Assembly (NCBI RefSeq): GCF_029227855.1
Contig: NZ_CP074356.1
From: Escherichia coli
Lineage (GTDB): Bacteria; Pseudomonadota; Gammaproteobacteria; Enterobacterales; Enterobacteriaceae
DNA length: 64,000 nucleotides
Reading direction: 5' to 3' (one strand)
Shown here: in pieces, positions 1 through 64,000 of the stretch
How positions within the stretch are numbered: position 1 is the first letter of the stretch
How the letters are laid out: every line of letters begins with the position of its first letter
The notes under the pieces: generated by a model
What the model saw: the letters and a program-made list of their open reading frames with translations, nothing else
The model's database searches: none
Told to the model about the DNA's origin: nothing
Made by a program: the position numbers and the translations under genes

Positions 1-773
1 TCGATATCGATCGCGCAGAGCTGGGTAAAATCAAGCAGCCGCATGTGGCGATTCAGGCGGATGTTGATGACGTGCTGGCGCAATTGATCCCGCAGGTGGA
101 AGCGCAACCGCGTGCAGAGTGGCACCAGTTGGTAGCGGATTTGCAGCGCGAATTCCCGTGTCCAATCCCGAAAGCGTGCGATCCATTAAGCCATTACGGC
201 CTGATCAACGCCGTTGCCGCCTGTGTCGATGACAATGCGATTATCACCACCGATGTGGGTCAGCATCAGATGTGGACCGCGCAAGCTTATCCGCTCAATC
301 GCCCACGCCAGTGGCTGACCTCCGGTGGGCTGGGCACGATGGGTTTTGGCCTGCCTGCGGCGATTGGCGCGGCGCTGGCGAACCCGGATCGCAAAGTGTT
401 GTGTTTCTCCGGCGACGGCAGCCTGATGATGAATATTCAGGAGATGGCGACCGCCAGTGAAAATCAGCTGGATGTCAAAATCATTCTGATGAACAACGAA
501 GCGCTGGGGCTGGTGCATCAGCAACAGAGTCTGTTCTACGAGCAAGGCGTTTTTGCCGCCACCTATCCGGGAAAAATCAACTTTATGCAGATTGCCGCCG
601 GATTCGGCCTCGAAACCTGTGATTTGAATAACGAAGCCGATCCGCAGGCTGCATTGCAGGAAATCATCAATCGCCCTGGCCCGGCGCTGATCCATGTGCG
701 CATTGATGCCGAAGAAAAAGTTTACCCGATGGTGCCGCCAGGTGCGGCGAATACTGAAATGGTGGGGGAATAA
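1..773 (+). CDS. ilvB: Acetolactate synthase I large subunit, C-terminal part (5' end outside window)
   Basis: ORF 45..773 continues in frame to the window edge; C-terminal TPP-enzyme region (GDGSLMMNIQE); followed 3 nt later by ilvN. Confidence 0.9.
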   Translation, partial: DIDRAELGKIKQPHVAIQADVDDVLAQLIPQVEAQPRAEWHQLVADLQREFPCPIPKACDPLSHYGLINAVAACVDDNAIITTDVGQHQMWTAQAYPLNRPRQWLTSGGLGTMGFGLPAAIGAALANPDRKVLCFSGDGSLMMNIQEMATASENQLDVKIILMNNEALGLVHQQQSLFYEQGVFAATYPGKINFMQIAAGFGLETCDLNNEADPQAALQEIINRPGPALIHVRIDAEEKVYPMVPPGAANTEMVGE

Positions 774-776
774 GCC

Positions 777-1067
777 ATGCAAAACACAACTCATGACAAC
801 GTGATTCTGGAGCTCACCGTTCGCAACCATCCGGGCGTAATGACCCACGTTTGTGGCCTTTTTGCCCGCCGCGCTTTTAACGTTGAAGGCATTCTTTGTC
901 TGCCGATTCAGGACAGCGACAAAAGCCATATCTGGCTACTGGTCAATGACGACCAGCGTCTGGAGCAGATGATAAGCCAAATCGATAAGCTGGAAGATGT
1001 GGTGAAAGTGCAGCGTAATCAGTCCGATCCGACTATGTTTAACAAGATTGCGGTGTTTTTTCAGTAA
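777..1067 (+). CDS. ilvN: Acetolactate synthase I small (regulatory) subunit
   Basis: 96-aa ORF directly after ilvB; recognised as IlvN. Confidence 0.9.
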
Positions 1068-1141
1068 CCGCTCAAGGCTTGAACAACATCGCGCTTATCG
1101 TTAAGGTAAGCGCGTTTTTTTTTACCCGCCAGGACAAGACC

Positions 1142-1732
1142 ATGATCACCGTTGCCCTTATAGACGATCACCTCATCGTCCGCTCCGGCTTTGCGCAGCT
1201 GCTGGGGCTGGAACCTGATTTGCAGGTAGTTGCCGAGTTTGGTTCGGGGCGCGAGGCGCTGGCGGGGCTGCCGGGGCGCGGTGTGCAGGTGTGTATTTGC
1301 GATATCTCCATGCCCGATATCTCCGGTCTGGAACTGCTAAGCCAGCTGCCGAAAGGTATGGCGACAATAATGCTCTCTGTTCATGACAGTCCGGCGCTGG
1401 TTGAGCAGGCGCTTAACGCGGGGGCACGCGGCTTTCTCTCCAAACGCTGTAGCCCTGACGAACTGATTGCGGCGGTGCATACGGTTGCCACGGGCGGCTG
1501 TTATCTGACGCCGGATATTGCCATTAAACTGGCATCCGGTCGTCAGGACCCGCTAACCAAACGCGAACGGCAGGTGGCGGAAAAACTGGCGCAAGGAATG
1601 GCGGTGAAAGAGATTGCTGCCGAACTGGGCTTGTCGCCGAAAACGGTGCACGTCCATCGCGCCAACCTGATGGAAAAACTGGGTGTCAGTAACGACGTAG
1701 AGCTGGCGCGCCGCATGTTTGATGGCTGGTGA
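1142..1732 (+). CDS. uhpA: Response regulator UhpA (NarL/FixJ family)
   Basis: Receiver domain plus LuxR-type HTH; ATG at 1142 gives 196 aa (ORF track start 1079 is over-extended); stop overlaps uhpB start. Confidence 0.92.
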
Positions 1733-3234
1733 TGAAGACGTTGTTCTCCCGCTTAATTACCGTTATTGCCTGCTTTTTTATCTTCTCTGCCGCATGGTTT
1801 TGCCTGTGGAGTATCAGCCTGCACCTGGTTGAGCGCCCTGATATGGCGGTGCTGTTATTTCCGTTTGGTCTGCGTCTGGGGCTAATGCTGCAATGCCCGC
1901 GCGGATACTGGCCGGTGCTGCTGGGCGCGGAGTGGCTGCTGATTTACTGGCTAACGCAGGCGGTCGGTTTAACCCATTTTCCGTTATTGATGATCGGTAG
2001 TTTACTGACGTTACTGCCCGTGGCGCTGATCTCGCGCTATCGCCATCAGCGTGACTGGCGCACCTTGCTGTTACAGGGTGCGGCGTTAACGGCGGCGGCG
2101 TTGTTGCAGTCGCTGCCCTGGCTTTGGCACGGCAAAGAGTCGTGGAATGCGCTGTTGCTGACTTTAACTGGCGGCCTGACGCTGGCCCCGATATGTCTGG
2201 TGTTCTGGCACTATCTCGCCAATAACACCTGGCTGCCGCTCGGCCCGTCACTGGTTTCTCAGCCGATCAACTGGCGCGGGCGACATCTGGTCTGGTACTT
2301 GCTGCTGTTTGTTATCAGTCTCTGGCTCCAGTTGGGATTGCCGGACGAACTGTCGCGCTTTACGCCATTTTGTCTGGCGCTGCCGATTATCGCGCTGGCC
2401 TGGCACTATGGTTGGCAAGGGGCGCTGATTGCGACGTTGATGAACGCCATCGCGCTGATCGCCAGTCAAACCTGGCGCGATCATCCGGTGGATTTATTGC
2501 TCTCGCTGCTGGTGCAAAGTCTGACAGGGTTGTTGCTTGGCGCTGGCATCCAGCGGTTGCGTGAACTTAACCAGTCGCTGCAAAAGGAACTGGCGCGCAA
2601 TCAGCATCTGGCTGAACGGTTGCTGGAAACCGAAGAGAGCGTGCGCCGTGATGTGGCGCGTGAGCTGCATGATGATATCGGTCAGACCATCACAGCCATT
2701 CGTACTCAGGCGGGCATTGTTCAGCGGCTGGCGGCAGATAACGCCAGCGTGAAGCAGAGCGGGCAGCTCATCGAACAACTATCGCTGGGCGTTTACGACG
2801 CGGTGCGCCGTTTGTTGGGTCGGTTACGTCCGCGCCAGTTGGATGATCTCACCCTGGAGCAGGCCATCCGCTCACTGATGCGGGAAATGGAGCTGGAAGG
2901 GCGCGGTATTGTCAGCCATCTCGAATGGCGAATCGATGAATCAGCGTTAAGCGAAAACCAGCGCGTGACGCTGTTTCGTGTCTGCCAGGAAGGGCTGAAC
3001 AACATTGTGAAACATGCTGATGCCAGCGCGGTCACCCTGCAAGGCTGGCAGCAGGATGAACGGTTGATGCTGGTTATTGAAGACGATGGCAGCGGTTTGC
3101 CGCCGGGTTCCGGGCAACAAGGTTTTGGCCTCACCGGAATGCGCGAGCGCGTAACGGCACTGGGTGGCACATTACACATTTCCTGTCTGCACGGCACGCG
3201 TGTCAGCGTTTCTCTACCTCAACGCTATGTCTAA
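1732..3234 (+). CDS. uhpB: Sensor histidine kinase UhpB
   Basis: 500 aa from ATG 1732; N-terminal membrane domain, H-box (ELHDDIGQ) and C-terminal ATPase domain. Confidence 0.92.
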
Positions 3235-3243
3235 GGTTTGATG

Positions 3244-4563
3244 ATGTTGCCGTTTCTGAAAGCGCCTGCCGATGCGCCATTAATGACTGATAAATATGAA
3301 ATTGATGCCCGCTATCGCTACTGGCGTCGGCATATTCTGCTGACCATCTGGCTGGGTTACGCGCTGTTTTACTTCACGCGGAAAAGTTTTAACGCCGCCG
3401 TACCAGAAATCCTTGCTAACGGCGTGCTCAGCCGTAGCGATATCGGCCTGTTAGCGACCCTGTTTTACATTACCTATGGCGTGTCGAAGTTTGTCTCCGG
3501 CATTGTCAGCGATCGCTCAAATGCCCGTTATTTTATGGGGATAGGGCTTATCGCCACGGGCATTATCAACATTCTGTTTGGCTTCTCGACGTCGCTATGG
3601 GCGTTTGCCGTACTCTGGGTGCTGAACGCCTTTTTCCAGGGCTGGGGTTCACCGGTGTGTGCGCGTCTGTTAACCGCCTGGTATTCTCGTACCGAGCGCG
3701 GCGGTTGGTGGGCATTATGGAACACGGCGCATAACGTCGGCGGCGCACTCATTCCCATTGTGATGGCAGCGGCTGCACTACATTACGGCTGGCGTGCCGG
3801 GATGATGATTGCTGGTTGTATGGCGATCGTCGTGGGAATTTTTCTCTGCTGGCGGCTGCGCGATCGCCCGCAGGCGTTAGGTTTACCGGCGGTCGGTGAA
3901 TGGCGACACGACGCGCTGGAGATAGCTCAACAACAAGAAGGGGCAGGGCTGACGCGTAAAGAGATCCTCACCAAATATGTGTTGCTGAATCCGTATATCT
4001 GGCTGCTTTCGTTTTGCTATGTGCTGGTCTATGTGGTCCGGGCGGCGATCAACGACTGGGGCAATTTGTATATGTCCGAGACGCTGGGCGTCGATCTGGT
4101 CACGGCGAATACGGCAGTGACGATGTTTGAACTGGGTGGATTTATCGGTGCGCTGGTAGCGGGTTGGGGCTCGGACAAATTGTTTAACGACAACCGAGGG
4201 CCGATGAATTTGATTTTCGCCGCCGGAATTTTGCTTTCAGTCGGCTCCCTGTGGCTGATGCCATTTGCCAGCTACGTGATGCAGGCAACCTGCTTCTTCA
4301 CCATTGGTTTTTTTGTCTTTGGCCCACAGATGTTAATCGGTATGGCGGCGGCAGAGTGTTCCCACAAAGAGGCGGCAGGGGCGGCGACGGGGTTTGTCGG
4401 CTTGTTTGCTTATCTGGGGGCGTCGCTTGCTGGTTGGCCGCTGGCGAAAGTACTCGATACCTGGCACTGGAGCGGATTTTTTGTGGTTATCTCTATCGCC
4501 GCCGGGATTTCCGCACTGCTGTTACTGCCCTTTTTGAACGCCCAGACACCGCGCGAAGCGTGA
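3244..4563 (+). CDS. uhpC: Glucose-6-phosphate sensor/transporter-like membrane protein UhpC
   Basis: MFS protein paralogous to UhpT; 439 aa from ATG 3244. Confidence 0.9.
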   Translation: MLPFLKAPADAPLMTDKYEIDARYRYWRRHILLTIWLGYALFYFTRKSFNAAVPEILANGVLSRSDIGLLATLFYITYGVSKFVSGIVSDRSNARYFMGIGLIATGIINILFGFSTSLWAFAVLWVLNAFFQGWGSPVCARLLTAWYSRTERGGWWALWNTAHNVGGALIPIVMAAAALHYGWRAGMMIAGCMAIVVGIFLCWRLRDRPQALGLPAVGEWRHDALEIAQQQEGAGLTRKEILTKYVLLNPYIWLLSFCYVLVYVVRAAINDWGNLYMSETLGVDLVTANTAVTMFELGGFIGALVAGWGSDKLFNDNRGPMNLIFAAGILLSVGSLWLMPFASYVMQATCFFTIGFFVFGPQMLIGMAAAECSHKEAAGAATGFVGLFAYLGASLAGWPLAKVLDTWHWSGFFVVISIAAGISALLLLPFLNAQTPREA

Positions 4564-4597
4564 TGCATCTCACCTTTTCACTTCATATCCGGCAAAA

Positions 4598-4700
4598 CTA
4601 AGAAATTTTCCAGGTTTTGCCTGGACGCTATCTCAGGCCTGATTTGCTGCTGATTTTTACAATGCATGCCTCACGCAGGTATTCATTTCAGGAGTAACCC
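4598..4700 (+). promoter_or_regulatory. uhpT promoter region with inverted repeat TTCCAGG-N5-CCTGGAC (UhpA-responsive region)
   Basis: Inverted repeat seen ~80-100 bp upstream of the uhpT ATG; the uhpT promoter is known to be UhpA- and CAP-dependent. Confidence 0.45.
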
Positions 4701-6092
4701 ATGCTGGCTTTCTTAAACCAGGTTCGCAAGCCGACCCTGGACCTTCCGCTCGAAGTGCGGCGCAAAATGTGGTTCAAACCGTTCATGCAATCCTACCTGG
4801 TGGTCTTTATCGGCTACCTGACGATGTACCTGATTCGCAAGAACTTTAACATCGCGCAGAACGACATGATCTCGACCTACGGGTTGAGCATGACGCAGCT
4901 GGGGATGATCGGCCTGGGTTTCTCCATCACTTATGGCGTGGGTAAAACGCTGGTTTCCTACTACGCCGACGGCAAAAACACCAAACAATTCCTGCCGTTC
5001 ATGCTGATCCTGTCTGCCATTTGTATGCTGGGCTTCAGTGCCAGTATGGGCAGCGGCTCGGTTAGCCTGTTCCTGATGATTGCCTTCTACGCCTTAAGCG
5101 GCTTTTTCCAGAGTACCGGCGGTTCGTGCAGTTACTCCACCATCACCAAATGGACGCCGCGTCGTAAACGCGGGACATTCCTCGGTTTCTGGAATATTTC
5201 TCACAACCTTGGCGGTGCAGGCGCAGCAGGTGTGGCGCTGTTCGGGGCAAATTACCTGTTCGATGGCCATGTCATCGGCATGTTTATCTTCCCGTCGATT
5301 ATCGCGCTGATTGTCGGTTTTATCGGCCTGCGTTACGGCAGCGACTCCCCGGAATCTTATGGCCTCGGCAAAGCTGAAGAACTGTTCGGCGAGGAGATCA
5401 GCGAAGAGGACAAAGAGACAGAATCTACCGATATGACCAAGTGGCAGATCTTTGTTGAGTATGTGCTGAAAAACAAAGTGATCTGGCTGCTGTGCTTCGC
5501 CAACATTTTCCTCTATGTGGTACGTATTGGTATCGACCAGTGGTCAACCGTATACGCGTTCCAGGAACTGAAACTCTCTAAAGCGGTGGCGATTCAGGGC
5601 TTTACGCTGTTTGAAGCTGGTGCGCTGGTCGGTACGCTGCTGTGGGGCTGGCTCTCTGACCTGGCGAACGGTCGCCGTGGCCTGGTGGCCTGCATCGCGC
5701 TGGCGCTGATTATCGCCACGCTCGGTGTGTATCAACATGCCAGCAACGAATATATCTATCTGGCTTCTCTCTTTGCGCTGGGTTTCCTGGTCTTTGGCCC
5801 GCAATTGTTGATTGGTGTGGCTGCTGTTGGCTTTGTACCTAAAAAAGCGATTGGCGCTGCCGATGGTATTAAAGGCACCTTTGCTTACCTGATTGGTGAC
5901 AGCTTTGCCAAGTTAGGTCTGGGAATGATTGCCGATGGGACGCCGGTATTCGGCCTTACCGGCTGGGCAGGCACCTTCGCCGCACTTGATATCGCCGCGA
6001 TTGGTTGTATCTGCCTGATGGCGATAGTGGCGGTGATGGAAGAACGCAAAATCCGCCGCGAGAAAAAAATTCAGCAGTTGACAGTGGCATAA
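4701..6092 (+). CDS. uhpT: Hexose-6-phosphate:phosphate antiporter UhpT (MFS)
   Basis: 463-aa ORF recognised as UhpT. Confidence 0.95.
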
Positions 6093-6110
6093 ACGTAACT
6101 GGTGACTTTT

Positions 6111-6136
6111 GCCCGGCATGACGCCGGGCTTTTTTA
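6111..6136 (+). terminator. Rho-independent terminator after uhpT
   Basis: GCCCGGC-atgac-GCCGGGC hairpin followed by a T run. Confidence 0.6.
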
Positions 6137-7903
6137 TTATTCCGTGACTTCCAGCGTAGTGAAGGCAAACTTCTCGCCATCAAATAGCCCCTGACTGGTT
6201 AGTTTTAGCGCGGGGATCACTGGCAGAGAAAGAAACGCCATCTGAATAAACGGCTCATCGGGTAACGGACCGCATTCACGGGCGGCGGCTTTCAAGGCGT
6301 CAATTTGTTCCGCCAGCGACTGCGCCGTGTCGGTGCTCATCAGGCCGGCAATGGGCAACGGCAGATGACTTTGGACCTGGCCGTTACGTACCACGCACAG
6401 CCCGCCGCCATCCTGAATCACCTGATTGACCGCCAGCGCCATCTCTTCGGCACTGCGACCGATCACCACAATATTATGGCTGTCATGGCTGACCGTCGCA
6501 GCCAGCGCACCTTCATTCAGTCCAAAGCCGCCAAGCAAACCACAAGCCGGAGCCAGCCGTTGCCCGTAACGCTCAAGTACGGCAATAAAGCTCACATCAT
6601 CGCGATCAAAACCATTTTCGCTGTAGACGCTGGAGTGGGAGTGCGTAATCAATTCGTTATGGATGACGTCAATGACCCGATAGCGTTTTCCGGGCGTAAA
6701 TTGCAGGGCAAAGTCGCTGGCGGAAACTGGCTGGCGGGCAATGGTGTTGCCATATGGCGGAGCGGATTGTGCCAGTCTCGCCGACTCTTCCGCCTGTAAG
6801 GTTTGCGCATCAATCGGCTCGCCTTTCACCAGTACCTGCTGCACCGTGACCTTACGCGCATCGCTCAACAGGACGATATCGGCCTGCTTGCCGGGTGCCA
6901 GTAAGCCGAGGTGATTCAGACCAAAGTGGCGCGCCGTCGACCAGCTGGCGACGCGATATGCCACATGCAGCGGCACATTGTGTTGTTCGATCAGGCGGCG
7001 AATTAAGGCATCGATGTGTCCTTCATGGGCGATCTCCCACGGGTTACGGTCATCGGTACAGAGCATGCATTGCGGGCTGTTAAATTCGTTGATCAACGGT
7101 GCCAGCGCGTTGAGATTGCGGGCAGCGGACCCTTCGCGGATCATCAACGACATGCCGAGTTGTAATTTCCGGCGTCCTTCTTCCAGCTGATAACTTTCGT
7201 GGCAGTTTTCAATACCCGCAGTAATATAGGCGTTAAGTTCTTTACCACCCAAACCCGGGCAGTGACCGTCCAGCGTCAGGTGGCGAAATGCATCCAGTTT
7301 ATCGAGCAGCGCATTCTGCCCGCTAATTACGCCAGGGTAGTCCATCATTTCTGCAAGGCCGGTAACCTGCGGATGGTCCCGCCAGGCGAGCATCTGTTCA
7401 AGGGTAAAACTGGCACCGTTAACATCGCAGCCTTCCAGGGCGGGTACGCAAGAGCTGACCTGTAAGTACTGGTTTTGCCTTGCCTGTTCGGCACAGCGGG
7501 CAAACCAGGCGAATCCGGCTTCTCCCATCACGTTGACGATTTCATGAGGGTCGCAAATAACGGTCGTCAGGCCGCGCGGCAGGGTAGCGGTTTCAAAAGT
7601 GACCGGCGTCATCATGCTGGATTCAATATGCAGGTGAGCATCAATAAACCCTGGCACCGCCGTTGCGCCGCGAGCATCAATCCGCTGCAAAGCCGGAGCA
7701 TCAGCGTATTCTGCGCCAACACCGGCAATGTAACGTCCTTTAATCACAATTGGGCCGGAAATTTCTCCGCCATTGATCAGGTCGAGAATAGAGACATTAT
7801 CAATAATATAATCGGCAACAGCGTCGCCACGGGAAACGGCTAACAATTCCTGGTATTCAGCCCGGCTAATGTGATGAAATTTATGGTTAATAGAATTATT
7901 CAT
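6137..7903 (-). CDS. ade: Adenine deaminase
   Basis: 588-aa ORF with amidohydrolase metal-binding motifs ([11 protein letters not shown]); recognised as Ade (YicP). Confidence 0.92.
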
Positions 7904-8077
7904 ATTTTTCTCATTTTGATTTTATCAATTTGATTATTATTTATCATAAAGAAACGTCGCGAGATTATTAAAGAATATCCATTAATGTGCAATTGAAATG
8001 TGATAATTATCACTGAACCGTTGTTGTCATTTGTTTTACAAAAGCAAGGGATTAAATCTCCTCCAATGGACAAAAAA
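7904..8077. promoter_or_regulatory. AT-rich divergent ade/adeP promoter region
   Basis: Very AT-rich 170-bp spacer between divergent genes; ade is known to be a cryptic, H-NS-silenced gene. Confidence 0.4.
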
Positions 8078-9412
8078 ATGAATAATGACAATACCGATTA
8101 TGTGAGTAATGAATCAGGGACGCTTTCGCGATTATTTAAACTACCTCAGCATGGGACCACCGTCCGCACAGAATTGATTGCGGGGATGACCACTTTTTTA
8201 ACCATGGTGTACATCGTTTTTGTGAACCCGCAAATCCTCGGCGCGGCACAAATGGACCCGAAAGTGGTGTTTGTTACCACCTGTTTGATTGCCGGTATCG
8301 GCAGTATTGCGATGGGGATATTTGCTAACTTACCCGTGGCGCTGGCTCCGGCAATGGGGCTGAACGCCTTCTTTGCCTTCGTGGTCGTGGGGGCGATGGG
8401 CATCTCCTGGCAGACCGGGATGGGCGCAATATTCTGGGGCGCAGTTGGACTATTTTTGCTCACGCTGTTTCGTATCCGGTACTGGATGATCTCCAACATT
8501 CCCTTAAGTTTACGTATTGGTATCACCAGCGGAATTGGATTATTTATCGCCTTAATGGGATTAAAAAATACTGGCGTTATTGTCGCCAATAAAGACACGC
8601 TGGTGATGATTGGCGATTTAAGTTCTCACGGCGTGTTGTTAGGTATTTTAGGGTTTTTTATTATAACCGTGTTGTCATCACGTCATTTTCATGCCGCGGT
8701 GCTGGTTTCTATTGTGGTGACGTCTTGCTGTGGATTATTTTTCGGTGATGTTCATTTTAGCGGCGTCTATTCCATTCCGCCTGATATTAGCGGCGTCATT
8801 GGTGAAGTAGATTTGAGCGGCGCGTTAACACTTGAACTCGCCGGTATCATTTTCTCCTTTATGCTGATCAACCTATTTGATTCATCAGGAACATTAATTG
8901 GTGTAACTGATAAAGCGGGCTTAATAGATGGTAACGGTAAATTCCCCAATATGAATAAGGCGCTGTATGTTGATAGCGTCAGTTCGGTGGCGGGTGCGTT
9001 TATCGGCACCTCGTCTGTTACTGCCTATATTGAAAGTACTTCTGGTGTGGCAGTCGGTGGCCGCACGGGGCTGACTGCGGTTGTGGTTGGCGTTATGTTC
9101 CTGTTGGTTATGTTCTTCTCACCGCTGGTGGCGATGGTTCCTCCTTACGCAACCGCCGGAGCGTTAATCTTTGTTGGCGTGCTGATGACTTCGAGCCTGG
9201 CGCGCGTTAACTGGGATGATTTTACCGAATCGGTGCCTGCGTTTATTACCACGGTGATGATGCCCTTTACTTTCTCGATCACCGAAGGGATTGCACTCGG
9301 CTTTATGTCGTACTGCATCATGAAAGTGTGCACCGGGCGCTGGCGCGATCTGAACCTGTGTGTGGTGGTGGTCGCAGCTCTGTTTGCACTGAAGATTATT
9401 CTGGTGGATTAG
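8078..9412 (+). CDS. adeP: Adenine permease (NCS2/AzgA family)
   Basis: Polytopic membrane protein; start set at MNNDN (444 aa); ORF track start 8000 is over-extended. Confidence 0.88.
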   Translation: MNNDNTDYVSNESGTLSRLFKLPQHGTTVRTELIAGMTTFLTMVYIVFVNPQILGAAQMDPKVVFVTTCLIAGIGSIAMGIFANLPVALAPAMGLNAFFAFVVVGAMGISWQTGMGAIFWGAVGLFLLTLFRIRYWMISNIPLSLRIGITSGIGLFIALMGLKNTGVIVANKDTLVMIGDLSSHGVLLGILGFFIITVLSSRHFHAAVLVSIVVTSCCGLFFGDVHFSGVYSIPPDISGVIGEVDLSGALTLELAGIIFSFMLINLFDSSGTLIGVTDKAGLIDGNGKFPNMNKALYVDSVSSVAGAFIGTSSVTAYIESTSGVAVGGRTGLTAVVVGVMFLLVMFFSPLVAMVPPYATAGALIFVGVLMTSSLARVNWDDFTESVPAFITTVMMPFTFSITEGIALGFMSYCIMKVCTGRWRDLNLCVVVVAALFALKIILVD

Positions 9413-9464
9413 TAACTGGCGAGGGTTTCCAGATATCATGAGTTCTGATTACGCAGGAGAACTC

Positions 9465-9917
9465 ATGATCTGGATAATGCTCGCCACGCTGGCGGTAGTG
9501 TTTGTGGTTGGTTTTCGGGTGCTGACATCCGGGGCCAGAAAAGCGATTCGCCGTCTCAGCGATCGGCTGAATATCGATGTCGTACCCGTGGAGTCGATGG
9601 TCGATCAAATGGGAAAGTCAGCCGGTGACGAATTTTTACGTTATTTGCATCGCCCGGATGAGTCGCACCTGCAAAACGCCGCGCAGGTGTTGCTCATCTG
9701 GCAAATTGTCATTGTCGATGGTAGCGAACAGAACCTGCTGCAATGGCATCGGATTTTACAAAAAGCCCGTCTTGCCGCGCCGATTACCGATGCTCAGGTC
9801 AGGCTGGCGCTGGGTTTTCTGCGCGAAACCGAACCTGAAATGCAGGATATTAATGCTTTTCAGATGCGCTATAACGCGTTCTTTCAGCCTGCCGAGGGCG
9901 TTCACTGGCTGCATTAA
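9465..9917 (+). CDS. yicN: Uncharacterized protein YicN
   Basis: 150 aa from ATG 9465, which has a strong AGGAGA Shine-Dalgarno; alternative upstream start at 9438. Confidence 0.78.
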   Translation: MIWIMLATLAVVFVVGFRVLTSGARKAIRRLSDRLNIDVVPVESMVDQMGKSAGDEFLRYLHRPDESHLQNAAQVLLIWQIVIVDGSEQNLLQWHRILQKARLAAPITDAQVRLALGFLRETEPEMQDINAFQMRYNAFFQPAEGVHWLH

Positions 9918-9919
9918 AA

Positions 9920-9995
9920 CCGCTTCGTCTTATCAGCCTACAGACCGCGCCTGACCTGTCGGGTGGATAAGACGTTCACGCCGCATCCGGTAATC
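9920..9995. repeat. REP-like extragenic palindromic element
   Basis: Imperfect palindrome cgtcttatcagcctacag...ggtggataagacg...gccgcatccgg typical of E. coli REP units. Confidence 0.5.
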
Positions 9996-10127
9996 TTTGC
10001 CCTGTTCCGTTTCGATCTTAACTCCAGCTCAAGCAACACCGTAAAAGTTGCAAAAACGTTAAATGCGTCACACATTTCAATGTTAAAGTGGTCGGCTTTT
10101 CCCCTGAAACATGCCACGGGTAACACC

Positions 10128-11318
10128 ATGAGTGAATTTATTGCCGAAAACCGCGGCGCGGATGCCATCACCCGACCGAACTGGTCAGCCGTTTTCTCGG
10201 TGGCGTTTTGCGTCGCCTGTCTGATTATCGTTGAGTTTTTGCCCGTCAGTTTGTTGACGCCTATGGCCCAGGATTTAGGCATTTCGGAAGGGGTTGCCGG
10301 GCAATCGGTGACCGTGACCGCCTTTGTGGCAATGTTTGCCAGTTTGTTTATTACCCAGACAATTCAGGCCACTGACCGCCGCTACGTTGTTATTTTGTTT
10401 GCCGTTTTGCTGACGCTCTCCTGTTTGCTGGTTTCCTTTGCCAACTCATTCAGTTTGCTTTTAATCGGTCGTGCCTGTCTGGGGCTGGCGCTGGGCGGGT
10501 TCTGGGCGATGTCGGCGTCGCTGACCATGCGTCTGGTACCGCCGCGTACGGTGCCGAAGGCGCTGTCGGTGATCTTCGGCGCGGTTTCTATTGCGCTGGT
10601 GATTGCCGCGCCGTTGGGCAGTTTTTTAGGCGAGCTTATCGGTTGGCGCAATGTCTTTAATGCGGCGGCGGTGATGGGCGTGTTGTGTATTTTCTGGATT
10701 ATCAAATCATTGCCTTCACTGCCAGGCGAACCCTCGCATCAGAAACAAAATACTTTCCGCTTATTACAACGTCCGGGTGTGATGGCAGGGATGATCGCCA
10801 TCTTCATGTCTTTCGCCGGGCAGTTTGCTTTCTTCACGTATATTCGCCCGGTGTATATGAACCTGGCGGGATTCGGCGTGGATGGCTTAACGCTGGTGCT
10901 GTTGAGTTTTGGTATCGCCAGCTTTATTGGTACGTCGCTTTCGTCGTTCATTCTTAAACGTTCGGTAAAACTGGCCTTAGCAGGCGCGCCGTTAATACTG
11001 GCTGTGAGTGCGTTGGTACTGACGTTGTGGGGAAGCGATAAAATCGTTGCTACCGGCGTGGCGATTATCTGGGGGCTAACTTTTGCATTGGTTCCCGTCG
11101 GCTGGTCAACGTGGATCACCCGCTCGCTGGCCGATCAGGCAGAAAAAGCCGGGTCTATTCAGGTGGCGGTTATTCAGCTTGCTAATACCTGTGGCGCGGC
11201 AATCGGCGGTTATGCGCTGGATAATATTGGTCTGACTTCGCCGTTGATGTTGTCCGGCACATTGATGTTGCTGACTGCATTGTTGGTTACTGCAAAGGTG
11301 AAAATGAAGAAATCCTGA
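10128..11318 (+). CDS. nepI: Purine ribonucleoside efflux pump (MFS)
   Basis: 396 aa from MSEFIAEN; 12-TM MFS protein; ORF track start 9963 is over-extended. Confidence 0.88.
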
Positions 11319-11358
11319 TATCAGGTAAAGAAGCGTTGGTCAGTAGTTGTTGCTGTTC

Positions 11359-11652
11359 TTACATATCCGGGCATTCTACCTTACCCAACGCTTCCCAATA
11401 ATTGCTCTGATTATTACGTTCCATCGCCACGATGGCTTCGCGTATATGTTGTTTATTGTTTTCATCTGACAACATTAACTTTTCCCACGCTTCATCTGAT
11501 AATGACGCCTGTGGCGTGCAAATTTTACGTAAATCTTGTAATACCGTGGTTTTCTCTTTTGCGGACTGCAGTGAGCTAAAAGGCGACTCGGCGTATACGA
11601 TGCCTGGCATAGCGAAAAAAGTGAAAATAAGCAGTAGTGTCGTTGGTTTCAT
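11359..11652 (-). CDS. yicS: Uncharacterized secreted protein YicS
   Basis: 97-aa ORF with N-terminal signal peptide. Confidence 0.78.
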   Translation of the reverse strand: MKPTTLLLIFTFFAMPGIVYAESPFSSLQSAKEKTTVLQDLRKICTPQASLSDEAWEKLMLSDENNKQHIREAIVAMERNNQSNYWEALGKVECPDM

Positions 11653-11873
11653 GGATTCAACCTTTTACAAATGTGTATCGAATGAAGCATAAGTGTAGTT
11701 TGCTTTCATCGCTCTCATCATGCTGTACGAAACGCGCTTGCGTGGTCAGTAAGAAGTGCCAGACTTTATATTCCACTTTTATTCCTTTTTATTCTTATCG
11801 ATAGCGTTTCGTTTTTTAAACCGCAGCGACCTTACCGCTATAGTCAGGTAATCATTAATAAAAGGATAAAAAA

Positions 11874-12692
11874 GTGAAACTGACAACACATCATCTACGG
11901 GCGGGGGCCGCATTATTGCTGGCAGGAATTCTGCTGGCAGGTTGCGACCAGAGTGGCAGCGATACAAAACACATTAAAGTTGGCGTTATAAATGGCGCAG
12001 AACAAGATGTCGCGGAAGTCGCTAAAAAGGTAGCAAAAGAGAAATATGGTCTCGATGTTGAACTGGTAGGATTTAGCGGTTCGTTGCTACCGAACGATGC
12101 GACAAATCATGGCGAACTTGATGCGAATGTCTTTCAGCATCGACCCTTTCTCGAACAAGATAATCAGGCGCATGGTTATAAACTGGTAGCGGTGGGAAAT
12201 ACGTTTGTCTTCCCCATGGCGGGTTATTCCAAAAAAATCAAAAGTGTGGCGCAAATAAAAGAAGGCGCGACAGTGGCGATCCCCAACGACCCGACCAACC
12301 TTGGTCGTGCGCTTTTACTGTTGCAAAAAGAGAAGCTAATTACTCTGAAAGAGGGAAAAGGGTTATTACCTACCGCGCTGGATATAACCGATAATCCTCG
12401 TCATTTGCAGATTATGGAACTCGAGGGGGCGCAGCTCCCGCGCGTACTGGATGATCCCAAAGTTGATGTAGCGATTATCAGCACCACTTACATTCAGCAG
12501 ACAGGGCTTTCTCCGGTGCACGACAGCGTATTTATTGAAGATAAGAATTCGCCGTATGTGAATATTTTGGTGGCACGGGAAGATAATAAGAATGCAGAAA
12601 ACGTGAAGGAATTTCTGCAATCTTATCAATCACCCGAAGTCGCTAAAGCGGCAGAAACCATTTTTAACGGTGGCGCGGTGCCTGGCTGGTAA
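11874..12692 (+). CDS. nlpA: Lipoprotein 28 (MetQ-like substrate-binding lipoprotein)
   Basis: 272-aa ORF with lipobox LLAGC and NlpA/MetQ-family body; GTG start. Confidence 0.9.
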   Translation: MKLTTHHLRAGAALLLAGILLAGCDQSGSDTKHIKVGVINGAEQDVAEVAKKVAKEKYGLDVELVGFSGSLLPNDATNHGELDANVFQHRPFLEQDNQAHGYKLVAVGNTFVFPMAGYSKKIKSVAQIKEGATVAIPNDPTNLGRALLLLQKEKLITLKEGKGLLPTALDITDNPRHLQIMELEGAQLPRVLDDPKVDVAIISTTYIQQTGLSPVHDSVFIEDKNSPYVNILVAREDNKNAENVKEFLQSYQSPEVAKAAETIFNGGAVPGW

Positions 12693-12695
12693 TTC

Positions 12696-13619
12696 TCACT
12701 CATGCCGCGCCGGACGATTTATTTTTCTGGCGCGGCGACGGGAATCCATTGAAATCAAAATCACCGATGACAGAATCAGCAGCGTTCCCAGCCAGTCCGG
12801 TAATGTGAACGTGATCCCCAGCAACAGCAAAGAGAGTAGCGCGCTACTTAATGGTTCTGCACAGCTCAAAATGCTGGCTTTTGGACCGCCAATTAATTGT
12901 GCTCCTTTCAGGTACAGACTAAATGTCAGGGACGTACCAATGACCACCAAATAAAAAAACGCCAGAATCAAACTGCCGTTAACGACAAAGTTTGTTCCTT
13001 GTCTGGCATAAAAAGGCAACAGAATCAGACCGCCAATCAGCATACTCCAGCCGACGACTGGTAACGTGCCATAGCGGGCAATTAGCGTTGAGGGATAGGT
13101 GGTATAGAATGCAGCAGCAAATGCCGAGGCAATGCCCCAGAACAACGCGGCAGGAGAGATCGATAATGACGTCGGATTACCGTGTGTCACCAATAAAAAA
13201 GTCCCGACCAGCGATGTCAAAATAGCGCAGAAAACCAGAATGCCCGGGCGCGATTTACGCACCAGTGAGAACCAGGCGACGATAATCGTCGGTGAGAGGA
13301 ATTGCAGCACCGTTGCCGTGGCTGCGTTCGATTTTTCGATGGTTAGCAAAAAAGTGAGCTGTACAGTTAGCGCGCCAACCACGGAAAAAATCAGCAGGCT
13401 AATGGCATCTTTATGATTGTTAATAATAGAAAAGATTTTATCGCCATGAACAAATGACAGCGTCAGTAGAATCAAACCGGCGAATATCAAACGCGTCATA
13501 GTCAAAAACTGCGACGACATCTGGCTTTGCTCCATGATGTATTGCGCGCAGACCCCTGAACTTCCCCACAACACGGCGGCAATCAGAACGTTCAGCATCC
13601 CCTTTCTGGTGGAACCCAT
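12696..13619 (-). CDS. yicL: EamA/DMT-family inner membrane transporter YicL
   Basis: 307-aa 10-TM protein with duplicated EamA-like halves. Confidence 0.87.
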
Positions 13620-13729
13620 TTTTCCCTCTGCATACTGTTTTGTCGTTTATGTATGCAGGCATGATAGCAAAAATGGCGAGGATGGCTCTGTTTGCGCCAC
13701 GCCGATTTTTCTTAGCCCAGACTGGTGAG

Positions 13730-14914
13730 CTAAATATCTTTAATAAACAGCAGGCAAATCATCGCAATACCCAACATCCCTATCGCCAGACAGAACAACG
13801 CATGGTAGCTCCAGATTTCAACCATAATTCCGTCAACAGAGCCGGCGATAATCCAGCCGACGCGTGAAGTATTTGCATATAACGTTGTCGCAGAGCCTAT
13901 TTTTTCAGGCATCAAGTCCTGAAAATAAAGCATGCCGATACCACAGAGAATACCAAGGAAGATGGCATTAAGAATTTGCAATTCCAGCTCAACCGCCGGA
14001 GTCGTCGCCATGAGTACGCTGGCGTAAAAACACATTCCACTCACGATAGCAATGAGCATTAATAGTCGCTTGCCAATACGTTTCATGTAATAGCCTGCGA
14101 TTAACATCATCGGAATTTCCAGACCGGCAGCGATACCAATCATTTCTCCAGCCAGTTTATCGGTTAGATGCAGTTCATCAATAATAAATAGCGGCATATT
14201 TATCATGTAGAGATTATTCGCCGCCCACATCATTGAACAGACCACAAAAAGTAGCCGCGTATCCCGCTTCCTGTGGGTGGAGGGTAAAATTTCTACGGGT
14301 TGGGTAACGACAGGAATATTTCTTTGTATTGATGGCAAAAACAACCAGACTATCAGTCCGCAAACAACAAATGCGATGGCTGCGGTGAGATACATCACTT
14401 TAAAACTAAATCCCATTGCCAGTTCATAAGCGAGCGGTGGCCCGATAACCCAGGCAAGCGAGATCTGAGCACGTAAAAATGTACTGAACATGACCGTCTC
14501 ACGGCCTGTTCTGTCGGCGTGTTCACGGGCGAGGGCGAACATTTGCGGGTTTGCGGTGGAAGCAAAACTACTCAGAAGTACGCCCGTTGAGAGGAGAATG
14601 AAGTAGTTGCGATTCCACGCAAAAAGCGTGCAGGCCAGCACTCCAAATAAGCAACATAGCAGAATCAGTAATTTACGGTCGCCTTGTTTATCGGAGTGCC
14701 TTGCCAGAAATTGACTGACCAGAATTCCCATAATAGCGCTACCGGTGAAGAAAAAACCTACCATTATAGGACGGGCTTTCAGTTCATCTGCGAGGAATAT
14801 ACTTAGGGTAGGAGTCTGAAGAGCGCCCGCAATACCCGTCAGAAAGGCGACAAGTAAAAATGCCGCGGCAGTGAGATCAAGTATTTTTGATGGAGTGGTA
14901 GCCGTTTTTTGCAT
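13730..14914 (-). CDS. setC: Sugar efflux transporter SetC (MFS)
   Basis: 394-aa MFS ORF recognised as SetC/YicK. Confidence 0.88.
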   Translation of the reverse strand: MQKTATTPSKILDLTAAAFLLVAFLTGIAGALQTPTLSIFLADELKARPIMVGFFFTGSAIMGILVSQFLARHSDKQGDRKLLILLCCLFGVLACTLFAWNRNYFILLSTGVLLSSFASTANPQMFALAREHADRTGRETVMFSTFLRAQISLAWVIGPPLAYELAMGFSFKVMYLTAAIAFVVCGLIVWLFLPSIQRNIPVVTQPVEILPSTHRKRDTRLLFVVCSMMWAANNLYMINMPLFIIDELHLTDKLAGEMIGIAAGLEIPMMLIAGYYMKRIGKRLLMLIAIVSGMCFYASVLMATTPAVELELQILNAIFLGILCGIGMLYFQDLMPEKIGSATTLYANTSRVGWIIAGSVDGIMVEIWSYHALFCLAIGMLGIAMICLLFIKDI

Positions 14915-15550
14915 TCTTCTGAATCACCGGGCGAAAAAATATAACTGAGTTACAAATAAGTACCAGTCGAATGAGTATTGTATTAAGAATTTTTGAGTAT
15001 CGCTGATACAACCAGAAAGCAATGCTAGCGCAATATTATAGGGCCAGCAATTGAGATTATTAGTAAAAGCATGTTAAGAATTAATTACCGAATTTATATA
15101 TTAATTATAGTAAGGCAATGAGCTATTTTTGATAGTAAAAATAAAACAAGTTGATTTGATATATTAAATGAACAAATTAATCTTGATGGCAGTCTGATTA
15201 TTGGTGAAGTTTATAGTCAGTTTTTTTCGCCAGCGGTTAAAGAAATAGAATAGTCGTATAAAAAAGGGTGTTCTGGGGCGAGTAAAACAACATCTTCACC
15301 TTAATGGCGATACAGTTGGCTGAGAGTCAGCAGGGGGGCAAATCACCTGCAAATAAACACGGCGCATACTGGCGTGAATATCGCGGATGCGTTCGAGGAC
15401 AGAAGAACCGACAGGCGGATTCTTCAGCCGCTCATCGTCCATCACAAAACCTTAGACCAGGTATTCCTGAAGCCGATTGAATATTGAGCAGTAGAAAATA
15501 TCTGGATTGACAGTATTACAAGGGGTTGGAGAACGTCAGGAGAGGCATTT

Positions 15551-15571
15551 TGGCGGAAGATCACAGGAGTC
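15551..15571 (+). repeat. attL: 21-bp direct repeat of the selC 3' end
   Basis: Exact copy of 27174..27194. Confidence 0.8.
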
Positions 15572-15715
15572 AAAATTGACATATAACAATTTGATTTAAA
15601 TCGTTTATATTTTTCTATTCTAATTCATTTATACACATCCTTATACATATAATATCTATCGATTAATTTTTACACGCATCTTCACGCACGTTAACTCAGG
15701 AAAAAAATTTTTTTT

Positions 15716-16012
15716 TCGGAAGAACTGTTCACACTGTTCACCTTTCTGTTTTCTCCTTTTATTTCAGTTGGATAGGTGGTGAATAATGGGTGAAGGGTGA
15801 ACATTCGATTCTTCACCTCCGGCATTCTGCCGGTGTGACTCATACCGGTGATTAATCCCCCGTGCTGAAATCACACCGGAAGAAAAAAGTTTTTTTTGAT
15901 TTGATTGTTCACACTGTTCACCTTTCATTTTTCTCTTTTAATTTCAGTGTGATAACGGGTGAATATACGGTGAAGGGTGAACAGTGGATTGTTCACCTTC
16001 GGGGAATTCAGG
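15716..16012. repeat. crr-like region: two ~110-bp direct repeats with TGTTCACC/GGTGAACA octamer iterons
   Basis: Block gttcacactgttcacctttc...ggtgaagggtgaaca occurs twice (about 15722 and 15903), immediately downstream of the alpha gene; P4 crr has two 120-bp repeats with alpha-binding type I iterons. Confidence 0.7.
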
Positions 16013-16047
16013 GATAAAAAAAGACCGGCAGATGCCGGTCACGTGGG

Positions 16048-18381
16048 TCAGGTTGTTGCAGGGTCGTCACATTTTGGCAGCCAGTCGCCGTAGCTTTCCT
16101 CTTTCAGCGTCAGGTTGGTCTGTATCCCCTGTTTGGTATGGCGCTTCTCGTAATTCAGTCCGTATTCCTTCAGCATCACCGGCAGCCCCAGCCCGAACAT
16201 TTTCAGACTGAGTACATTCCGGTAGCCGTTTGCCTCCATGTAGGCCAGATAGGCGTGATAGAGGTATTTACGGTAATTGCGCGGGATGATACTGGCGTTC
16301 CCCATATACATGCCGCTGGTCTGCGGCAGGGTTTCCAGATAGCCGATAAAATCAAACGTCGGGTCGGCATCCCGTTTGATGTTCAGCGCCTCGTCTGAGT
16401 TCTGCTGGGACTGAAGCAGTGACCGGGCGAGCATCGGGTCGCTGAACTTCTGCATCAGGTGACGCACGATGACCGCCAGCTCGCGGGTGATTTTGTCCTT
16501 AAGTTGCGGGTCGCGCTCCTGCGGGGCTATCTGTTCCGGGAAGTGAATAATCACCCGCCGGCGTGACACGCCGCCGCTGCGGTCGGTGAAGCGCATCGGG
16601 TTATTGTTCACGGCCAGAATCACCGCCGGGATATGCGTGGAGTACGCATCCCGGTATTTCGGGTCAACGGACACTGCATCGCCGCCGGTGATGGCCTTGA
16701 GTCCGGCTCCGTCGCCGCTCCATTTTTCCTGGTCCGGCAGGCGTATCAGTGAGAAGCCAGTTAACGCGGCACGTTCACGCGGGGATTCCAGCGTCTCAAT
16801 GGTGGCCGACGTGGCGTTATCCTCCCCGGCCAGCAGGGTGGCTATTTCGGCCATGATACTTTTGCCGCTGCCGCCGGGACCGGTCACCTCCAGAAAGAGC
16901 TGCCAGTCGTAGCGGTTTGCCAGCACCATAAACAGTGCGGCCAGAATCACGTCGCGTTTTTCCGCACGGCCACCGGCGGCACGGTCAAGCCAGCGCCAGA
17001 ACGCGGGGGCGTGGGTCTCCAGCGTTTCCCCTTCCACCGGCGGGGTGAAATCCACATCGCACAGGGTGCGCATCCAGTGTGACGGACTGTGCGGGTGGAA
17101 CGTGCCGTTCTGCGTGTCGAGCACGCCGTTACGAAAGCCAATCAGGCGGCGGGAGGGGGCTTCCTGCTGCGGAATAATCAGCTTCAGGGTGTCCACCACG
17201 GAGGCCACCTTCCCGGAGGAGAACGGCGCGCGCAGACGCTGAAACAGCCCGGCCACATCCCGGGCAAAGTCCTGTGGCGGCAGCACCTTCCAGACACCAT
17301 TTTCATAGCGGGACAGAAGCTGGCCGTTGGCATCGACCGCGAGCGCCTCGCCGTAATGCTCATAGATACGCATGGCCTTTTCGCTGGTACTCATGGCGGA
17401 AAACTCCGCTTCGCTCATGGTGTCGAACGGGCTTTCAGCCGGTGGCCGGATGGCATCATAAATGGCCTTACGGGTGGCTTCCCCGCCGTACTGCGTGAAG
17501 GCATCATTCCAGTCACCGAAGACCGGCGGCAGGGCAACAACACCTTCACACGCATCTGCGGCTGCGGCGGCTTTTTTCTGGCCGTCACCACTGAGGTCAC
17601 GGTCAGCGGCAAGGACAATCTGACAGGCGGGGTGCTTCTGCCGGGCAAGGCTGGCCAGAGAAAGGAGGTTCACGGAAGAAAGCGCCACCATCACCGTTTC
17701 ACCGGTCAGGTGATGTACGGTAAGTGCGGTCGCGTATCCCTCCGCTATCCACAGACGTTTTCCGGCCTGATTCTGTCCTTCAAGGGTGTGACAGGTGCCC
17801 CTGACCTGTCCGCCTTTCAGGGTGCGCTTACGGCCGTCAGCACTGATTAACTGAAGGTTAACCAGTTCGCCGCTGTCGTCATACAGTGGCACCACAAGGT
17901 CACCGGCGCGCCAGCTCACGCCACCGGCTCTGTGTGTGCCGGTCAGCATCCGGCATTCCCGGCCGGGAAAGCCCTTGCGGGTCAGGTAGGCGTTACCGGT
18001 TCCGGTACGGGTTTTCGCCATCAGGGTTTGTGCCAGTGCGGCGGCGTTCTTCCGGGCAGCGTCTGTTTCAGCACCGGCGGCGGCCGTCACTGCCGGGTCA
18101 GCCGGGGGCAGGCTGCCGGTCACGGCAGCCACCTTTGCGGCCGCGTCGGACGGGGAAACACCAAACACCTTTTCAACCAGTTTCAGGCCGTCACCGGCAC
18201 CACACTGATTGCAGTACCAGGTGCCGCGCCCCTCCCTGTCATCAAAACGGAAGCGGTCACTCCCGCCACAGACCGGACAGGGCTGATGACGGTTCTTCAG
18301 CACCTGAATCCCCAGCGCCGGGAGAATACGCGGCCAGTGGCCGAGCGCATGGCTGACGGTGGCGGTTACGTTCATTTTCAT
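16048..18381 (-). CDS. P4 alpha-like DNA primase/helicase
   Basis: 777-aa ORF; N-terminal zinc-finger primase motif CPVCGGSDRFRFDD...YCNQCG; Walker A GPGGSGKS in the C-terminal helicase part; same length as P4 alpha. Confidence 0.9.
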   Translation of the reverse strand: MKMNVTATVSHALGHWPRILPALGIQVLKNRHQPCPVCGGSDRFRFDDREGRGTWYCNQCGAGDGLKLVEKVFGVSPSDAAAKVAAVTGSLPPADPAVTAAAGAETDAARKNAAALAQTLMAKTRTGTGNAYLTRKGFPGRECRMLTGTHRAGGVSWRAGDLVVPLYDDSGELVNLQLISADGRKRTLKGGQVRGTCHTLEGQNQAGKRLWIAEGYATALTVHHLTGETVMVALSSVNLLSLASLARQKHPACQIVLAADRDLSGDGQKKAAAAADACEGVVALPPVFGDWNDAFTQYGGEATRKAIYDAIRPPAESPFDTMSEAEFSAMSTSEKAMRIYEHYGEALAVDANGQLLSRYENGVWKVLPPQDFARDVAGLFQRLRAPFSSGKVASVVDTLKLIIPQQEAPSRRLIGFRNGVLDTQNGTFHPHSPSHWMRTLCDVDFTPPVEGETLETHAPAFWRWLDRAAGGRAEKRDVILAALFMVLANRYDWQLFLEVTGPGGSGKSIMAEIATLLAGEDNATSATIETLESPRERAALTGFSLIRLPDQEKWSGDGAGLKAITGGDAVSVDPKYRDAYSTHIPAVILAVNNNPMRFTDRSGGVSRRRVIIHFPEQIAPQERDPQLKDKITRELAVIVRHLMQKFSDPMLARSLLQSQQNSDEALNIKRDADPTFDFIGYLETLPQTSGMYMGNASIIPRNYRKYLYHAYLAYMEANGYRNVLSLKMFGLGLPVMLKEYGLNYEKRHTKQGIQTNLTLKEESYGDWLPKCDDPATT

Positions 18382-18395
18382 GGTGTTGTTCTCCT

Positions 18396-18716
18396 TCAGT
18401 GCAGTACCGGCGCTTTTATGTGACGGGCACAGAGTTCATCCATCACAACCAGCCCGAGAAAGGACAGCGACGGCGCGGCCTTCAGGGGGCCGGATTCCAT
18501 TAAATCTTCCAGCAGGGCACAGGCTATCTGACGCCCTTTTTCCTCACCGTGCTGGCGCAGATAAAAGCCTTCCAGCTCAGCGGCGATGGCCGCCTCCAGT
18601 GATTCAAGGGTGAGATGCGGGTAGCGGTGCTGACGTTCGCACACGGTCAGCCAGGCACAGGCGACAGCGCGACGGTAAAGGGCAGCGCGTAAGACGGGCG
18701 GTAAGGGTGTTTTCAT
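18396..18716 (-). CDS. Hypothetical protein (P4-like left operon, 106 aa)
   Basis: ORF immediately upstream of and co-directional with alpha; no recognised motif. Confidence 0.5.
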
Positions 18717-18851
18717 TTGCTTTCCTCCCTGTGACAGATGACTGCATTCCGTGCCGGTTGCATTAACTGATAAGGCATATCTGCGTCTCCTGAAGACGTG
18801 CGTATCCCTGCGCGAATACGCACATTTAATTTTTCGGGTGTCGTTTTTTAA

Positions 18852-19307
18852 TTACAGATAATTGCGGTAACTGTTATCCGGGGTGATTTCCGGGTCAGGC
18901 TCCGTGCGGGGAATTTCCCGCCATTCCCGCGCCACCTGTGCCGCCCGGCTGACCGGAACAGGGTCCTGCGGGTAAATATCCAGATATTTCTCCCGCCATT
19001 TCTGTAATTCCGGGTCTCCGGCCATTTCTTTCAGTACCGCATGCCGGTTTACGGGGCTGCGTCTGAACAGGTCAGGACGGTCACAGGTAAATTCCCGCAG
19101 AAAACGCCCCAGCGGGATGTCTGTGGTGCGCCCGTCAGCGAGGATACGCACAAGGATACTGAATTTACGGCGGTACGGGTTCCAGACAATGTCCGGGCAG
19201 CGGTACGGCATTTCCCACGGAATACCGTCTTCCAGAATGCCGACCACGGCCACATCGGGAAAACCGGCAGAACGGTAAATCTCACCGGGCTGGGGAAAAT
19301 CAAACAT
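18852..19307 (-). CDS. Hypothetical protein (151 aa; same length as P4 orf151)
   Basis: Co-directional ORF in the left operon; protein-like composition. Confidence 0.55.
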   Translation of the reverse strand: MFDFPQPGEIYRSAGFPDVAVVGILEDGIPWEMPYRCPDIVWNPYRRKFSILVRILADGRTTDIPLGRFLREFTCDRPDLFRRSPVNRHAVLKEMAGDPELQKWREKYLDIYPQDPVPVSRAAQVAREWREIPRTEPDPEITPDNSYRNYL

Positions 19308-19872
19308 GCGTCCTGTCTCCCCGGTCTTTCTGCTGGGCGAGAAAATCGCGGCACAGGCCTTTGGCTTTCAGCTCATTCAGCACAAAATCAATATCTTCAT
19401 TCAGGTAACTGAAAATATGCGGAATGTAGAGCTGATGCAGGCCGGAGAGTTCACGGTGAATCAAATCACCCCCAACAAACTGGGATACGGCGCTGGCGCG
19501 GTTGAGCTTATGGTAAGCCTCAATGCTGAGGTGTTCACGGGCGTCATGACGTGCTGAGACGGTCTGAGGGGCTTTTTTATTACGCACGGGACACCTCCAC
19601 CACCGGCAGACGGGCAGCAAGGGAGAGCACATAGTCACGGACAAGGGAACGGCGGGCACTGCGTTCATCACCGGCCACGGTGCGAAGCATACAGATACGG
19701 GGATGACGGTCTGCGCGACGGACAGCCGCAAACACAAAGACAAATTCAGGGTGTGAGGGGGTAAGGGTTGTAGCCATGATGGCAGCCTCCTGTGAATAGC
19801 AAATAACGCTATCGCCGGAGTTCTCACGCTCGATGGCGATAGCCCAGACGGGGGTGAGAATACCGGCTTCAC
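19300..19872 (-). CDS. Hypothetical protein, start uncertain
   Basis: C-terminal ~85 aa look protein-like; the N-terminal part is P/S/L/R-rich and overlaps another frame; putative GTG start. Confidence 0.3.
19580..19777 (-). CDS. Hypothetical small protein (65 aa; C-terminal part of the 214-aa ORF)
   Basis: Internal ATG ([12 protein letters not shown]...) gives a compact ORF ending at the stop at 19580; the upstream part of the 214-aa ORF overlaps vis and is probably not coding. Confidence 0.25.
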
Positions 19873-20175
19873 AGGATACCGGCCAGCCCGGAGGCTGCCC
19901 CGCCTGAGCTACCATTGACTCTGCGGCATAATGAGCGGACGCGGGCAGGATGCACGGAATGCCATCTGCACGACTGACCACACACCACACCATAATCTGG
20001 CGCTCTGTGGCATTGATTGCGACACAAAAAAAGACGCGTGGCGCGTCATATGTCGCCTGTGAATTGCTCGGGTTCTCACGCCCGGCTGCCGATTTTGCGG
20101 CAGCGGAAAAACTATATCCGCAAATGCCGGAAAAAGGCAAGCCAGAAAAAGGGAGTTTTTGCAGAGCGGGCATCA

Positions 20176-20442
20176 TCATGCGTCGTACCCCCGTTTGCGT
20201 CCGGCAATGCGTCCGGCCATCCATGCGGTGACTTCAGAGTGCAGCCAGGCCACATTTTTACCGCCAAGACTCACCTGCGGCGGAAATTCCCCCTTACGGA
20301 TGAGTTCATAGATGGTCGAGCGTGACAGGCCGCACAGGTGCATCACTTCCGGCAGACGTAAAAAACGCTCCTGCGTGATGTCCGGCAGCGGCATCAGTGG
20401 CGTCACTGGGGCGGGAGACGGGGAAGAAAAAACAGATTGCAT
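20176..20442 (-). CDS. AlpA/Vis-family phage transcriptional regulator (88 aa)
   Basis: AlpA-type HTH signature FLRLPEV...[15 protein letters not shown]; same length as P4 Vis (orf88). Confidence 0.78.
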
Positions 20443-20545
20443 CGGGCTACCTCGTTAATGTCCATACAGCACCGGATAAGTCCGTCCGGCTTCGGGTAGC
20501 GCTTTATTTTGTGAATATTTTCGGCAGACGCAACAGGGGGGGATT

Positions 20546-20563
20546 TGTTCCGGCAGTCTTACA
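20546..20563. promoter_or_regulatory. TGT-N12-ACA site (Ogr/Delta-type activator box), candidate leftward late promoter
   Basis: TGTtccggcagtcttACA ~110 bp upstream of the vis start; P2/P4 late promoters carry TGT-N12-ACA centred near -55. Confidence 0.4.
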
Positions 20564-20719
20564 ATGGCTGTGTATTTTTTGTACATCAGCGCCAGATAGC
20601 TTTAAAACGCTCTGGAAGGAGCTGGAAAAAATTATAGTGAAATACAAATTGTTTTTTCTTATTTATTTCAGTGAATTAATAAAAATAAAAAGTAATGAAC
20701 AGCACAAAAAGCCCATTAA

Positions 20720-20830
20720 CGGGTGAACAGTGGTGAACAGACGGTGAACAGTCATTACTGCGATTGTTCACCCTTTAACTTACTGTATTACTTATCTTTT
20801 TTCTTATGGTGAACAGAGGTGAACAGTAAA
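20720..20830. repeat. ori-like cluster of GGTGAACAG iterons
   Basis: Five direct copies and one inverted copy of GGTGAACA(G) within ~110 bp, ~4.8 kb from the crr-like repeats, as in P4. Confidence 0.65.
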
Positions 20831-20904
20831 ATATAAAAAAACAAACAGTAAGCCGGTTTTTCCTGCGACCTTTTCCTGGCTTGCCGGTCTGAGGATGAGT
20901 CTCC

Positions 20905-20922
20905 TGTGTCAGGGCTGGCACA
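20905..20922. promoter_or_regulatory. TGT-N12-ACA site, candidate Psid late promoter activator box
   Basis: TGTgtcagggctggcACA centred ~80 bp upstream of the sid ATG. Confidence 0.45.
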
Positions 20923-20994
20923 TCTGCAATGCGTCGTGTTGTTGTCCGGTGTACGTCACAATTTTCTTAACCTGAAGTGACGAGGAGCCGGAAA

Positions 20995-21729
20995 ATGTCT
21001 GACAACACCATCCCTGAATATCTGCAACCCGCGCTGGCACAACTGGAAAAGGCCAGAGCCGCCCATCTTGAGAACGCCCGCCTGATGGATGAGACCGTCA
21101 CGGCCATTGAACGGGCAGAGCAGGAAAAAAATGCGCTGGCGCAGGCCGACGGAAACGACGCTGACGACTGGCGCACGGCCTTTCGTGCAGCCGGTGGTGT
21201 CCTGAGCGACGAGCTGAAACAGCGCCACATTGAGCGCGTGGCACGCCGGGAGCTGGTACAGGAATATGACAATCTGGCCGTGGTGCTGAATTTTGAACGT
21301 GAACGCCTGAAAGGGGCGTGTGACAGCACGGCCACCGCCTACCGGAAGGCACATCATCACCTGCTGAGTCTGTATGCAGAGCATGAGCTGGAACACGCCC
21401 TGAATGAAACCTGTGAGGCGCTTGTCCGGGCAATGCATCTGAGCATTCTGGTACAGGAAAATCCGCTCGCCAACACCACCGGCCATCAGGGCTACGTCGC
21501 ACCGGAAAAGGCTGTCATGCAGCAGGTGAAATCATCGCTGGAACAGAAAATAAAACAGATGCAAATCAGCCTCACCGGCGAGCCGGTTCTCCGGCTGACC
21601 GGACTGTCAGCGGCAACACTCCCGCACATGAATTATGAGGTGGCAGGCACACCGGCACAGCGCAAGGTGTGGCAGGACAAAATAGACCAGCAGGAAGCAG
21701 AGCTTAAGGCCAGAGGGCTGCTGTCATGA
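20995..21729 (+). CDS. sid: P4 Sid-like capsid size determination (external scaffold) protein
   Basis: 244 aa from MSDNTIPEY; coiled-coil-rich; first gene of the sid-delta-psu arrangement. Confidence 0.78.
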   Translation: MSDNTIPEYLQPALAQLEKARAAHLENARLMDETVTAIERAEQEKNALAQADGNDADDWRTAFRAAGGVLSDELKQRHIERVARRELVQEYDNLAVVLNFERERLKGACDSTATAYRKAHHHLLSLYAEHELEHALNETCEALVRAMHLSILVQENPLANTTGHQGYVAPEKAVMQQVKSSLEQKIKQMQISLTGEPVLRLTGLSAATLPHMNYEVAGTPAQRKVWQDKIDQQEAELKARGLLS

Positions 21730-22226
21730 TTTACTGCCCGTCGTGTGGACATGTTGCTCACACCCGTCGCGCACATTTCATGGACGATGGCACCAAGATA
21801 ATGATTGCACAGTGCCGGAATATTTATTGCTCTGCGACATTTGAAGCGAGTGAAAGCTTTTTCTCTGACTGTAAAGATTCAGGAATGGAATACATTTCAG
21901 GCAAACAGAGATACCGCGATTCACTGACGTCGGCCTCCGGCAGTATGAAACGCCCGAAAAGAATGCTTGTTACCGGATATTGTTGTCGGAGATGTAAAGG
22001 CCTTGCACTGTCAAGAACATCGCGGCGTCTGTCTCAGGAAGTCACCGAGCGTTTTTATGTGTGCACGGATTCGGGCTGTGGTCTGGTGTTTAAAACGCTT
22101 CAGACCATCAACCGCTTCATTGTCCGCCCGGTCACACCGGACGAACTGGCAGAACGCCTGCATGAAAAACAGGAACTGCCGCCAGTACGGTTAAAAACAC
22201 AATCATATTCGCTGCGTCTGGAATGA
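21726..22226 (+). CDS. delta: P4 Delta-like late-gene activator (tandem Ogr-type zinc fingers)
   Basis: 166 aa; two Ogr-like Cys motifs (CPSCGH...CRNIYC and CCRRCKG...CTDSGC); start overlaps sid stop. Confidence 0.88.
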   Translation: MIYCPSCGHVAHTRRAHFMDDGTKIMIAQCRNIYCSATFEASESFFSDCKDSGMEYISGKQRYRDSLTSASGSMKRPKRMLVTGYCCRRCKGLALSRTSRRLSQEVTERFYVCTDSGCGLVFKTLQTINRFIVRPVTPDELAERLHEKQELPPVRLKTQSYSLRLE

Positions 22227-22299
22227 GGGCTGCCGGTTAACCCCGGCCGTCGCCGCACACCGTATTTTTATTCTTCAGCATGATGAGAAAGAGATAACG

Positions 22300-22872
22300 A
22301 TGGAAAGCACAGCCTTACAGCAGGCCTTTGACACCTGTCAGAATAACAAAGCAGCATGGCTGCAACGCAAAAATGAGCTGGCAGCGGCCGAACAGGAATA
22401 CCTGCGGCTTCTGTCAGGAGAAGGCAGAAACGTCAGTCGCCTGGACGAATTACGCAATATTATCGAAGTCAGAAAATGGCAGGTGAATCAGGCCGCCGGT
22501 CGTTATATTCGTTCGCATGAAGCCGTTCAGCACATCAGCATCCGCGACCGGCTGAATGATTTTATGCAGCAGCACGGCACAGTACTGGCGGCCGCACTGG
22601 CACCGGAGTTGATGGGCTACAGTGAACTGACGGACATTGCCCGAAACTGTGCCATACAGCGTGCCACAGATGCCCTGCGTGAAGCCCTTCTGTCCTGGCT
22701 TGCGAAGGGGGAAAAAATTAATTATTCCGCACAGGATAGCGACATTTTAACGACCATCGGATTCAGGCCTGACGCGGCTTCGGTGGATGACAGCCGTGAA
22801 AAATTCACCCCTGCGCAGAACATGATTTTTTCGCGTAAAAGTGCGCAACTGGCATCACATCAGTCTGTGTAA
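22300..22872 (+). CDS. psu: P4 Psu-like polarity suppression / capsid decoration protein
   Basis: 190-aa ORF following delta; same length and position as P4 Psu. Confidence 0.78.
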   Translation: MESTALQQAFDTCQNNKAAWLQRKNELAAAEQEYLRLLSGEGRNVSRLDELRNIIEVRKWQVNQAAGRYIRSHEAVQHISIRDRLNDFMQQHGTVLAAALAPELMGYSELTDIARNCAIQRATDALREALLSWLAKGEKINYSAQDSDILTTIGFRPDAASVDDSREKFTPAQNMIFSRKSAQLASHQSV

Positions 22873-23036
22873 AACTCCCCGAAAATCCGTCCGATTTTAC
22901 TGAAAAAAGCCATGCATCGATAAGGTGCATGGCTTTGCATGCGTTTCCCTGCCTCATTTTCTGCAAACCGCGCCATTCCCGGCGCGGTCTGAGCGTGTCT
23001 GTGCAACTGCATTAAAACCGCCCTGCAAAGCGGGCG

Positions 23037-23055
23037 GGCGAGGCGGGGAAAGCAC
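23037..23055 (+). other. P2/P4-type cos site
   Basis: Exact 19-mer GGCGAGGCGGGGAAAGCAC, the P2/P4 cohesive-end sequence as I recall it, between psu and the cargo operon. Confidence 0.78.
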
Positions 23056-23076
23056 TGCGCGCACGAGAGTAAAACA

Positions 23077-23739
23077 TTACTCAATTGAAAAATGTAACAT
23101 TCCTCTCTCTCTCGGTGTAATGGTGTTGGGATGAACTAACCGTTCCATTTCAAAACCAAAATCATGATAAGCAGTATTATAAAAAGAGCTTAAAATAAAT
23201 TTCACAAACGTTACCGGACATAATGGTGACGACAATGGTATCCGGCAATTTTTAAACTGACCTAGGGTTAGGTGTGCTGCTGGATGAATAACATCATTAG
23301 CGTCATCAGGGGCATAATCCACTCGTATCGGAACGGGTAAAATTGATTTTTGGACAATGTCAGCATAAAAGTTGCTTTCGTCTAAATATAACTCAGGGTC
23401 ATTCTGGAATGATTCGTAATTAGGCGCGGGGAAATAACATAGTCTTTCTTTTACAAGTTTCATTCGACGATCAAACTGAAATAAAAGATGGAGTAACCCA
23501 CCATCTAATAATTTGATATTATATTGCCTTTTTTCGTCCAAGAAGTTATAGATATCAACATACTCAATATTTCTTAATGCAATTGAAGTATCAGCGAATC
23601 CGCTATAGCTGACATAATAATATTCTTTATCCCGTGTTATTACAGGATAGTTTTGTGCGTCACTGATACCCACTGATATCAGATGAGATGTGATTTTTCT
23701 AATTGCTGCGCAAATGCTACTTGAGTTCATCTCATTCAC
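23077..23739 (-). CDS. Hypothetical protein, second gene of the satellite cargo operon (candidate defense partner/effector)
   Basis: 220-aa ORF; start overlaps or lies 1 nt after the stop of the upstream helicase-like gene; AT-rich; no recognisable catalytic motif or TM segment. Confidence 0.7.
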   Translation of the reverse strand: MNEMNSSSICAAIRKITSHLISVGISDAQNYPVITRDKEYYYVSYSGFADTSIALRNIEYVDIYNFLDEKRQYNIKLLDGGLLHLLFQFDRRMKLVKERLCYFPAPNYESFQNDPELYLDESNFYADIVQKSILPVPIRVDYAPDDANDVIHPAAHLTLGQFKNCRIPLSSPLCPVTFVKFILSSFYNTAYHDFGFEMERLVHPNTITPRERGMLHFSIE

Positions 23740-25828
23740 CCTTCAGTTGCTTAATTAAAGCAAGGCGTAATTCTTCTGGTATATCTTCAACTCTAACTTG
23801 TCCATCCAATAGAACCATGAGATTATGGGCGTTCAATTTAGCTTGGTGTACTCTTTTTCTCTCTTGAGAAGTCATATCCCTGTTCACCAGTCGCATTTTT
23901 TTACGCTCTGCTTCTGTTGGGTATGTAAATTCCAGTTTAAATCCTCTTTGTTTCACCTCATTGTATTCGTTAATCAGGCCATCAAAGGAAGAACCCACAC
24001 CACATACACGAAGCCATGCTTTAGTTCTTGTCATTGCAGTAAAAAGGATATTTCTACGCTTTGCCAGTTCATAATCCACGTTGCAATAATGAGCATCCAT
24101 GATGTATACCATAGCTGCTTCGTTTCCCTTTGCTCTGAATATGGATGTAAATGTTACACTATTGTCTGAGAAAAACTCATCAGGAGAGCTTGTAATTCCA
24201 GCTATAGATGTATTAATTCCGTTTTGGAATAAAAGGTCACGCAGATAACCTACTTCATTTCTCATACGTATTGTATCTGGGTGAATTACAACAATGTCGC
24301 TAGGTAATATCTCTTCCTCATGAATATTTTTAAATATTTCCTGCGCAATCCAATTAGATTGAGAATGCTTGTCTTCAAATTTAACAAACTGGATCATCTC
24401 ATCAATTGAGTTATGTGCACTCAATAGGGATGGGCTAGATTTCGTTGTCCTTGATAATATAACCTCCTTTCCCTCAACTAATTCACCATCTATTTTTTCA
24501 TAACCAATCTCTGTCCATAATCCTTCAAAATCAAACATCTGAATTATTGGTTTATGATAAATACCAAACCCTAAAGCATGAGCCGTGGTTAAGATTGGGC
24601 CTGGATTTCGATAACAAATGTCTAAAGTTATATCTTGTTCTTCACTGGTGAAACTAACAATTGGTTTTCCATGCTCGTCTACTCCCCAAATTTGTTCAGG
24701 AGAAGGCATGGATGAATCCCCAAGATTTTGTAATTCATCATAAGCGTAAACTAATCGTTTCTTTTCCCCTAGCAAAGAATAACATATGCGGAGAAACTCA
24801 ATTGAAAAATCTTGAGCCTCATCAATAAGGATGAAATCATATAATTTCTTATCTTCTTTTTTATTATCGAGGAAGTTCTTACAGGCAGCCTGAAAAGGTG
24901 TTTCATTAAATTCTGCAAGACGACGTGCGCCGTTATAATCGTAATAAGGTATATTATGTGCCACACATGCGTTGTAATATAAACCTTCTGTTTTAGAGCC
25001 GCCCCAGGCATGAATAATGTCTACGTTATCCCAATCAATTCCATTATCATCTGCGAATGCTGAGACTAAATGTTTTAGTTGCTCTTTGAGAGAGCGACTA
25101 TTGAAAGTAACTGCTATTTTCCAGTGAGGATTTTGTGAGTGTATATGTGCAATTTTTCGAGCGAGAACAATAGTCTTACCTGAGCCAGCAAGCCCACGAA
25201 TCCTTTGGACATTATCAATATTGACCAAGACGGCAGTCGTTTGACTAGAATCAAGAGTGGCAAGTGAATTCTCCAATTTTTTTAGTACGCTACCCTTTGA
25301 GTCAATCTGTCTGACATAGCTTCTTTTTCTCTTGGGCTTCAATTTTGAAAGTGATTGAACATGGGATAGTAAAGTTTCAAGAAGGGAACCATCATCCCAG
25401 GTAATGTCATTGAGAATAGATAATATTTCATCAACATTGGAACTAATGCTTAAACCACTGTCACAATCAAAATCATCAATATTTATACAGTTTGGTGCGA
25501 AAACAATACTGTTCACAGGTACGTTTAATATTCTGTTTTTAGTCAGTGCTTTTACTTCAGAAAGTTTTGCGACGAATTTCATGTGCATTTCGTCAATGAT
25601 ATCAATATCATCTTGGGTTAACTCTCTTTCCTCATTGAAATGGAAAATGACAACACCATGCTTTGATGAGCAAATTAGACCATCAAGAGTAACATTGTTT
25701 TCGCTTAGAAAAATAACAGGAAAACCGCGATAATAATATCCAGTTATATCATTTATCTTTCTTATTGAATTTTCTAGAATATCAGAAACAGTATGATTCT
25801 GAGGTTTCATTCCCAATATTTCAATCAT
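23732..25828 (-). CDS. SF1 (UvrD-like) helicase-family ATPase with ~200-aa N-terminal domain of unknown function; candidate defense protein
   Basis: 698 aa; Walker A GLAGSGKT (res ~212-219), motif II LIDEAQDF (res ~334-341), C-terminal FRAKGNEAAMVYI and FTAMTRTKAWL resembling UvrD-like helicase C-terminal motifs; GGAG Shine-Dalgarno 8 nt before the ATG; start overlaps the int stop. Confidence 0.85.
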   Translation of the reverse strand: MIEILGMKPQNHTVSDILENSIRKINDITGYYYRGFPVIFLSENNVTLDGLICSSKHGVVIFHFNEERELTQDDIDIIDEMHMKFVAKLSEVKALTKNRILNVPVNSIVFAPNCINIDDFDCDSGLSISSNVDEILSILNDITWDDGSLLETLLSHVQSLSKLKPKRKRSYVRQIDSKGSVLKKLENSLATLDSSQTTAVLVNIDNVQRIRGLAGSGKTIVLARKIAHIHSQNPHWKIAVTFNSRSLKEQLKHLVSAFADDNGIDWDNVDIIHAWGGSKTEGLYYNACVAHNIPYYDYNGARRLAEFNETPFQAACKNFLDNKKEDKKLYDFILIDEAQDFSIEFLRICYSLLGEKKRLVYAYDELQNLGDSSMPSPEQIWGVDEHGKPIVSFTSEEQDITLDICYRNPGPILTTAHALGFGIYHKPIIQMFDFEGLWTEIGYEKIDGELVEGKEVILSRTTKSSPSLLSAHNSIDEMIQFVKFEDKHSQSNWIAQEIFKNIHEEEILPSDIVVIHPDTIRMRNEVGYLRDLLFQNGINTSIAGITSSPDEFFSDNSVTFTSIFRAKGNEAAMVYIMDAHYCNVDYELAKRRNILFTAMTRTKAWLRVCGVGSSFDGLINEYNEVKQRGFKLEFTYPTEAERKKMRLVNRDMTSQERKRVHQAKLNAHNLMVLLDGQVRVEDIPEELRLALIKQLKGE

Positions 25829-27011
25829 TTTGAACTCCGGTAGATAAATTCATCAAAAAATCCGAGTATTTTTGCATCATATATTTTCTTTTATCAAGAT
25901 ACAAAGCATGATTATATGTGCCTCGGATAGTATTCTTATCAACATGTGCGAGCTGAATCTCAATCCATGCGCTCTCAAATCCCATTTCATGAAGAATTGT
26001 CGATAGTGTATGCCTAAAACCATGACCAGTAGTTCTTCCCTTATAACCTAATGATTCAATAACTTGGTTTACACTTTCTTTGCTTATCGGTTTTCTACGA
26101 TCATTTCTGCCAATAAAAACATAGGGATAGTCCGATGTTATCGGTTGTAGTTGTTTAAACAGTTCAATTACCTGAGATGATAAAGGTACTATATGTGGCC
26201 GACGCATTTTCATCCGTTCAGCAGGTATTTCCCAGATACCTTTTATCAAATCAATTTCACTCCAAGTTGCAAAACGCATTTCCTGCGTCCTGACTCCTGT
26301 CATCATTAGGATCTTGGTTGCGTTTTTGGTAATAATACTTCCAGTATATGACTCTAGATCTCTAACAAAATGAGGTAGCTCTTCCGCGGATAAAAACGGA
26401 TGATGCCTTTGCTTGGGAATAGCCAAAGCGATTGCTAAATCAGGCGCCGGATTGTATTCAGCACGGCCAGTGATGATCGCGTAGCGAAACACTTCTCCAC
26501 ATCGTTGGCGAACTTTTCTGGTTTTCTCCAACGCTCCACGTTTTTCGATGCGCTTAAGTACTTCAAGCAGTTCTAATGGCTTAATTTCAGATATTGGGCG
26601 TTTACCAATGAAAGGAAAAACGTCCTGTTCGAATGTTTTAATAATTTCCTCCCGATAAGCGATAGTCCAGCGATCTGCTTTTGCTGCATGCCATTCTCTG
26701 CTAACTGACTCAAAAGAATTTTCAGTTGATAATTTTTGAGCAAGTTTCTGAGCCTTCCGTTCTTCTACTGGGTCTATGCCGTTTGCTACCTGCTTACGTG
26801 CAGTATCACGTTTCTCTCGTGCTTCTGCGAGGCTAACAAGTTCGTAACTACCAAATGACATTAGCCGTGCTTTACCGGCGAAACGAAAGCGGAAGCGCCA
26901 GCCCTTTGAACCGTCTGGCTTGATGAGTAGTGACAAACCGTGCCCATCATTCATTGTATATGGTTTGTCTTGTGGTTTTGCGCGTTTGATTTGTATATCG
27001 GTTAGAGCCAT
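25821..27011 (-). CDS. int: P4-type tyrosine integrase
   Basis: 396 aa; catalytic HGFRHT...(R)...Y motifs in the C-terminus; N-terminal P4-integrase-like region; lies next to selC. Confidence 0.93.
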   Translation of the reverse strand: MALTDIQIKRAKPQDKPYTMNDGHGLSLLIKPDGSKGWRFRFRFAGKARLMSFGSYELVSLAEAREKRDTARKQVANGIDPVEERKAQKLAQKLSTENSFESVSREWHAAKADRWTIAYREEIIKTFEQDVFPFIGKRPISEIKPLELLEVLKRIEKRGALEKTRKVRQRCGEVFRYAIITGRAEYNPAPDLAIALAIPKQRHHPFLSAEELPHFVRDLESYTGSIITKNATKILMMTGVRTQEMRFATWSEIDLIKGIWEIPAERMKMRRPHIVPLSSQVIELFKQLQPITSDYPYVFIGRNDRRKPISKESVNQVIESLGYKGRTTGHGFRHTLSTILHEMGFESAWIEIQLAHVDKNTIRGTYNHALYLDKRKYMMQKYSDFLMNLSTGVQND

Positions 27012-27173
27012 GTGTATAACTGAAAACTGCGTATGAAGATTCTATACACATTACTATACATATTTTTCGCGGATTCAGGGAGATGATCTCGGACTATTAC
27101 GGACAAGATGATTATTTATGATATTGAATATAAAGGATTTTATGGAGTATCTCGGAACTGGCTGGATGAAGTT

Positions 27174-27268
27174 TGGCGGAAGATCACAGGAGTCGAACCT
27201 GCCCGGGACCGCTGGCGGCCCCAACTGGATTTGAAGTCCAGCCGCCTCACCGGAGACGACGATCTTCC
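27174..27268 (-). tRNA. selC: tRNA-Sec (selenocysteine tRNA, UCA anticodon)
   Basis: 95-nt match to the selC sequence as I recall it, on the minus strand, including long variable arm and CCA end. Confidence 0.93.
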
Positions 27269-27560
27269 GCGCCTCGATTGCTACATGGAGGCGGGGCGCA
27301 TTATAGCTACTTCCTTGAGTTTCTACATCCCCCAGATCAGTTTTTTCCGCCTAATACACGCAGCGTATTATCACGAAAGCATTATAGTTCATATAAAACC
27401 CATATTTTACAATGATATATGAGCGGAATTAACGCTACCACGATCACATAAAACAAGAATCATAAATTAATAACCAGATATCGGAATATTCGCTCTCACA
27501 GGGATGGTTTACAAAATGCGTTATCGGTCTCAGCACCCCTATAGCATCAAGGAAAAGCAG

Positions 27561-28943
27561 ATGAAGAGTGAAGTGTTGTCCGTTAAAGAGAAAATTGGTT
27601 ATGGCATGGGAGACGCCGCCAGCCACATTATTTTCGATAACGTAATGTTATATATGATGTTCTTTTATACCGATATTTTTGGCATTCCTGCCGGATTTGT
27701 CGGAACCATGTTTTTGGTCGCTCGTGCACTGGATGCGATTTCCGATCCTTGCATGGGGTTGTTGGCCGATCGAACGCGCTCTCGCTGGGGTAAATTTCGT
27801 CCGTGGGTACTGTTTGGCGCACTGCCATTCGGGATCGTCTGTGTACTGGCCTATAGCACGCCAGATCTCAGTATGAACGGCAAAATGATCTATGCAGCAA
27901 TTACTTACACCCTACTTACCTTACTTTATACCGTCGTCAATATCCCTTACTGCGCATTGGGTGGTGTAATCACCAATGACCCGACTCAGCGTATCTCGCT
28001 GCAATCCTGGCGTTTTGTGCTGGCGACCGCGGGAGGCATGCTTTCTACTGTTCTGATGATGCCACTGGTTAATTTAATTGGCGGTGATAATAAACCACTC
28101 GGTTTCCAGGGCGGTATCGCGGTCCTTTCCGTGGTGGCATTCATGATGCTGGCATTTTGTTTCTTCACCACTAAAGAACGCGTTGAAGCACCACCTACAA
28201 CAACGTCTATGCGGGAAGATTTACGTGATATCTGGCAAAACGACCAGTGGCGGATTGTCGGTTTACTAACCATTTTCAATATCCTGGCGGTGTGCGTACG
28301 CGGTGGGGCGATGATGTATTACGTCACATGGATTTTGGGCACGCCGGAAGTGTTTGTCGCTTTTCTCACCACTTATTGCGTGGGTAACCTGATTGGTTCC
28401 GCACTGGCAAAACCTCTGACCGACTGGAAATGTAAAGTCACTATCTTCTGGTGGACGAACGCCCTGCTGGCAGTGATTAGCCTCGCGATGTTCTTTGTTC
28501 CCATGCAGGCCAGCATCACTATGTTTGTCTTCATCTTCGTGATTGGTGTGTTGCATCAACTGGTGACACCTATCCAGTGGGTAATGATGTCCGATACCGT
28601 CGACTACGGCGAGTGGTGCAATGGTAAACGCCTGACCGGGATCAGTTTTGCTGGCACGCTGTTTGTGCTCAAACTGGGGTTGGCCTTCGGCGGCGCTCTT
28701 ATCGGCTGGATGCTGGCTTATGGCGGATATGATGCGGCAGAAAAAGCGCAGAACAGCGCCACGATTAGCATCATTATTGCGCTATTCACGATTGTTCCGG
28801 CGATCTGTTATTTGCTGAGCGCGATTATCGCTAAACGCTACTACTCACTCACGACGCACAATCTGAAAACCGTTATGGAACAGCTGGCTCAGGGTAAACG
28901 CCGTTGCCAGCAACAATTCACCTCTCAAGAAGTGCAGAACTAA
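27561..28943 (+). CDS. yicJ: GPH-family glycoside:cation symporter YicJ
   Basis: 460 aa from MKSEVL; MelB-like transporter; ORF track start 27504 is over-extended. Confidence 0.87.
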   Translation: MKSEVLSVKEKIGYGMGDAASHIIFDNVMLYMMFFYTDIFGIPAGFVGTMFLVARALDAISDPCMGLLADRTRSRWGKFRPWVLFGALPFGIVCVLAYSTPDLSMNGKMIYAAITYTLLTLLYTVVNIPYCALGGVITNDPTQRISLQSWRFVLATAGGMLSTVLMMPLVNLIGGDNKPLGFQGGIAVLSVVAFMMLAFCFFTTKERVEAPPTTTSMREDLRDIWQNDQWRIVGLLTIFNILAVCVRGGAMMYYVTWILGTPEVFVAFLTTYCVGNLIGSALAKPLTDWKCKVTIFWWTNALLAVISLAMFFVPMQASITMFVFIFVIGVLHQLVTPIQWVMMSDTVDYGEWCNGKRLTGISFAGTLFVLKLGLAFGGALIGWMLAYGGYDAAEKAQNSATISIIIALFTIVPAICYLLSAIIAKRYYSLTTHNLKTVMEQLAQGKRRCQQQFTSQEVQN

Positions 28944-28952
28944 GGAACGGCA

Positions 28953-31271
28953 ATGAAAATTAGCGATGGAAACTGGTTGATTCAACCTGGCCTCAATTTG
29001 ATTCACCCGCTTCAGGTGTTCGAGGTTGAACAGCAGGATAATGAAATGGTGGTCTATGCTGCCCCCCGTGATGTGCGTGAACGTACCTGGCAGCTTGATA
29101 CTCCTTTATTTACGTTGCGCTTTTTCTCCCCACAGGAAGGTATTGTCGGTGTGCGGATTGAGCATTTTCAGGGGGCGCTGAATAACGGTCCTCATTATCC
29201 GCTCAATATTTTGCAGGACGTGAAGGTCACAATCGAAAACACAGAACGTTATGCTGAGTTTAAAAGTGGCAACTTAAGCGCGCGTGTCAGCAAAGGTGAG
29301 TTCTGGTCACTGGATTTTCTGCGCAACGGCGAACGTATTACCGGTAGTCAGGTGAAAAATAATGGCTACGTGCAGGACACGAATAATCAACGCAATTATA
29401 TGTTTGAGCGGCTTGATCTTGGCGTTGGCGAAACAGTTTACGGTCTGGGAGAGCGCTTTACTGCCCTGGTGCGCAATGGCCAGACGGTAGAGACCTGGAA
29501 CCGGGACGGCGGCACAAGTACTGAACAGGCGTATAAAAATATCCCGTTCTACATGACTAACCGTGGTTATGGGGTACTGGTCAATCATCCCCAGTGTGTC
29601 TCTTTTGAAGTGGGATCGGAGAAAGTCTCCAAAGTGCAGTTCAGCGTTGAGAGTGAATATCTCGAATACTTTGTTATCGACGGCCCGACGCCGAAAGCGG
29701 TACTTGATCGTTATACCCGCTTTACTGGTCGTCCGGCGCTGCCGCCCGCGTGGTCCTTCGGCCTGTGGCTAACCACTTCATTTACCACCAACTACGACGA
29801 AGCGACGGTAAACAGCTTTATCGATGGTATGGCGGAACGCAATCTGCCGCTGCATGTTTTCCACTTTGACTGTTTCTGGATGAAAGCCTTCCAGTGGTGC
29901 GATTTTGAGTGGGACCCGCTGACTTTCCCTGACCCGGAAGGGATGATCCGCCGCCTGAAAGCGAAAGGACTGAAAATCTGCGTCTGGATTAACCCCTATA
30001 TCGGTCAAAAATCCCCCGTCTTTAAAGAGTTACAAGAGAAAGGCTATTTACTCAAACGCCCGGACGGTTCGCTATGGCAGTGGGATAAATGGCAGCCAGG
30101 TCTGGCGATTTATGACTTTACCAATCCGGATGCCTGCAAATGGTACGCCGACAAACTGAAAGGTCTGGTCGCGATGGGCGTTGATTGCTTTAAGACCGAC
30201 TTTGGCGAACGTATCCCAACTGATGTTCAGTGGTTTGACGGTTCCGATCCGCAGAAAATGCATAACCATTATGCGTACATCTACAACGAACTGGTGTGGA
30301 ACGTGCTCAAGGACACCGTTGGTGAGGAAGAAGCTGTCTTGTTTGCCCGCTCGGCCTCCGTCGGTGCGCAGAAATTCCCGGTACACTGGGGTGGCGATTG
30401 TTACGCTAACTACGAATCAATGGCGGAAAGCCTGCGCGGTGGTTTGTCTATTGGCCTTTCAGGTTTTGGCTTCTGGAGCCACGATATCGGCGGCTTTGAA
30501 AATACCGCTCCGGCGCACGTTTACAAACGCTGGTGCGCGTTTGGTTTGCTCTCCAGCCATAGCCGTTTACACGGTAGCAAATCTTATCGTGTGCCGTGGG
30601 CCTACGATGATGAGTCCTGTGATGTGGTGCGCTTCTTCACGCAACTGAAATGCCGCATGATGCCGTATCTGTATCGTGAAGCTGCGCGTGCGAACGCGCG
30701 GGGTACGCCGATGATGCGGGCCATGATGATGGAGTTCCCGGACGATCCGGCTTGTGATTACCTTGACCGTCAATACATGTTAGGCGACAACGTGATGGTT
30801 GCGCCGGTGTTCACTGAAGCGGGCGATGTGCAGTTCTACCTGCCGGAAGGTCGCTGGACACACCTGTGGCACAACGATGAGCTCGACGGTAGTCGCTGGC
30901 ATAAACAGCAGCACAGCTTCCTGAGTCTGCCCATTTATGTGCGTGATAACACCCTACTGGCGCTGGGCAACAACGATCAACGTCCCGATTACGTGTGGCA
31001 CGAAGGCACGGCATTCCACCTCTTTAATCTGCAAGACGGGCATGAAGCCGTCTGTGAAGTGCCCGCTACTGACGGATCGGTGATCTTTACTTTAAAAGCA
31101 GCACGTACTGGCAACACGATTACTGTGACTGGTGCGGGCGAGGCGAAGAACTGGACGCTGTGCCTGCGCAATGTTGTGAAAGTAAATGGTCTGCAAGACG
31201 GTTCGCAGGCTGAAAGTGAGCAGGGGCTGGTGGTGAAGCCTCAAGGGAATGCGCTGACAATTACGTTGTAA
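28953..31271 (+). CDS. yicI: Alpha-xylosidase (GH31)
   Basis: 772 aa; GH31 catalytic region (WINPYI...KTDFGE). Confidence 0.92.
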
Positions 31272-31323
31272 TCTATTGATGGAATGCCGGGTACGTCTGA
31301 GTCGTACCCGGCGAGATTGATGT

Positions 31324-33033
31324 TTACCGCACCGGCTCCGTCGATGTAACTTCACCGCTGGAAACGATGCCAGCATTCATGGTTTGAGTCACTTGCTGCT
31401 TTGCGGCGTTCACGGCATGCAATTGCCCGCTAACCGTAGGTTTCAACGGGACATTGGCCTGAATATCGCCACTGGCGGTAAGCTGAATATTGCCGTCGCC
31501 AGTCAACGGTAATTTAGGCCATCCCCACTGTTGCAAAATATTCACCGGCACACCGCGTCCATTCAGGCTGATATGTGTCTGACGTTGTGGCGTTTGTGAA
31601 ACACTGGCGGTGGCTTCCAGAATGCCTTTTTCAGTAAATGCACTCAGTTCGCTGATATTCACCGTGCTGCTGTTGGCGGTCAGCGCCAGCGACGGGCGAC
31701 GAACATCAACACGATTGAATGTCGCGGCGGCGGCATTCAGATTCGCCGAGCCACTCCAGACGCCCCATTTATGATCGGTAACCAGCGTCAGGTTGGCACC
31801 GTAACCATCGAGCGCGGTGAGCTGCCACGGGAAGTCAGGGTCGATATCAATGATCAGATTGCGGCTGGCGCTAAATCTCTTCAGTTGCAGGCTGTTTAAC
31901 CAACCGGGTGTCGTTTCCATCCACAACTGTTGCCAGTTTTTCGGCAAGGTATATTCCAGCCCGGCAATTGCCACATCATCAAGGATCAACGTTTTCCCGT
32001 CACGCAGCCAGTTCCCTGACGTTCTGACCATACCCCCTTCCCAGCGGCTGGTGAACTGGCGCAGCGCTACGCCCTGCGGGGAAAATTCCGCGTTTATAAT
32101 CGGGTCAAATAAATGCAGCGAACCATAAATGAACTCGCTAGCGTTCATCGACAGTTTGCCTTCCTGTGTCTGCCAGTCATCTTTACTGAAGGTCATGTTG
32201 CGCAAGCTGAGATCGAGGTCGGTCACCGCCCAGTCCGGACCTTGCAAACGAGCATCGATCACTTCCAGGCGACCAATCTGCAACGACGGGACAGAGCGTA
32301 ATGGCGCAAAGAAGTCGGTTAGCGATTTTTCGCTTTGTAGACGTATATCCGCCATGCGCAGGTTTTCCACTTGCCAGCTGCCGTCGGCGTTACGCTGCGC
32401 GTTTCCGGTTAATGTCCCGCGGGCGATGTCGGCACCCAGGTTAGTCAGCGTAACGCGATCGTTATCAATACTGCCTTCAATCAGTACATTGGTGGCAGGA
32501 ACATCATTGAGCGAAAGCGATCCGGCACTAAACTGAATCTGCGCCTTCGTACCCAGCACTTTACCGGCTTTTGGTGACCACGGAACTACGCCGCCATTTA
32601 CCCGCTGCGCGCTCAGTTTCCATTCGCTATTCGGGCTATTAAACGCCATATCACGCAGTTGCAGACGATCGGCTTTGAACGGTAGCGGCGCGGTCTGGTC
32701 GGTGAGATTCAGCGTCCCGTTTTCCAGCAGGATGGTATCGACATGGCGTGGTTCGGTCAGTTGCCGACTGCTTAGCGCAATGTCGACACTTTTTGCCACC
32801 AGGGTCGCGGGCTGACCATCACGACCAAACGTGACGTTCTCCAGCACGATATGAGATGGCGCGGAAAAACGGTGATCCATCGCCCCGAAGGCCAGATGAT
32901 AGTCGCTATTCTCGGAAACCCATGCGCTGATATGTTCTGCTCCCCAGCGGGTTTGCAGAAGAAAATAGAGGCCAGCGATCACCACTAACAGAGCGATGAG
33001 AATGTAGAGAAGCAGCTTCCCAATAAATTTCAT
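31324..33033 (-). CDS. yicH: AsmA-family protein YicH
   Basis: 569 aa from MKFIGK with N-terminal TM anchor. Confidence 0.87.
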   Translation of the reverse strand: MKFIGKLLLYILIALLVVIAGLYFLLQTRWGAEHISAWVSENSDYHLAFGAMDHRFSAPSHIVLENVTFGRDGQPATLVAKSVDIALSSRQLTEPRHVDTILLENGTLNLTDQTAPLPFKADRLQLRDMAFNSPNSEWKLSAQRVNGGVVPWSPKAGKVLGTKAQIQFSAGSLSLNDVPATNVLIEGSIDNDRVTLTNLGADIARGTLTGNAQRNADGSWQVENLRMADIRLQSEKSLTDFFAPLRSVPSLQIGRLEVIDARLQGPDWAVTDLDLSLRNMTFSKDDWQTQEGKLSMNASEFIYGSLHLFDPIINAEFSPQGVALRQFTSRWEGGMVRTSGNWLRDGKTLILDDVAIAGLEYTLPKNWQQLWMETTPGWLNSLQLKRFSASRNLIIDIDPDFPWQLTALDGYGANLTLVTDHKWGVWSGSANLNAAAATFNRVDVRRPSLALTANSSTVNISELSAFTEKGILEATASVSQTPQRQTHISLNGRGVPVNILQQWGWPKLPLTGDGNIQLTASGDIQANVPLKPTVSGQLHAVNAAKQQVTQTMNAGIVSSGEVTSTEPVR

Positions 33034-33153
33034 GGTCTTCCATCCCGTGAAATGCACATAAGGGAGTTATGCACGATTTACGCGCAATCCTCAAGGCGGG
33101 AATGGTGAAAGAGGTGAGACTGCGGCGGTAATTATCTTACCGCCGCCAGTGAA

Positions 33154-34545
33154 TTACTGTTTTTCTGGTGGGAAAATCAGATTCAGCACGATGGCAGTAA
33201 TACCGCCCGCGGCGATCCCGGAGGAGAGCAGGTTTTTCAGCCATTCAGGGGCAAACTGCAAAATCAGCGGCTGCTGAGACACGCCCAGACCAACCGCCAG
33301 CGACAGCGCGATAATCAGAATCGCCCGACGGTTCAGCGGCTCACGAGAAACGATACGCACACCGGAGGCGGCGATGGTGCCAAACATTACAAGCGTTGCG
33401 CCGCCCAGAACCGGTTCTGGAATGTGTTGTACAAAACCGCTCACTGCCGGGAACAGACCCAGCACGATCAACATCAGCGCGACGACAAAACCGACATAGC
33501 GGCTGGCAACACCAGTCAACTGGATCACTCCGTTGTTTTGCCCGAAGCAGGAGTTCGGGAAGGTGTTAAACACCGCCGAAACAAACGAGTTCAGGCCGTT
33601 TGCCAGCACGCCGCCTTTCAGGCGTTTCATGTACAGCGGACCGGACACTGGCTGTTCGGAAACGTCAGAGGTCGCCGTGATATCGCCAATGGTTTCCAGC
33701 GAAGTGATCATAAAGACCAGCATCAGCGGCAGCAGCAGACTCCATTCAATGCCAAGACCGTAATAGAGCGGCGTTGGCACCATAATCAGTTCTTGCGTCA
33801 TCGGTTCGTTGCTTTCTGGCAACATGCCCATAAACCACGCCAGCGCATATCCGGCCGCCATCGCAATCACCAGTGAGGCCACGCGTAAGTAAGGGTTACG
33901 TTGACGGTTAAGCAGGATAATTAAGGCTAAGACCACGCCTGCCAGCAGCAGATTTTTCGGTGCGCCGAAGGTGTTATCGCTCATGGCTGCGTAACCGCCG
34001 CCAATGGACGTTAACCCAACCTGAATTAGCGACAGGCCGATAATCATCACCACAACGCCAGAAACCAGCGGCGTAATAATGCGGCGCGCCAGATGCAGAA
34101 CGCGGGAGATCACCATCTCGGTGCAACTTGCCAGCATCAACGTGCCGAACAAAGCCGCCATCATGGTAGGAACATCAGCACCACCGGTTTTCAGCGCGGT
34201 ACCGCCCATAATCAGCGGGGCAACAAAGTTGAAGCTGGTGCCCTGAATAGACAACAGCCCGGAGCCAACCGGACCCCAGGCCTTAATTTGAATAATCGAT
34301 GCCACACCGGAGGCAAACAGCGACATACTAATAATGTGTTGCGTGTCTTGTGCCGGTAAACCCAGCGCCTGGCAGATTAATAGCGCTGGCGTGATCACCG
34401 CAACGAACATCGCCAGCAGATGCTGACAGGCGGCAAACAGGGTTTGAGGAAGCGGCGGACGATCTTCAAGACGGTAAATCAGTTCGCTGTTTTGAGTCTG
34501 CGCAACCGGTTGCGCATTTTCTGACTCGAGGGTGGAAACAGACAT
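33154..34545 (-). CDS. xanP: Xanthine permease (NCS2 family)
   Basis: 463 aa from MSVSTLE; NCS2 nucleobase transporter. Confidence 0.9.
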
Positions 34546-34824
34546 CGAAAACAATCCCGTGGTAGCAAAGCGGGCATTTTAGCTGACCGAAAGAGAAAAG
34601 CAAACGTTTGCCACATCCTCATCTAAATATTTAAATGAGATAAATGCACTTTTTTATATAACTTTTGGTATTTTTCTGCTTAAAATCCATGCCATTTGTT
34701 CATTAACAGCTGAGAATTTGACCCAGGAAAGCATAACTCGATACCCGTCATAGTTCATGAAGTTGCCACTGCGCGATGAAGTATGACGAGTATGAAAGAG
34801 TGATGCGGATACAAAGGAGTAACT

Positions 34825-36030
34825 ATGTTTCATCTCGATACTTTAGCAACGCTTGTTGCCGCAACGCTGACGTTGCTGCTCGGGCGTAAGTTGGTCCATT
34901 CCGTCTCCTTTTTGAAGAAATACACCATACCGGAACCTGTTGCGGGTGGTTTGTTGGTGGCGCTGGCGCTACTAGTACTGAAAAAAAGCATGGGCTGGGA
35001 AGTCAACTTTGATATGTCCCTGCGCGATCCGTTAATGCTGGCTTTCTTCGCCACCATTGGCCTGAACGCCAACATTGCCAGTTTGCGTGCCGGTGGGCGT
35101 GTGGTTGGCATCTTCTTGATTGTGGTTGTTGGTCTGTTGGTGATGCAAAATGCCATTGGCATTGGTATGGCTAGCCTGTTAGGGCTTGATCCGCTGATGG
35201 GGCTGTTGGCCGGTTCTATTACGCTTTCCGGCGGTCACGGTACGGGCGCTGCGTGGAGTAAATTGTTCATTGAACGTTATGGCTTCACCAATGCGACGGA
35301 AGTGGCGATGGCCTGTGCAACGTTCGGTCTGGTGCTGGGCGGCTTGATTGGCGGTCCGGTGGCGCGCTATCTGGTGAAACACTCCACCACGCCGAACGGT
35401 ATTCCGGATGACCAGGAAGTCCCGACGGCGTTTGAAAAGCCGGATGTGGGCCGCATGATCACCTCGCTGGTGCTGATTGAAACTATCGCGCTGATTGCTA
35501 TCTGCCTGACGGTGGGGAAAATTGTTGCGCAACTTTTGGCTGGCACTGCTTTTGAACTGCCGACCTTCGTCTGTGTACTGTTTGTTGGCGTGATTCTGAG
35601 CAACGGTCTGTCAATGATGGGCTTTTACCGCGTCTTTGAGCGTGCGGTATCCGTGCTGGGTAACGTAAGCCTGTCGTTGTTCCTGGCGATGGCGCTGATG
35701 GGGCTGAAACTGTGGGAGCTGGCTTCGCTGGCGCTGCCGATGCTGGCGATTCTGGTGGTACAGACCATCTTCATGGCGTTGTATGCCATCTTCGTTACCT
35801 GGCGCATGATGGGCAAAAACTACGATGCGGCAGTGCTGGCTGCGGGTCACTGTGGTTTTGGCCTCGGTGCAACGCCAACGGCAATCGCCAACATGCAGGC
35901 GATCACTGAACGCTTTGGCCCGTCGCACATGGCGTTTTTGGTGGTGCCGATGGTCGGTGCGTTCTTTATCGATATCGTCAATGCGCTGGTGATTAAGCTG
36001 TATTTAATGTTGCCGATTTTTGCCGGTTAA
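34825..36030 (+). CDS. gltS: Sodium/glutamate symporter
   Basis: 401-aa polytopic membrane protein recognised as GltS. Confidence 0.92.
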   Translation: MFHLDTLATLVAATLTLLLGRKLVHSVSFLKKYTIPEPVAGGLLVALALLVLKKSMGWEVNFDMSLRDPLMLAFFATIGLNANIASLRAGGRVVGIFLIVVVGLLVMQNAIGIGMASLLGLDPLMGLLAGSITLSGGHGTGAAWSKLFIERYGFTNATEVAMACATFGLVLGGLIGGPVARYLVKHSTTPNGIPDDQEVPTAFEKPDVGRMITSLVLIETIALIAICLTVGKIVAQLLAGTAFELPTFVCVLFVGVILSNGLSMMGFYRVFERAVSVLGNVSLSLFLAMALMGLKLWELASLALPMLAILVVQTIFMALYAIFVTWRMMGKNYDAAVLAAGHCGFGLGATPTAIANMQAITERFGPSHMAFLVVPMVGAFFIDIVNALVIKLYLMLPIFAG

Positions 36031-36032
36031 AA

Positions 36033-36899
36033 ATGAAAAAGCGTCGGAAGGAACCGGAAACGCTACGTGAACACTGTCGCCATATTTTTGGTGATGAGCC
36101 GCCAGTGCTCTGTGTATGGGAAACGGAATTTGATTACGCAGATGCCGAACTCAAGGCGCTGGCGGCTAAAGAGTGGCAGCAGATCAGCGAATGGGATTTG
36201 AGTGCTTACTATGTACTCAATCTCGTTTATAACGAACCGATGCAAATAGAGTTGTTTCGCTATCTGTTTCCGCTCTGCCTGGCGCAATGGCATGAAACCG
36301 TTTTAGCTGGCGGTTATGGTGATCACTTCGAAGAATCCTTAATGAAGGCATTGTGTCGGCCCTATCTCTGGCAGGAGATGATGAATGCTTCCCAACGCCA
36401 GCAGGTACGGCAATTTTTACTGGACACCGCGTTGCAGCGTATGGATAACGAGCGTGGTTTCAATAACGTTCTTTGCTGGCTGGCGGTGTTCAATACTCTG
36501 GGTGGGGCCGCGCCGTTAATTCGTTCTCTCTGGTCGCGCTGGTGGGCGCTGGATACGCCAGGAAAAGCGGTGTGTGCTATTCAGTATGCCGCGCATCTAA
36601 TTTATCCCATAGAAGCCAATCCGTTATGGTCGCAAGAATGGATAGGCTGGGGGCATCCATTAGGCCATAAAGATGGCTGGTCCTCTGATAATCGCGCTTT
36701 TCTTCGCCAAATGTTAACACCTGAAATGATTGTGGCTGGCGTACAGGCAGCGGCTGAAATTCTGCGTGGTGAACCGGAAGGCGCAATGGCGGCGCGAATT
36801 GCACAGGATGCGTATGAGGCAATGGATATCCTCACTATCCAGATTGAAGATTTACTGCGTGACTTGTCTTGTGATGAGTCTGGTCATGCGTTGGAGTAA
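36033..36899 (+). CDS. Hypothetical protein (288 aa), not recalled in K-12 at this position
   Basis: ATG 2 nt after the gltS stop; protein-like composition; 3' end overlaps the recG 3' end by 16 bp. Confidence 0.5.
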   Translation: MKKRRKEPETLREHCRHIFGDEPPVLCVWETEFDYADAELKALAAKEWQQISEWDLSAYYVLNLVYNEPMQIELFRYLFPLCLAQWHETVLAGGYGDHFEESLMKALCRPYLWQEMMNASQRQQVRQFLLDTALQRMDNERGFNNVLCWLAVFNTLGGAAPLIRSLWSRWWALDTPGKAVCAIQYAAHLIYPIEANPLWSQEWIGWGHPLGHKDGWSSDNRAFLRQMLTPEMIVAGVQAAAEILRGEPEGAMAARIAQDAYEAMDILTIQIEDLLRDLSCDESGHALE

Positions 36900-38965
36900 C
36901 GTTCCGTCTCCGGCATCCAGCGTTCTATCAGGGCTTTTGCTTGTTGTGGGTAACGTTCGTGAATATGTCGCGCCAGGCGCTGAACTTCCGGGATCATCGC
37001 CTGATCGCGCAGTAAATCCGCCACTTTAAACTCAGCATTACCCGTCTGACGCGTACCTAACAGTTCACCCGGTCCGCGAATCTCTAAGTCTTTCTGTGCA
37101 ATCACAAAACCGTCGTTGCTGTCGCGCAGCACTTGCAGCCGAATTTGCGCGGTTTTGGAGAGCGGCGTTTTGTAGAGCAGCACGCAGTGAGAAGCCACCG
37201 CACCACGACCTACACGCCCGCGAAGCTGGTGTAACTGCGCCAGACCCAGACGCTCCGGGTTTTCGATAATCATCAGACTGGCGTTAGGCACATCAACGCC
37301 GACTTCAATAACGGTTGTGGCAACCAGCAGGTGTAGCTCACCTTGTTTAAACGACGCCATCACCGCCTGTTTCTCGGCAGGTTTCATCCGCCCGTGTACC
37401 AGGCCAACGTTCAACTCTGGTAGCGCCAGTTTCAACTCTTCCCAGGTAGCTTCCGCCGCCTGCGCTTCCAGTAATTCCGACTCTTCAATCAACGTACAAA
37501 CCCAGTACGCCTGACGACCTTCAGTCATGCAGGCGTGGCGCACGCGGTCAATGATGTCGGTACGGCGGGTATCAGGAATAGCGACCGTAGTCACTGGCGT
37601 GCGGCCTGGCGGCAGCTCATCTATCACCGAGGTATCGAGATCGGCATACGCAGTCATTGCCAGCGTGCGGGGGATCGGCGTGGCGGTCATGATCAACTGA
37701 TGCGGATGGAAGCCCTGCTGCTGGCCTTTCTCCCACAATGCCAGACGCTGATGTACGCCAAAACGATGCTGTTCGTCGATAATCACCAGCGCCAGGCCGT
37801 TAAACTGCACCTGTTCCTGGAAGATGGCGTGTGTACCGACAATCATCTGCACCTGACCGCTGGCGATGGCTTCCTGCTGTGCCAGCCGTGCTTTACCTTT
37901 CTGCTTACCGGCGAGCCAGCCCACTTCGATACCGAGCGGAGCAAACCAGTTACGGAAGTTATTGGCGTGCTGCTCGGCGAGTAATTCGGTTGGTGCCATC
38001 AGCGCCACCTGTTTGCCGTGCGCAATTGCACGCAGCGCGGCGAGGGCGGCGACCAGTGTTTTACCGGAGCCTACATCGCCCTGCACCAGACGCATCATCG
38101 GCACATCCAGCGCCATATCGCGCTCGATCTCCGCCACCACGCGTGCCTGAGCGCCCGTTGGCTTAAACGGTAAGGCAGCAAGAAGTTTATTTTTCAGCGC
38201 GTCATTGTCGCTAAGCGGCTGGGCATGAAAACGTTGCGCTCCGGCACGTAAAGCTAACATGCTGAGGTTGTGCGCCAGTAGTTCTTCCAGAATCAGACGA
38301 CGTTGCGCCGGATGATGCCCGGTTTCCAGATCGCTAAGCTGTAGCGTCGGTGGCGGGCGATGCAGGGTGCGCAAGGCTTCCGGTAGCGTCATCATTCCTT
38401 GTGACAGTTCCGGCGGCAGGAGTTCTTCAATGGCGCAGGTGTCGAGCAGATCCAGCGCCTGGTCGGTTAATTTACGCAGCGTGGCCTGCTTTACGCCTTC
38501 GGTTGTTGGATAAACCGGCGTGAGCGTTTCCTGCAACTCTGGCGTACTGAGATCGCCCTGCACGCGGTATTCCGGGTGGATCATCTCTGCGCCATATTTG
38601 CCGCGCTTTGCTTCGCCATAGGCCAGTACACGGCGGCCCGTCGCCAGGCTATTTTTCATTGCCGCGTTGAAGTTGAAAAAGCGCATGGTGAGAATGCCGG
38701 AACCGTCGCTGATCTGGCAGGTCATCATCCGCCGACCGCCGAAGGAGATATTGCAGTTCAGCACTTCGCCTTCCACCGTGGCATAAACGCCCGGCAGTAG
38801 TTCTCCGATGGGGTAGAGATGGGTGCGATCTTCGTAGCGCAGGGGAAGGTGTAACAGTAGATCCTGCACGGTATGCAGGTTGATTTTCGCCAGTTTGTTA
38901 CTAAGTGCTGCGCCAACGCCCGTTAGGGAACTGAGTGGGACAGCATCTAACAGGCGACCTTTCAT
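36884..38965 (-). CDS. recG: ATP-dependent DNA helicase RecG
   Basis: 693 aa from MKGRLL; SF2 helicase motifs GDVGSGKT and DEQHRFG. Confidence 0.93.
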   Translation of the reverse strand: MKGRLLDAVPLSSLTGVGAALSNKLAKINLHTVQDLLLHLPLRYEDRTHLYPIGELLPGVYATVEGEVLNCNISFGGRRMMTCQISDGSGILTMRFFNFNAAMKNSLATGRRVLAYGEAKRGKYGAEMIHPEYRVQGDLSTPELQETLTPVYPTTEGVKQATLRKLTDQALDLLDTCAIEELLPPELSQGMMTLPEALRTLHRPPPTLQLSDLETGHHPAQRRLILEELLAHNLSMLALRAGAQRFHAQPLSDNDALKNKLLAALPFKPTGAQARVVAEIERDMALDVPMMRLVQGDVGSGKTLVAALAALRAIAHGKQVALMAPTELLAEQHANNFRNWFAPLGIEVGWLAGKQKGKARLAQQEAIASGQVQMIVGTHAIFQEQVQFNGLALVIIDEQHRFGVHQRLALWEKGQQQGFHPHQLIMTATPIPRTLAMTAYADLDTSVIDELPPGRTPVTTVAIPDTRRTDIIDRVRHACMTEGRQAYWVCTLIEESELLEAQAAEATWEELKLALPELNVGLVHGRMKPAEKQAVMASFKQGELHLLVATTVIEVGVDVPNASLMIIENPERLGLAQLHQLRGRVGRGAVASHCVLLYKTPLSKTAQIRLQVLRDSNDGFVIAQKDLEIRGPGELLGTRQTGNAEFKVADLLRDQAMIPEVQRLARHIHERYPQQAKALIERWMPETERYSNA

Positions 38966-38970
38966 GGCAC

Positions 38971-39660
38971 TTACCCTGCAGCCTGCATAGTAGCCCACCA
39001 GTCGGCATCAGCTTCGATCTCGCCTTGCTGATTGACGTGGGGATAAGGCAGGCCTTTGCGTTTTGCGACTTTCGCCAGCACCGGATAGCCGCCTTCAAAC
39101 AACAGGCGTTGTTGCTCTGCTTCCGGCAACATGCTGTTTTCACGCAGGTACATGCCTGCATTTTGCCGCTGACGCTGGGCTTCGTAAAGAATGAGGGCTG
39201 AGGCAACGGAAACATTCAGCGACTGCACCATGCCGATCATCGGAATGATGATGTCCTGATCCGCCAGGGCCAATGCTTCCTGCGTGATGCCCGTTTTCTC
39301 CTGTCCCATCAAAATGCAGGTCGGGCGGGTGTAATCAATTTCGCGGAAATCGACAGCGTTATCAGAAAGATGGGTTGCCAGAATCTGCATGCCCTGGCCT
39401 TTGAGATGAGCGACGGCATCGACAATGGTGCGGTGTGTTTTCACCTGCACCCAGCTGTTACTACCCGCAGCTGCCGAAGCCATGGTGCGCATCCGGCTGC
39501 CTGGCCAGACAGCATGAACTTCATGTACGCCAACGGCATCTGCGGTACGAATAATCGCAGAAACGTTATGAGGTTTGTGGACCTGCTCCATGCAGACGGT
39601 CAGATCAGGCTGCCGCCTGGCGAGCATTTCGCAGATGCGTGCATAACGTGTTGGATTCAT
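38971..39660 (-). CDS. trmH: tRNA (Gm18) 2'-O-methyltransferase
   Basis: 229-aa SpoU-family methyltransferase. Confidence 0.92.
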   Translation of the reverse strand: MNPTRYARICEMLARRQPDLTVCMEQVHKPHNVSAIIRTADAVGVHEVHAVWPGSRMRTMASAAAGSNSWVQVKTHRTIVDAVAHLKGQGMQILATHLSDNAVDFREIDYTRPTCILMGQEKTGITQEALALADQDIIIPMIGMVQSLNVSVASALILYEAQRQRQNAGMYLRENSMLPEAEQQRLLFEGGYPVLAKVAKRKGLPYPHVNQQGEIEADADWWATMQAAG

Positions 39661-39666
39661 AAAACA

Positions 39667-41775
39667 TTAATTTCGGTTTCGGGTGACTTTAATCACGTCT
39701 GGCATCACGCGGATTTTGCGCATGATATTCGCCAGATGCACACGGTCACGGGCGGTCAGACGAATAAAGGCGCTATAGACGCGACCATCTTTCTCTTCCG
39801 TATTCAAACTTTGAATATTCGAGGTCGTGGTGTTAATTGCCGCCGTCAGGTTTGCCAGCGCGCCCTGATGATTGAACATCTCCACCTTGATTTCGGTGAT
39901 GAACTCCTGCGCCGTCTCTTTATCCCATTCCACAGCCATAAACTTCTCTGGCTCTTTCTGGTAGCCACGGATGTTACGGCAGGATTCATGGTGGATCACC
40001 AGACCTTTACCGGGGCTGACGTGGGCGATAATCGGGTCGCCAGGAATAGGGCGGCAGCATTTCGCAAAGGTGATCAGCACGCCATCAGCGCCTTTGATCG
40101 GCAGATGCCCGTGGCTTTGAGTCGCCGGTGGAATGGAGGCGTCCCCATGTTGTAGATTTTTCGCGACCACCACGCTCATTGCGTTACCAAGGCCGATTTC
40201 TGCCAGCAGATCGTCAAGCGTTGCCAGCTTCATGCGATCCAGCTCGCGCTGAATATTTTCCTGCGGGATTTCATTGAGCTTACGGCTACCACCCAAAGCA
40301 TGGTTGAGCAGACGACGGCCCAGGCTTACAGAATCATCACGCTTGAGGTTTTTCAGCAACTGACGAATTTTGGCGCGCGCTTTTGAGCTAACGACAAAGT
40401 TCAGCCACGCGGCATTCGGGCGAGCGCCCGGTGCGGTAATGATTTCAACGGTTTGACCGCTGGTAAGCGGCTGCGACAGCGGGTAAGGCTGGCGGTCAAC
40501 GCGTGCGCCCACGCAGGCATGACCGATATCGGTATGCACTGCATAAGCGAAGTCGACGGGCGTTGCACCGGCAGGCAGCTCGACAATTCGCCCTTCCGGT
40601 GTGAAAACGTAAATCTCATCCGGGAAGAGATCGGATTTAACGCTCTCGATAAATTCAAACGAACTACCGGCGCTCTGTTGCAGCTCCAGCAGGCTTTGCA
40701 TCCAGCGCTGGGCGCGGATTTGCGCGGTGGTGCTGGTTTCGCCGTGCTCTTTATAAGCCCAGTGCGCGGCAACACCCATCTCCGCCATCTGATCCATATC
40801 TTCGGTACGGATCTGGACCTCAACCGGCACACCGTGCGGGCCGATCATCGAGGTGTGCAAAGACTGATAGCCGTTCGCTTTTGGAATGGCGATGTAGTCT
40901 TTCACGCGACCCGGACGCGGCTTGTACAGGCTATGCATTTGCCCGAGCACGCGATAACAGGTGTCAGAATCATTGACGATCACGCGGAAAGCGTAGATGT
41001 CCATGATTGAGTGAAAACGCTGCTCTTTGAGCACCATTTTGCAGTAAATCGAATAAAGATGCTTTTCGCGACCACTGACGCGGCACGGTATTCCCGCTTC
41101 CTGCAAACGCCCTTCGATTTCAGAGAGGATTTTTTGGATCATCTCTTTACGGTTGCCGCGCGCGGCTTTCACCACTTCTTTAATTACGCGGTAACGATTG
41201 GGATACAGCGCCTCAAAACCCAGCTCTTCGAGTTCGGTTTTAATGTGGTGGATACCTAAACGGTGCGCCAGCGGGCTATAAATTTCGAGAGTTTCACGGG
41301 CGATGCGGCGACGTTTGTCCGGGCGAAGTGAGCCCAGCGTGCGCATGTTGTGGGTACGGTCGGCAAGTTTGATGAGGATGACGCGGATATCCTGCACCAT
41401 CGCCATAATCATCTTGCGAAAGTTTTCGGCCTGCGCCTCTTTCTTATCGCGGAACTTGAGTTTATCAAGTTTCGACACCCCCTCTACCAGCTCGGCGACG
41501 CTTTTACCAAAAAGCTGTTCCATATCCTGGTAGGTGGCGGGAGTATCTTCAATCACGTCATGCAGCAGCGCCGCCATCAGCGTTTCATAGTCGAGTTTCA
41601 TCTCGGCCAGAATGCAGGCAACCGCTACCGGGTGCGTGATATAGGGTTCACCGCTTGAACGTGTTTGCCCCTCGTGAGCATCACGTGCAACGAGATACGC
41701 CTGCCGCAGACGCTTGATTTGGTCTTCCGGCAGGTAGGTTTGAATCAGTTGATTCAGGCTTTCAAACAGATACAA
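39667..41775 (-). CDS. spoT: Bifunctional (p)ppGpp synthase/hydrolase SpoT
   Basis: 702 aa; HD hydrolase, RelA/SpoT synthetase, TGS and ACT regions; TTG start as in E. coli. Confidence 0.95.
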   Translation of the reverse strand: MYLFESLNQLIQTYLPEDQIKRLRQAYLVARDAHEGQTRSSGEPYITHPVAVACILAEMKLDYETLMAALLHDVIEDTPATYQDMEQLFGKSVAELVEGVSKLDKLKFRDKKEAQAENFRKMIMAMVQDIRVILIKLADRTHNMRTLGSLRPDKRRRIARETLEIYSPLAHRLGIHHIKTELEELGFEALYPNRYRVIKEVVKAARGNRKEMIQKILSEIEGRLQEAGIPCRVSGREKHLYSIYCKMVLKEQRFHSIMDIYAFRVIVNDSDTCYRVLGQMHSLYKPRPGRVKDYIAIPKANGYQSLHTSMIGPHGVPVEVQIRTEDMDQMAEMGVAAHWAYKEHGETSTTAQIRAQRWMQSLLELQQSAGSSFEFIESVKSDLFPDEIYVFTPEGRIVELPAGATPVDFAYAVHTDIGHACVGARVDRQPYPLSQPLTSGQTVEIITAPGARPNAAWLNFVVSSKARAKIRQLLKNLKRDDSVSLGRRLLNHALGGSRKLNEIPQENIQRELDRMKLATLDDLLAEIGLGNAMSVVVAKNLQHGDASIPPATQSHGHLPIKGADGVLITFAKCCRPIPGDPIIAHVSPGKGLVIHHESCRNIRGYQKEPEKFMAVEWDKETAQEFITEIKVEMFNHQGALANLTAAINTTTSNIQSLNTEEKDGRVYSAFIRLTARDRVHLANIMRKIRVMPDVIKVTRNRN

Positions 41776-41793
41776 GGGCGACCCGCTTTGTGA

Positions 41794-42069
41794 TTAACGA
41801 CGACCTTCAGCAATAGCGGTAACGGCTTGTAATTCAGCGGCTTCCTGCTCTTGCTGTTCCTGGCGTTCGCGAACGTCGAGGATCTGGTTGTTGATCAGAC
41901 CTTCTTCGATTTCGCGCAGCGCGATTACAGTGGTTTTATCGTTTTCTTCCGGTACCAGCGGATCCTTTCCGCCTACCTGCATCTGACGAGCGCGACGCGC
42001 GGCGACCAGTACCAGGTCAAAACGGTTACCAATTTTCTCTACAGCGTCCTGAACAGTTACGCGTGCCAT
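41794..42069 (-). CDS. rpoZ: RNA polymerase omega subunit
   Basis: 91-aa ORF recognised as RpoZ. Confidence 0.95.
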
Positions 42070-42123
42070 ACTTAAAAAGCTCCACAGGTGAAGAAATGAC
42101 TGGGCATGATACTGAAATCAGGT

Positions 42124-45301
<3,178 letters not shown>

Positions 45302-45592
45302 GGTTCTCTCCCTAAAAATCTGTCTGGCAGGGTAGCGATTTGTGCGCATTGTCACGATTGAGATTTTTTAAGGTGAGGGGAAATTGATAACTTGTAGTTA
45401 TGTGAAATCGCTATTTTCTGTAGCGTAGATGCATTCTTCTGACTTCTTGTCTGAGAAAATGCATAAGAAAAAATAGGTTAAAATTGAGGGGTGGAAAAGA
45501 AAGGTGTAATGTTTAGCCATTGTGTTCACCGCACCTGGACTTTGGCTTACGCATCGGGTATCTCAATCAACAAAAAGAGTTTTTAGTTTCTG

Positions 45593-46417
45593 CTATTTCT
45601 TCTCTGTAATTTTTACACTGTTTTCCAACTGCTTGATGCTGACCTGCGGGGTCGGCAACTCCTCAGGCATGGTTCCGCCAAGTTCCTGAATGGTTTGCCT
45701 CACCTTGCTACCCACGTCAAAGTGTGTGGTATTAGCTTGCTGTTTTGAATTCACGCCATCCCGCTTGAGTTTTTCTTCTGTTTGGGTAGCTCGAAAGAGA
45801 TTAGCCGCCAGTTCTGTTGAACCCATATGATCCAGGATCTTCTGACTCTTTTTCAGCCCCTTCCGCTGATGGATGGCTTTCTGATCTAATCCACCATACA
45901 GCCCCCGGTAACCATGATTCTGAAATATGGCGAAATCGATAGCTGTCGCTACCCCAGCTTGCTGCGCTGCCTCAACCAATTGTTTGTTATGTTCTTTCAA
46001 TTCATTTCTCAGAAAAAGACGCTTTTCGTCTTCACGAAGTTGCCTGAAAGCTTCATCGTCAGCCAGCTCCTGCCGTCGGGTCTGGATAGCAAAATAAGTT
46101 TGCCCTGCCGCAATAACCGGTTTCGCAGGGTCGCCGTTTTGTACTACCAGGTAACAGGCATAGCGGGAGAGATGAACATCTTCAAGTTCTCGTTGAGCCC
46201 CTGAACCTAATACAACCATTTTGGTGGTTTCAACGAAATGGTCAGATGCAGCTTGATTGCTGGCTTCGCACGCTTGAGTCGCGCGGGCCAGTACCTTTTG
46301 AAAATTGCGCCAGTCCCGATAATCCAGTAACGGTGCCAATTCTCTAGCTGACCAAAATTCTTGCCCTTCAGTGCCATAATGCCGTATTTCTTCAAAAGGT
46401 TGATGATGTTCGTTCAT
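45593..46417 (-). CDS. dinD: DNA damage-inducible protein D
   Basis: 274 aa from MNEHHQ; LexA box in its promoter. Confidence 0.87.
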   Translation of the reverse strand: MNEHHQPFEEIRHYGTEGQEFWSARELAPLLDYRDWRNFQKVLARATQACEASNQAASDHFVETTKMVVLGSGAQRELEDVHLSRYACYLVVQNGDPAKPVIAAGQTYFAIQTRRQELADDEAFRQLREDEKRLFLRNELKEHNKQLVEAAQQAGVATAIDFAIFQNHGYRGLYGGLDQKAIHQRKGLKKSQKILDHMGSTELAANLFRATQTEEKLKRDGVNSKQQANTTHFDVGSKVRQTIQELGGTMPEELPTPQVSIKQLENSVKITEKK

Positions 46418-46459
46418 TGCCCACTCCATGTGATATCGATTGCAAAGAAAGTAAATCTG

Positions 46460-46479
46460 TAACTGTATTTATATACAGT
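46460..46479. promoter_or_regulatory. LexA (SOS) box upstream of dinD
   Basis: aACTGTatttatatACAGtt matches the CTGT-N8-ACAG consensus. Confidence 0.7.
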
Positions 46480-46637
46480 TGTGAGTATCTCACGTTCTCA
46501 GTGTGCTGGGCAAAAAAACATCGCAAAATCTGGAGCAGGCACGCAAAACAGAATTGAAGTTGCGGGGAAGAAAAATGCCGCTCTGTTTGAGTGGGCGGCA
46601 TTTGTGAAGGCTGAAAAGTAAGAATTAGTGTTACGAG

Positions 46638-47501
46638 TTACTCAATATTCTGAATCTGCTCGCGCATCTGCTCAATCAACACTTTCAGCTCGATGGCGGA
46701 GTTTGTCACTTCGGCATTGATAGATTTCGACGCAAGAGTGTTCGACTCGCGGTTGAATTCCTGCATCATAAAGTCCAGACGACGACCAACGGCTTCTTTT
46801 TTCTTCAGAATGTTGTAGGTCTCTTTGACATGCGCTTCCAGGCGGTCCAGTTCTTCGGCAACGTCAATTCGTTGTGCCAGCAGAACCAGCTCCTGCTCCA
46901 GACGGTTGTTTTCCAACTGAACCTGAGCATCTTCCAGCTTCGCGACCAGACGCTCACGCTGCCATTGCAGGATTTCCGGCATATGGGCGCGGACTTTGAC
47001 CACTTCGGCGGTGACGCCTTCCAGACGCTGCTCGATCAATGCTTTCAGCGCCTGACCTTCGGTTTCGCGCGCGACGATAAAGTCGTCCAGCGTACCATCC
47101 AACGCCGCGAGAATTTCAGCGGCAATCGCGTCGAGATCCTGCTCCTGGGCTGCCATCACGCCCGGCCAGCGTAGAATATCAACCGGGTTGATTTCCCCTT
47201 CGTCACTCTGCATTTTTACCCAGTTCGCGGCAGTTACCAGCTGTTTAGCCAGTTTTTCATTGAGGATCAGCTCACCTTGTGCGCTAACATCTGGCTCATA
47301 GCGCAGGGTACATTCCACTTTACCGCGCGTCAGGCGAGAACGAATACGCTCGCGAACGACAGGTTCAAGGCTACGGAACTGCTCCGGCAGACGAAAGTAA
47401 GTTTCCAGATAACGCTGGTTTACCGAGCGCATTTCCCAGGTTGCGCTCCCCCATTCACCCTTGATTTCACGCCGGGCGTAGGCGGTCATACTGCGGATCA
47501 T
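46638..47501 (-). CDS. yicC: YicC-family stress-induced protein (UPF0701)
   Basis: 287-aa ORF recognised as YicC. Confidence 0.9.
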   Translation of the reverse strand: MIRSMTAYARREIKGEWGSATWEMRSVNQRYLETYFRLPEQFRSLEPVVRERIRSRLTRGKVECTLRYEPDVSAQGELILNEKLAKQLVTAANWVKMQSDEGEINPVDILRWPGVMAAQEQDLDAIAAEILAALDGTLDDFIVARETEGQALKALIEQRLEGVTAEVVKVRAHMPEILQWQRERLVAKLEDAQVQLENNRLEQELVLLAQRIDVAEELDRLEAHVKETYNILKKKEAVGRRLDFMMQEFNRESNTLASKSINAEVTNSAIELKVLIEQMREQIQNIE

Positions 47502-47627
47502 AGACGTTCCTGTTTATAAAAGGAGAGGTGGAAGGATTATAGCCATCGATGCCTTGTCAGGATAGGAATAACCGCCGGAAGTCCGTATAATGCGCAGCCA
47601 CATTTGTTTCAAGCCGGAGATTTCAAT

Positions 47628-48344
47628 ATGCGTCCAGCAGGCCGTAGCAATAATCAGGTGCGTCCCGTTACCCTGACTCGTAACTATACAAAACATGCAG
47701 AAGGCTCGGTGCTGGTCGAATTTGGCGATACCAAAGTGTTGTGTACCGCCTCTATTGAAGAAGGCGTGCCGCGCTTCCTGAAAGGTCAGGGCCAGGGCTG
47801 GATCACCGCAGAGTACGGTATGCTGCCGCGTTCTACCCACACCCGTAACGCTCGTGAAGCGGCGAAAGGTAAGCAGGGTGGACGCACAATGGAAATCCAG
47901 CGTCTGATCGCCCGTGCTCTTCGCGCGGCAGTAGATTTGAAAGCGCTGGGTGAGTTCACCATTACGCTGGACTGCGACGTGCTTCAGGCTGATGGTGGCA
48001 CGCGTACCGCGTCGATTACGGGTGCCTGCGTGGCGCTGGCAGATGCGCTACAGAAGCTGGTGGAAAACGGCAAGCTGAAAACCAACCCGATGAAAGGGAT
48101 GGTAGCCGCAGTTTCTGTCGGTATTGTAAACGGTGAAGCAATTTGCGATCTGGAATACGTTGAAGACTCAGCCGCAGAGACCGACATGAACGTAGTGATG
48201 ACCGAAGACGGGCGCATCATTGAAGTGCAGGGGACGGCAGAAGGCGAGCCGTTCACCCATGAAGAGCTACTCACCTTGTTGGCGCTGGCCCGAGGGGGAA
48301 TCGAATCCATTGTAGCGACGCAGAAGGCGGCGCTGGCAAACTGA
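47628..48344 (+). CDS. rph: Ribonuclease PH (full-length)
   Basis: 238 aa from MRPAGR; intact C-terminus. Confidence 0.92.
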
Positions 48345-48350
48345 TTTTTA

Positions 48351-48378
48351 AGGCGACTGATGAGTCGCCTTTTTTTTG
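48351..48378 (+). terminator. pyrE attenuator (intrinsic terminator between rph and pyrE)
   Basis: GGCGAC-tgatga-GTCGCC hairpin followed by an 8-T run just after the rph stop. Confidence 0.7.
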
Positions 48379-48409
48379 TCTGTAGAAAAGTAAGATGAGG
48401 AGCGAAGGC

Positions 48410-49051
48410 ATGAAACCATATCAGCGCCAGTTTATTGAATTTGCGCTTAGCAAGCAGGTGTTAAAGTTTGGCGAGTTTACGCTGAAATCCGGGCGCAAAA
48501 GCCCCTATTTCTTCAACGCCGGGCTGTTTAATACCGGGCGCGACCTGGCACTGTTAGGCCGTTTTTACGCTGAAGCATTGGTGGATTCTGGCATTGAGTT
48601 CGATCTGCTGTTTGGCCCTGCTTACAAAGGGATCCCGATTGCGACCACTACCGCCGTGGCGCTGGCGGAGCATCATGACCTTGACCTGCCGTACTGCTTT
48701 AACCGCAAAGAGGCAAAAGACCACGGTGAAGGCGGCAATCTGGTTGGTAGCGCGTTACAAGGACGCGTAATGCTGGTAGATGATGTGATCACCGCCGGAA
48801 CGGCGATTCGCGAATCGATGGAGATTATTCAGGCTAATGGCGCGACGCTTGCTGGCGTATTGATTTCGCTTGATCGTCAGGAACGGGGGCGCGGCGAGAT
48901 TTCGGCGATTCAGGAAGTTGAGCGTGATTACAACTGCAAAGTGATCTCTATCATCACCCTGAAAGATCTGATTGCCTATCTGGAAGAGAAGCCGGAAATG
49001 GCGGAACATCTGGCGGCGGTTAAGGCCTATCGCGAAGAGTTTGGCGTTTAA
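48410..49051 (+). CDS. pyrE: Orotate phosphoribosyltransferase
   Basis: 213 aa from MKPYQRQ; PRPP-binding motif [13 protein letters not shown]. Confidence 0.93.
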
Positions 49052-49087
49052 AGAAACTCGCCGGATGAAAAGTCATCCGGCGTCATA

Positions 49088-49684
49088 TTACTGCAACTGC
49101 GCGGCAATTAGCGGCCAGCGGGCGTCAAAATCATCCGTCGGGCGGTATTTAAATTCGCTGCGGACAAAACGTGACAGCATACCTTCACAGAAGGCCAGGA
49201 TCTGGCTTGCCAGCAGGGTTTCATCGGTGGTGTAACCTTCACCCTCACGCATTCTCTTTTCACGCAATACCTGGCGCAGCTGCGCTTCAATACGCTCGAA
49301 CAGCTGGTTGATACGCCCTTGCAGGCGATCCTGTTCAAACATCAGCGCATGACCAGTGAGGATGCGGGTCAGGCCAGGATTACGCTCACCAAAACCGAGA
49401 AGCAGCAACACAATCAGACGCAGGCGCGCTGTGGTGTCTTTCTCATCTTTCAGAATCAGGTTGATGCGAGTAATCAGGCTATCTTCGATAAACTCAATCA
49501 GGCTATCGAACATGCGGGTCTTACTGGGGAAGTGGCGATACAGTGCCGCTTCGGAAACGCCGACAGAGGCGGCCAGTTTTGCCGTCGTGATACGTTGGCT
49601 TCCATCGCTGGATTCCAGCATCAGCGCCAGAGACTGAAGTATTTCCTCGCGACGGTTCCTTTTCGCAGTTTGTTTTTCTGCCAT
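49088..49684 (-). CDS. slmA: Nucleoid occlusion factor SlmA (TetR family)
   Basis: 198 aa from MAEKQTAK; TetR-type HTH. Confidence 0.92.
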
Positions 49685-49790
49685 GTTACAAAATACCCCT
49701 GAAAATAAGCACTTGCCAGGCGGCACCCACGCTATGACCGCAAACGAAATGTTTGCGGCTATGTTATGACGTTATTCGGATGCGTATGTG

Positions 49791-50249
49791 TTACTGACGA
49801 CCAGAGTGACCAAAGCCGCCTTCACCGCGGTCGGTGGCGTCGAAATCTTCCACCAGATTAAATTCAGCCTGTACTACCGGAACAAAAATCATCTGGGCGA
49901 TGCGTTCGCCAGGTTGAATGGTGAAGCTGTCCTGACCACGGTTCCACACGGAAATCATCAACTGGCCCTGATAGTCAGAATCGATCAATCCTACCAGGTT
50001 ACCAAGCACGATACCGTGCTTATGTCCCAATCCGGAGCGCGGCAGCATCATTGCCGCCAGTGAAGGATCGGCAATATGAATCGCCAGCCCGGTCGGAACC
50101 AGCGTAGTGTCACCCGGAGCCAGTTCTACGGCGTCGTCGAGACAGGCACGCAGGTCAAGTCCGGCAGAGCCAGAGGTGGCATAAGTCGGGAGCGGAAATT
50201 CCTTCCCAACGCGCGGGTCCAGAATCTTAACGTCGATTTTTTTCATCAT
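49791..50249 (-). CDS. dut: dUTP diphosphatase
   Basis: 152-aa ORF with dUTPase motifs. Confidence 0.93.
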
Positions 50250-51447
50250 AACGGGTCACGATCTCGTCGAGTAATAATTGGCCAAGGAGCTCTTTGCGCT
50301 CAAGCGGTAAGACTTTATCTCCGTCCTGCCAGAAAAGGTGTAATGCGTTGTTGTCGCTGTTAAATCCTTGAGTTGGCTGGGAAACATCGTTCGCGCAGAT
50401 CAGATCAAGGTTTTTACGGATACGTTTTTGCCGGGCGTATTCTTCCACATTATTTGTTTCGGCGGCAAATCCAACGACGTAGGGTCGATGGTCTTTTAGT
50501 GCGGCAACGCCTGCGACGATATCGGGGTTTTTAACCATTTTTATTGTTAATTCATCACCCTGCGTGGCCTGCTTTTTGATTTTCTCTGGGGCCACGGTAG
50601 CTGCGCGATAATCCGCCACGGCGGCGCAGCCGATAAAAATATTTTGCTGCTGTACAGAAGCATTCACGGCGGCTTCCATTTCCAGCGCGGTCATCACATC
50701 AACACGTTTAACAAACGGTGGCGTCGGTAGTGAAACCGGACCTGATACCAGCGTGACGTTCGCGCCACGACGGGCAGCGGCGGCGGCGATAGCAAAACCC
50801 ATCTTGCCGGAGCTGTGATTAGAGATATAACGCACGGGATCGAGCGGTTCACGCGTCGGGCCGGCGGTAATCATAATGTTCAGATGTTTCAGGTCGTTGA
50901 CGGGCGAAAAATGCGCTACCGCCATATCCACAATGGTTAACGGATCGAGCATTCGCCCAGGACCGATATCACCACAAGCCTGACTGCCACTGTCTGGCCC
51001 CCAGATGAGCAAACCACGGGAAGCAAGCACCTCTAAATTATGCTGCGTGGCAGCGGCACGGTACATCTGCTGGTTCATGGCGGGGAGCACGGCTACAGGC
51101 GCAGGTGTAGCCAGACAAATCGTCGATACCAGGTCATTCGCCATTCCGGCAGCAACACGGGCAATCAAATCTGCCGTGGCAGGGGCGAGAATCACTAAAT
51201 CAGCCCATTTACCCAGCTCAATATGGCCCATAGCGGCTTCGGCTGCCGGGTCCAGCAGACTGTCGGAAACGGGATAACCAGAAACCGCCTGCAAGCTAAG
51301 TGGGGTGATAAAGGCTTTTGCCGCTTCGGTCATGGCTACGCGGACGTCGGCCCCGCGATCGCGCAAACGACGCACCAGTTCAGGGGTTTTATAGGCAGCA
51401 ATACCGCCGCTAACGCCGAGAACGATTTTTTTACCGGCCAGGCTCAT
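50227..51447 (-). CDS. coaBC: Bifunctional phosphopantothenoylcysteine decarboxylase/synthetase
   Basis: 406 aa from [15 protein letters not shown]; 3' end overlaps the dut start. Confidence 0.93.
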
Positions 51448-51618
51448 GATGATTTTTCCTGTTGGGTGACACCAGAAGTTGGCGATTTTATCACAATACT
51501 TTTGTTGTCGTGCCTTCACCTGAGAATCACTTTGCGAGGCGCTTTCCAGGATTGAAAACTGGCCGTCGATTTAACGGAACGGCTATGACAGGATGCGAGC
51601 ACCACAAAGGAGGTGAAG

Positions 51619-52287
51619 GTGAAAAACAATTCACAGCTGTTGATGCCGCGCGAAAAAATGCTGAAGTTTGGTATTAGCGCCTTAACGGATGTCGAGCTGC
51701 TGGCGCTATTTCTGCGTACCGGAACGCGCGGTAAAGATGTATTAACCCTGGCAAAAGAGATGCTGGAGAATTTCGGCTCTCTTTATGGCTTGTTAACCTC
51801 TGAATATGAACAATTTAGTGGCGTTCATGGAATTGGCGTGGCGAAATTTGCCCAGTTAAAGGGGATTGCTGAACTGGCGCGGCGTTACTACAACGTGCGG
51901 ATGCGTGAAGAAAGCCCTTTACTCAGCCCGGAGATGACGAGGGAATTTTTACAAAGCCAGCTCACGGGTGAGGAGCGGGAGATCTTTATGGTGATCTTTC
52001 TCGACTCCCAACACCGGGTTATAACGCATAGCCGTCTTTTTTCCGGCACGCTAAACCATGTTGAAGTCCATCCTCGGGAAATTATCCGCGAAGCGATAAA
52101 AATAAACGCCTCGGCGCTGATCCTTGCACATAATCACCCTTCGGGTTGTGCTGAACCCAGTAAAGCGGATAAACTCATTACTGAACGGATAATAAAGAGT
52201 TGTCAGTTCATGGATTTACGCGTGCTCGACCATATCGTGATTGGGCGTGGAGAGTATGTTTCTTTTGCCGAACGCGGCTGGATTTAA
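51619..52287 (+). CDS. yicR: UPF0758 JAB-domain protein YicR (RadC-like)
   Basis: 222 aa from the GTG at 51619 (AAGGAGG Shine-Dalgarno 5 nt upstream); JAMM-like HNHPSG motif. Confidence 0.87.
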
Positions 52288-52482
52288 CCCGCTATGCGCG
52301 ATCCTTCGGGATCTTTGTCTGTTCGGGACTTGAGCACATCGCTGAGTCAGCGTATACTACGCCACCTTTGAGAATCTCGGGTTTGGCATTTGGGCCTGGC
52401 AATCGAGAGTTCACATAGAACTGCGATGACCGGGCTGTAAAGCCTGACGAGGCGCCAATACCCCATACGAAGCTCGAGCTAA

Positions 52483-52740
<258 letters not shown>

Positions 52741-52757
52741 GTACTTAGAGGAAATAA

Positions 52758-52928
<171 letters not shown>

Positions 52929-52950
52929 TTCTCGCTTTGATGTAACAAAA

Positions 52951-52978
52951 AACCTCGCTCCGGCGGGGTTTTTTGTTA
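52951..52978 (+). terminator. Putative intrinsic terminator/attenuator after rpmG
   Basis: Short GC hairpin (CCTCG...CGGGG) followed by TTTTTTGTT. Confidence 0.4.
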
Positions 52979-53025
52979 TCTGCTTGCCCCCATATTGATT
53001 GCATCTGTTCATTCCTGGAGATGCT

Positions 53026-53835
53026 ATGCCTGAATTACCCGAAGTTGAAACCAGCCGTCGCGGCATAGAACCGCATCTCGTTGGTGCAACCATTCTTCAT
53101 GCAGTGGTGCGCAACGGACGCTTGCGCTGGCCGGTTTCAGAAGAGATCTACCGTTTAAGCGACCAACCAGTGCTTAGCGTGCAGCGGCGGGCTAAATATT
53201 TGCTGCTGGAGCTGCCTGAGGGCTGGATTATCATTCATTTGGGGATGTCTGGCAGCCTGCGCATCCTTCCAGAAGAACTTCCCCCTGAAAAGCATGACCA
53301 TGTGGATTTGGTGATGAGCAACGGTAAAGTGCTGCGCTACACCGATCCGCGCCGCTTTGGTGCCTGGCTGTGGACCAAAGAGCTGGAAGGGCATAATGTG
53401 CTGGCCCATCTTGGACCGGAGCCGCTTAGCGACGATTTCAACGGTGAGTACCTGCATCAGAAGTGCGCGAAGAAAAAAACGGCGATTAAACCGTGGCTGA
53501 TGGATAACAAGCTGGTGGTAGGGGTAGGGAATATCTATGCCAGCGAATCACTGTTTGCGGCGGGGATCCATCCGGATCGGCTGGCGTCATCACTGTCGCT
53601 GGCAGAGTGTGAATTGTTAGCTCGGGTGATTAAAGCGGTGTTGCTGCGTTCGATTGAGCAGGGCGGTACAACGCTGAAAGATTTTCTGCAAAGTGATGGT
53701 AAACCGGGCTATTTCGCACAGGAATTGCAGGTTTACGGGCGAAAAGGCGAGCCGTGTCAGGTGTGCGGTACGCCGATTGTGGCGACTAAACATGCGCAGC
53801 GGGCAACGTTTTATTGTCGGCAGTGCCAGAAGTAA
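53026..53835 (+). CDS. mutM: Formamidopyrimidine-DNA glycosylase
   Basis: 269 aa from MPELPEVE; C-terminal zinc finger. Confidence 0.93.
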
Positions 53836-53873
53836 TTCATGCGCGCCGGATGGCATACCATCCGGCATAAACG

Positions 53874-55638
<1,765 letters not shown>

Positions 55639-55989
55639 AGTAAATAGCTGACTTATGGATGTGCTGGGGATTCTATGTATTTAGCTGTGGCTTTACCATT
55701 ACTTTTCCCGTTTTTGACTTAAATAGCAATTTACCCGCCAATTCTTGCTGAACATCTATACTTTTTTTGTATTTTTATGCGATTCATTGATTTCTGCTGT
55801 ACGTGCAGGAAGGAATCGCAGAGCAACAGTGAAAGAATATGGTTGCTAATGATTTTATTTGATTGATTTCTTTATTGAAAATCAACAATGTGCTTAAAAA
55901 TCATTCGGGTCGGATTGCCGCGAAAGAAGTGATACACTAGCGCGTCAATATCAGTGCGGTATCAGTATTCAGGTAGCTGTTGAGCCTGG

Positions 55990-56001
55990 GGCGGTAGCGT
56001 G
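55990..56001 (+). promoter_or_regulatory. ops element (GGCGGTAGCGTG) in the waaQ operon leader (JUMPStart)
   Basis: Exact 12-mer RfaH-recruiting ops sequence ~50 bp upstream of waaQ. Confidence 0.7.
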
Positions 56002-56050
56002 CTTTTTCTGCTTCACCTTAATCGGATAATCTCAACAAAAAGAGTTACTT

Positions 56051-57109
56051 GTGGATAAGCCATTTCGAAGAATTTTGCTCATTAAGATGCGTTTTCATGG
56101 GGATATGTTATTAACTACTCCCGTCATTAGTTCGCTGAAAAAAAATTACCCTGACGCAAAAATCGATGTGCTGCTTTATCAGGACACCATCCCGATCCTG
56201 TCTGAAAATCCAGAGATTAACGCGCTCTACGGCATAAAAAATAAAAAAGCAAAAGCCTCAGAAAAAATTGCCAACTTTTTTCATCTCATCAAGGTATTAC
56301 GTGCCAATAAGTATGACCTTATCGTCAATCTTACCGATCAATGGATGGTTGCTATACTGGTTCGCTTATTAAATACTCGTGTGAAAATTTCCCAGGATTA
56401 TCATCATCGGCAGTCTGCTTTTTGGCGTAAAAGTTTCACCCATTTGGTGCCGTTGCAGGGTGGAAATGTGGTGGAAAGTAACTTATCCGTGCTGACACCA
56501 TTGGGACTTGATTCGTTGGTGAAGCAGACAACCATGAGTTACCCGCCTGCAAGCTGGAAACGTATGCGTCGCGAACTTGATCACGCTGGTGTTGGACAAA
56601 ATTATGTGGTTATCCAACCTACGGCGCGGCAAATCTTCAAATGCTGGGACAACGCCAAGTTTTCCGCTGTGATTGATGCCTTACATGCTCGTGGTTATGA
56701 AGTCGTTCTGACGTCCGGCCCAGATAAAGACGATCTGGCCTGCGTCAATGAAATTGCGCAGGGATGCCAGACGCCACCAGTAACGGCGCTGGCTGGAAAG
56801 GTGACCTTCCCGGAACTTGGTGCGTTAATCGATCATGCGCAGCTGTTTATTGGCGTTGATTCCGCACCGGCGCATATTGCCGCTGCAGTTAATACGCCGC
56901 TGATATCGCTGTTTGGTGCGACAGATCATATTTTCTGGCGTCCCTGGTCAAATAACATGATTCAATTCTGGGCGGGAGATTACCGGGAAATGCCAACGCG
57001 CGATCAGCGTGACCGAAATGAGATGTATCTTTCGGTTATTCCGGCGGCAGATGTCATTGCTGCTGTCGATAAATTACTGCCCTCCTCCACGACAGGTACG
57101 TCGTTATGA
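56051..57109 (+). CDS. waaQ: LPS heptosyltransferase III
   Basis: GT9-family ORF; GTG at 56051, alternative ATG at 56087. Confidence 0.83.
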   Translation: MDKPFRRILLIKMRFHGDMLLTTPVISSLKKNYPDAKIDVLLYQDTIPILSENPEINALYGIKNKKAKASEKIANFFHLIKVLRANKYDLIVNLTDQWMVAILVRLLNTRVKISQDYHHRQSAFWRKSFTHLVPLQGGNVVESNLSVLTPLGLDSLVKQTTMSYPPASWKRMRRELDHAGVGQNYVVIQPTARQIFKCWDNAKFSAVIDALHARGYEVVLTSGPDKDDLACVNEIAQGCQTPPVTALAGKVTFPELGALIDHAQLFIGVDSAPAHIAAAVNTPLISLFGATDHIFWRPWSNNMIQFWAGDYREMPTRDQRDRNEMYLSVIPAADVIAAVDKLLPSSTTGTSL

Positions 57110-58230
57110 TCGTTGCTTTTTGTTTATATAAATATTTTCCCTTTGGCGGTTTGCAGCGTGATTTTATGCGTATTGCTCAGACAGTCGCCGCCCGAGGTCA
57201 TCATGTTCGGGTTTATACCCAGTCGTGGGAAGGCGAATGCCCTGATGTATTTGAACTGATCAAAGTGCCGGTTAAATCGCATACCAATCACGGGCGCAAT
57301 GCGGAGTATTTTGCCTGGGTGCAAAAACATTTACGCGAACATCCCGTCGATAAAGTCGTTGGATTCAACAAAATGCCGGGGCTGGACGTTTATTATGCCG
57401 CTGATGTTTGTTATGCCGAGAAAGTAGCGCAGGAAAAAGGCTTTTTCTATCGCCTGACGTCACGTTATCGCCATTATGCCGCCTTTGAGCGGGCAACCTT
57501 CGAACAGGGTAAGCCGACACAGTTGCTGATGCTGACAGATAAGCAAATCGCCGATTTCCAGAAACATTATCAGACTGAAGCGGAGCGTTTTCATATTCTG
57601 CCACCGGGGATTTATCCTGATCGTAAATATAGCCAGCAGCCAGCCAATAGCCGTGAAATCTTCCGTAAGAAGAATGGAATAACCGAACAACAATATTTAT
57701 TGTTGCAGGTCGGTTCAGACTTCACGCGTAAAGGTGTCGATCGTTCCATTGAAGCACTTGCTTCGTTACCGGATTCGCTGCGCCACAACACATTGCTATA
57801 TGTTGTTGGGCAGGATAAACCGCGAAAATTTGAGGCGCTGGCAGAAAAACGCGGCGTGCGCAGTAATGTTCACTTTTTCTCGGGGCGCAATGATGTCTCG
57901 GAATTAATGGCGGCGGCGGATTTATTACTGCATCCTGCCTACCAGGAAGCGGCGGGAATTGTGCTGCTGGAAGCGATTACTGCAGGATTACCGGTACTAA
58001 CAACAGCCGTTTGTGGCTATGCGCATTATATTGTCGACGCTAATTGCGGCGAGGCTATTGCTGAGCCATTCCGCCAGGAAACATTGAATGAGATTTTACG
58101 CAAAGCGTTAACGCAATCTTCATTGCGCCAGGCCTGGGCGGAAAATGCGCGACATTATGCTGATACACAAGATTTATACAGTCTGCCAGAGAAAGCGGCG
58201 GATATCATAACGGGTGGTCTGGATGGTTGA
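57106..58230 (+). CDS. waaG: LPS core glucosyltransferase I (GT4)
   Basis: 374-aa ORF recognised as WaaG. Confidence 0.93.
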
Positions 58231-59020
58231 ACTTAAAGAGCCGTTTGCCACGTTATGGCGCGGCAAAGATCCTTTTGAGGAAGTTAAAACCTTGCAGGGT
58301 GAGGTATTTCGTGAACTGGAAACTCGCCGTACTCTGCGCTTTGAAATGGCGGGCAAAAGCTATTTTCTCAAATGGCATCGCGGCACGACCCTGAAAGAGA
58401 TAATCAAAAATTTACTCTCATTGCGGATGCCAGTATTAGGCGCTGACCGCGAATGGAATGCGATTCATCGACTGCGGGATGTCGGCGTTGATACTATGTA
58501 TGGGGTGGCATTTGGCGAAAAAGGCATGAATCCGCTGACCAGAACTTCATTTATTATTACCGAAGATCTGACACCAACCATAAGTCTTGAAGATTACTGT
58601 GCTGACTGGGCGACTAACCCTCCAGATGTTCGCGTAAAGCGTATGCTTATTAAGCGTGTCGCGACGATGGTGCGCGATATGCATGCTGCGGGCATTAACC
58701 ACCGTGACTGTTATATCTGTCATTTCCTGCTGCACTTGCCTTTTTCCGGTAAGGAAGAGGAGTTAAAAATTTCGGTAATTGACCTGCACCGGGCGCAGCT
58801 TCGCACGCGCGTTCCACGTCGTTGGCGGGATAAAGATCTTATTGGGCTTTATTTTTCTTCGATGAATATCGGCCTGACTCAGCGGGATATCTGGCGGTTT
58901 ATGAAAGTGTATTTTGCCGCCCCGCTTAAAGACATTCTCAAGCTGGAACAAGGACTGCTGTCGCAAGCAGAAGCAAAAGCCACAAAAATCAGGGAAAGAA
59001 CGATTCGAAAATCGTTGTAA
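58223..59020 (+). CDS. waaP: LPS core heptose(I) kinase
   Basis: 265 aa from MVELKEPF; kinase-like motifs. Confidence 0.92.
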
Positions 59021-59035
59021 TTTCCGGAGAGAAAT

Positions 59036-60052
59036 ATGAGTGCCCACTATTTTAATCCACAAGAGATGATCAATAAGACAATCATCTTCGATGAAAGGCC
59101 AGCGGCGTCAGTGGCATCATCATTCCATGTTGCTTATGGCATTGATAAAAACTTTCTTTTTGGTTGTGGTGTTTCAATCACGTCAGTTTTGTTACATAAC
59201 AACGACGTGAGTTTTGTTTTCCACGTTTTTATTGATGATATCCCTGAAGCCGATATCCAGCGTTTAGCCCAATTGGCGAAAAGCTATCGTACCTGTATCC
59301 AGATCCATCTGGTAAATTGTGAACGGCTTAAGGCATTACCGACGACCAAAAATTGGTCTATTGCCATGTATTTCCGTTTTGTAATTGCAGATTACTTTAT
59401 TGATCAACAAGATAAGATCCTTTACCTGGATGCTGATATCGCCTGTCAGGGAAACTTAAAGCCGCTGATAACAATGGATCTTGCCAATAACGTTGCTGCT
59501 GTTGTTACTGAACGCGATGCTAACTGGTGGTCGTTACGGGGTCAAAGTCTGCAGTGTAATGAACTTGAAAAGGGTTACTTTAATTCAGGTGTCCTGTTAA
59601 TTAATACACTAGCGTGGGCGCAGGAGTCCGTTTCTGCTAAAGCGATGTCGATGCTTGCTGATAAAGCCATCGTTTCCCGTTTAACCTATATGGATCAAGA
59701 TATCCTTAATCTTATCCTGTTAGGGAAAGTTAAATTCATTGATGCTAAATACAATACGCAATTTAGTTTAAATTATGAATTAAAAAAATCATTTGTTTGT
59801 CCAATTAATGATGAAACCGTATTAATTCATTATGTCGGCCCGACAAAACCCTGGCATTACTGGGCCGGTTATCCAAGTGCGCAACCTTTTATCAAAGCCA
59901 AAGAAGCATCGCCCTGGAAAAATGAACCGTTAATGCGGCCAGTTAACTCAAACTATGCTCGTTATTGCGCCAAGCATAATTTTAAACAAAACAAACCAAT
60001 TAACGGGATAATGAATTATATTTATTATTTTTATTTAAAGATAATAAAATGA
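59036..60052 (+). CDS. waaO: GT8-family LPS outer-core alpha-glycosyltransferase (WaaO-like)
   Basis: 338 aa; GT8 DxD motif YLDADI; position directly after waaP as in R1/R4 core types. Confidence 0.68.
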   Translation: MSAHYFNPQEMINKTIIFDERPAASVASSFHVAYGIDKNFLFGCGVSITSVLLHNNDVSFVFHVFIDDIPEADIQRLAQLAKSYRTCIQIHLVNCERLKALPTTKNWSIAMYFRFVIADYFIDQQDKILYLDADIACQGNLKPLITMDLANNVAAVVTERDANWWSLRGQSLQCNELEKGYFNSGVLLINTLAWAQESVSAKAMSMLADKAIVSRLTYMDQDILNLILLGKVKFIDAKYNTQFSLNYELKKSFVCPINDETVLIHYVGPTKPWHYWAGYPSAQPFIKAKEASPWKNEPLMRPVNSNYARYCAKHNFKQNKPINGIMNYIYYFYLKIIK

Positions 60053-60068
60053 AATTGAGAAAAGTTAA

Positions 60069-61064
60069 ATGAATGAATTTATAAAAGAACGGTTTTCGTA
60101 TTTAGCAGATAATAAAAAAGAAAACGCCCCAGAGCTAAATGTTTCCTACGGTATCGATAAGAATTTTTTGTATGGTGCTGGCGTTTCAATTTCTTCCGTT
60201 TTGATTAATAATTCAGATATTAATTTTGTCTTTCATGTTTTCACTGATTATGTGGATGATGATTATTTAAAGTCATTTAATGAAACAGCAAAACAATTTA
60301 ATACCTCAATTATTGTATATTTAATTGACCCCAAATACTTTGCTGATCTGCCGACGTCACAGTTTTGGTCGTACGCGACATACTTCAGGGTATTGTCTTT
60401 TGAATATCTGAGTGAAAGTATTTCCACACTGCTGTATCTGGATGCCGATGTTGTTTGTAAAGGAAGCCTGAAACCTCTCACAGAAATTATATTTAAAGAT
60501 GAGTTTGCTGCGGTCATTCCTGACAATGATAGTACTCAGGCGGCATGTGCAAAACGCCTCAACATTCCCGAAATGAATGGACGTTATTTCAATGCAGGCG
60601 TTATCTATGTCAATCTTAAAAAATGGCATGAAGCAAATTTGACACCGTATTTACTCAAACTTTTACGAGGGGAAACTAAATATGGCTCTCTTAAATATTT
60701 AGATCAGGATGCGTTGAATATCGCATTTAATATGAATAATATCTACCTTGCGAAGGATTTTGATACTATTTATACCCTGAAAAACGAACTTTATGATCGT
60801 AGTCATCGAAAGTATCAGCAAACCATTACCGATAAAACAGTGTTGATTCACTATACAGGGATAACTAAACCATGGCATAGCTGGGCTGGATATCCGTCTG
60901 CATCATACTTTAATATCGCGCGTGAACAATCTCCCTGGAAGAAATATCCTCTTAAAGAGGCGCGGACTGTTGCAGAAATGCAGAAACAATATAAGCATCT
61001 GTTTGCCCATGGTGAGTATATAAAAGGCATAACTTCATTAATTAAGTACAAGCTTAAGAAATAA
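60069..61064 (+). CDS. waaT: GT8-family LPS outer-core alpha-glycosyltransferase (WaaT-like)
   Basis: 331 aa; GT8 motif YLDADV; second GT8 before the kinase. Confidence 0.62.
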   Translation: MNEFIKERFSYLADNKKENAPELNVSYGIDKNFLYGAGVSISSVLINNSDINFVFHVFTDYVDDDYLKSFNETAKQFNTSIIVYLIDPKYFADLPTSQFWSYATYFRVLSFEYLSESISTLLYLDADVVCKGSLKPLTEIIFKDEFAAVIPDNDSTQAACAKRLNIPEMNGRYFNAGVIYVNLKKWHEANLTPYLLKLLRGETKYGSLKYLDQDALNIAFNMNNIYLAKDFDTIYTLKNELYDRSHRKYQQTITDKTVLIHYTGITKPWHSWAGYPSASYFNIAREQSPWKKYPLKEARTVAEMQKQYKHLFAHGEYIKGITSLIKYKLKK

Positions 61065-61073
61065 ATTACTCTT

Positions 61074-61766
61074 ATGATTACAAGTATACGTTATCGCGGC
61101 TTCTCATTTTATTACAAAGATAATGATAATAAATATAAAGAAATCTTTGATGAAATACTGGCCTATAATTTTAAAACAGTAAAAGTATTACGTAATATTG
61201 ATGATACCAAAGTATCATTGATTGATACGAAATATGGTCGCTATGTTTTTAAAGTCTTTGCCCCGAAAACGAAAAGGAATGAACGTTTTTTAAAATCTTT
61301 TGTAAAAGGTGACTACTATCAGAATTTGATCGTTGAAACCGATCGTGTCAGAAGTGCAGGTCTTACTTTTCCTAATGATTTTTATTTTCTGGCTGAGCGT
61401 AAAATTTTCAACTATGCCAGTGTTTTTATTATGCTTATCGAGTATGTCGAGGGCGTAGAGCTCAATGATATGCCGATTATTCCAGAAAATGTTAAAACAG
61501 AAATTAAGGCTTCAATGGAAAAATTGCATGCCTTAAATATGCTATCGGGCGACCCACACCGGGGTAATTTTATCGTTAGTAAAGATGGTGTCAGGATAAT
61601 TGACCTATCCGGTAAAAGCTGTACGGCAGAGCGTAAAGCTCGTGATCGTCTGGCCATGGAACGTCACCTGGGTATTGCCAACGAAATAAAAGATTATGGC
61701 TACTATTCAGTAATCTACAGAACCAAACTACGCAAATTTATTAAAAAATTAAAAGGCAAAGCGTAA
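61074..61766 (+). CDS. waaY: LPS core heptose(II) kinase
   Basis: 230-aa kinase-like ORF in the conserved waaY position. Confidence 0.8.
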   Translation: MITSIRYRGFSFYYKDNDNKYKEIFDEILAYNFKTVKVLRNIDDTKVSLIDTKYGRYVFKVFAPKTKRNERFLKSFVKGDYYQNLIVETDRVRSAGLTFPNDFYFLAERKIFNYASVFIMLIEYVEGVELNDMPIIPENVKTEIKASMEKLHALNMLSGDPHRGNFIVSKDGVRIIDLSGKSCTAERKARDRLAMERHLGIANEIKDYGYYSVIYRTKLRKFIKKLKGKA

Positions 61767-61791
61767 ACCACACAGTCAAAACGGAACCAAC

Positions 61792-62817
61792 ATGGATTTA
61801 TTAGCTGAGAGTATTACTGAAGTCGCTGTCTCTGGGGAAATTGCTAACACCGATCGTGTGTTAAATATCGCTTACGGTATTGACCGTAACTTTTTATTTG
61901 GTGCGGCAGTATCTATGCAATCAGTTGTTATGCATAACCCGGACCTTGCGGTTAAGTTTCATCTCTTTACCGACTACATTGATGAAGATTATCTACAACG
62001 TGTTAATGCTTTTACCAGCAAAAATGCTAACGTTGAAGTAATAATTTATAAAGTCTCCAATGCCTTTATTGATATCTTCCCCAGCCTGAAACAGTGGTCT
62101 TATGCAACATTCTTCCGTTTAGTTGCGTTCCAGTATTTGAGTGAAACTATTGAAAATCTGTTATATATCGATGCTGATGTCATCTGTAAAGGCTCATTAG
62201 CTGGATTGCTTGATATTAATTTTGATGAGGATAAGTTCGCAGCTGTTATTAAAGATGTGCCTTTTATGCAGGAAAAACCAGCGAAGCGTCTGGCTATAGA
62301 GGGACTTCCAGGGAATTATTTCAACGCCGGTGTAGTATATCTGCAGCTTGAAGCATGGGCGAAAAATGATTTTATGAATAAAGCCATTGCTATGCTGGCA
62401 AGTGACCCGCAGCACACGAAGTATAAATGCCTTGATCAGGATATTTTAAATATTCTGTTCTTTGGTCATTGTATTTTTATTAGCGGCGATTATGATTGCT
62501 TTTATGGCATTGACTATGAGTTAAAAAATAAAAGCGATGAAGATTATAAAAAGACCATTACCGATGATACTAAGCTGATTCATTATGTTGGCGTAACGAA
62601 GCCCTGGAACGACTGGACGAATTATCCCTGCCAGAAGTATTTTAATGAGGCTTATCAGGCTTCTTGCTGGAATGATGTGGCGTTTATTCCAGCCACGAAT
62701 GAAAAGCAGTATCAAGTGAAATATCAACATGCAAAGAAAAATGGTGATACGTTTAACGCTTTTATTTACTTCATTAAATTTAAATTAAATAAGTATAAAA
62801 GAAAACTATTTGGATAA
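61792..62817 (+). CDS. waaW: GT8-family LPS outer-core alpha-glycosyltransferase (WaaW-like)
   Basis: 341 aa; GT8 motif YIDADV. Confidence 0.62.
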   Translation: MDLLAESITEVAVSGEIANTDRVLNIAYGIDRNFLFGAAVSMQSVVMHNPDLAVKFHLFTDYIDEDYLQRVNAFTSKNANVEVIIYKVSNAFIDIFPSLKQWSYATFFRLVAFQYLSETIENLLYIDADVICKGSLAGLLDINFDEDKFAAVIKDVPFMQEKPAKRLAIEGLPGNYFNAGVVYLQLEAWAKNDFMNKAIAMLASDPQHTKYKCLDQDILNILFFGHCIFISGDYDCFYGIDYELKNKSDEDYKKTITDDTKLIHYVGVTKPWNDWTNYPCQKYFNEAYQASCWNDVAFIPATNEKQYQVKYQHAKKNGDTFNAFIYFIKFKLNKYKRKLFG

Positions 62818-62901
62818 TAATAAAAATCATGGATGTCTGAGTTACAATAATAATTAAGGATGAGTACTATCATATTTTATTAGTTCAGGCAAGAGAACAC
62901 G

Positions 62902-63885
62902 ATGAGCAATGATTACCCTTTAGTATCCATAATAATACCGACGTATAATTCATCTGATTACATTACTGAAACTCTAACGAAATTAGAAAAACAAACTTAC
63001 CCAAATTTTGAAATTGTTATTGTTAATGATGGTTCTAAAGATAACACATCAAACGTTTTGAGAGAGTATGGGTTAACCCACTCTCGATTAATTATTATCA
63101 ATAAAGAAAATGGCGGTGTTTCGTCTGCCAGGAATACAGGTATCCGCAAGGCGCAAGGACAGTTTATATGTTTTATGGATGATGATGATGAGATAGATCC
63201 TAACTATCTGCTGAAGATGTATACCAGACAACATGAGACGGGAGGGGATGCGATTTATTGTGGGCTTTATGGCCATTATATAAAAGATGGTGTTACTTAC
63301 TCACCTATAAATACAGAGTTTAATGAAGGATCTTTACTTTTCGACTTTTTTTATAAAAAGGTTAGATTCCATATAGGGTGCTTGTTTATAAGAAAACAAC
63401 TTCTGGAAGAGAATAATCTTTTTTTTGATGAAGATTTACGACTAGGAGAAGATCTTGATTTTATCTATCGACTGCTAATTACATGCGATATGTATGCGGT
63501 TCCATATTATATGTATAAGCATAACTATAGAGAAAATTCCTTAATGAACTCATGTAGAACCATCACTCATTATCGACATGAGTCATTTGCGCACGAAAGA
63601 ATCTACTCTTCTGTGATGCAGTTATACAAAGGTAACCGGAAAGAAGAAATTCATACATTATTGAGTCAAAATAGAGCTTATCATAAAACTCGTTATTTAT
63701 GGAATGTTCTACTTAATGGTGATTTTAAACTATTGAATCAATTAGTTGAAAGCAATGATAAAGAATTAAGAGATTGTAATCTTCCTGGCAAGAGAGATAA
63801 GAGACGAGCAAAAATATTAGCATCAAAAAATTATATTCTCTGGAGGATGGTAAGACTGGTAAATAGAAAAAAGAATAAACGTTAG
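62902..63885 (+). CDS. waaV: GT2-family LPS outer-core beta-glycosyltransferase (WaaV-like)
   Basis: 327 aa; GT2 signature IIPTYNS...VNDGSKDNT...DDDD. Confidence 0.62.
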   Translation: MSNDYPLVSIIIPTYNSSDYITETLTKLEKQTYPNFEIVIVNDGSKDNTSNVLREYGLTHSRLIIINKENGGVSSARNTGIRKAQGQFICFMDDDDEIDPNYLLKMYTRQHETGGDAIYCGLYGHYIKDGVTYSPINTEFNEGSLLFDFFYKKVRFHIGCLFIRKQLLEENNLFFDEDLRLGEDLDFIYRLLITCDMYAVPYYMYKHNYRENSLMNSCRTITHYRHESFAHERIYSSVMQLYKGNRKEEIHTLLSQNRAYHKTRYLWNVLLNGDFKLLNQLVESNDKELRDCNLPGKRDKRRAKILASKNYILWRMVRLVNRKKNKR

Positions 63886-64000
63886 ATCTTGCATTAAATA
63901 ACCCATCCTCGTAGCATAGGTTGAAACTATATGTCGTTTTGTTGGAATGAAATTAATTCTGGTATAAAGTCTTTAATTCTCATATTATGTATTTTTTCTT

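Follow-up and report, generated by a model that had tools for sequence, protein, structure and literature searches.

The divergent regulatory region between adeD and adeQ of Escherichia coli very probably behaves in this strain as the literature describes it, with silencing by H-NS and activation by CRP, and it also has a conserved block at the start of adeD. The locus has been described before, and so have its silencing by H-NS, the insertion elements that activate it and its CRP site; nothing found here is new in kind. What the analysis adds is that the A+T-rich spacer is old and has been kept as a regulatory module, in which two elements stand out by their sharp conservation. What it corrects is the identity of the partner gene, which is adeQ, and the view of ade, which is reported to be CRP-activated rather than simply silent. 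The gene identities, the composition, the identity to K-12, the conservation and the spacing were established in this analysis, and the H-NS silencing, the activation by insertion elements and the binding and activation by CRP are taken from the literature. The window, by which we mean the whole stretch of DNA that was analysed, is 64,000 bp long, and its annotation was transferred from a collinear genome, that of strain 165. The two genes and the spacer between them are:

6137–7903, minus strand: adeD (ade, yicP), intact coding sequence of adenine deaminase, 588 aa (NF007457 equivalog; adeD annotation in strain 165 and K-12).
7904–8077, no strand: divergent intergenic spacer between adeD and adeQ, 174 bp, G+C 0.27 or 73% A+T (composition; identity to K-12).
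8078–9412, plus strand: adeQ (yicO, b3664), coding sequence of an NCS2-family adenine permease, 444 aa (adeQ annotation; PF00860).

The adeD reading frame matched the NF007457 profile from end to end (1266.3 bits with a cutoff of 768, span 1–588 of 588) and TIGR01178 with 840.8 bits (cutoff 472.5), which places the product among the adenine deaminases of the amidohydrolase superfamily, above the curated equivalog cutoff. Together with the adeD annotation in identical genomes, this bears out the ade gene that the first-pass annotation had read in this interval. A 2.3-kb query around adeD was 100% identical to many complete E. coli genomes, where the features in this region are uhpT, adeD and adeQ, and the gene order of K-12 MG1655, uhpT, adeD (b3665), adeQ (b3664), yicN and nepI, is also that of the window. 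The product of the divergent gene matched PF00860 with 155 bits, and its position corresponds to b3664 in K-12 and to adeQ in strain 165, so that it belongs to the NCS2 family. Its function as an adenine permease is attributed to Papakostas 2013 in the list given in PMC5210515. The first-pass annotation had called this neighbour adeP, which was a mistake; every annotated genome match has adeQ at this place, and adeP is the same as purP, a gene separate from adeQ (PMC3809563; PMC13274399).

At the other end of adeD, the small RNA UhpU (b4829, from the 3' end of uhpT) maps to 5872–6137 on the plus strand when its K-12 coordinates are carried over. The hairpin of its terminator is at 6111–6129, and the convergent genes uhpT and adeD are just 44 bp apart, since the T-run of the terminator finishes on the stop codon of adeD (6137–6139).

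The first-pass annotation had described a very AT-rich divergent spacer of about 170 bp, and this agrees with the 174 bp found here. The whole window has a G+C of 0.498, and 0.99% of its 174-bp windows are as low as the spacer. Of the annotated intergenic regions that measure 40 bp or more, 22 in all, the spacer has the lowest G+C, and the runner-up has 0.371. The A+T-rich tract also enters the first 50 bp or so of both adeD and adeQ, and it reaches its minimum, 0.14 G+C in 50-bp windows, at 7901–7950:

About 7851–8125, no strand: the A+T-rich tract over its whole length (50-bp windows with a G+C of 0.34 or less), the presumed H-NS target, with the role of H-NS taken from the literature.

Being well below the G+C of the window, the spacer has the A+T-rich composition of an H-NS-silenced region. 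It is conceivable that the low G+C is the mere look of a compact divergent promoter, with no specific role in silencing, as intergenic regions elsewhere in the window are generally below the coding sequences in G+C (0.37–0.52) and the promoter scan found several -10-like hexamers within the spacer. The spacer, however, sits 10 points under the lowest value among the remaining 21 regions, and the literature, as far as it is related in the citing papers, assigns the silencing to H-NS. We therefore regard a mere promoter composition as highly unlikely.

The silencing is known from K-12. PMC2753651 and likewise PMC13274399 cite Petersen et al. 2002 for the silencing of the cryptic ade gene by H-NS and for its activation by insertion elements. 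The ade-yicO region of K-12 (Petersen, Moller and Valentin-Hansen 2002, J Biol Chem 277:31373) is the same locus, and because the spacer is 100% identical to that of MG1655, the experiments made in K-12 apply to the window. The differences between the present strain and K-12 are one synonymous-looking base early in adeQ and an extra island at selC, 7.5 kb away, and there are none in the spacer itself. The first-pass annotation was thus right in taking the AT-rich divergent promoter as ordinary for this locus, with the spacer identical to K-12 and the reading already published. In the explanation that we prefer, the 73% A+T of the 174-bp spacer and the A+T-rich first 50 bp or so of both genes would together be the substrate of H-NS. 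Following the literature, H-NS would hold the expression of adeD very low in ordinary laboratory growth, and the silencing would be relieved by mutation of hns, or by an insertion element in or near the spacer.

Several reports describe changed expression or new insertions at the locus. In two strain backgrounds, cocultures that cross-feed adenine became enriched in IS insertions upstream of adeD (PMC13274399). Two further reports support the silencing indirectly. In one, yicP seems to be switched on by the promoter of a kan cassette that reads outward from a yicO deletion (PMC3809563). In the other, induction of TosR in CFT073 raises yicP (4.4 in the expression table), and several fimbrial loci rise with it (PMC5956150). 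A scan for the high-affinity H-NS nucleation motif TCGATAAATT gave two matches with 2 mismatches near the spacer (7878–7887 and 7919–7928), which is at the level of chance; with up to 2 mismatches allowed there are 88 matches in the whole window and 73.7 expected, barely above chance. Silencing of adeD by H-NS through the spacer is the published reading and a plausible one, on the basis of the literature and the composition.

The bgl operon and flhDC are other E. coli loci that H-NS silences and IS elements can activate. They share with ade an A+T-rich control region and very low expression in the laboratory, activation by mutation of hns or by a nearby IS1 or IS5, and a CRP site in the promoter region (PMC2753651). 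Unlike bgl and flhDC, ade is a single gene, and it shares its control region with a divergent transporter gene.

H-NS can also be thought of as a xenogeneic silencer here, in which case the spacer would mark a recently acquired foreign gene pair. The very low G+C of the spacer (0.27) would fit this, and so would the somewhat low G+C of adeQ, 0.484. On the other hand, adeD has a G+C of 0.547, which is normal for E. coli, and the A+T-richness is confined to the spacer and not a property of the genes. The pair is furthermore present in 5408–5417 of the 5426 complete E. coli genomes, in all cases with at least 95% identity. A single degenerate DNA pattern, written for the active-site peptide of adenine deaminase, served to fetch loci of other species, in which adeD and adeQ were then located. 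The divergent pair was found in Escherichia, Citrobacter, Kluyvera, Cedecea, Pluralibacter, Atlantibacter and Buttiauxella, and in 11 other species of Enterobacteriaceae the spacer is 172–200 bp long with a G+C of 0.26–0.30. Edwardsiella and Morganella have the pair with a less A+T-rich spacer, 0.32–0.36 and 0.44–0.48 in G+C. The divergent arrangement and its A+T-rich spacer are therefore old and conserved, and not a recent foreign insertion. A recent acquisition is already largely refuted by this comparison across genera, and we consider it extremely unlikely.

In C. freundii (7132–7989 of locus L029) and Atlantibacter sp. RC6 (about 5087–6232 of locus L053), adeD was found downstream of genes for an MscS-type channel and a Methyltransf_10 protein. 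Other species of Citrobacter and Atlantibacter keep the arrangement in which adeD is linked to adeQ, and the unlinked adeD may be a second copy or the result of a relocation.

Within E. coli, 26 of 5408 genomes had no single match that covered 80% of a 474-bp query (7754–8227), and the matches were split in 14. One genome was inspected among those with split or partial matches, that of strain 600055, where an IS1-associated deletion (4384–7923 of locus L063) has removed the 5' end of adeD, the whole spacer and the 5' end of adeQ. This allele is a natural loss of both genes and not an activating insertion. In the O157:H7 strain NE1127, adeQ is annotated as a frameshifted pseudogene, and 4 SNPs occur in the spacer, at positions 7926, 7936, 7955 and 7961 of the window, all of which spare the CRP site.

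The alignment of the spacers from 12 species of Enterobacteriaceae, the window and 11 others, showed mostly free variation. There are two sharp exceptions, the CRP site and a block next to the start of adeD, here called block 1. The first of them is:

7999–8014, no strand: CRP site TGTGA-taatta-TCACT (22-mer 7996–8017, centre 8006.5), from the match to the consensus, the conservation and the SELEX and EMSA literature.

The sequence TGTGATAATTATCACT at this position has 1 mismatch to TGTGA-N6-TCACA and is the sole match in the 64-kb window with at most 1 mismatch. One match where 1.68 are expected has no significance by count alone, and what gives the site its weight is where it lies, how well it is conserved and what the literature reports. 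The alignment shows invariant half-sites around a variable N6. In no fewer than 7 of the 8 genera outside Escherichia, TGTGAT and TCACTGAA are identical. The centre of the site is 103.5 bp from the ATG of adeD and 71.5 bp from that of adeQ. In most species it is found at -103.5, give or take 1, from the ATG of adeD, and in Pluralibacter at -93.5, nearer by exactly 10 bp or one helical turn. A CRP-like site is present at -101.5 in C. freundii and at -102.5 in Atlantibacter RC6, the two loci in which adeD has no adeQ beside it.

That there is a CRP site in this spacer is already known. Genomic SELEX placed the yicO/ade spacer among the divergent targets of CRP (PMC3105977), and a study from 2021, with transcriptomics of a crp deletion across carbon sources and EMSA, lists both adeD and adeQ under 'Crp activation' in the wild type (PMC8085971). 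The locus is like the other divergent pairs with a single central CRP site (PMC3105977), with one site of the TGTGA-N6-TCACA type and with both genes reported to be activated by Crp (PMC8085971). The first-pass annotation held that ade is silent in wild-type E. coli unless the H-NS silencing is relieved. As far as the silencing goes, this is supported by the papers that cite the original work, but as a whole it is overstated and too simple, since the spacer is a target of CRP and both genes are reported to be Crp-activated in the wild type. The literature and the conservation together suggest that cAMP-CRP at the site in the middle of the spacer would raise the transcription of both genes on poor carbon sources.

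On the adeQ side of the CRP site, two further elements could be recognized:

8036–8042, plus strand: -10-like element TTTAcAA for adeQ, from its conservation across genera.
8068–8070, plus strand: Shine-Dalgarno GGA for adeQ, from the invariant alignment columns G180, G181 and A182.

The bases T8036, T8037, A8038 and A8040 are kept in 8 of 8 other genera, and there are zero indels between the CRP site and TTTAcAA. What we infer at this locus are the promoter classes, the start positions of transcription and, as described below, the operator role of a dyad. The adeQ promoter would be of class II and dependent on CRP, with a start near 8048–8049 (about 3,843,818 in K-12) and CRP at about -41.5/-42.5. 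On the adeQ strand, a simple scan detected nothing that resembles a sigma-70 promoter, which is to be expected of a class II promoter and is not positive evidence for one. At the adeD promoter, CRP would be a phase-dependent activator of class I type acting from upstream, as the fixed distance of 103.5 bp to the ATG and the shift of 10 bp in Pluralibacter both fit with this. Transcription of adeD is predicted to begin near 7936, which would put CRP at about -70.5, or near 7912, with CRP at about -94.5. The start of adeQ is taken to be at 8078 and not at the ATG at 8066, because the conserved GGA seven bases upstream of 8078 supports it.

The second of the conserved elements, and the dyad that overlaps it, are:

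7907–7934, minus strand: conserved block 1, 28 bp, abutting the start of adeD (12-species alignment, per-site conservation).
7922–7936, minus strand: 15-bp dyad TAATCA-aat-TGATAA, with its centre at -26 from the ATG of adeD.

Read in the ade sense, block 1 is ATCAAATTGATAAAATCAAAATGAGAAA. Only three of its 28 positions vary among the 12 aligned species, and 19 fully invariant bases form an uninterrupted run. Each locus has a 22-mer of the block exactly once, in every case upstream of adeD. Within block 1 there is an extended -10-like TGaTAAAAT at 7927–7919, with a promoter-like match of the scan ending at 7919, and a Shine-Dalgarno-like GAG at 7912–7910. A perfect dyad, TTGAT-N3-ATCAA, is found at 7916–7928 and has no other perfect copy in the 64 kb. 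Relatives of the 15-bp dyad (ATATCA-aaa-TGATAA) are seen at -30 to -38 in Edwardsiella, Serratia sp. DD3 and Enterobacillus. In adeD itself, a comparison of 8 of these species left just 3 invariant positions among 146 four-fold degenerate sites, and 8.4% of the third codon positions were invariant. Judging from these alignments, block 1 is near-invariant across genera although the synonymous sites of adeD are saturated. It is most likely the core promoter or leader of adeD together with the ribosome-binding site, overlapped by a putative operator for a further factor, the dyad TAATCA-N3-TGATAA.

Other explanations for the conservation of block 1 were tried and rejected. A leader peptide could be encoded in E. 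coli by an ORF of 63 codons (8091–7900 on the ade strand), and its frame is lost in E. whittamii, Atlantibacter, Buttiauxella and Pluralibacter. A mini-ORF for the peptide MRKI (ATG AGA AAA ATA TGA, 7900–7914 on the minus strand) has a stop codon that overlaps the start of adeD (ATGA), and this relation of the frames is not conserved in other genera. As the frames of the upstream ORFs are broken in other genera, the constraint on block 1 is not of a coding nature. Neither does it appear to be a structured leader RNA or riboswitch; the fold has -3.5 kcal/mol and z = +0.92, no better than shuffled sequences, and the spacer has zero matches to Rfam families.

The dyads were also compared with the sites of known regulators. 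The consensus of FNR is TTGAT-N4-ATCAA, and an FNR site was rejected as the dyad TTGAT-N3-ATCAA falls one base short of it. Inspection of the spacer by eye gave a partial WATCAA core alone for IHF, no good 19-mer for Fur, and for a PurR box the half-site AAACGT at 7952–7957 alone. A genomic SELEX peak of PlaR (YiaJ) has been reported within the adeQ/adeD spacer (PMC6958661). The PlaR box ATnTGAAACnnnGTTCAnTT has zero matches in the spacer at up to 3 mismatches, and the peak may reflect mere affinity for A+T-rich DNA. No match was found when the dyad was compared with known regulator motifs, and where adeD is not beside adeQ, none of the neighbours was informative as a linked regulator gene. 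These neighbours are an MscS-type channel, an RNA methyltransferase (Methyltransf_10), a BhsA-like protein and, in the case of Serratia, a protein resembling Ros/MucR.

The conserved elements raise the question of whether adeD is truly cryptic. The low expression in the laboratory could mainly be a matter of missing activation, with little cAMP-CRP on glucose and a putative specific regulator acting at the dyad beside the start codon, and H-NS would then be a secondary, non-specific damper on an A+T-rich promoter. The CRP site kept at a fixed spacing across genera and the Crp-dependent expression of adeD and adeQ reported in the wild type (PMC8085971) are in line with this. So is the 28-bp dyad block, which is near-invariant at the core promoter or leader while the synonymous sites are saturated, and an intact adeD in at least 5382 of the 5426 E. 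coli genomes argues for use of the gene. Against this, mutation of hns or insertion of an IS element is by itself sufficient to activate ade, according to secondary citations (PMC2753651, PMC13274399). Insertions upstream of adeD are also selected repeatedly when adenine is available (PMC13274399), which implies that the wild-type expression of adeD is limiting, and the dyad has neither a linked regulator gene in other species nor a match to a known motif. We find missing activation as the main cause possible but rather unlikely, and we prefer silencing by H-NS combined with activation by CRP.

As a more tentative and still less likely idea, block 1 with its dyad may be the operator of a dedicated regulator, which sets the natural conditions for the expression of adenine deaminase, and ade would then be conditionally induced and not a silenced relic. 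If the block or the dyad does bind a specific regulator, the occasions on which E. coli makes use of ade, for two decades known as a cryptic gene, would be explained.

Some observations were also made in other parts of the window. At 59600–64000, downstream of waaA/rfaQ, there are G+C troughs of 0.22–0.30 that are longer and lower than that of the ade spacer, presumably belonging to the LPS core (waa) gene cluster. The island at selC is an insertion of 11.6 kb at 15572–27171, beside the gene of tRNA-Sec (selC), and it is absent from strain 165. At least 80% of its length is present in just 25 of the 5426 complete E. coli genomes. Among the genes annotated in it are those of an integrase, a DUF2290 protein, a DEAD/DEAH helicase and a primase-helicase zinc-binding protein. 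The insertion may be a mobile island of small size, and a defence system is perhaps part of it. Strain 165 is otherwise near-identical to the present strain, and its dinD-yicC interval carries a prophage-like island of about 51 kb, with an ISKox3 transposase, an Abi protein and an integrase, which is missing from the same interval in the window (46474–46638).

Follow-up and report, generated by a model that had tools for sequence, protein, structure and literature searches.

Introduction

Islands that lie in tandem at tRNA genes form a known class, as do cassettes that resemble cis-mobilisable elements, which are bounded by att repeats and have no integrase of their own. At selC, the Salmonella island SPI-3 carries the gene rhuM (PMC3680342), and within restriction and defence loci, RhuM-like proteins have been proposed to serve as the toxin domains (PMC3710099).

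The interval between selC and setC of Escherichia coli K-12 is itself partly characterised. A 'promoter island', 3834632_331, is listed between the two genes on the U00096.2 coordinates (Panyukov & Ozoline 2013; PMC3661553, Table 1). It was called with PlatProm, was bound by H-NS in all of the ChIP data sets compared, and its associated gene was predicted to be foreign (PMC3661553). Genomic SELEX placed a peak of sigma-S holoenzyme at 3834856, within the selC>setC spacer, and a weak sigma-H peak at 3834954 (PMC5493296), while setC RNA rose 31.9-fold in K-12 with Rho N340S and the gene was classed as having a 'very strong' upstream termination zone (PMC9160355). The same interval holds an annotated pseudogene, yicT (b4653), and literature searches on these two names gave no relevant result.

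The window, by which is meant the whole 64,000-nucleotide stretch of E. coli DNA that was analysed (contig NZ_CP074356.1), contains a spacer next to setC that agrees with the K-12 selC-setC region in sequence, length, position and orientation, but does not adjoin selC, since a P4-like island of 11.6 kb has inserted between them at the tRNA gene's 3' end. It is, with high confidence, the standard K-12-type intergenic region, parted from selC only by this island, and so had already been annotated, yicT included, in K-12. The features discussed below are collected in Table 1.

Table 1. Features of the setC-selC region, in window coordinates unless stated otherwise
Feature	Position	Strand	Description and basis
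setC (sugar efflux transporter, 394 aa)	13730-14914	-	ORF; same position annotated as setC in K-12 and other genomes
selC-setC spacer	14915-15550		636 bp, between the setC start and the selC-end direct repeat
AT-rich region upstream of setC	14915-15295		31% GC; K-12 promoter island 3834632_331 corresponds to 14928-15258
48/49-codon ORF	15296-15445	-	ATG at 15442 or GTG at 15445; stop included, at 15296
yicT (b4653), K-12 pseudogene	15311-15442		K-12 3836425-3836556; K-12 annotation
rhuM remnant	15311-15472	-	codons 121-185 of a 345-codon RhuM-family gene; tblastn, blastn, PGAP partial pseudogene
Former rhuM 5' leader/upstream region	15468-15550	-	83 bp, now conserved flank downstream of selC; alignment with E. 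whittamii and the old copy of E69
attL, left island junction	15549-15571		selC 3'-end direct repeat, 23 bp (TTTGGCGGAAGATCACAGGAGTC); K-12 identity stops right after GAGTC
P4-like satellite prophage	15572-27171		11.6 kb; strain CFS3292 has an annotated copy with 99.4% identity; PADLOC matches
selC (tRNA-Sec), intact, attR side of island	27174-27268	-	ARAGORN

Extent and identity of the spacer

The spacer begins at the start codon of setC (14914, minus strand) and ends at the direct repeat (15551-15571), so that the figure of about 640 bp given in a preliminary description of this DNA was accurate. That description had also put the distance between selC and setC in K-12 at only about 100 bp, which proved to be mistaken: in MG1655 (NC_000913.3) selC occupies 3836222-3836316 and setC runs from 3836953, leaving an interval of exactly 636 bp there as well. 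By alignment, 636 of 636 positions are the same as in NC_000913.3 3836317-3836952, and the sequence of the island-free strain S3 is also 100% identical over the 636 bp. When the window, K-12 and S3 are aligned together, the three agree at every position, beginning within setC and ending with the final base of the repeat that derives from selC. Beyond GAGTC the paths split, with K-12 continuing into selC and the window into the island.

A megablast search found the spacer, at a coverage of at least 80%, in 3618 of 5426 complete E. coli genomes. The K-12-type flank is contiguous with selC, which is thus free of an island, in 2492 genomes; this count required a contiguous match to a 195-bp query made up of selC and the first 100 bp of the flank. 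The segment had been thought unexplained or peculiar to the strain, and neither description holds for DNA that is this widespread and is annotated in K-12. The occurrence of the same 636 bp in island-free strains had been named beforehand as the observation that would make it ordinary core sequence, and this is what was found in K-12, in S3 and in the selC-joined genomes. The spacer is unrelated to the integration of the present island. Since it is identical to that of K-12, what has been published on K-12 holds for the sequence, though not necessarily for the source strain.

No known RNA family was detected between 13000 and 17000 in an Rfam scan with E values up to 1. Elsewhere the equivalent segment has been interrupted: in strain SW071611 it has an insertion of IS1, and in strain Z142-6, also with IS1 in the spacer (locus L006, 4001-6500), only the 55 setC-proximal bp are left, followed by IS1, an integrase fragment, a further IS1 and selC. 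On the other side of setC lies yicL (12696-13619), inside which the K-12 annotation places an antisense gene of 19 codons, yicU (K-12 3838642-3838701).

A remnant of rhuM

The 48-codon minus-strand ORF that had been reported at 15296-15442 is present with the peptide that was quoted. Several ORFs of 30-58 codons occur on both strands within the same few hundred bases, which places its size within chance, and it is the RhuM homology, not the length of the ORF, on which its status as a real gene relic is based. A search of the window by tblastn with the intact RhuM protein of strain LF82 gave a single significant match, to residues 121-185, at 63% identity (E 1e-17). The earlier suggestion of a gene fragment was therefore correct, the relic being yicT in the K-12 annotation and a partial rhuM according to PGAP. 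In many genomes PGAP marks the equivalent of 15311-15472 (minus strand) as partial rhuM with an internal stop, incomplete, and with both the N- and the C-terminus missing; curators of K-12 and PGAP alike label the relic a pseudogene. At the DNA level, megablast to intact rhuM genes gave identities of 94.7-97.1% over 69-75 bp, and faint similarity to intact rhuM may reach as far as about 15283. Against the Pfam family PF13310 (Virulence_RhuM) the ORF scored 23.3 bits (E 4.7e-5), below the gathering score of 33.7, and covered 38 of the 252 profile positions (61-98), compared with an E value of 4.7e-118 for the intact protein of LF82.

Two lesions lie within the surviving part. The codon for K126 has become a stop in the same frame (TAA, 15452-15454) a short way upstream of the ORF, and the blastn alignment reveals a deletion of 24 bp (8 codons) between 15399 and 15400. 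Codons 1-120 and everything past about codon 185-195 are lost and, with the internal deletion and the stop codon of the window allele, the relic is dead. Only 19% of the gene survives, so that it is no functional member of the RhuM family. While it shares its chromosomal neighbourhood at selC with the rhuM of SPI-3 (PMC3680342), it is expected to do nothing of what has been proposed for the intact protein as a toxin or defence component (PMC3710099).

Four alleles, up to 5% apart, have identical truncations and the identical 24-bp deletion, but the reading frame of the ORF is not kept among them. A 1-bp frameshift in a run of G alters the C-terminal part in two of the four (IAI39 and CFSAN027346), the upstream TAA is missing from those of IAI39 and GN03139, and the GN03139 allele has an additional 15-bp deletion just upstream of the ORF. 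This is the pattern of one old pseudogenisation followed by neutral decay, and yicT is not a conserved small gene. The relic would appear to date from before most of the E. coli phylogroups diversified.

The remaining 83 bp of the spacer, next to the direct repeat, are homologous to the distal part of the rhuM leader of E. whittamii and E69; both in E. whittamii, which lacks an island, and in the old copy of E69, these 83 bp lie ahead of the ATG of rhuM. In the K-12 type, codon 121 is fused to this leader at an AAGC microhomology (about 15468-15473), which indicates that about 44 bp of leader and codons 1-120 were lost in one deletion.

rhuM and att-bounded cassettes at selC in other genomes

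When one genome per species was scanned, the combination of GAGGCATTT and the selC end was found in E. coli E69, E. whittamii, a Leclercia and a Citrobacter. In E. whittamii, where selC is free of an island, the tRNA gene gives way to about 125 bp and then to codons 1-14 of rhuM, which abut a convergent gene, presumably similar to the methylase gene fliB; this old copy is also present in E69. Citrobacter sp. MGH106 has another remnant of rhuM, codons 310-345, about 140 bp from selC. Judging by these alignments, a rhuM gene reading away from selC was already present in an ancestor of these Escherichia lineages and has eroded differently in each.

Strain LF82, which we take to belong to phylogroup B2, retains an intact gene for a RhuM of 345 aa at a distance of 52 bp from selC. 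Its order is a degenerate copy of the selC end, AGAGGCATTTTGGC(-4)GATCACAGGAGTC (locus L003, 3252-3280), about 110 bp like the left arm of the window's island, intact rhuM, and selC. To the left of the degenerate repeat lies a second, older rhuM fragment (codons 166-245). Common descent of this fragment and yicT (codons 121-185) was considered and set aside, as their overlap is too short and too decayed. The order in E69 is old flank, an attL copy with a 1-bp deletion (locus L009, 1265-1285), the same arm, intact rhuM with about 480 bp, flank, a perfect attL and a P4-like island. Both strains thus have rhuM in a cassette of 1.2-1.6 kb that lies between selC 3'-end repeats and contains no integrase (LF82, L003 3252-4480; E69, L009 1265-2946). 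The LF82-type cassette is present in 845 genomes. EC958 (ST131) has the LF82-type old flank and attL without the cassette, and E. whittamii (locus L010, 580-830) represents an empty site for it. The arm of the cassette resembles the attL arm of P4-like islands, and PADLOC assigns the intact RhuM protein to its candidate defence family PDC-S05 (E 3e-173).

In a derivative of EPEC E2348/69 (locus L014, 4501-4543), 43 bp of flank of the rhuM-cassette type are kept between the LEE and selC, from which it follows that the LEE lies beyond the flank in that strain and not in the tRNA gene itself.

Homology between the K-12-type and the LF82-type arrangement ends at 13648, 29 bp upstream of the start of yicL, and resumes at 15536, with only the rhuM relic in common between these points. 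In place of the setC of K-12, LF82 and EC958 have a gene for a hypothetical protein of 165 aa. Because of this break in homology and the replacement of setC by other genes, the whole interval from yicL to selC is a variable islet, with the spacer as its interior.

The AT-rich DNA upstream of setC

The spacer had been described as AT-rich throughout. This is true of the 381 bp next to setC (14915-15295), which have a GC content of 31% (29% in the first 300 bp), compared with 46% for setC and a mean of 49.8% for the window. It does not apply to the distal 255 bp beside the direct repeat, where the value of 48.6% is near the window mean. The promoter island 3834632_331 was placed in the window by means of a computed offset of 1977 bp between U00096.2 and U00096.3, and the sigma-S peak at 3834856 would fall at about 15034 if the coordinate version is the same. 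This segment (14928-15258) is the same sequence as the published promoter island and, like other H-NS-silenced regions, is markedly AT-rich relative to its flanks. A simple scan with a strict sigma-70 consensus gave no excess of promoter-like sites (2 compared with 3.5 expected) and does not reproduce the published density, which came from a different algorithm; the label 'promoter island' rests on the published call (PMC3661553), and the H-NS data are those of K-12. One weak terminator-like hairpin was found on the minus strand (15310-15296), at or below the level of chance.

In the alignment of four alleles, there are 8 variable sites in the setC-proximal 300 bp and 28, along with 19 gap columns, in the other 336 bp, while setC is 97.9-99.6% identical among the alleles. 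These numbers hint that the setC-proximal part may be under some constraint.

No homologue of the AT-rich part was found outside the selC-setC locus, and the AT-rich 396 bp next to setC resemble neither the LF82 locus nor the 3' portion of an intact rhuM gene. In a BLAST comparison of these 396 bp with plasmids and phages, the sole matches were E. coli chromosomes that had been mislabelled and a pair of records of 'Campylobacter phage' (A18a and A11a; MG065686.1 and MG065691.1, 174 kb). The two records are 100% identical to the K-12 spacer over the 396 bp, most likely through E. coli contamination or misassembly.

The island and its attachment sites

The 21-mer TGGCGGAAGATCACAGGAGTC, which is complementary to the 3' terminus of selC, occurs in just two exact copies, at 15551-15571 and, inside selC, at 27174-27194, where none would be expected by chance; the Ts that precede it bring the direct repeat to 23 bp. 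Allowing up to 3 mismatches gave no further copies besides those at 15551 and 27174. The additional degenerate copies of the selC 3' end that had been suggested as something to look for are missing from the spacer and from the DNA to its left, the best edit distance in 12600-15550 being 5-6, which is the level of chance as seen with shuffled sequence.

The island between the two copies encodes an alpha primase, icd-like, delta/ogr and psu functions, a cargo of DUF2290 and helicase genes, and an integrase. It is rare, at least 80% of it being present in only 25 of the 5426 genomes, and because of it the P4 alpha gene, instead of selC, points into the spacer of the source strain. The cargo (23077-25828, minus strand) lies between psu and the integrase gene and specifies a DUF2290 protein and a helicase of 698 aa. 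As these match dedicated PADLOC models (E 2e-77 and 2e-265), they are read as defence cargo in what is a known hot spot of P4. The alpha primase gene (minus strand, 16048-18381) has two direct repeats of 120 nt just beyond it on its 3' side (15703-15822 and 15883-16002); they are 79% identical, 180 bp apart from start to start, and rich in TGTTCACC-like motifs. This layout beside the alpha primase gene presumably corresponds to the crr (cis replication region) of P4.

Discussion

The spacer is best explained as three layers, a reading built on the direct observations of identity with K-12, distribution among genomes, RhuM homology, deletion architecture and frame decay. On the island side, 83 bp were once the leader of a rhuM gene just downstream of selC. 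Next to these, the 162-bp internal relic of rhuM (codons 121-185) is yicT. The third layer is the roughly 380 bp of 31%-GC DNA upstream of setC. Binding of RNA polymerase and of H-NS has been reported for the identical K-12 sequence; together with the strong de-repression of setC in K-12 when Rho is defective, this suggests that the layer serves as a control region through which setC, predicted to have been acquired horizontally, is silenced.

The preliminary description had raised the possibility that the spacer is a scar of an earlier integration or excision event at selC. In so far as this means an ancient event, it is made plausible by the cassettes of LF82 and E69, and yicT is likely to be a fossil of an old selC-associated element. 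There is, however, no link to the present island. Like decayed integrative elements of tRNA genes, the rhuM cassette of LF82 and E69 lies between two selC 3' ends and is devoid of an integrase, but the window and K-12 have no detectable left repeat, and the relic gene and its leader alone remain. As no second selC-end repeat bounds the K-12-type segment, the proposed origin of yicT from an old integration draws upon the analogy with LF82 and E69, and not upon an att scar. If yicT is such a scar, it is an ancient one, common to most E. coli and not peculiar to the source strain, and it arose before the K-12, IAI39 and O157-like alleles parted. A more speculative history, which we think rather unlikely, is that rhuM, its leader, about 15-20 bp of flank and the selC 3' end formed the right end of a small, integrase-less element targeting selC, which entered Escherichia more than once. 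In such a history, yicT and the chromosomal flank would be the fossil of the first entry, and the cassette of B2 (LF82) and E69 would be the second, possibly mobilised in trans by the selC integrases of P4-like islands.

Other explanations must be weighed against the layered one. The position of the spacer, abutting the attL of an integrated island, and the presence in it of part of a gene whose family is characteristic of islands and defence loci might suggest a strain-specific scar of recent integration or excision at selC, possibly tied to the island now present. Such an origin is barely conceivable for a sequence that is 100% identical in island-free K-12 and S3 and is found in 3618 genomes, with selC free of an island in 2492; furthermore, its truncations are common to phylogenetically distant alleles and there are no extra att copies. 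It is also very improbable, if not quite to the same degree, that the 48-codon ORF specifies a functional small protein, that is, a domesticated fragment of RhuM. An ORF with an ATG or GTG start does exist, and its N-terminal 33 residues are well kept in the four alleles, but the frameshift in the run of G changes the C-terminal third in IAI39 and CFSAN027346, and GN03139 has lost 15 bp just upstream. The peptide covers a small part of the RhuM domain (38 of 252 positions) with a score below the Pfam threshold, curators and PGAP consider it a pseudogene, and the rhuM part diverges by 2.4-5.4% between alleles and carries indels, compared with 0.4-2.1% for setC.

A possibility to be taken more seriously, though we lean away from it, is that setC, the spacer and the rhuM relic (about 13649-15535) form one old genomic islet at selC, so that the spacer would be its decayed interior, and its AT-richness and H-NS binding mere by-products of a foreign origin. 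The homology between K-12-type and LF82-type sequences breaks at 13648 and resumes at 15536, the position of setC is taken by other genes in LF82, EC958 and E69/E. whittamii, and the gene listed with the promoter island between selC and setC has a predicted foreign origin (PMC3661553). On the other hand, the 300 bp adjacent to setC are as conserved as coding genes while the rest of the spacer decays faster, a hint of constraint, and no attL-like boundary was found near 13648. This reading is compatible with the layered explanation, and the only difference between the two is whether selection acts on the AT-rich DNA.

With the layered explanation, a false lead is removed: the spacer is the sequence of the K-12 reference, annotated pseudogene included, and not a trace of the history of the island in the source strain. 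It also illustrates that core DNA flanking tRNA integration hot spots can itself consist of worn-down older elements. The AT-rich DNA next to setC joins the regions silenced by H-NS and Rho that have already been described in K-12. The rhuM cassette between selC-end repeats in B2 strains, together with the empty site in E. whittamii, is of incremental interest for the accretion of elements at tRNA hot spots, and for RhuM as a candidate defence protein.

Follow-up and report, generated by a model that had tools for sequence, protein, structure and literature searches.

A P4-like phage satellite with a Helicase+DUF2290 system in its psu-int hotspot occupies the selC site of an Escherichia coli chromosome

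The 64-kb stretch of E. coli DNA analysed here (the window) is ordinary chromosome, running from uhp to waa genes, except for an element inserted at the 3′ end of selC. The features identified within and next to this element are the following; amino-acid changes are relative to phage P4 (NC_001609 / X51522).

15549–15571, no strand: attL core, left copy of a 23-bp repeat (duplicate of the selC 3′ end)
15572–15702, no strand: int-distal attP arm, not homologous to P4, kept in 4 other copies of the element
15703–16002, plus strand: crr (cis replication region), two 120-bp repeats with 10 type-1 iterons, all identical to P4
16048–18381, minus strand: alpha primase-helicase, 777 aa, 6 changes
18396–18716, minus strand: cnr (ORF106), protein identical to that of P4
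18852–19307, minus strand: ORF151, 4 changes
19300–19587, minus strand: epsilon (helper derepression), 95 aa, 1 change
19832–19919, minus strand: cI immunity RNA (Rfam C4 antisense RNA, 74.9 bits; stable fold, z = −5.2)
20027–20117, minus strand: left-operon leader with target sequences of the cI RNA (Rfam isrK, 69.7 bits; c4-a1b1, 49.5 bits)
20176–20442, minus strand: vis (ORF88, AlpA-like excisionase and regulator), 88 aa, 2 changes
20443–20994, no strand: divergent late-promoter and ori region
20995–21729, plus strand: sid (capsid size determination), 244 aa, 3 changes
21726–22226, plus strand: delta (Ogr-like late-gene activator), 166 aa, 4 changes
22300–22872, plus strand: psu (polarity suppression and capsid decoration), 190 aa, 4 changes
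22995–23063, plus strand: cos region, common to P2 and P4
23077–23730, minus strand: DUF2290 protein, 217 aa from ATG, second gene of the Helicase+DUF2290 system
23732–25828, minus strand: SF1 UvrD-like helicase, 698 aa, first gene of the Helicase+DUF2290 system
25821–27011, minus strand: tyrosine integrase, 396 aa, with arm-binding, central and catalytic domains
27010–27171, no strand: int-proximal attP arm
27172–27194, no strand: attR core, right copy of the 23-bp repeat, supplying the selC 3′ end
27174–27268, minus strand: selC (tRNA-Sec), intact, the integration target (ARAGORN, Rfam)

The element is bounded by an exact 23-bp direct repeat, TTTGGCGGAAGATCACAGGAGTC, whose right copy overlaps the 3′ end of selC (positions 27174–27194). 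A bounding repeat had been reported in the initial annotation with a length of 21 bp; the repeat stands, and 21 bp is the part of it that lies inside the tRNA gene. Joining the left flank of attL to the right flank of attR rebuilds an attB sequence identical to the real empty selC site of strain EC21GDE043. The tRNA gene is full length (ARAGORN; Rfam 83.8 bits); integration copied its 3′ end and left it intact, as P4-family integrases do. The distance from att to att is 11,623 bp, against 11,624 bp in P4, a size that fits the small capsid, the limit of which is roughly 12 kb (PMC9122126). A larger composite island delimited by a third, degenerate att copy was considered and rejected: the window contains no further copy of the repeat at three or fewer mismatches (none being expected by chance).

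The interval from setC to attL holds a rhuM pseudogene fragment, and rhuM-type islets adjoin selC in other strains. Both observations would be accommodated if the whole region from setC to selC, rhuM fragment included, were part of a larger composite selC island as opposed to a discrete satellite. This seems most improbable, as the 23-bp repeat is present in just two copies and the sequence leftward of attL runs on exactly as in the empty selC site. Moreover, depending on the copy, the same element is found beside a full rhuM, beside a fragment or without rhuM, and even at a locus other than selC, which marks the rhuM islet as older DNA of the neighbourhood and not a part of the element.

The segment from 15703 to 23063 (about 7.36 kb) aligns with P4 at 98.1% identity over 7,362 nt. 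The two sequences are collinear in a single alignment block spanning crr, alpha, cnr, orf151, epsilon, the cI RNA, vis, ori, sid, delta, psu and cos, and are separated by only two indels, each of 1 nt and both non-coding. All P4 reading frames are full length, with 0 to 6 amino-acid changes each. The initial annotation had proposed an apparently complete P4-like satellite at selC, retaining integrase, alpha, a Vis/AlpA-like regulator and sid-delta-psu. All of these were found at the places it had given, as full-length ORFs, and the alignment to the P4 reference revealed neither frameshift nor truncation, with alpha, cnr, orf151, epsilon, vis, sid, delta and psu all of P4 length. When P4-like satellites are defined as SatelliteFinder Type A (Moura de Sousa and Rocha 2022, PMC8628076), the seven core components (integrase, psu, delta, sid, alpA/vis, epsilon and alpha) are all present, each aligning over its full length to the P4 counterpart or having its domains complete. 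They follow the conserved order int - (hotspot and cos) - psu - delta - sid - alpA - epsilon - alpha, with att sites beside int and alpha.

Replication and packaging signals are likewise retained. The iteron TGTTCACC occurs 14 times in the window, compared to 1.7 expected, and 11 of these occurrences fall within two clusters, at 15735–15997 and 20722–20825, in agreement with the two iteron clusters noted at the outset. The second cluster comprises the six type-1 iterons of ori, identical to P4; altogether, none of the 16 type-1 repeats annotated in P4 is altered in the element. Thus, the type-1 iterons of an alpha-dependent ori and crr are in place, and the type-2 decamers differ: the three type-2 ori decamers of P4 are swapped for an unrelated 45-bp patch (about 20588–20632), a variant also found in at least three other natural copies. 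The cos 19-mer of the P2/P4 type, GGCGAGGCGGGGAAAGCAC, is exact and unique in the window (23037–23055), as originally described. The cos segment held in common with P2-like phages is 61–68 bp long and 91–95% identical. Homology to P4 stops 8 bp to the right of the 19-nt cohesive end. A terminator-like hairpin lies beside cos on the minus strand (23018–23037); P4 has one too.

To the right of cos, nt 28–4290 of P4 (gop, beta, cII, int and the leuX attP) are exchanged for genes encoding a DUF2290 protein, a helicase and a different integrase, and for a selC attP. The exchanged blocks are of nearly equal length (4,262 bp here, 4,263 bp in P4), and the block has a GC content of 37.5% versus 55.5% for the P4 backbone. 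Its cargo, left unnamed in the initial annotation, proves to be a defence system already on record, and the P4 psu-int hotspot that houses it is likewise known. The helicase matches the PADLOC Helicase profile PDLC03002 (880 bits, residues 1–696) and the DUF2290 protein matches PDLC02999 (258 bits, residues 4–219), both over the full length; Pfam domains are UvrD_C_2, UvrD-helicase and DUF2290. Adjacent SF1 helicase and DUF2290 genes are what the profiles of the system describe (Rst_HelicaseDUF2290 / PADLOC). The start of the helicase gene overlaps the int stop by 8 nt. A promoter scan of the cargo region returned fewer promoter-like sites than shuffled sequence did. The "Helicase+DUF2290" system was already described in the P4 psu-int hotspot, and the two proteins present here, WP_001697485 and WP_001697486, are listed among P4 psu-int loci in Table S1A of the same study (Rousset 2022, PMC9122126). 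The validated system, carried on pFR91 and originating from K. pneumoniae SB5961, blocks T7 (Rousset 2022, PMC9122126). Since this homologue is only 40–44% identical to the present allele, protection against T7 by the latter would be an extrapolation.

The integrase shares 39% identity with P4 Int. It has all three domains (Arm-DNA-bind_3, central and catalytic), along with the catalytic residues R241, H330, R333, H356 and Y365 (R/H-x-x-R/H/Y). In a tblastn search of a phage collection that did not include phiR73, the best phage match was to Klebsiella phage vB_Kpn_Chronis (48% identity), and Sf6-type integrases were about 47% identical. Both attP arms contain candidate arm-type Int sites in tandem: TATACACAT and TATACATAT at 15630 and 15642 in the int-distal arm, and TATACAYAT sites at 27043 and 27055 in the int-proximal arm, where a further site, inverted, overlaps the int start codon (27010–27018). 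Five of the six TATACAYAT sites of the window fall within the two arms, compared to 0.57 expected. In P4, arm repeats flank the core and cover the int start codon in the same layout.

Together, these features very probably identify an intact 11,623-bp P4-like phage satellite, with its seven core components in P4 order, integrated site-specifically at the 3′ end of selC. Two parts make up this mosaic: a 7.36-kb P4 backbone (98% identical) and a 4.26-kb low-GC block comprising a selC-specific tyrosine integrase, the attP core and arm sites and the two-gene Helicase+DUF2290 system in the psu-int (cos-adjacent) hotspot. The anatomy, intactness and boundaries of the element are directly apparent, and we infer that it may excise and be packaged and that its cargo may be active in defence.

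Among 5,426 complete E. coli genomes, 25 carry the same element; its copies lie in three distinct selC contexts and, in one case, within mobB. Int and cargo are at least 99.75% identical among copies in four different chromosomal contexts. As near-identical copies in so many settings require recent integration events, this distribution argues for recent mobility, as judged from sequence comparison. It also bears on the possibility of a cryptic, immobile P4-like remnant, complete in appearance but no longer able to excise or be packaged, like the CP4 cryptic prophages of E. coli K-12. Such a defect could arise if the P4-type Vis failed with the foreign Int and attP, or if the altered ori patch or the right flank of cos were non-functional. 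In fact, Vis is of the P4 type whereas the int/attP block is foreign to the P4 backbone (39% Int identity), and no P2-like helper prophage was seen in the 64-kb window. However, no gene is disrupted, and the near-identical copies in four chromosomal contexts include one at a secondary site in mobB. The replacement of the type-2 ori repeats would also fit loss of function, but the alternative patch is common to several copies; similarly, the end of P4 homology 8 bp beyond the cohesive end has its parallel in other natural P4-like elements, which also diverge right after cos+7/8 (cloned sequences, Rousset 2022 Table S2). On balance, a remnant is unlikely, an intact satellite remains the preferred reading, and the interpretation in the initial annotation is supported.

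Among the copies, the int-helicase-DUF2290-attP block is at least 99.75% identical while backbone segments differ by up to 8%. This near-invariance, the low GC content and the length match to the exchanged P4 block are all consistent with a self-contained 4.26-kb cassette that could spread as a unit among P4 backbones by recombination at cos and crr. We regard this scenario as possible, if somewhat doubtful. The nearly equal length of the two blocks means that the genome stays at capsid size.

By analogy with P4, the intact satellite would operate as follows. Int would recombine attP with the 3′ end of selC, the element's own copy restoring the tRNA, and the cI RNA would keep the prophage silent. 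With a P2-like helper, epsilon would derepress the helper, and delta, together with the helper's Ogr, would switch on late genes. Alpha would replicate the element from ori and crr, Sid would force the formation of small capsids and Psu would decorate them. The helper terminase would then cut cos and package the roughly 11.6-kb genome. The selC-integrated element phiR73 is mobilised by P2. In the lysogen, the helicase-DUF2290 pair may guard the host against some virulent phages, as suggested by the homologue that blocks T7.

The import of these findings beyond annotation is small. The region illustrates how P4-like satellites carry ready-made defence systems between E. coli strains, a general phenomenon already published (Rousset 2022, PMC9122126; Moura de Sousa and Rocha 2022, PMC8628076), and exact att, cos and module boundaries are supplied for one such element. 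It touches on the question of how the Helicase+DUF2290 system works, for which the papers cited offer no explanation.

Comparison with known systems places the element as follows. Integrases of selC-associated islands (e.g. in O157:H7, O26 and O145 E. coli) have int genes of 77–83% nucleotide identity in about 296 other complete genomes, where the integrase is not followed by the helicase gene found here. These int genes presumably flank LEE-type islands or the 933L cryptic prophage. P4 has the common 7.36 kb in the same gene order and a near-equal total size; in contrast, it has an attP for leuX, gop-beta-cII-int and the type-2 ori decamers, where the present element has a selC attP, DUF2290, helicase, the divergent integrase and the ori patch. 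The initial annotation had contrasted the small satellite with the large pathogenicity islands for which selC is better known. Such a satellite there is not unusual, retronphage phiR73 being the classic P4-like element in selC (Sun, Inouye and Inouye 1991; Inouye et al. 1991; both as cited in PMC6174562 and PMC9122126). As described in these citing papers, phiR73 likewise carries defence-type cargo in the same hotspot. That cargo is a retron reverse transcriptase in place of helicase and DUF2290, and no reverse-transcriptase match was obtained among the ORFs of the present element. One P4-like satellite with Helicase+DUF2290 in the psu-int hotspot is that of E. coli CFS3292 (NZ_CP026935.2), which occupies the same selC site and, flanks included, is 99.4% identical over the whole element. 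Its cargo matches at 100% DNA identity, with the same protein accessions, and the differences consist of scattered substitutions in the P4 backbone only; thus, the present element is another copy of that in CFS3292. The element is therefore already known, both for its P4-like integration at selC (phiR73, 1991) and for its published cargo. It joins a well-known kind of phage parasite to an already catalogued pair of anti-phage genes and, though genuine, is nothing unusual.

The window is a segment of the E. coli chromosome in which uhp, adeD, nlpA, yicL, setC and selC are followed by yicJ, yicI, yicH, recG and waa. The tRNA gene at which the satellite resides was located with ARAGORN and Rfam:

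27174-27268, minus strand: selC (tRNA-Sec), intact

An exact 23-bp direct repeat, TTTGGCGGAAGATCACAGGAGTC, occurs at positions 15549-15571 (attL) and 27172-27194 (attR). No third copy with up to three mismatches was found in the window, the chance expectation also being none. The initial annotation had proposed a 21-bp repeat: the selC 3′ end is indeed repeated on either side of the element, the 21 nt being only the part of the 23-bp sequence that lies in selC (the last 21 nt of the gene, inside the right copy). An attB reconstituted from the sequence left of attL and the sequence right of attR was identical to the empty selC site in strain EC21GDE043, the match extending 15 nt or more past the core. 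Since the rebuilt site matches a real empty site, the boundaries of the element are exact. The element measures 11,623 bp, against 11,624 bp for P4. Between setC and attL, positions 15310-15470 contain a rhuM pseudogene fragment (as annotated by PGAP in strain CFS3292, whose flank is 100% identical); a full rhuM gene directly adjoins selC in other strains. The fragment has the appearance of a relic from an earlier selC islet, the satellite having integrated there afterwards.

Further differences were seen in the neighbouring chromosome. EC21GDE043 has, between yicI and yicH, a PTS/aldolase sugar-utilisation cluster of about 7 kb that the window lacks (31295-31320); in strains CU42ET-1 and 30224_1#273 the cluster starts after yicI, the compared loci stopping short of yicH. 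A 288-aa ORF between gltS and recG (36033-36899) is absent in EC21GDE043. Of 5,426 complete E. coli genomes, 1,917 have this ORF, annotated there as a hypothetical protein; NCBIfam and PADLOC gave no match to it.

Alignment against the P4 reference, the check suggested in the initial annotation, produced a single block: positions 15703-23063 correspond to nt 4291-11624 of P4 (NC_001609), continuing through nt 1-27, with 98.1% identity and only two indels, each of a single base and both non-coding. Every annotated P4 gene in this backbone was translated in place and its length compared with that in P4. All were of P4 length, with 0-6 amino acid changes, in agreement with the earlier description of the satellite as apparently complete:

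alpha: 777 aa, 6 aa changes from P4
cnr: 106 aa, 0 aa changes from P4
orf151: 151 aa, 4 aa changes from P4
epsilon: 95 aa, 1 aa change from P4
vis: 88 aa, 2 aa changes from P4
sid: 244 aa, 3 aa changes from P4
delta: 166 aa, 4 aa changes from P4
psu: 190 aa, 4 aa changes from P4

The two iteron clusters and the exact P2/P4-type cos 19-mer reported initially were likewise recovered. The type-1 iterons are all identical to those of P4 (10/10 in crr, 6/6 in ori), and the 19-nt cohesive end matches exactly at 23037-23055, within 61-68 bp common to P4 and P2-like phages that are kept at 91-95% identity. The cI immunity RNA was found (Rfam C4, 74.9 bits; predicted fold stable), as was its target leader (isrK and c4-a1b1 in Rfam). 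Where P4 has its three type-2 ori decamers (CCACTTAAAG and variants), the window has a 45-bp patch bearing no relation to them (20588-20632). This patch is also present in three other copies of the element, and the decamers are found in P4 and in the EC21GDE043 copy; the two states represent a natural dimorphism. PGAP calls a 69-aa hypothetical ORF in CFS3292 and CU42ET-1, at about 22925-23134 of the window; it is probably spurious, since it spans cos and also overlaps the stop codon of DUF2290.

Rightward of the cohesive end, homology to P4 continues for 8 bp only; it restarts at crr. The intervening block (23064-27171 plus 15549-15702, spanning att in the circular form) is 4,262 bp long, compared to 4,263 bp in P4, and its GC content of 37.5% is below that of the backbone (55.5%) and of the chromosome (about 50%). 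Its three genes, for an integrase, a helicase and a DUF2290 protein, are closely packed and all run on the minus strand. The integrase (396 aa) shares 39% identity with P4 Int. Arm-DNA-bind_3 and Phage_int_M domains were recognised alongside a catalytic domain, and R241, H330, R333, H356 and Y365 are conserved as catalytic residues. Across the 64 kb of the window there are six TATACAYAT motifs where 0.57 would be expected. Five of these lie within the att arms, as a tandem pair on either side of the core and one inverted copy over the int start codon. This layout is that of P4's own GGGGGCAYA arm repeats and is kept in all four of the other copies examined. We infer that TATACAYAT motifs are candidate arm-type binding sites of the element's integrase.

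The SF1 UvrD-like helicase (698 aa) has a start codon overlapping the int stop. One base past its own stop begins the DUF2290 protein (217 aa), whose end is separated from the conserved cos segment by 13 bp. Both matched PADLOC profiles end to end ("Helicase" PDLC03002, 880 bits; "DUF2290" PDLC02999, 258 bits), and the cargo is assigned to the Helicase+DUF2290 system of Rousset et al. 2022 (PMC9122126). That study reported the system in the psu-int hotspot of P4-like satellites, adjoining cos, and found it to inhibit T7. The cargo DNA is 100% identical to that of CFS3292, whose proteins WP_001697485 and WP_001697486 appear among the P4 psu-int loci of Table S1A of the same paper. The experiments used a homologous system (pFR91) originating from K. 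pneumoniae SB5961, with 40% identity in DUF2290 and 44% over residues 1-400 of the helicase; the window's allele is presumed by homology to have anti-phage activity. The literature searched gave no account of the mechanism of Helicase+DUF2290. Loose analogy with further defence pairs that include a helicase, such as Gabija and Hachiman, hints that the helicase may serve to sense nucleic acid or as a motor, with DUF2290 as partner or effector. The DUF2290 family (907 representatives at E-value ≤0.001) has invariant residues Y57, R136, H153, C162, R163, F175 and Y184. A PDB sequence search with both cargo proteins returned no match; the AlphaFold2 model of DUF2290 is confident (pLDDT 92.2), and its fold may be new.

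The element region and its flanks are 99.4% identical to CFS3292. Among 5,426 complete E. coli genomes, 25 carry the cargo at ≥99.8% identity; the int allele is found at ≥99% identity in 26 complete genomes. Four chromosomal contexts were seen:

selC, beside the rhuM fragment and setC: window and CFS3292
selC, beside full rhuM: 30224_1#273
selC, without rhuM: CU42ET-1
inside mobB, split into two halves: EC21GDE043 (NZ_CP099721.1), 8003-19616 of locus L003

The EC21GDE043 copy encodes Int and helicase proteins identical to those of the window, and the strain's own selC is empty. Crossover in mobB took place at a GA common to site and core, the site otherwise sharing little with the 23-bp core except a nearby TCAAA. 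The distribution argues for recent integration events, fitting a still-active element, and leaves excision or packaging by the window's copy unproven. Since the int-cargo block is 99.75-100% identical among five copies and backbone segments are 91.9-99.6% identical, with cI-vis and ori varying most, the alignments indicate a mosaic backbone and a young block. The low-GC int-defence-attP block may be passed on whole from one P4 backbone to another; modular swapping of this kind has already been described in general in a 2026 preprint. The immunity region (cI RNA to vis, 19588-20442) stands closer to P4 (99.3% identity) than to its counterparts from EC21GDE043, CU42ET-1 and 30224_1#273 (L003, L005, L006; 93.6-96.5%), which suggests that immunity types differ between otherwise similar elements.

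The anatomy described here comes from sequence; the dynamics are modelled on P4 biology as summarised in PMC8628076 and PMC9122126. The circular element would be integrated by Int at the selC 3′ end, its own copy restoring the tRNA, and the prophage would be silenced by the cI RNA. A P2-like helper, derepressed by epsilon, would supply capsid, tail and terminase, and delta would activate late genes. Alpha would replicate the element from ori and crr; Sid and Psu would direct small capsids, terminase cutting at cos. The defence operon would protect the lysogen.

Rousset 2022 (PMC9122126) puts the share of E. coli isolates with P4-like satellites at about 44%, and Moura de Sousa and Rocha 2022 give almost half of E. 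coli genomes. Their integrases are often exchanged (PMC8628076), and the psu-int hotspot is already known for defence systems (Rousset 2022, PMC9122126). With retronphage phiR73 (cited in PMC6174562 and PMC9122126), P4-like integration at selC became known. phiR73 has a retron and the window's element has none; identity with phiR73 was therefore rejected. Judged by sequence, the element has every testable attribute of a complete (Type A) P4-like satellite, and its cargo every one of a Helicase+DUF2290 system; the element is an already known one.

Follow-up and report, generated by a model that had tools for sequence, protein, structure and literature searches.

The window, that is, the whole stretch of 64,000 nucleotides of Escherichia coli DNA that was analyzed, carries at the selC locus an inserted element flanked by a 26-nt att repeat, both copies of which are intact and lie 11,623 nt apart. 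The repeat block considered here begins 128 nt inside the left end of this insertion. The block and its main companions are listed below, with the strand given where one applies.

15549–15574: left att copy, the duplicated selC 3' end, in direct repeat with 27172–27197 (from the empty-site comparison)
15703–16002: the whole crr, a gap-free match to P4 X51522 4291–4590, annotated 'crr'; 288/300 identical
16013–16040, minus strand: rho-independent terminator of alpha, a stem-loop at 16023–16040 and then a T run; P4 'talpha', 4604–4628
16048–18381, minus strand: alpha gene for a primase-helicase with a C-terminal origin-binding domain, the expected iteron binder; 771/776 against P4 alpha
18396–18716, minus strand: cnr (ORF106), copy-number regulator; 106/106 against P4 ORF106
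20722–20825: ori type I iteron cluster with six exact TGTTCACC copies, the partner of crr; P4 9310–9413, offset +11412
25821–27011, minus strand: tyrosine integrase, not the P4 one; Pfam Arm-DNA-bind_3, Phage_int_M and Phage_integrase
27172–27197: right att copy, overlapping the 3' end of tRNA-Sec (27174–27268, minus strand)

The limits of the insertion were obtained from an empty selC locus that matches the window at 14800–15574 and 27172–27500 with a 26-nt overlap, which gives an insertion of about 11.6 kb, the genome size of P4; this empty-site control is an E. coli-like stretch in two unverified 'Campylobacter phage' records, one at MG065691.1 104449–105526 (L083) and the other in MG065686.1. 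The selC stretch of these records is 99.9–100% identical to the flanks in the window and is probably assembly contamination. To the left of the att copy, RefSeq annotates 'rhuM: RhuM family protein' in other E. coli genomes at what corresponds to about 15250–15460 of the window, an interval in which no ORF of at least 60 aa is present here.

When positions 15400–16400 were read with a repeat finder, a single strong direct-repeat family was obtained, consisting of two 120-nt copies at 15703–15822 and 15883–16002, which are 79% identical to each other and start 180 nt apart, leaving a spacer of 60 nt. An earlier note on this DNA had described two direct repeats of ~110 bp about 180 bp apart, which was essentially right, and had placed them at 15716–16012; the location holds, but the first 13 nt of repeat 1, within an A/T tract, were missed, and the interval runs 10 nt past the end of repeat 2. 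The word 'tandem', also used there, is a loose term, because Tandem Repeats Finder gives no 180-nt period, its sole report being a 9-nt ACTGTTCAC doublet. The block is a pair of repeats and does not form an array. The several octamers per repeat that the note had pointed out are indeed present, as five type I sites in each copy plus a sixth GGTGAAGG site. The parts of the block are as follows.

15701–15716: A7T9 tract at the start of repeat 1; mean conservation of the tract columns 0.84 in 66 units
15703–15822, plus strand: crr 120-nt direct repeat 1, alpha-distal; P4 4291–4410, 'crr 120bp direct repeat'
15726–15733, plus strand: type I iteron variant TGTTCACA, repeat 1 site a; P4 4314–4321, 'ori type 1 repeat'
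15735–15742, plus strand: type I iteron TGTTCACC, repeat 1 site b
15778–15785, minus strand: type I iteron variant, repeat 1 site c, GGTGAATA on the plus strand; P4 4366–4373
15789–15796, minus strand: sixth iteron-like site of repeat 1, GGTGAAGG on the plus strand; columns 87–93, mean conservation 0.90 in 66 units
15796–15803, minus strand: type I iteron, repeat 1 site d, GGTGAACA on the plus strand
15810–15817, plus strand: type I iteron variant TCTTCACC, repeat 1 site e; P4 4398–4405
15823–15882: 60-nt spacer with a 14-nt inverted repeat; 6 of the 12 differences from P4 fall here, and it is unconserved in other tandem-type crr regions
15883–16002, plus strand: crr 120-nt direct repeat 2, alpha-proximal; P4 4471–4590
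15883–15897: A6GT8 tract at the start of repeat 2
15906–15913, plus strand: type I iteron variant TGTTCACA, repeat 2 site a; P4 4494–4501
15915–15922, plus strand: type I iteron TGTTCACC, repeat 2 site b
15958–15965, minus strand: type I iteron variant, repeat 2 site c, GGTGAATA on the plus strand
15969–15976, minus strand: sixth iteron-like site of repeat 2, GGTGAAGG on the plus strand
15976–15983, minus strand: type I iteron, repeat 2 site d, GGTGAACA on the plus strand
15990–15997, plus strand: type I iteron TGTTCACC, repeat 2 site e

The five type I sites of each repeat, counted with up to one mismatch allowed, follow the order + + - - +. The sixth site, GGTGAAGG (reverse complement CCTTCACC), is found in each repeat and is without annotation in the P4 GenBank record; the block holds 12 sites in total, 10 matching the annotated P4 type I iterons and 2 extra conserved ones. 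The 64-kb window contains 14 exact copies of the octamer TGTTCACC, where 1.72 would be expected, an 8-fold enrichment over shuffled sequences, none of which (0/100) reached this count. Five of these copies lie in the block, six in the cluster at 20722–20825, and three are scattered singles. The two repeats differ from each other at 25 positions, one of which is in an iteron (P = 1.6e-4).

The inverted repeat of the spacer (14 nt, 15825–15838 and 15871–15884) has a perfect 9-bp core, CCGGTGTGA / TCACACCGG, and holds 3 of the 6 spacer differences from P4, in which its counterpart has three central mismatches. The spacers of other tandem-type crr regions are G+C-rich, unrelated in sequence and 46–59 nt long, and the 14-nt inverted repeat is absent from them. 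A functional role for this inverted repeat was considered and dropped, given that it is weaker in P4 and absent from the other tandem-type spacers.

A sensitive BLAST search of phage records with positions 15600–16100 returned bacteriophage P4 as the sole match, starting at 15703, which equals P4 4291. The annotation of X51522 at 4291–4590 reads 'crr (cis required region for replication)' and includes two features named 'crr 120bp direct repeat' and ten named 'ori type 1 repeat', followed in the record by the alpha terminator and then the alpha gene. The block is collinear with P4 4291–4590 and aligns to it gap-free at 288 of 300 positions (96%), with all ten annotated octamers present and unchanged, so the P4 crr architecture suggested in the earlier note is borne out, as is its description 'downstream of alpha': the block lies 3' of the 777-aa ORF and beyond the terminator stem-loop. 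The 80 iteron nucleotides are free of all 12 substitutions (hypergeometric P = 0.022), six of which lie in the spacer and sharpen its inverted repeat.

Every defining feature of P4 crr that can be tested in sequence was found. The block is placed 3' of alpha and its terminator (16023–16040) and ahead of the att copy at 15549–15574; it has two 120-bp direct repeats with 60 bp between them and five type I octamers in each, in the order given above; and the same replicon carries a six-iteron ori and encodes in cis an alpha protein with a C-terminal iteron-binding domain. The likeness to P4 crr (X51522 / NC_001609, 4291–4590) thus extends to the site after alpha and its terminator, the 120 + 60 + 120 layout, and the number, order and orientation of the ten octamers, while the left-side att/integrase module is unrelated and the element occupies selC, not the att site of P4 itself. 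On sequence grounds, the block is the ortholog of P4 crr, more than a crr-like region. The block represents one allele of a previously described element, carried by a prophage family that is common in E. coli.

The homology to P4 extends well beyond the block, with 15702–23036 being 98.2% identical to P4 4291–11624 over crr, alpha, ORF106, ORF151, epsilon, cI, ori, sid, delta, psu and cos. It begins exactly at the left edge of crr (15702/15703) and ends at 23036; the att-proximal 128 nt to the left of crr and the region to the right of cos are unrelated to P4, the latter side carrying a different tyrosine integrase. Within the homologous part, alpha is an intact ORF of 777 aa, identical to P4 alpha at 771 of 776 residues (99%), with the Pfam domains Zn_Ribbon_Prim, Toprim_3, D5_N, DUF5906 and Pox_D5, and its residues 671–770 match PDB 1ka8, the solved structure of the P4 origin-binding domain (E = 1e-63). 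Cnr (ORF106), whose gene adjoins alpha, is 100% identical to its P4 counterpart (106/106), and sid, delta, psu and cos are 98% identical. At ori, all six iterons are exact (6/6) and lie 4.7 kb from crr; a window-to-P4 offset of +11412 applies to crr and to all six ori octamers, and crr and ori are therefore spaced exactly as in P4. Taken together with the att repeats, the element is regarded as a complete P4-type satellite prophage of 11.6 kb at E. coli selC, with alpha, Cnr, ori and crr intact.

Two other parts of the element were also recorded. The region of the P4 immunity RNA, at 19832–20117 on the minus strand, contains three Rfam matches, namely C4 antisense RNA (19832–19919), isrK (20027–20104) and the c4-a1b1 target (20065–20117). 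At the hotspot between integrase and psu (23080–25828, minus strand), a DUF2290 protein of 220 aa and a UvrD-like helicase of 698 aa replace the P4 genes gop-beta-cII, and these proteins match the PADLOC defence-candidate models PDLC02999 (E = 2e-77) and PDLC03002 (E = 2e-265).

The extent to which the block is shared by relatives was assessed in 80 P4-like loci from other species, fetched with alpha as bait (alpha 56–88% identical), of which 77 had enough sequence 3' of alpha for crr units to be counted by BLAST with the 120-nt units. Crr-like units, always in the same orientation, are located 3' of alpha in 61 of these 77 loci from other Enterobacterales genera, and the conservation in related satellites on which the earlier note had made its reading depend is therefore present. 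The units occur in 39 of 40 loci whose alpha is at least 75% identical, in 5 of 7 at 63–70%, and in 17 of 30 below 62%. The satellites with crr-like units, among loci L002–L081, are those of Citrobacter, Enterobacter, Raoultella, Buttiauxella, Pantoea, Erwinia, Serratia, Rahnella and Rosenbergiella, and their 120-nt unit shares with the present one the A/T tract and the double site TGTTCACACTGTTCACC, a centre rich in T, GGTGA sites in inverted orientation and a TTCACC at its end.

Across 66 distinct units, mean conservation is 0.91 in the annotated iteron columns, 0.84 in the A/T tract, 0.90 in the sixth site and 0.66 in the other columns (iteron versus other columns, Mann-Whitney P = 2e-7), figures that are somewhat biased towards iteron columns and conserved blocks, because the alignment was built from BLAST matches to the reference unit. 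The same pattern can be seen by eye in an alignment of the Enterobacter, Buttiauxella, Pantoea, Erwinia, Rahnella and Rosenbergiella units. Furthermore, nearly all loci keep an ori cluster with the same octamer at a distance of 1.6–2.6 kb upstream of alpha, and the binding specificity thus seems to be conserved throughout the family.

The number and placement of units vary in these satellites. A single unit is present in 38 loci, two in 20 and three in 3; units are adjacent, as here, in 12 loci, the first unit is displaced from alpha in 15, and in 11 the units are 0.2–2.5 kb apart, mostly (at distances of at least 0.6 kb) with variable genes between them. Because one unit is seen more often than two or three, the second repeat is likely to be redundant, and the comparative findings are consistent with units that function on their own, wherever they are placed.

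By BLAST of the available sequence 3' of alpha, no crr-like unit was detected in 16 of the 77 loci, most of which keep the ori iteron cluster; fifteen of these are L037, L040, L043, L045, L051, L055, L056, L060, L061, L062, L064, L071, L073, L078 and L080. In L043, for example, alpha is 79% identical and ori has 6 sites, in L064 the iteron cluster is only 51 nt upstream of alpha, and in L073 an octamer cluster lies 2.3 kb downstream. These 16 loci could reflect divergence, decay or dispensability in some lineages. A scan for octamer clusters (at most one mismatch, at least four sites) was dropped as evidence of absence, as it missed diverged units, most of which were recovered by BLAST with the 120-nt unit.

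In P4, crr is required in cis for initiation at ori, and one repeat is reportedly enough, while Cnr is a copy-number regulator that acts with alpha. The octamer TGTTCACC is common to crr and to the P4 ori (ori1) and is recognised by the same protein domain in both. The ori contains six exact copies at a spacing of about 10–11 nt beside an AT-rich stretch and type 2 repeats, whereas crr consists of two blocks of 5–6 sites, mostly one-mismatch variants, in mixed orientation with 7–11-nt spacing, and has no annotation as a start site. Comparable arrangements, in which initiator sites are repeated kilobases away from an origin and influence it in cis, are those of R6K (gamma ori with oris alpha and beta, and the pi protein) and P1 incA, where the distant iterons act through protein-mediated DNA looping or handcuffing. 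The analogy would be one of mechanism only. The Rep and pi initiators are unrelated to the primase-helicase fusion, and the sequences show no similarity. The ori and crr of P4 were reportedly defined by Flensburg and Calendar in 1987; Ziegelin et al. are said to have found, in 1993 and 1995, that the C-terminal domain of alpha binds the type I iterons of both, Tocchetti et al. reportedly described crr in 1999 as common to both P4 replicons, and the structure 1ka8 is said to have been solved by Yeo et al. in 2002. The 1993 paper is cited in PMC8628076, and crr and ori have been mentioned in print as being carried on a P4 cosmid.

The most likely function of the block is that of a predicted alpha-binding site needed in cis for replication from ori. 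The same function as in P4 is inferred with high confidence, because the site, the protein and the partner origin are nearly identical to those of P4. The overall reading, that of a crr of a P4-family satellite with predicted binding sites for alpha, a cis role at ori and modulation by Cnr, is considered very probably correct, with looping or enhancer action kept as a hypothesis within it. According to the proposed mechanism, the alpha encoded by the element itself would recognise the twelve crr sites through its C-terminal winged-helix domain, and, once the excised 11.6-kb circle replicates, alpha bound at crr would be needed in cis for initiation at ori. The likeliest way in which this could work, purely as a hypothesis, is that alpha at crr contacts alpha at ori through a DNA loop and assists helicase loading or activation in the AT-rich part of ori. 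Cnr would modulate the binding of alpha at both crr and ori and could thereby limit copy number, and in the integrated, repressed state, as found here, crr would be expected to be silent.

A different weighting of the same parts is conceivable, in which crr binds alpha yet serves mainly as a negative locus for copy number or incompatibility, either by titrating alpha or by alpha-Cnr handcuffing with ori. Iterons located at two distant loci and an intact cnr gene next to alpha are compatible with such a role, the architecture recalls plasmid control loci such as P1 incA, and a unit number ranging from 1 to 3 in relatives might suit a dosage-type regulator. However, the wording of the P4 record, 'cis required region for replication', denotes a positive requirement, and at least one unit is kept in 39 of 40 close relatives. 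A mainly negative function is accordingly thought unlikely, with a minor but real chance of being right; negative copy control and the reading of crr as a cis-required site are not mutually exclusive.

The site could also be a dead relic, that is, a crr ortholog in a cryptic prophage that is no longer functional. The element is integrated, its integrase and cargo modules differ from those of P4, and many P4-like elements of E. coli are cryptic, all of which would agree with decay. The state of the replicon speaks the other way, with alpha at its full 777 aa and 99% identity, Cnr at 100%, ori at 6/6 exact iterons, sid, delta, psu and cos at 98%, and both att copies intact at a distance, 11,623 nt, equal to the P4 genome size. 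In addition, the iterons have remained unchanged while the spacer diverged, and loss of function is consequently regarded as improbable.

Crr was found in 1142 of 5426 complete E. coli genomes, in all of which RefSeq labels it either 'none' or as a spurious hypothetical protein, and never as crr. The junction of flank, att and crr, at a coverage of at least 80%, is present in 350 of the 5426 genomes. The nearest crr allele, at 99.3%, belongs to an element beside glaH/lhgO in another E. coli strain. Because the P4 homology starts at the crr edge and the nearest allele sits beside glaH/lhgO, it is suggested that the replication module recombines with different integration modules at or near this edge, and the block is judged to travel with alpha, not with the integrase.

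The same observations weigh on a reading of the octamers as arm-type sites for integrase or excisionase in the attachment region, for which the distance of only 128 nt to the att core and the coincidence of the P4 homology break with the left edge of the repeats might be cited. However, the octamer also forms a cluster 4.7 kb away, at ori, the block is kept with alpha across elements with different integrases and att sites, the annotated attP arm repeats of P4 (3621–4174) are different sequences, and in relatives the units may be 0.7–2.6 kb apart or displaced by cargo. Arm-type sites are thus very improbable, and this assignment was rejected, the block being linked to alpha and not to the integrase and failing to qualify as a member of that class. 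A CRISPR-like array locus or a structured non-coding RNA, for which repeated units with an intervening spacer and a single-strand folding z of about -4 on both strands might be adduced, has a practically negligible chance, with two 120-nt copies only, alpha and host genes as neighbours, the terminator of alpha between alpha and the block, no convincing promoter seen for the block, and no Rfam family in it (C4, isrK and tRNA-Sec being found elsewhere in the element). The opposite orientation of the iterons trivially accounts for the low folding energy. Array, RNA and structured-ssDNA readings were all rejected on the grounds of copy number, the lack of an Rfam match and the explanation of folding by inverted iterons; the earlier note had warned that the block could be mistaken for an array-like repeat.

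For this window, the result carries little weight beyond supporting the view that the selC island is a complete P4-type satellite. RefSeq leaves the crr unannotated, so recognising it guards against its being taken for an array or for a regulatory repeat of unknown nature. A modestly useful by-product lies in the comparative findings that one unit is commonest, that iteron specificity is kept from Escherichia to Rosenbergiella, and that the units bracket variable cargo. These points bear on the need for a second alpha-binding site and on the exchange of defence genes by satellites.

In the relatives whose crr units bracket variable cargo, the order is either alpha-crr-cargo-crr or alpha-cargo-crr(-crr). 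Split units are found in L019, L020, L022, L023, L024, L026, L028, L030, L041 and L079, and displaced units in L003, L004, L067, L006 and L021. The interval between split units has conserved edges of about 40–55 nt, AGGnTATAGGTACAGGCGTTATAGTCTGCTGTGAGCG... and ...TCCGCTTCTGGCACTAAGCGGTCTGAT, around different genes in L019, L020, L022, L023, L024, L028 and L041, with the right edge only in L026 and L030 and neither edge in L079; this conserved-edge slot was seen in a sub-lineage with alpha about 82% identical. One small gene occurs in both arrangements, before the pair or between the units (167 aa in L004, 181 aa in L079).

Among the cargo of the crr slot are a homolog of BovA (Borvo), with a PADLOC match at E = 2e-227, and an AAA_15 ATPase of AriA/OLD-like type (E = 3.5e-55). 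The cargo loci are L019:5283–7412, L021:3523–5307 and L024:5809–7260 on the minus strand and L022:9089–10291, L006:8563–10107 and L030:8810–10129 on the plus strand. Several cargo proteins of 400–515 aa gave no significant Pfam or PADLOC match, the hit in L022 alone being marginal (PD-T7-1, E = 5e-4), and these proteins are candidate unknown defence genes. It might be proposed that crr units are the recombination anchors of this cargo slot, through which cargo would be swapped between satellites, with the 60-nt spacer found here and in P4 as the 'empty' slot; the proposal is doubtful, with a slim chance of being correct. If it were true, crr would define the minor 'primase-att' hotspot of defence genes that has been published for P4-like elements.

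What the first reader, a model, noticed from the sequence alone, without database searches (positions are those of the whole stretch)
18396..20175. Unresolved left-operon/immunity region with overlapping frames, possibly including a noncoding immunity RNA
Between alpha and the Vis-like gene the ORF track gives overlapping, partly implausible ORFs (P/S/R-rich N-termini, a 214-aa ORF overlapping vis). In P4 the equivalent region encodes kil, eta, the small CI immunity RNA with its seq target sites, epsilon and orf151, so part of this stretch (roughly 19780..20175) may be noncoding regulatory RNA rather than protein. Two of the ORFs match the lengths of P4 orf151 and, as I recall, orf106, but I cannot verify their identity.
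Basis: inference. Interest (0 to 1): 0.5.

Follow-up and report, generated by a model that had tools for sequence, protein, structure and literature searches.

The report
Phage P4 immunity RNA region
This stretch is a 99%-identical copy of the well-studied immunity and early-gene region of satellite phage P4, where a small antisense RNA and an overlapping translated reading frame control the satellite's replication genes, so it is real but already explained.

Summary
Window 18382..20500 matches phage P4 (NC_001609 6970..9088) with 21 substitutions and no indels. None of them falls between 19677 and 20103.

All features are on the minus strand:
- orf106 (probably cnr), 18396..18716
- orf151, 18852..19307
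- epsilon, 19300..19587, GTG start, 95 aa
- kil, 19580..19777, 65 aa, Icd-like
- CI immunity RNA, about 19835..19913 (Rfam C4, 74.9 bits)
- IsrK-like leader carrying seqA, 20027..20104 (69.7 bits)
- promoter PLE, 20111..20140
- vis, 20176..20442

The P/S-rich 190-aa ORF is a spurious extension of epsilon.

The "implausible" 214-aa ORF is P4 eta. Its conserved start is the ATG at 20179, which overlaps the vis stop. It stays open in relatives (0 in-frame stops against 114 and 163 in the other frames). Its first 134 codons evolve almost neutrally (pN/pS 0.85, against 0.33 for kil).

So the DNA is both an RNA module and a translated frame. Across 58 distinct relatives, the two CI recognition elements covary with both of their target sites in 24 specificity classes.

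Verdict: already known, low interest. One side note: the Pfam "Ash" family appears to be a translation of this RNA module.

The parts
18396..18716 (-). orf106, 106 aa, DUF5375. Probably P4 cnr, the copy-number regulator.
   Evidence: Identical to P4 ORF106. RefSeq names it DUF5375. phrog_5991 matches full length at 2.4e-55. The cnr assignment rests on my recollection of Terzano et al. 1994. It fits PMC8628076, which places cnr in the conserved family between epsilon and alpha.
18852..19307 (-). orf151, 151 aa, function unknown.
   Evidence: 147 of 151 residues identical to P4 ORF151. phrog_10748 matches full length at 4.8e-100. No NCBIfam hit.
19300..19587 (-). epsilon, the helper-prophage derepression protein. 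95 aa, GTG start. The 190-aa ORF 19300..19872 is a spurious 5' extension of it.
   Evidence: 94 of 95 residues identical to P4 epsilon. Pfam PF25738 Derepression matches 1-95 of 95 at 8.4e-51. The upstream 95 codons of the 190-aa ORF hit no family and overlap kil and the CI RNA in another frame.
19580..19777 (-). kil, 65 aa, Icd-like cell-division inhibitor. It is the first translated gene downstream of PLE and is nested in-frame in eta.
   Evidence: Identical to P4. NCBIfam NF033153 phage_ICD_like scores 76.1 bits against a cutoff of 25. A GGAGG plus ATG start is conserved in relatives. This is the only part of the long ORF with a coding signature: third-position entropy ratio 2.42 and pN/pS 0.33.
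19580..20179 (-). eta, 199 aa from the conserved ATG at 20179. The 214-aa ORF from 20224 is the same frame. It runs through PLE, the leader, CI and seqC, and ends as kil.
   Evidence: The ATGA overlap with the vis stop is conserved in most relatives, and many have a stop codon just upstream of this ATG. Over 29 representatives there are 0 stops in frame against 114 and 163 in the other two frames. RefSeq calls the same 199-aa CDS. Codons 1-134 have pN/pS 0.85 and no codon periodicity. PMC10111431 section 20 describes eta, Kil and the translational coupling.
19781..19831 (-). Downstream target region (seqC). b2 is GUGAGAA at 19827..19821. a2 is UUCACAGGA at 19796..19788 and overlaps the kil Shine-Dalgarno sequence. 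GGAGGCUGCC at 19790..19781 is also complementary to CI.
   Evidence: Exact complementarity to CI elements. Both targets change together with the CI elements across 24 specificity classes.
19835..19913 (-). CI immunity RNA, about 79 nt, a member of Rfam C4. Element a is the loop (U)CCUGUGAA at 19876..19868. Element b (seqB) is UUCUCAC at 19860..19854.
   Evidence: Rfam RF01695 scores 74.9 bits against a gathering score of 45, over 19832..19919. Predicted fold is -49.5 kcal/mol with a long closing stem and two hairpins. In 18 relatives, 100% of 486 pair cells form standard pairs and 4 pairs show compensatory changes. The sequence is identical to P4. The exact ends are my recollection of the published 79-nt species.
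20027..20104 (-). Leader of the PLE transcript, an IsrK-like 'SeqA RNA'. It carries the upstream targets b1 (GUGAGAA, 20079..20073) and a1 (UUCACAGG, 20063..20056). It ends in a terminator-like hairpin at 20047..20033 followed by a U-run.
   Evidence: Rfam RF01394 isrK scores 69.7 bits against a gathering score of 50. RF03163 c4-a1b1 scores 49.5 against 46.7. The terminator scan finds the hairpin. PMC3632133 and PMC4825925 equate IsrK with P4 seqA.
20111..20140 (-). PLE, the constitutive early promoter: TTGCCT, 18-nt spacer, TATAGT. The start site is inferred near G20104.
   Evidence: It is the only sigma-70-like site found in 18300..20800. Its -10 coincides with the '-10 consensus' annotated in X02534. 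The isrK model begins at 20104.
20176..20442 (-). vis (P4 ORF88, AlpA-type excisionase and regulator). Its stop codon overlaps the eta start.
   Evidence: 86 of 88 residues identical to P4 ORF88. phrog_2790 and phrog_66, excisionase and transcriptional regulator.
20546..20563 (.). TGT-N12-ACA dyad upstream of vis, a candidate Ogr/Delta activator site for the late promoter PLL.
   Evidence: Pattern match. The motif occurs at chance frequency in the window (13 found, 14.3 expected), so the assignment rests on position, on P4 identity, and on my knowledge of P2/P4 late promoters.

Best explanation
This is the immunity and early ('left') operon of a P4-type satellite prophage, essentially P4 itself.

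In the lysogen:
- The constitutive promoter PLE (20140..20111) transcribes a leader (20104..20027) and the CI precursor.
- Processing releases the roughly 79-nt CI RNA (19913..19835).
- CI pairs through two short elements, the hairpin-2 loop 'a' and the single-stranded junction 'b' (seqB).
- Matching sites lie in the leader (seqA) and just upstream of the kil ribosome-binding site (seqC) on nascent PLE transcripts.
- This blocks kil translation and causes premature termination. As a result kil, epsilon, orf151, orf106/cnr and the alpha primase are not expressed.

When the late promoter PLL upstream of vis is activated:
- Ribosomes finishing vis re-initiate at the overlapping ATG of eta (20179).
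- They translate straight through PLE, the leader, CI and seqC into kil.
- That translation, not the peptide, overrides termination and lets the operon be read.

Shown here: identity to P4, the RNA family matches, the CI fold with compensatory changes, three-way covariation of CI with both targets, a conserved open eta frame with near-neutral codons 1-134, and a coding signature confined to kil.

Taken from the literature or inferred: CI processing, Rho dependence and position of the terminator, PLL activation, and the actual pairing in vivo.
For: Identity to P4:
- 99.0% ungapped identity to P4 6970..9088, with the P4 annotation of ORF106, ORF151, epsilon, 'cI' and ORF88.
- No substitution between 19677 and 20103, so CI, seqA and seqC are P4's own.

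RNA elements:
- Rfam C4, isrK and c4-a1b1 all score above gathering. C4 scored above gathering in 20 of 20 relatives, isrK in 19 of 20 and c4-a1b1 in 8 of 20.
- PLE is the only promoter-like site, and a terminator-like hairpin closes the leader.
- CI fold: 100% of 486 cells paired, 4 compensatory pairs, and 30-52% paired when the partners are slid.
- CI elements are complementary to two upstream and two downstream sites, and the downstream one overlaps the kil Shine-Dalgarno sequence.
- In 58 distinct relatives there are 24 (a,b) classes. Element b matches both targets in 24 of 24, and element a in 22 of 24.

Reading frames:
- eta has 0 stops in frame against 114 and 163 in the other frames, and a conserved ATGA junction with vis.
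- pN/pS is 0.85 for codons 1-134 and 0.33 for kil.
- The position-3 entropy ratio is 0.84-1.13 upstream and 2.42 in kil.
- kil is Icd-like.

Literature:
- PMC10111431 section 20
- PMC4825925 section 21
- PMC3632133
Against: Nothing in the sequence contradicts this reading. The limits are as follows.
- No expression data exist for this copy.
- The primary papers (Sabbattini 1995, Forti 1999) could not be read. The CI ends, the Rho-dependent terminator position and the PLL start site rest on secondary summaries and my memory.
- Single 7-nt complementarities are expected by chance about 3.7 times in this transcript, by my own calculation. The pairing claim therefore rests on the covariation, not on the matches alone.
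- Two of the 24 classes lack a 7-nt or longer match for element a at one or both targets.
- The role of the leader's terminator-like hairpin in P4 is unclear to me.
Confidence: 0.95

Rival explanations
1. Purely protein-coding reading, as in database annotation. The long ORF encodes a functional 'cI transcriptional repressor' or 'Ash/Icd-like' protein along its whole length, and no RNA regulator is involved.
For: RefSeq annotates a 137-aa 'transcriptional repressor' in P4 and a 199-aa 'Icd-like protein' in E. coli copies. Pfam Phage_ASH matches residues 37-161 at 1.3e-23. PHROGs label the family 'transcriptional repressor'. The frame is conserved open.
Against: Codons 1-134 show no third-position excess and have pN/pS 0.85, against 0.33 for kil. 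The conserved blocks coincide with Rfam C4 and isrK, with compensatory stem changes. Covariation runs between RNA elements, not along a protein. The literature reports that the immunity factor is an RNA.
Confidence: 0.02
2. Purely non-coding reading. The stretch 19780..20175 is only RNA and promoter, and the 214/199-aa ORF is a chance open frame of GC-rich DNA that is never translated.
For: There is no amino-acid-level constraint upstream of kil. The N-terminal 15 codons of the 214-aa version are not conserved.
Against: The frame has 0 stops across 29 representatives at 95% identity or less, with 12 different lengths that all preserve the frame. The other two frames carry 114 and 163 stops. 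The ATG overlapping the vis stop (ATGA) is conserved. Experimental work summarised in PMC10111431 says eta translation prevents termination.
Confidence: 0.03
3. Inactive remnant. The element is a decaying P4-like island, and the region, although P4-like in sequence, no longer functions.
For: Expression cannot be tested here. The element carries a different integrase, attachment site (selC) and cargo from P4.
Against: All left-operon ORFs are intact, with 0 to 4 amino-acid changes. The RNA module is identical to P4. alpha, sid, delta, psu and int are full length.
Confidence: 0.05

Closest known systems
Satellite phage P4 immunity region and left operon (PLL-vis-eta[PLE-seqA-cI-seqC-kil]-epsilon-orf151-orf106/cnr-alpha)
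   Same: 99.0% nucleotide identity with no indels, the same gene order, and identical CI RNA, seqA, seqC, kil and orf106. By sequence it would have P4's own immunity specificity.
   Different: There are 21 substitutions, giving 4 aa changes in orf151, 1 in epsilon, 2 in vis and 1 in eta. A GC-to-CG swap at 20104-20105 restores the first base pair of the leader hairpin. All 23 distinct relatives examined share that G, so the P4 reference is the outlier. The rest of the element differs from P4: it is integrated at tRNA-SeC with another integrase and a DUF2290+helicase cargo.
Other P4-like satellites with different immunity specificities (for example retronphage phiR73, from my own knowledge)
   Same: The architecture is the same. 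CI elements a and b each match one upstream and one downstream target.
   Different: Their a and b elements differ. There are 24 combinations among 58 distinct IMG/VR sequences, and they appear to be reassorted independently. This copy belongs to the P4 class.
Phage P1/P7 c4-icd-ant immunity module (Rfam C4 and c4-a1b1)
   Same: A processed antisense RNA pairs with two-part targets upstream and at the ribosome-binding site of an Icd-type gene, which controls downstream genes. The Rfam families are the same and kil is an Icd homologue.
   Different: In P1 the downstream gene is an antirepressor (ant), not a replication and helper-derepression operon. P4 adds the eta frame coupled to vis, driven from a second, late promoter.
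Salmonella Gifsy-1 IsrK-orf45-anrP
   Same: The leader is a structural homologue of IsrK (69.7 bits). PMC4825925 states that IsrK is a structural homologue of P4 SeqA RNA.
   Different: IsrK acts in trans to activate translation of orf45/anrP. In P4 the leader is described as a target of CI.

Membership tests
Rfam RF01695 C4 antisense RNA (P4 CI RNA) | Covariance-model score at or above the gathering score of 45 bits, full-length match. | tested here: met
   74.9 bits, model positions 1-87 of 87, at 19832..19919 on the minus strand.
Rfam RF01695 C4 antisense RNA (P4 CI RNA) | A long closing stem and two internal hairpins, supported by compensatory changes. | tested here: met
   100% of 486 cells paired, 4 pairs with changes on both sides, and 30-52% paired when the partners are slid. 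MFE is -49.5 kcal/mol.
Rfam RF01394 isrK / RF03163 c4-a1b1 (P4 seqA leader) | Score at or above the gathering score, and location upstream of the C4 gene on the same strand. | tested here: met
   69.7 bits against 50, and 49.5 bits against 46.7, at 20027..20117, which is 108 nt upstream of CI.
P4-type RNA immunity system | The antisense RNA is complementary to one site upstream (seqA) and one site downstream (seqC) in the same transcript. | tested here: met
   Exact matches for both CI elements at both sites. Covariation across 24 classes.
P4-type RNA immunity system | A constitutive promoter (PLE) directly upstream of the leader, lying inside the eta frame. | tested here: met
   TTGCCT-18-TATAGT at 20140..20111, the only such site in the region. 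It coincides with the annotated -10. Promoter activity was not tested.
P4-type RNA immunity system | First translated gene kil (Icd-like) nested in a longer frame, eta, that starts upstream of PLE and is coupled to vis/alpA. | tested here: met
   kil is identical to P4 and Icd-like. The eta frame is open and the ATGA junction is conserved. PMC10111431 section 20.
P4-type RNA immunity system | CI is produced by processing of the PLE transcript, and CI-dependent (Rho-dependent) premature termination occurs. | not testable with these tools
   This needs a northern blot, term-seq or in vitro transcription. It is known for P4 only from the literature.
Pfam PF10554 Phage_ASH as a protein domain | Amino-acid-level purifying selection over the matched residues. 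| tested here: not met
   The HMM matches residues 37-161 of the 214-aa ORF. Those codons have pN/pS of about 0.8 and no third-position excess within the P4-like family. The match spans exactly the leader, CI and seqC.
Pfam PF25738 Derepression protein (P4 epsilon) | Full-length HMM match. | tested here: met
   Residues 1-95 match model 1-95 of 95 at 8.4e-51.

The most novel reading that the evidence does not exclude
The 'Ash protein family' (Pfam PF10554, the PGAP name 'ash family protein', and the PHROG label 'transcriptional repressor') may not be a protein domain at all. It may be the conceptual translation of the conserved IsrK-like leader plus C4/CI RNA module.

In P4-like satellites the frame is kept open only so that ribosomes can run through it (eta). 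Its first 134 codons drift almost neutrally.

A practical consequence follows. The 'epsilon' marker used to define P4-like satellites (PF10554 in PMC8628076) actually detects the immunity RNA region, not the epsilon derepressor gene.
Probability: 0.55. Interest if true: 0.3.

Novelty: already known. Interest (0 to 1): 0.1.

Why it matters
For the scan, this closes the finding. The 'unresolved' overlapping frames are the textbook P4 immunity region, and every piece can be named.

Its general value is as a worked example of DNA that is both a set of regulatory RNAs and a translated frame. Gene callers and protein-family databases label such DNA as ordinary proteins ('transcriptional repressor', 'Ash family', 'Icd-like 199 aa').

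The comparative data gathered on the way could be useful to people who annotate or classify P4-like satellites and P1-like phage-plasmids:
- 24 immunity specificity classes with matched changes at three sites
- near-neutral evolution of the eta N-terminus
- PF10554 hitting the RNA module rather than epsilon

None of this changes the known mechanism.

Tried and rejected
- Primary papers: Forti 1999 and Sabbattini 1995 are not held. Three literature searches with generic terms returned nothing useful.
- RNAduplex sliding scan of CI against the transcript: dominated by GC-rich spurious duplexes and uninformative. I replaced it with exact-complement k-mer search plus covariation.
- TGT-N12-ACA as evidence for PLL: the motif occurs at chance frequency in the window (13 found, 14.3 expected). 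I keep it only as a positional hint.
- orf151-orf106 intergenic hairpins (18785..18823): the fold z-score is -1.94 and 7 of 200 shuffles fold as well. The scan finds no terminator there, so I do not claim a feature.
- RsmY-like match at 22906..23024: 20.5 bits against a gathering score of 57, E = 0.13. Treated as chance.
- The 214-aa start at 20224 is rejected as the real start. Many relatives have a stop codon immediately upstream of the ATG at 20179.
- The old '137-aa cI protein' (P4 annotation) is rejected. It is an internal piece of the eta frame.

Full report
**1. What is there**

- a 106-aa ORF at 18396..18716
- a 151-aa ORF at 18852..19307
- a 190-aa ORF at 19300..19872 with a P/S-rich N-terminus
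- a 214-aa ORF at 19580..20224 that overlaps vis

A distant BLASTN search of 18382..20500 against phage records gives phage P4 (X51522 / NC_001609, 6970..9088) at 99.0% over 100% of the query, in one piece.
- A base-by-base comparison finds 21 substitutions and no indels.
- None of the substitutions lies between 19677 and 20103.
- P4 homology covers window 15702..23036 at 98.2%.

**2. Naming the proteins**

I used the P4 annotation and the fixed offset (window = P4 + 11412).
- **orf106** is identical to P4 ORF106 and is a DUF5375 protein. It is probably cnr. That is my recollection, and it is consistent with PMC8628076.
- **orf151** has 4 substitutions.
- **epsilon** is the 95-aa GTG-start gene at 19300..19587, with 1 substitution. 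It matches Pfam PF25738 'Derepression' end to end.
- **The 190-aa ORF** is therefore epsilon plus a spurious upstream extension. The extension hits nothing.
- **The 214-aa ORF** has a 65-aa in-frame 3' part at 19580..19777. That part is identical to P4, has a GGAGG-ATG start, and is an Icd-like protein (NCBIfam NF033153, 76.1 bits). This is P4 kil.
- **eta** is the full frame. PMC10111431 section 20, summarising Forti et al. 1999, makes these statements:
  - eta contains a constitutive internal promoter and the CI and seqA sites.
  - Kil is a truncated form of Eta.
  - eta translation prevents termination.

**3. The RNAs**

cmscan of 15000..24000 gives three matches above gathering score, all on the minus strand:
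- C4 (RF01695) at 19832..19919, 74.9 bits
- isrK (RF01394) at 20027..20104, 69.7 bits
- c4-a1b1 (RF03163) at 20065..20117, 49.5 bits

PMC3632133 and PMC4825925 state that these families are the structural equivalents of P4 CI RNA and seqA.

Promoter and terminator:
- The only sigma-70-like site in 18300..20800 is TTGCCT-18-TATAGT at 20140..20111 on the minus strand.
- Its -10 coincides with the -10 annotated in X02534. This is PLE.
- A GC-rich hairpin with a T-run at 20047..20033 closes the leader.

The 79-nt CI candidate (19913..19835) folds into a long closing stem with two hairpins at -49.5 kcal/mol. In an alignment with 17 relatives:
- All 486 pair cells are standard pairs.
- Four pairs show changes on both sides.
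- Sliding the partners drops pairing to 30-52%.

**4. The pairing scheme**

Exact-complement search shows two CI elements, each with one upstream and one downstream target.

| CI element | Sequence and position | Upstream target | Downstream target |
|---|---|---|---|
| b | UUCUCAC, 19860..19854 | GUGAGAA, 20079..20073 | GUGAGAA, 19827..19821 |
| a | hairpin-2 loop (U)CCUGUGAA, 19876..19868 | UUCACAGG, 20063..20056 | UUCACAGGA, 19796..19788 |

- The downstream target of element a overlaps the kil Shine-Dalgarno sequence.
- The 10-mer GGAGGCUGCC at 19790..19781 also matches CI at 19899..19890.
- Single 7-mers are expected by chance a few times, so I tested covariation instead.

A viral-contig scan with Eta gave 79 loci at 52-100% identity. 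Among 58 distinct sequences there are 24 (a,b) combinations.
- Element b is perfectly matched at both targets in 24 of 24.
- Element a is matched at both targets in 22 of 24.

This three-way covariation is strong comparative support for the published antisense mechanism. It shows that this copy has P4's own specificity.

**5. RNA or protein?**

The answer is both.

The frame is kept open:
- In 29 representatives (95% identity or less), the part of the eta frame upstream of kil contains 0 stops.
- The other two frames contain 114 and 163 stops.
- This holds across 12 different lengths.
- The ATG overlapping the vis stop (ATGA) is conserved in most representatives.
- RefSeq calls the same 199-aa CDS, including in a relative that is 69% identical.

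The peptide is not constrained upstream of kil:

| Segment | Third-position to first/second-position entropy ratio | Pooled Nei-Gojobori pN/pS |
|---|---|---|
| eta codons 1-134 | 0.84-1.13 | 0.85 |
| kil | 2.42 | 0.33 |

So the frame is selected to stay open, but the amino-acid sequence upstream of kil is not. This fits the report that translation itself is the function.

**6. Mechanism**

Steps shown here:
- identity to P4
- the RNA folds
- the target covariation
- the open frame coupled to vis
- the coding signature confined to kil

Steps taken from the literature or inferred:
- PLE is constitutive, and CI is cut out of its transcript.
- CI pairing with seqA and seqC blocks kil translation. 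This causes premature, Rho-dependent termination, so epsilon, orf151, cnr and alpha stay silent.
- The late promoter PLL upstream of vis is activated by helper Ogr or P4 Delta. A TGT-N12-ACA dyad lies at 20546..20563, but that motif is at chance frequency.
- Ribosomes coupled from vis into eta translate over the RNA module and override termination.

**7. Comparison and novelty**

This is P4, not merely P4-like, so the finding is already known.

Differences from the reference are minor.
- The GC/CG swap at 20104-20105 restores the first base pair of the leader hairpin.
- All 23 distinct relatives examined share that G, and none has the P4 reference's version. The P4 reference is probably in error or carries a laboratory-strain variant.

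Related systems are the P1/P7 c4-icd-ant module and Gifsy-1 IsrK.

**8. Side observations**

- Pfam Phage_ASH (PF10554) matches residues 37-161 of the 214-aa ORF. That is nt 20116..19742, exactly the leader + CI + seqC.
- In a P1-like plasmid, a 39-aa RefSeq 'ash family protein' CDS (L084 1510..1629) lies on the C4 RNA gene (1506..1593).
- PMC8628076 lists PF10554 as its 'epsilon' profile. Epsilon itself matches PF25738 instead.
- The element is integrated at tRNA-SeC (27174..27268) with its own integrase (25821..27011). It carries a DUF2290 + helicase pair (23077..25828) in the cargo hotspot.
- The 691-nt core has a match in 2837 of 5426 complete E. coli genomes. In 1395 of them the match covers at least 80% of the query.

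**9. Verdict**

Novelty: already known. Interest is low.

Noticed in passing
window 19742..20116 (-); also L084 1506..1629: Pfam PF10554 Phage_ASH matches exactly the stretch that encodes the IsrK-like leader, the CI RNA and seqC. Those codons evolve almost neutrally. In a P1-like plasmid, a 39-aa RefSeq 'ash family protein' CDS sits on the C4 RNA gene. The 'Ash' protein family may be a translated shadow of an RNA module.
   Followed up: partly
window 19300..19587 versus 19580..20179: PMC8628076 lists PF10554 as the profile for the P4 'epsilon (Ash)' component. Here epsilon matches PF25738 Derepression, and PF10554 matches the neighbouring eta frame. That satellite marker therefore seems to detect the immunity region rather than epsilon.
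   Followed up: partly
loci L005-L083 (IMG/VR), positions about 1560-1900: P4-like satellites fall into at least 24 immunity-specificity classes. Each class is defined by two short CI elements that change together with both of their targets. The two elements appear in different combinations, which suggests modular reassortment. Two classes (for example L026 and L064) lack a 7-nt or longer match for element a at one or both targets.
   Followed up: partly
window 20104..20105: The window has CG where the P4 reference has GC on the plus strand. The window version completes the first base pair of the leader hairpin. All 23 distinct relatives examined share that G, and none has the P4 reference's version. 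The 1984/1990 P4 reference is probably in error here. In P4 the change gives Pro41 instead of Ala41 in the 214-aa frame.
   Followed up: yes
window 23077..27268: Beyond the end of P4 homology (23036), the element carries a DUF2290 protein (220 aa) and a 698-aa helicase. These match PADLOC models PDLC02999 and PDLC03002. Next come a 396-aa ORF (25821..27011) in the integrase position and tRNA-SeC (27174..27268). So this is a P4-type satellite at selC, with defence-type cargo in place of P4's gop/beta/cII.
   Followed up: partly
window 15296..15702: P4 homology starts at 15702, which is the start of P4 crr. P4's attP core (P4 4078-4097) is not part of the homologous block. The left end of the element, next to the MFS transporter gene at 13730..14914, was not mapped.
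   Followed up: no
window 18785..18823 (-): Two adjacent hairpins lie in the 135-nt gap between orf151 and orf106. X02534 also marks this as a region of dyad symmetry. The fold is not clearly better than shuffles (z = -1.94) and no T-run follows. Function unknown.
   Followed up: partly
E. coli genome search with window 19560..20250: The immunity core has a match in 2837 of 5426 complete E. coli genomes, and 1209 of the matching places are on plasmids (P1-like C4 modules). RefSeq annotates none of the inspected copies with an RNA feature.
   Followed up: partly

Follow-up and report, generated by a model that had tools for sequence, protein, structure and literature searches.

A probable ori1/PLL/Psid control region between vis and sid in a P4-type satellite prophage beside selC of Escherichia coli

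The non-coding spacer between the divergent genes vis and sid in a 64-kb stretch of Escherichia coli DNA (the whole of which is here called the window) very probably forms the ori1/PLL/Psid control region in a satellite prophage of the P4 type that is inserted beside selC. Direct observation covers the P4 identity of the element, its cis elements, each of them present and conserved, and its intact trans-acting genes. The arrangement, with an origin of replication between two late promoters, is that of the textbook P4 map and is already known. One real departure from P4 was found, namely the replacement of three P2 Cox boxes upstream of PLL by an unrelated cassette, which is a common allele among E. 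coli genomes.

Background

In P4, the late promoters PLL and Psid flank the origin spacer and are activated by Delta or by the Ogr protein of the helper (Dehò, Christie, Calendar and colleagues). The start sites of the P4 late promoters have been mapped, and the definition of the minimal ori1 includes, besides the iterons, an AT-rich stretch of some 35 bp lying among them. A TGT-N12-ACA consensus and dependence on Ogr have been described (PMC3931495), and Delta, a homologue of Ogr, activates the late genes of both P2 and P4 (PMC8628076). The alpha protein combines a primase, an SF3 helicase and a C-terminal DNA-binding domain (PMC2777425).

Materials and methods

The window was aligned with the GenBank record of P4 (X51522), and the promoter geometry was compared with the record of P2. 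For the collection of relatives one genome per species was scanned for the iteron triplet, which yielded 20 loci from Citrobacter, Enterobacter, Cedecea, Pantoea, Erwinia, Buttiauxella, Raoultella, Phytobacter, Tenebrionibacter and, unexpectedly, Haemophilus. The conservation profile was calculated from 18 aligned loci. The extent of the PLL leader was set on the assumption that +1 lies some 55 nt from the box centre.

Results

Identity and setting

From crr to the cos end, window positions 15703-23037 correspond to P4 4291-11624 with 98.2% identity, and the spacer region is 95.4% identical to P4 X51522 8788-9888. In the P4 record this spacer is labelled "origin of DNA replication", the gene on its left is ORF88 (now vis) and the gene on its right is sid. 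The encoded proteins are close to those of P4, with 771 of 776 residues identical in alpha (99%), 86 of 88 in Vis against ORF88 (98%) and 162 of 166 in Delta (98%). Because P4 identity, P4 annotation, near-P4 trans-acting proteins and the immunity RNA (Table 1) agree, the element was assigned as a P4-type satellite prophage and the spacer as its ori1 region.

Table 1. Coordinates of the features discussed, numbered along the window
Feature	Position	Strand	Remarks
EamA-type transporter (TIGR00950 family)	12696-13619		flanking host gene
SetB-family sugar efflux transporter	13730-14914		flanking host gene
crr	15703-16000		second replication site in cis; a 120-bp repeat, present twice, with the same octamers as ori1; downstream of alpha
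alpha	16048-18381	-	primase-helicase initiator, 777 aa; TIGR01613 (P4-family primase)
Immunity RNA C4 (RF01695), isrK (RF01394), C4 target a1b1 (RF03163)	19832-20117	-	Rfam; just downstream of vis
vis (P4 ORF88)	20176-20442	-	88 aa; AlpA/excisionase-type helix-turn-helix regulator; first gene of the PLL transcript
vis-sid spacer, non-coding	20443-20994		552 bp; between vis ATG (20442, -) and sid ATG (20995, +)
Predicted PLL leader (vis 5′-UTR)	20443-20499	-	contains hairpin-forming block GTCCGTCCGGCTTCGGGTAGC
PLL -10-like hexamer CAAAAT, inferred	20506-20511	-	34 nt from PLL box, as at Psid
PLL activator box TGT-N12-ACA	20546-20563		TGTTCCGGCAGTCTTACA
Variable cassette	20584-20631		48 bp; replaces P4 'ori type 2 repeats'; candidate helper-response array upstream of PLL
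AT-rich tract left of iterons	20632-20721		GC 12-25%
ori1 core, six type 1 iterons	20722-20826	.	layout same as P4 annotation
AT-rich spacer between iterons 4 and 5	20773-20807		35 bp; CTTTAACTTACTGTATTACTTATCTTTTTTCTTAT; GC ~30%
Psid activator box TGT-N12-ACA	20905-20922		TGTGTCAGGGCTGGCACA; P4 box identical
Psid -10-like hexamer CACAAT	20957-20962	+	CAGAAT in most relatives; 34 nt past box; conserved
sid	20995-21729	+	244 aa; heads late operon sid-delta-psu; length and position as P4 sid
delta	21726-22226	+	late-gene activator; two Ogr-like zinc-finger halves; two stretches match NF007241
Integrase	25821-27011		396 aa; NF007246; adjoins tRNA-Sec
tRNA-Sec (selC)	27174-27268	-	

Since its integrase adjoins tRNA-Sec, the element was placed at selC; the integrase, the integration site and the cargo genes all differ from those of P4. 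Another reading frame, at 13730-14914, was considered as the integrase and rejected, as it encodes the SetB-family transporter of the flanking host DNA. Beyond the cos end, at 23077-25828 (-), the P4 genes gop, beta and cII are replaced by genes for a DUF2290 protein (PADLOC PDLC02999, 2e-77) and a helicase (PDLC03002, 2e-265). This pair, which occupies the cargo hotspot of P4, is a candidate for an anti-phage function. Two phage records of 174 kb, MG065686 and MG065691 ('Campylobacter phage A18a/A11a'), match 39% of window positions 11000-30000 with 99.7% identity, and this looks like E. coli sequence inside both records.

The spacer was found in 1006 of 5426 complete E. coli genomes, in every case on the chromosome. 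The P4-type family is carried by about a fifth of complete E. coli genomes. Among the 30 records listed of these 1006 genomes, none has a RefSeq feature over the spacer.

Origin core

The octamer GGTGAACA occurs 14 times in the window against 1.95 expected (about 7-fold), a count reached in none of 100 shuffles. Its clusters are the two expected sites, the vis-sid spacer and crr, the latter with five copies at 15735-15997. In the spacer, six octamers lie inside 104 bp, five of them direct (20722, 20732, 20743, 20808 and 20818, +) and one inverted (20765, -; GGTGAACAA), and a G stands directly 3′ of all five direct copies. An earlier note on this DNA had described five direct octamers and an inverted one between a vis-like gene and sid, and such a set was recovered at 20722-20825. 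The TGTTCACC/GGTGAACA octamers are laid out as three direct, one inverted and two direct copies with near-helical spacing, at offsets of 0, 10, 21, 43 (inverted), 86 and 96, which are those of P4. The P4 record labels the same six octamers 'ori type 1 repeat' and puts them inside its 'origin of DNA replication', and this annotation, in a region nearly identical to P4, bears out the suggestion that the block is ori-like.

In the conservation profile the iterons are invariant. Between iterons 4 and 5, the 35-bp spacer shows strong conservation of its sequence from genus to genus, beyond mere composition, and probably serves as the unwinding element. A terminator scan picked out an inverted repeat of 11 bp, with a loop of 8 nt, made up of iteron 3 and the inverted iteron 4 (20743-20772); a hairpin could be extruded here on origin unwinding. 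Between the origin and the Psid box, a further block, TTTTTCCTGCGACCTTTTCCTGGC (20857-20885), is kept across genera, with 60-90% of the 18 loci agreeing per column.

Iteron arrays were also seen at two Haemophilus loci, L009 (843-871) and L012 (9170-9275), with six to seven exact GGTGAACA octamers, all direct, in AT-rich DNA. Neither a TGT-N12-ACA box nor a sid-like neighbour is present at these two loci, and the L012 array adjoins genes for an HK97-type major head protein, a protease and a portal protein. The iteron word is also used by a different, capsid-encoding Pasteurellaceae element.

Late promoters

One TGT-N12-ACA box had been proposed on each side of the iterons, and both boxes are indeed there (Table 1). 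They occupy the positions of the Delta/Ogr-dependent late promoters of P4, PLL on the vis side and Psid on the sid side. At both of them the distance from the box to a CAnAAT hexamer is exactly 34 nt. In the P2 record the annotated activator site lies 55 nt (pO), 56 nt (pP), 55.5 nt (pV) and 57-59 nt (pF) from the start, and by analogy a gap of 34 nt would put +1 about 55 nt from the box centre, with predicted starts near 20969 (+) and 20499 (-). A sigma-70 consensus scan of positions 20300-21100 returned 0 promoter-like sites, as would be expected of promoters that depend on an activator. The view of the two sides as Ogr/Delta-type late promoters, which the earlier note had put forward, thereby gains support from the P4 positions, the equal gaps, the missing sigma-70 site and the near-P4 Delta.

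The Psid side of the window is 99% identical to P4. On the other side, the predicted PLL leader is highly conserved over the 18 enterobacterial loci, the PLL core is kept as well, and the block around the PLL -10, TTATTTTGTGAATATTTTC, is conserved in the same 18 loci. The origin and both promoters do share one spacer, as the earlier note had it, but its word 'interleaved' goes too far, because the origin core and the outward promoters lie side by side and have no bases in common; the iteron core is separated by about 158 bp from the box of PLL and by about 78 bp from that of Psid.

Cassette upstream of PLL

Nearly all divergence from P4 in the spacer is concentrated in 20584-20703, where identity drops to 50% over 20584-20631 and 85% over 20632-20703 (72 bp), compared with 96-99% in the flanks. 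The P2 Cox protein is reported to bind upstream of PLL and to activate it, and the consensus of its boxes is TTAAA(G/C)NC(A/C) (PMC3936717). By a consensus scan, the 'ori type 2 repeats' of P4 (X51522 9176-9205) are three such boxes with 10-bp spacing, at 9180, 9190 and 9200, that match 9, 9 and 8 of 9 positions. The same scan of the window cassette found no phased Cox boxes and a single 8/9 box on the opposite strand; several direct-repeat Cox boxes at 10-11 bp spacing upstream of PLL, as in P4, are absent from the window. Because the Cox boxes are replaced by an unrelated cassette, activation by P2 Cox has probably been lost in the window element or retargeted to another helper.

The P4-type allele of the cassette is carried by 439 of 5426 E. 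coli genomes, the window-type allele by 372 and a third type (08_3418-type) by 276, and together the three alleles account for 1161 of 1212 places, or about 96% of the E. coli copies. Outside E. coli, other genera have different motifs at this position, such as TGGCAAnC, in 3-6 phased copies (loci L004-L028). The Cox protein of WPhi reportedly does not activate P4 and recognises a different repeat (PMC5009727). These data suggest that the cassette may be tuned to the Cox-type protein of the helper. A wider proposal, to be taken as tentative and on balance doubtful, is that 20584-20631 is a swappable helper-recognition module whose versions would each suit a different P2-like helper, through the Cox/Apl-type protein of that helper. 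If this were true, the cassette would decide which incoming phage can wake the satellite. Moreover, binding of Cox at the cassette might help to open ori1, since Cox filaments have been proposed to extend from PLL towards the origin. In a search of phage genomes with the window-type array (blastn, E <= 10), only chance matches inside coding genes were obtained. A likeness to the direct repeat of WPhi Pe-Pc consists of one 11/15 match (0.018 expected per 81 bp); as a post hoc comparison with a single comparator it was judged too weak and set aside.

The periodic 10-bp array upstream of PLL might instead be read by the satellite's own Vis, with no part for a helper Cox-type protein. Vis regulates PLL. 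It is of the excisionase type, and regulators of this type recognise direct repeats with a spacing of one helical turn and also control promoters that do not lie at att (PMC7498355). Across the three E. coli alleles, however, Vis remains 97-99% identical and does not vary with the allele, while the array falls to 50% identity, and residues 31-60 of Vis, which hold the predicted helix-turn-helix, are identical throughout the alleles and kept even in the 70%-identical Vis of GF3-3. The close fit of the P4 array to the P2 Cox-box consensus and the reported binding of Cox upstream of PLL also speak against this reading. As Vis is constant while the array alleles differ, Vis is disfavoured and an unlikely reader of the array.

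Discussion

The replaced cassette raises the question of decay, since the element could be a remnant of P4 in which the origin and promoters are present but inactive, and many P4-like islands are defective (PMC8628076). Against this stand the reading frames of alpha, vis, sid, delta, psu and the integrase, every one of which is full length, and the intact crr, ori and C4/CI immunity RNA with its targets; with the C4 RNA and its targets found intact by Rfam, the immunity circuit of the prophage appears to be intact as well. The cassette itself is a common allele, found in 372 genomes, and no private lesion. A decayed remnant is accordingly considered quite improbable.

For the two activator boxes, a chance origin of one or both, without any role for an activator, had to be weighed, in particular for the PLL-side box, which is the weaker of the two. 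By itself the motif TGT-N12-ACA shows no enrichment in the window, where 13 matches stand against 14.3 expected. A third match at 20943-20960, absent from the earlier note, is evidently due to chance and was treated so; it falls partly on the region from -35 to -10 of Psid, and relatives do not keep its ACA (GF3-3 and others have AGA). None of the annotated activator sites of P2 contains an exact TGT-N12-ACA; they are imperfect versions of it, so that the motif is a loose rule. Apart from P4 and the window, two Buttiauxella loci were the sole ones with an exact PLL box at the matching offset; the other relatives have imperfect versions. As the count is at chance level, the significance of the boxes rests on position and conservation. 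Both boxes stand in their P4 positions, and the P4 equivalent of the PLL box, TGTTCAGGCTGTCTTACA, lies in the same place and differs by two substitutions within N12, with TGT and ACA kept. The same gap to CAnAAT recurs on both sides. Sixteen of the 20 distant loci have an exact Psid box with a variable N12 at a fixed distance (+178 to +183) from the first iteron (consensus TGTGCCA-N5-TGCCACA, followed by a CAGAAT -10), and the box is for this reason taken as a conserved element and no chance match. We therefore give very little weight to a chance origin and retain both boxes as predicted activator sites of PLL and Psid.

With the same octamer at both sites, the vis-sid iterons might instead be the auxiliary cis region crr of P4 and not the origin proper. 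This reading has practically no probability left and was rejected. In the P4 record, the feature 'crr (cis required region for replication)' spans 4291-4590, on the downstream side of alpha, and aligns with window positions 15703-16000; the counterpart of the vis-sid block in P4 is the annotated rep_origin, with the six type 1 repeats.

From the work on P4 and P2 we infer how binding, start sites and activity would be organised in the window element. The gene for alpha lies 2.3 kb to the left of the spacer; its product would bind the six helically phased GGTGAACA iterons and also the related iterons of crr, about 4.7 kb from the spacer, and would then open the adjoining AT-rich DNA and prime replication. 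PLL and Psid, which would have no usable -35, would lie one on each side of the origin and be directed outward, PLL serving vis and the left operon and Psid serving sid-delta-psu. Either promoter would be turned on when a zinc-finger activator, the Delta of the satellite or the Ogr of the helper, binds the TGT-N12-ACA dyad, whose centre would lie about 55 nt upstream of the start.

The finding on the origin and promoters adds nothing beyond the P4 literature, and its practical use lies in the annotation of the spacer. The variable array upstream of PLL could matter more than the origin finding, as a modest lead and not as a result. If the array matches the Cox protein of the helper, it would offer a marker of satellite-helper specificity that can be read from the sequence.

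Comparison with known systems

The Ogr-dependent late promoters pP/pO, pV and pF of P2 have in common with the predicted promoters of the window an upstream, partly symmetric dyad, the lack of a -35 and a weak -10; the dyad centre lies some 55 nt from the start in P2 and would do so in the window. Like the window pair, P2 pP and pO are divergent, and the left half-site TGTGTCAG is common to Psid and P2 pO. The two pairs differ in that pP and pO use one common activator site, with 111 bp between their starts, whereas each promoter of the window has a site of its own; some 359 bp, counted start to start, lie between the two sites, and a replication origin is situated there.

With the helically phased repeats, the cis-encoded initiator and the adjoining AT-rich DNA, the origin resembles those of P1, F, pSC101 and lambda. 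It is unlike them in its initiator, a fused primase, SF3 helicase and winged-helix protein, and in being bipartite, with the distant second iteron site crr required. The closest counterpart is ori1 of P4 (X51522 ~9030-9583), with which the window element shares both flanking genes, the six iterons in spacing and orientation, the AT-rich spacer, the two boxes and crr.
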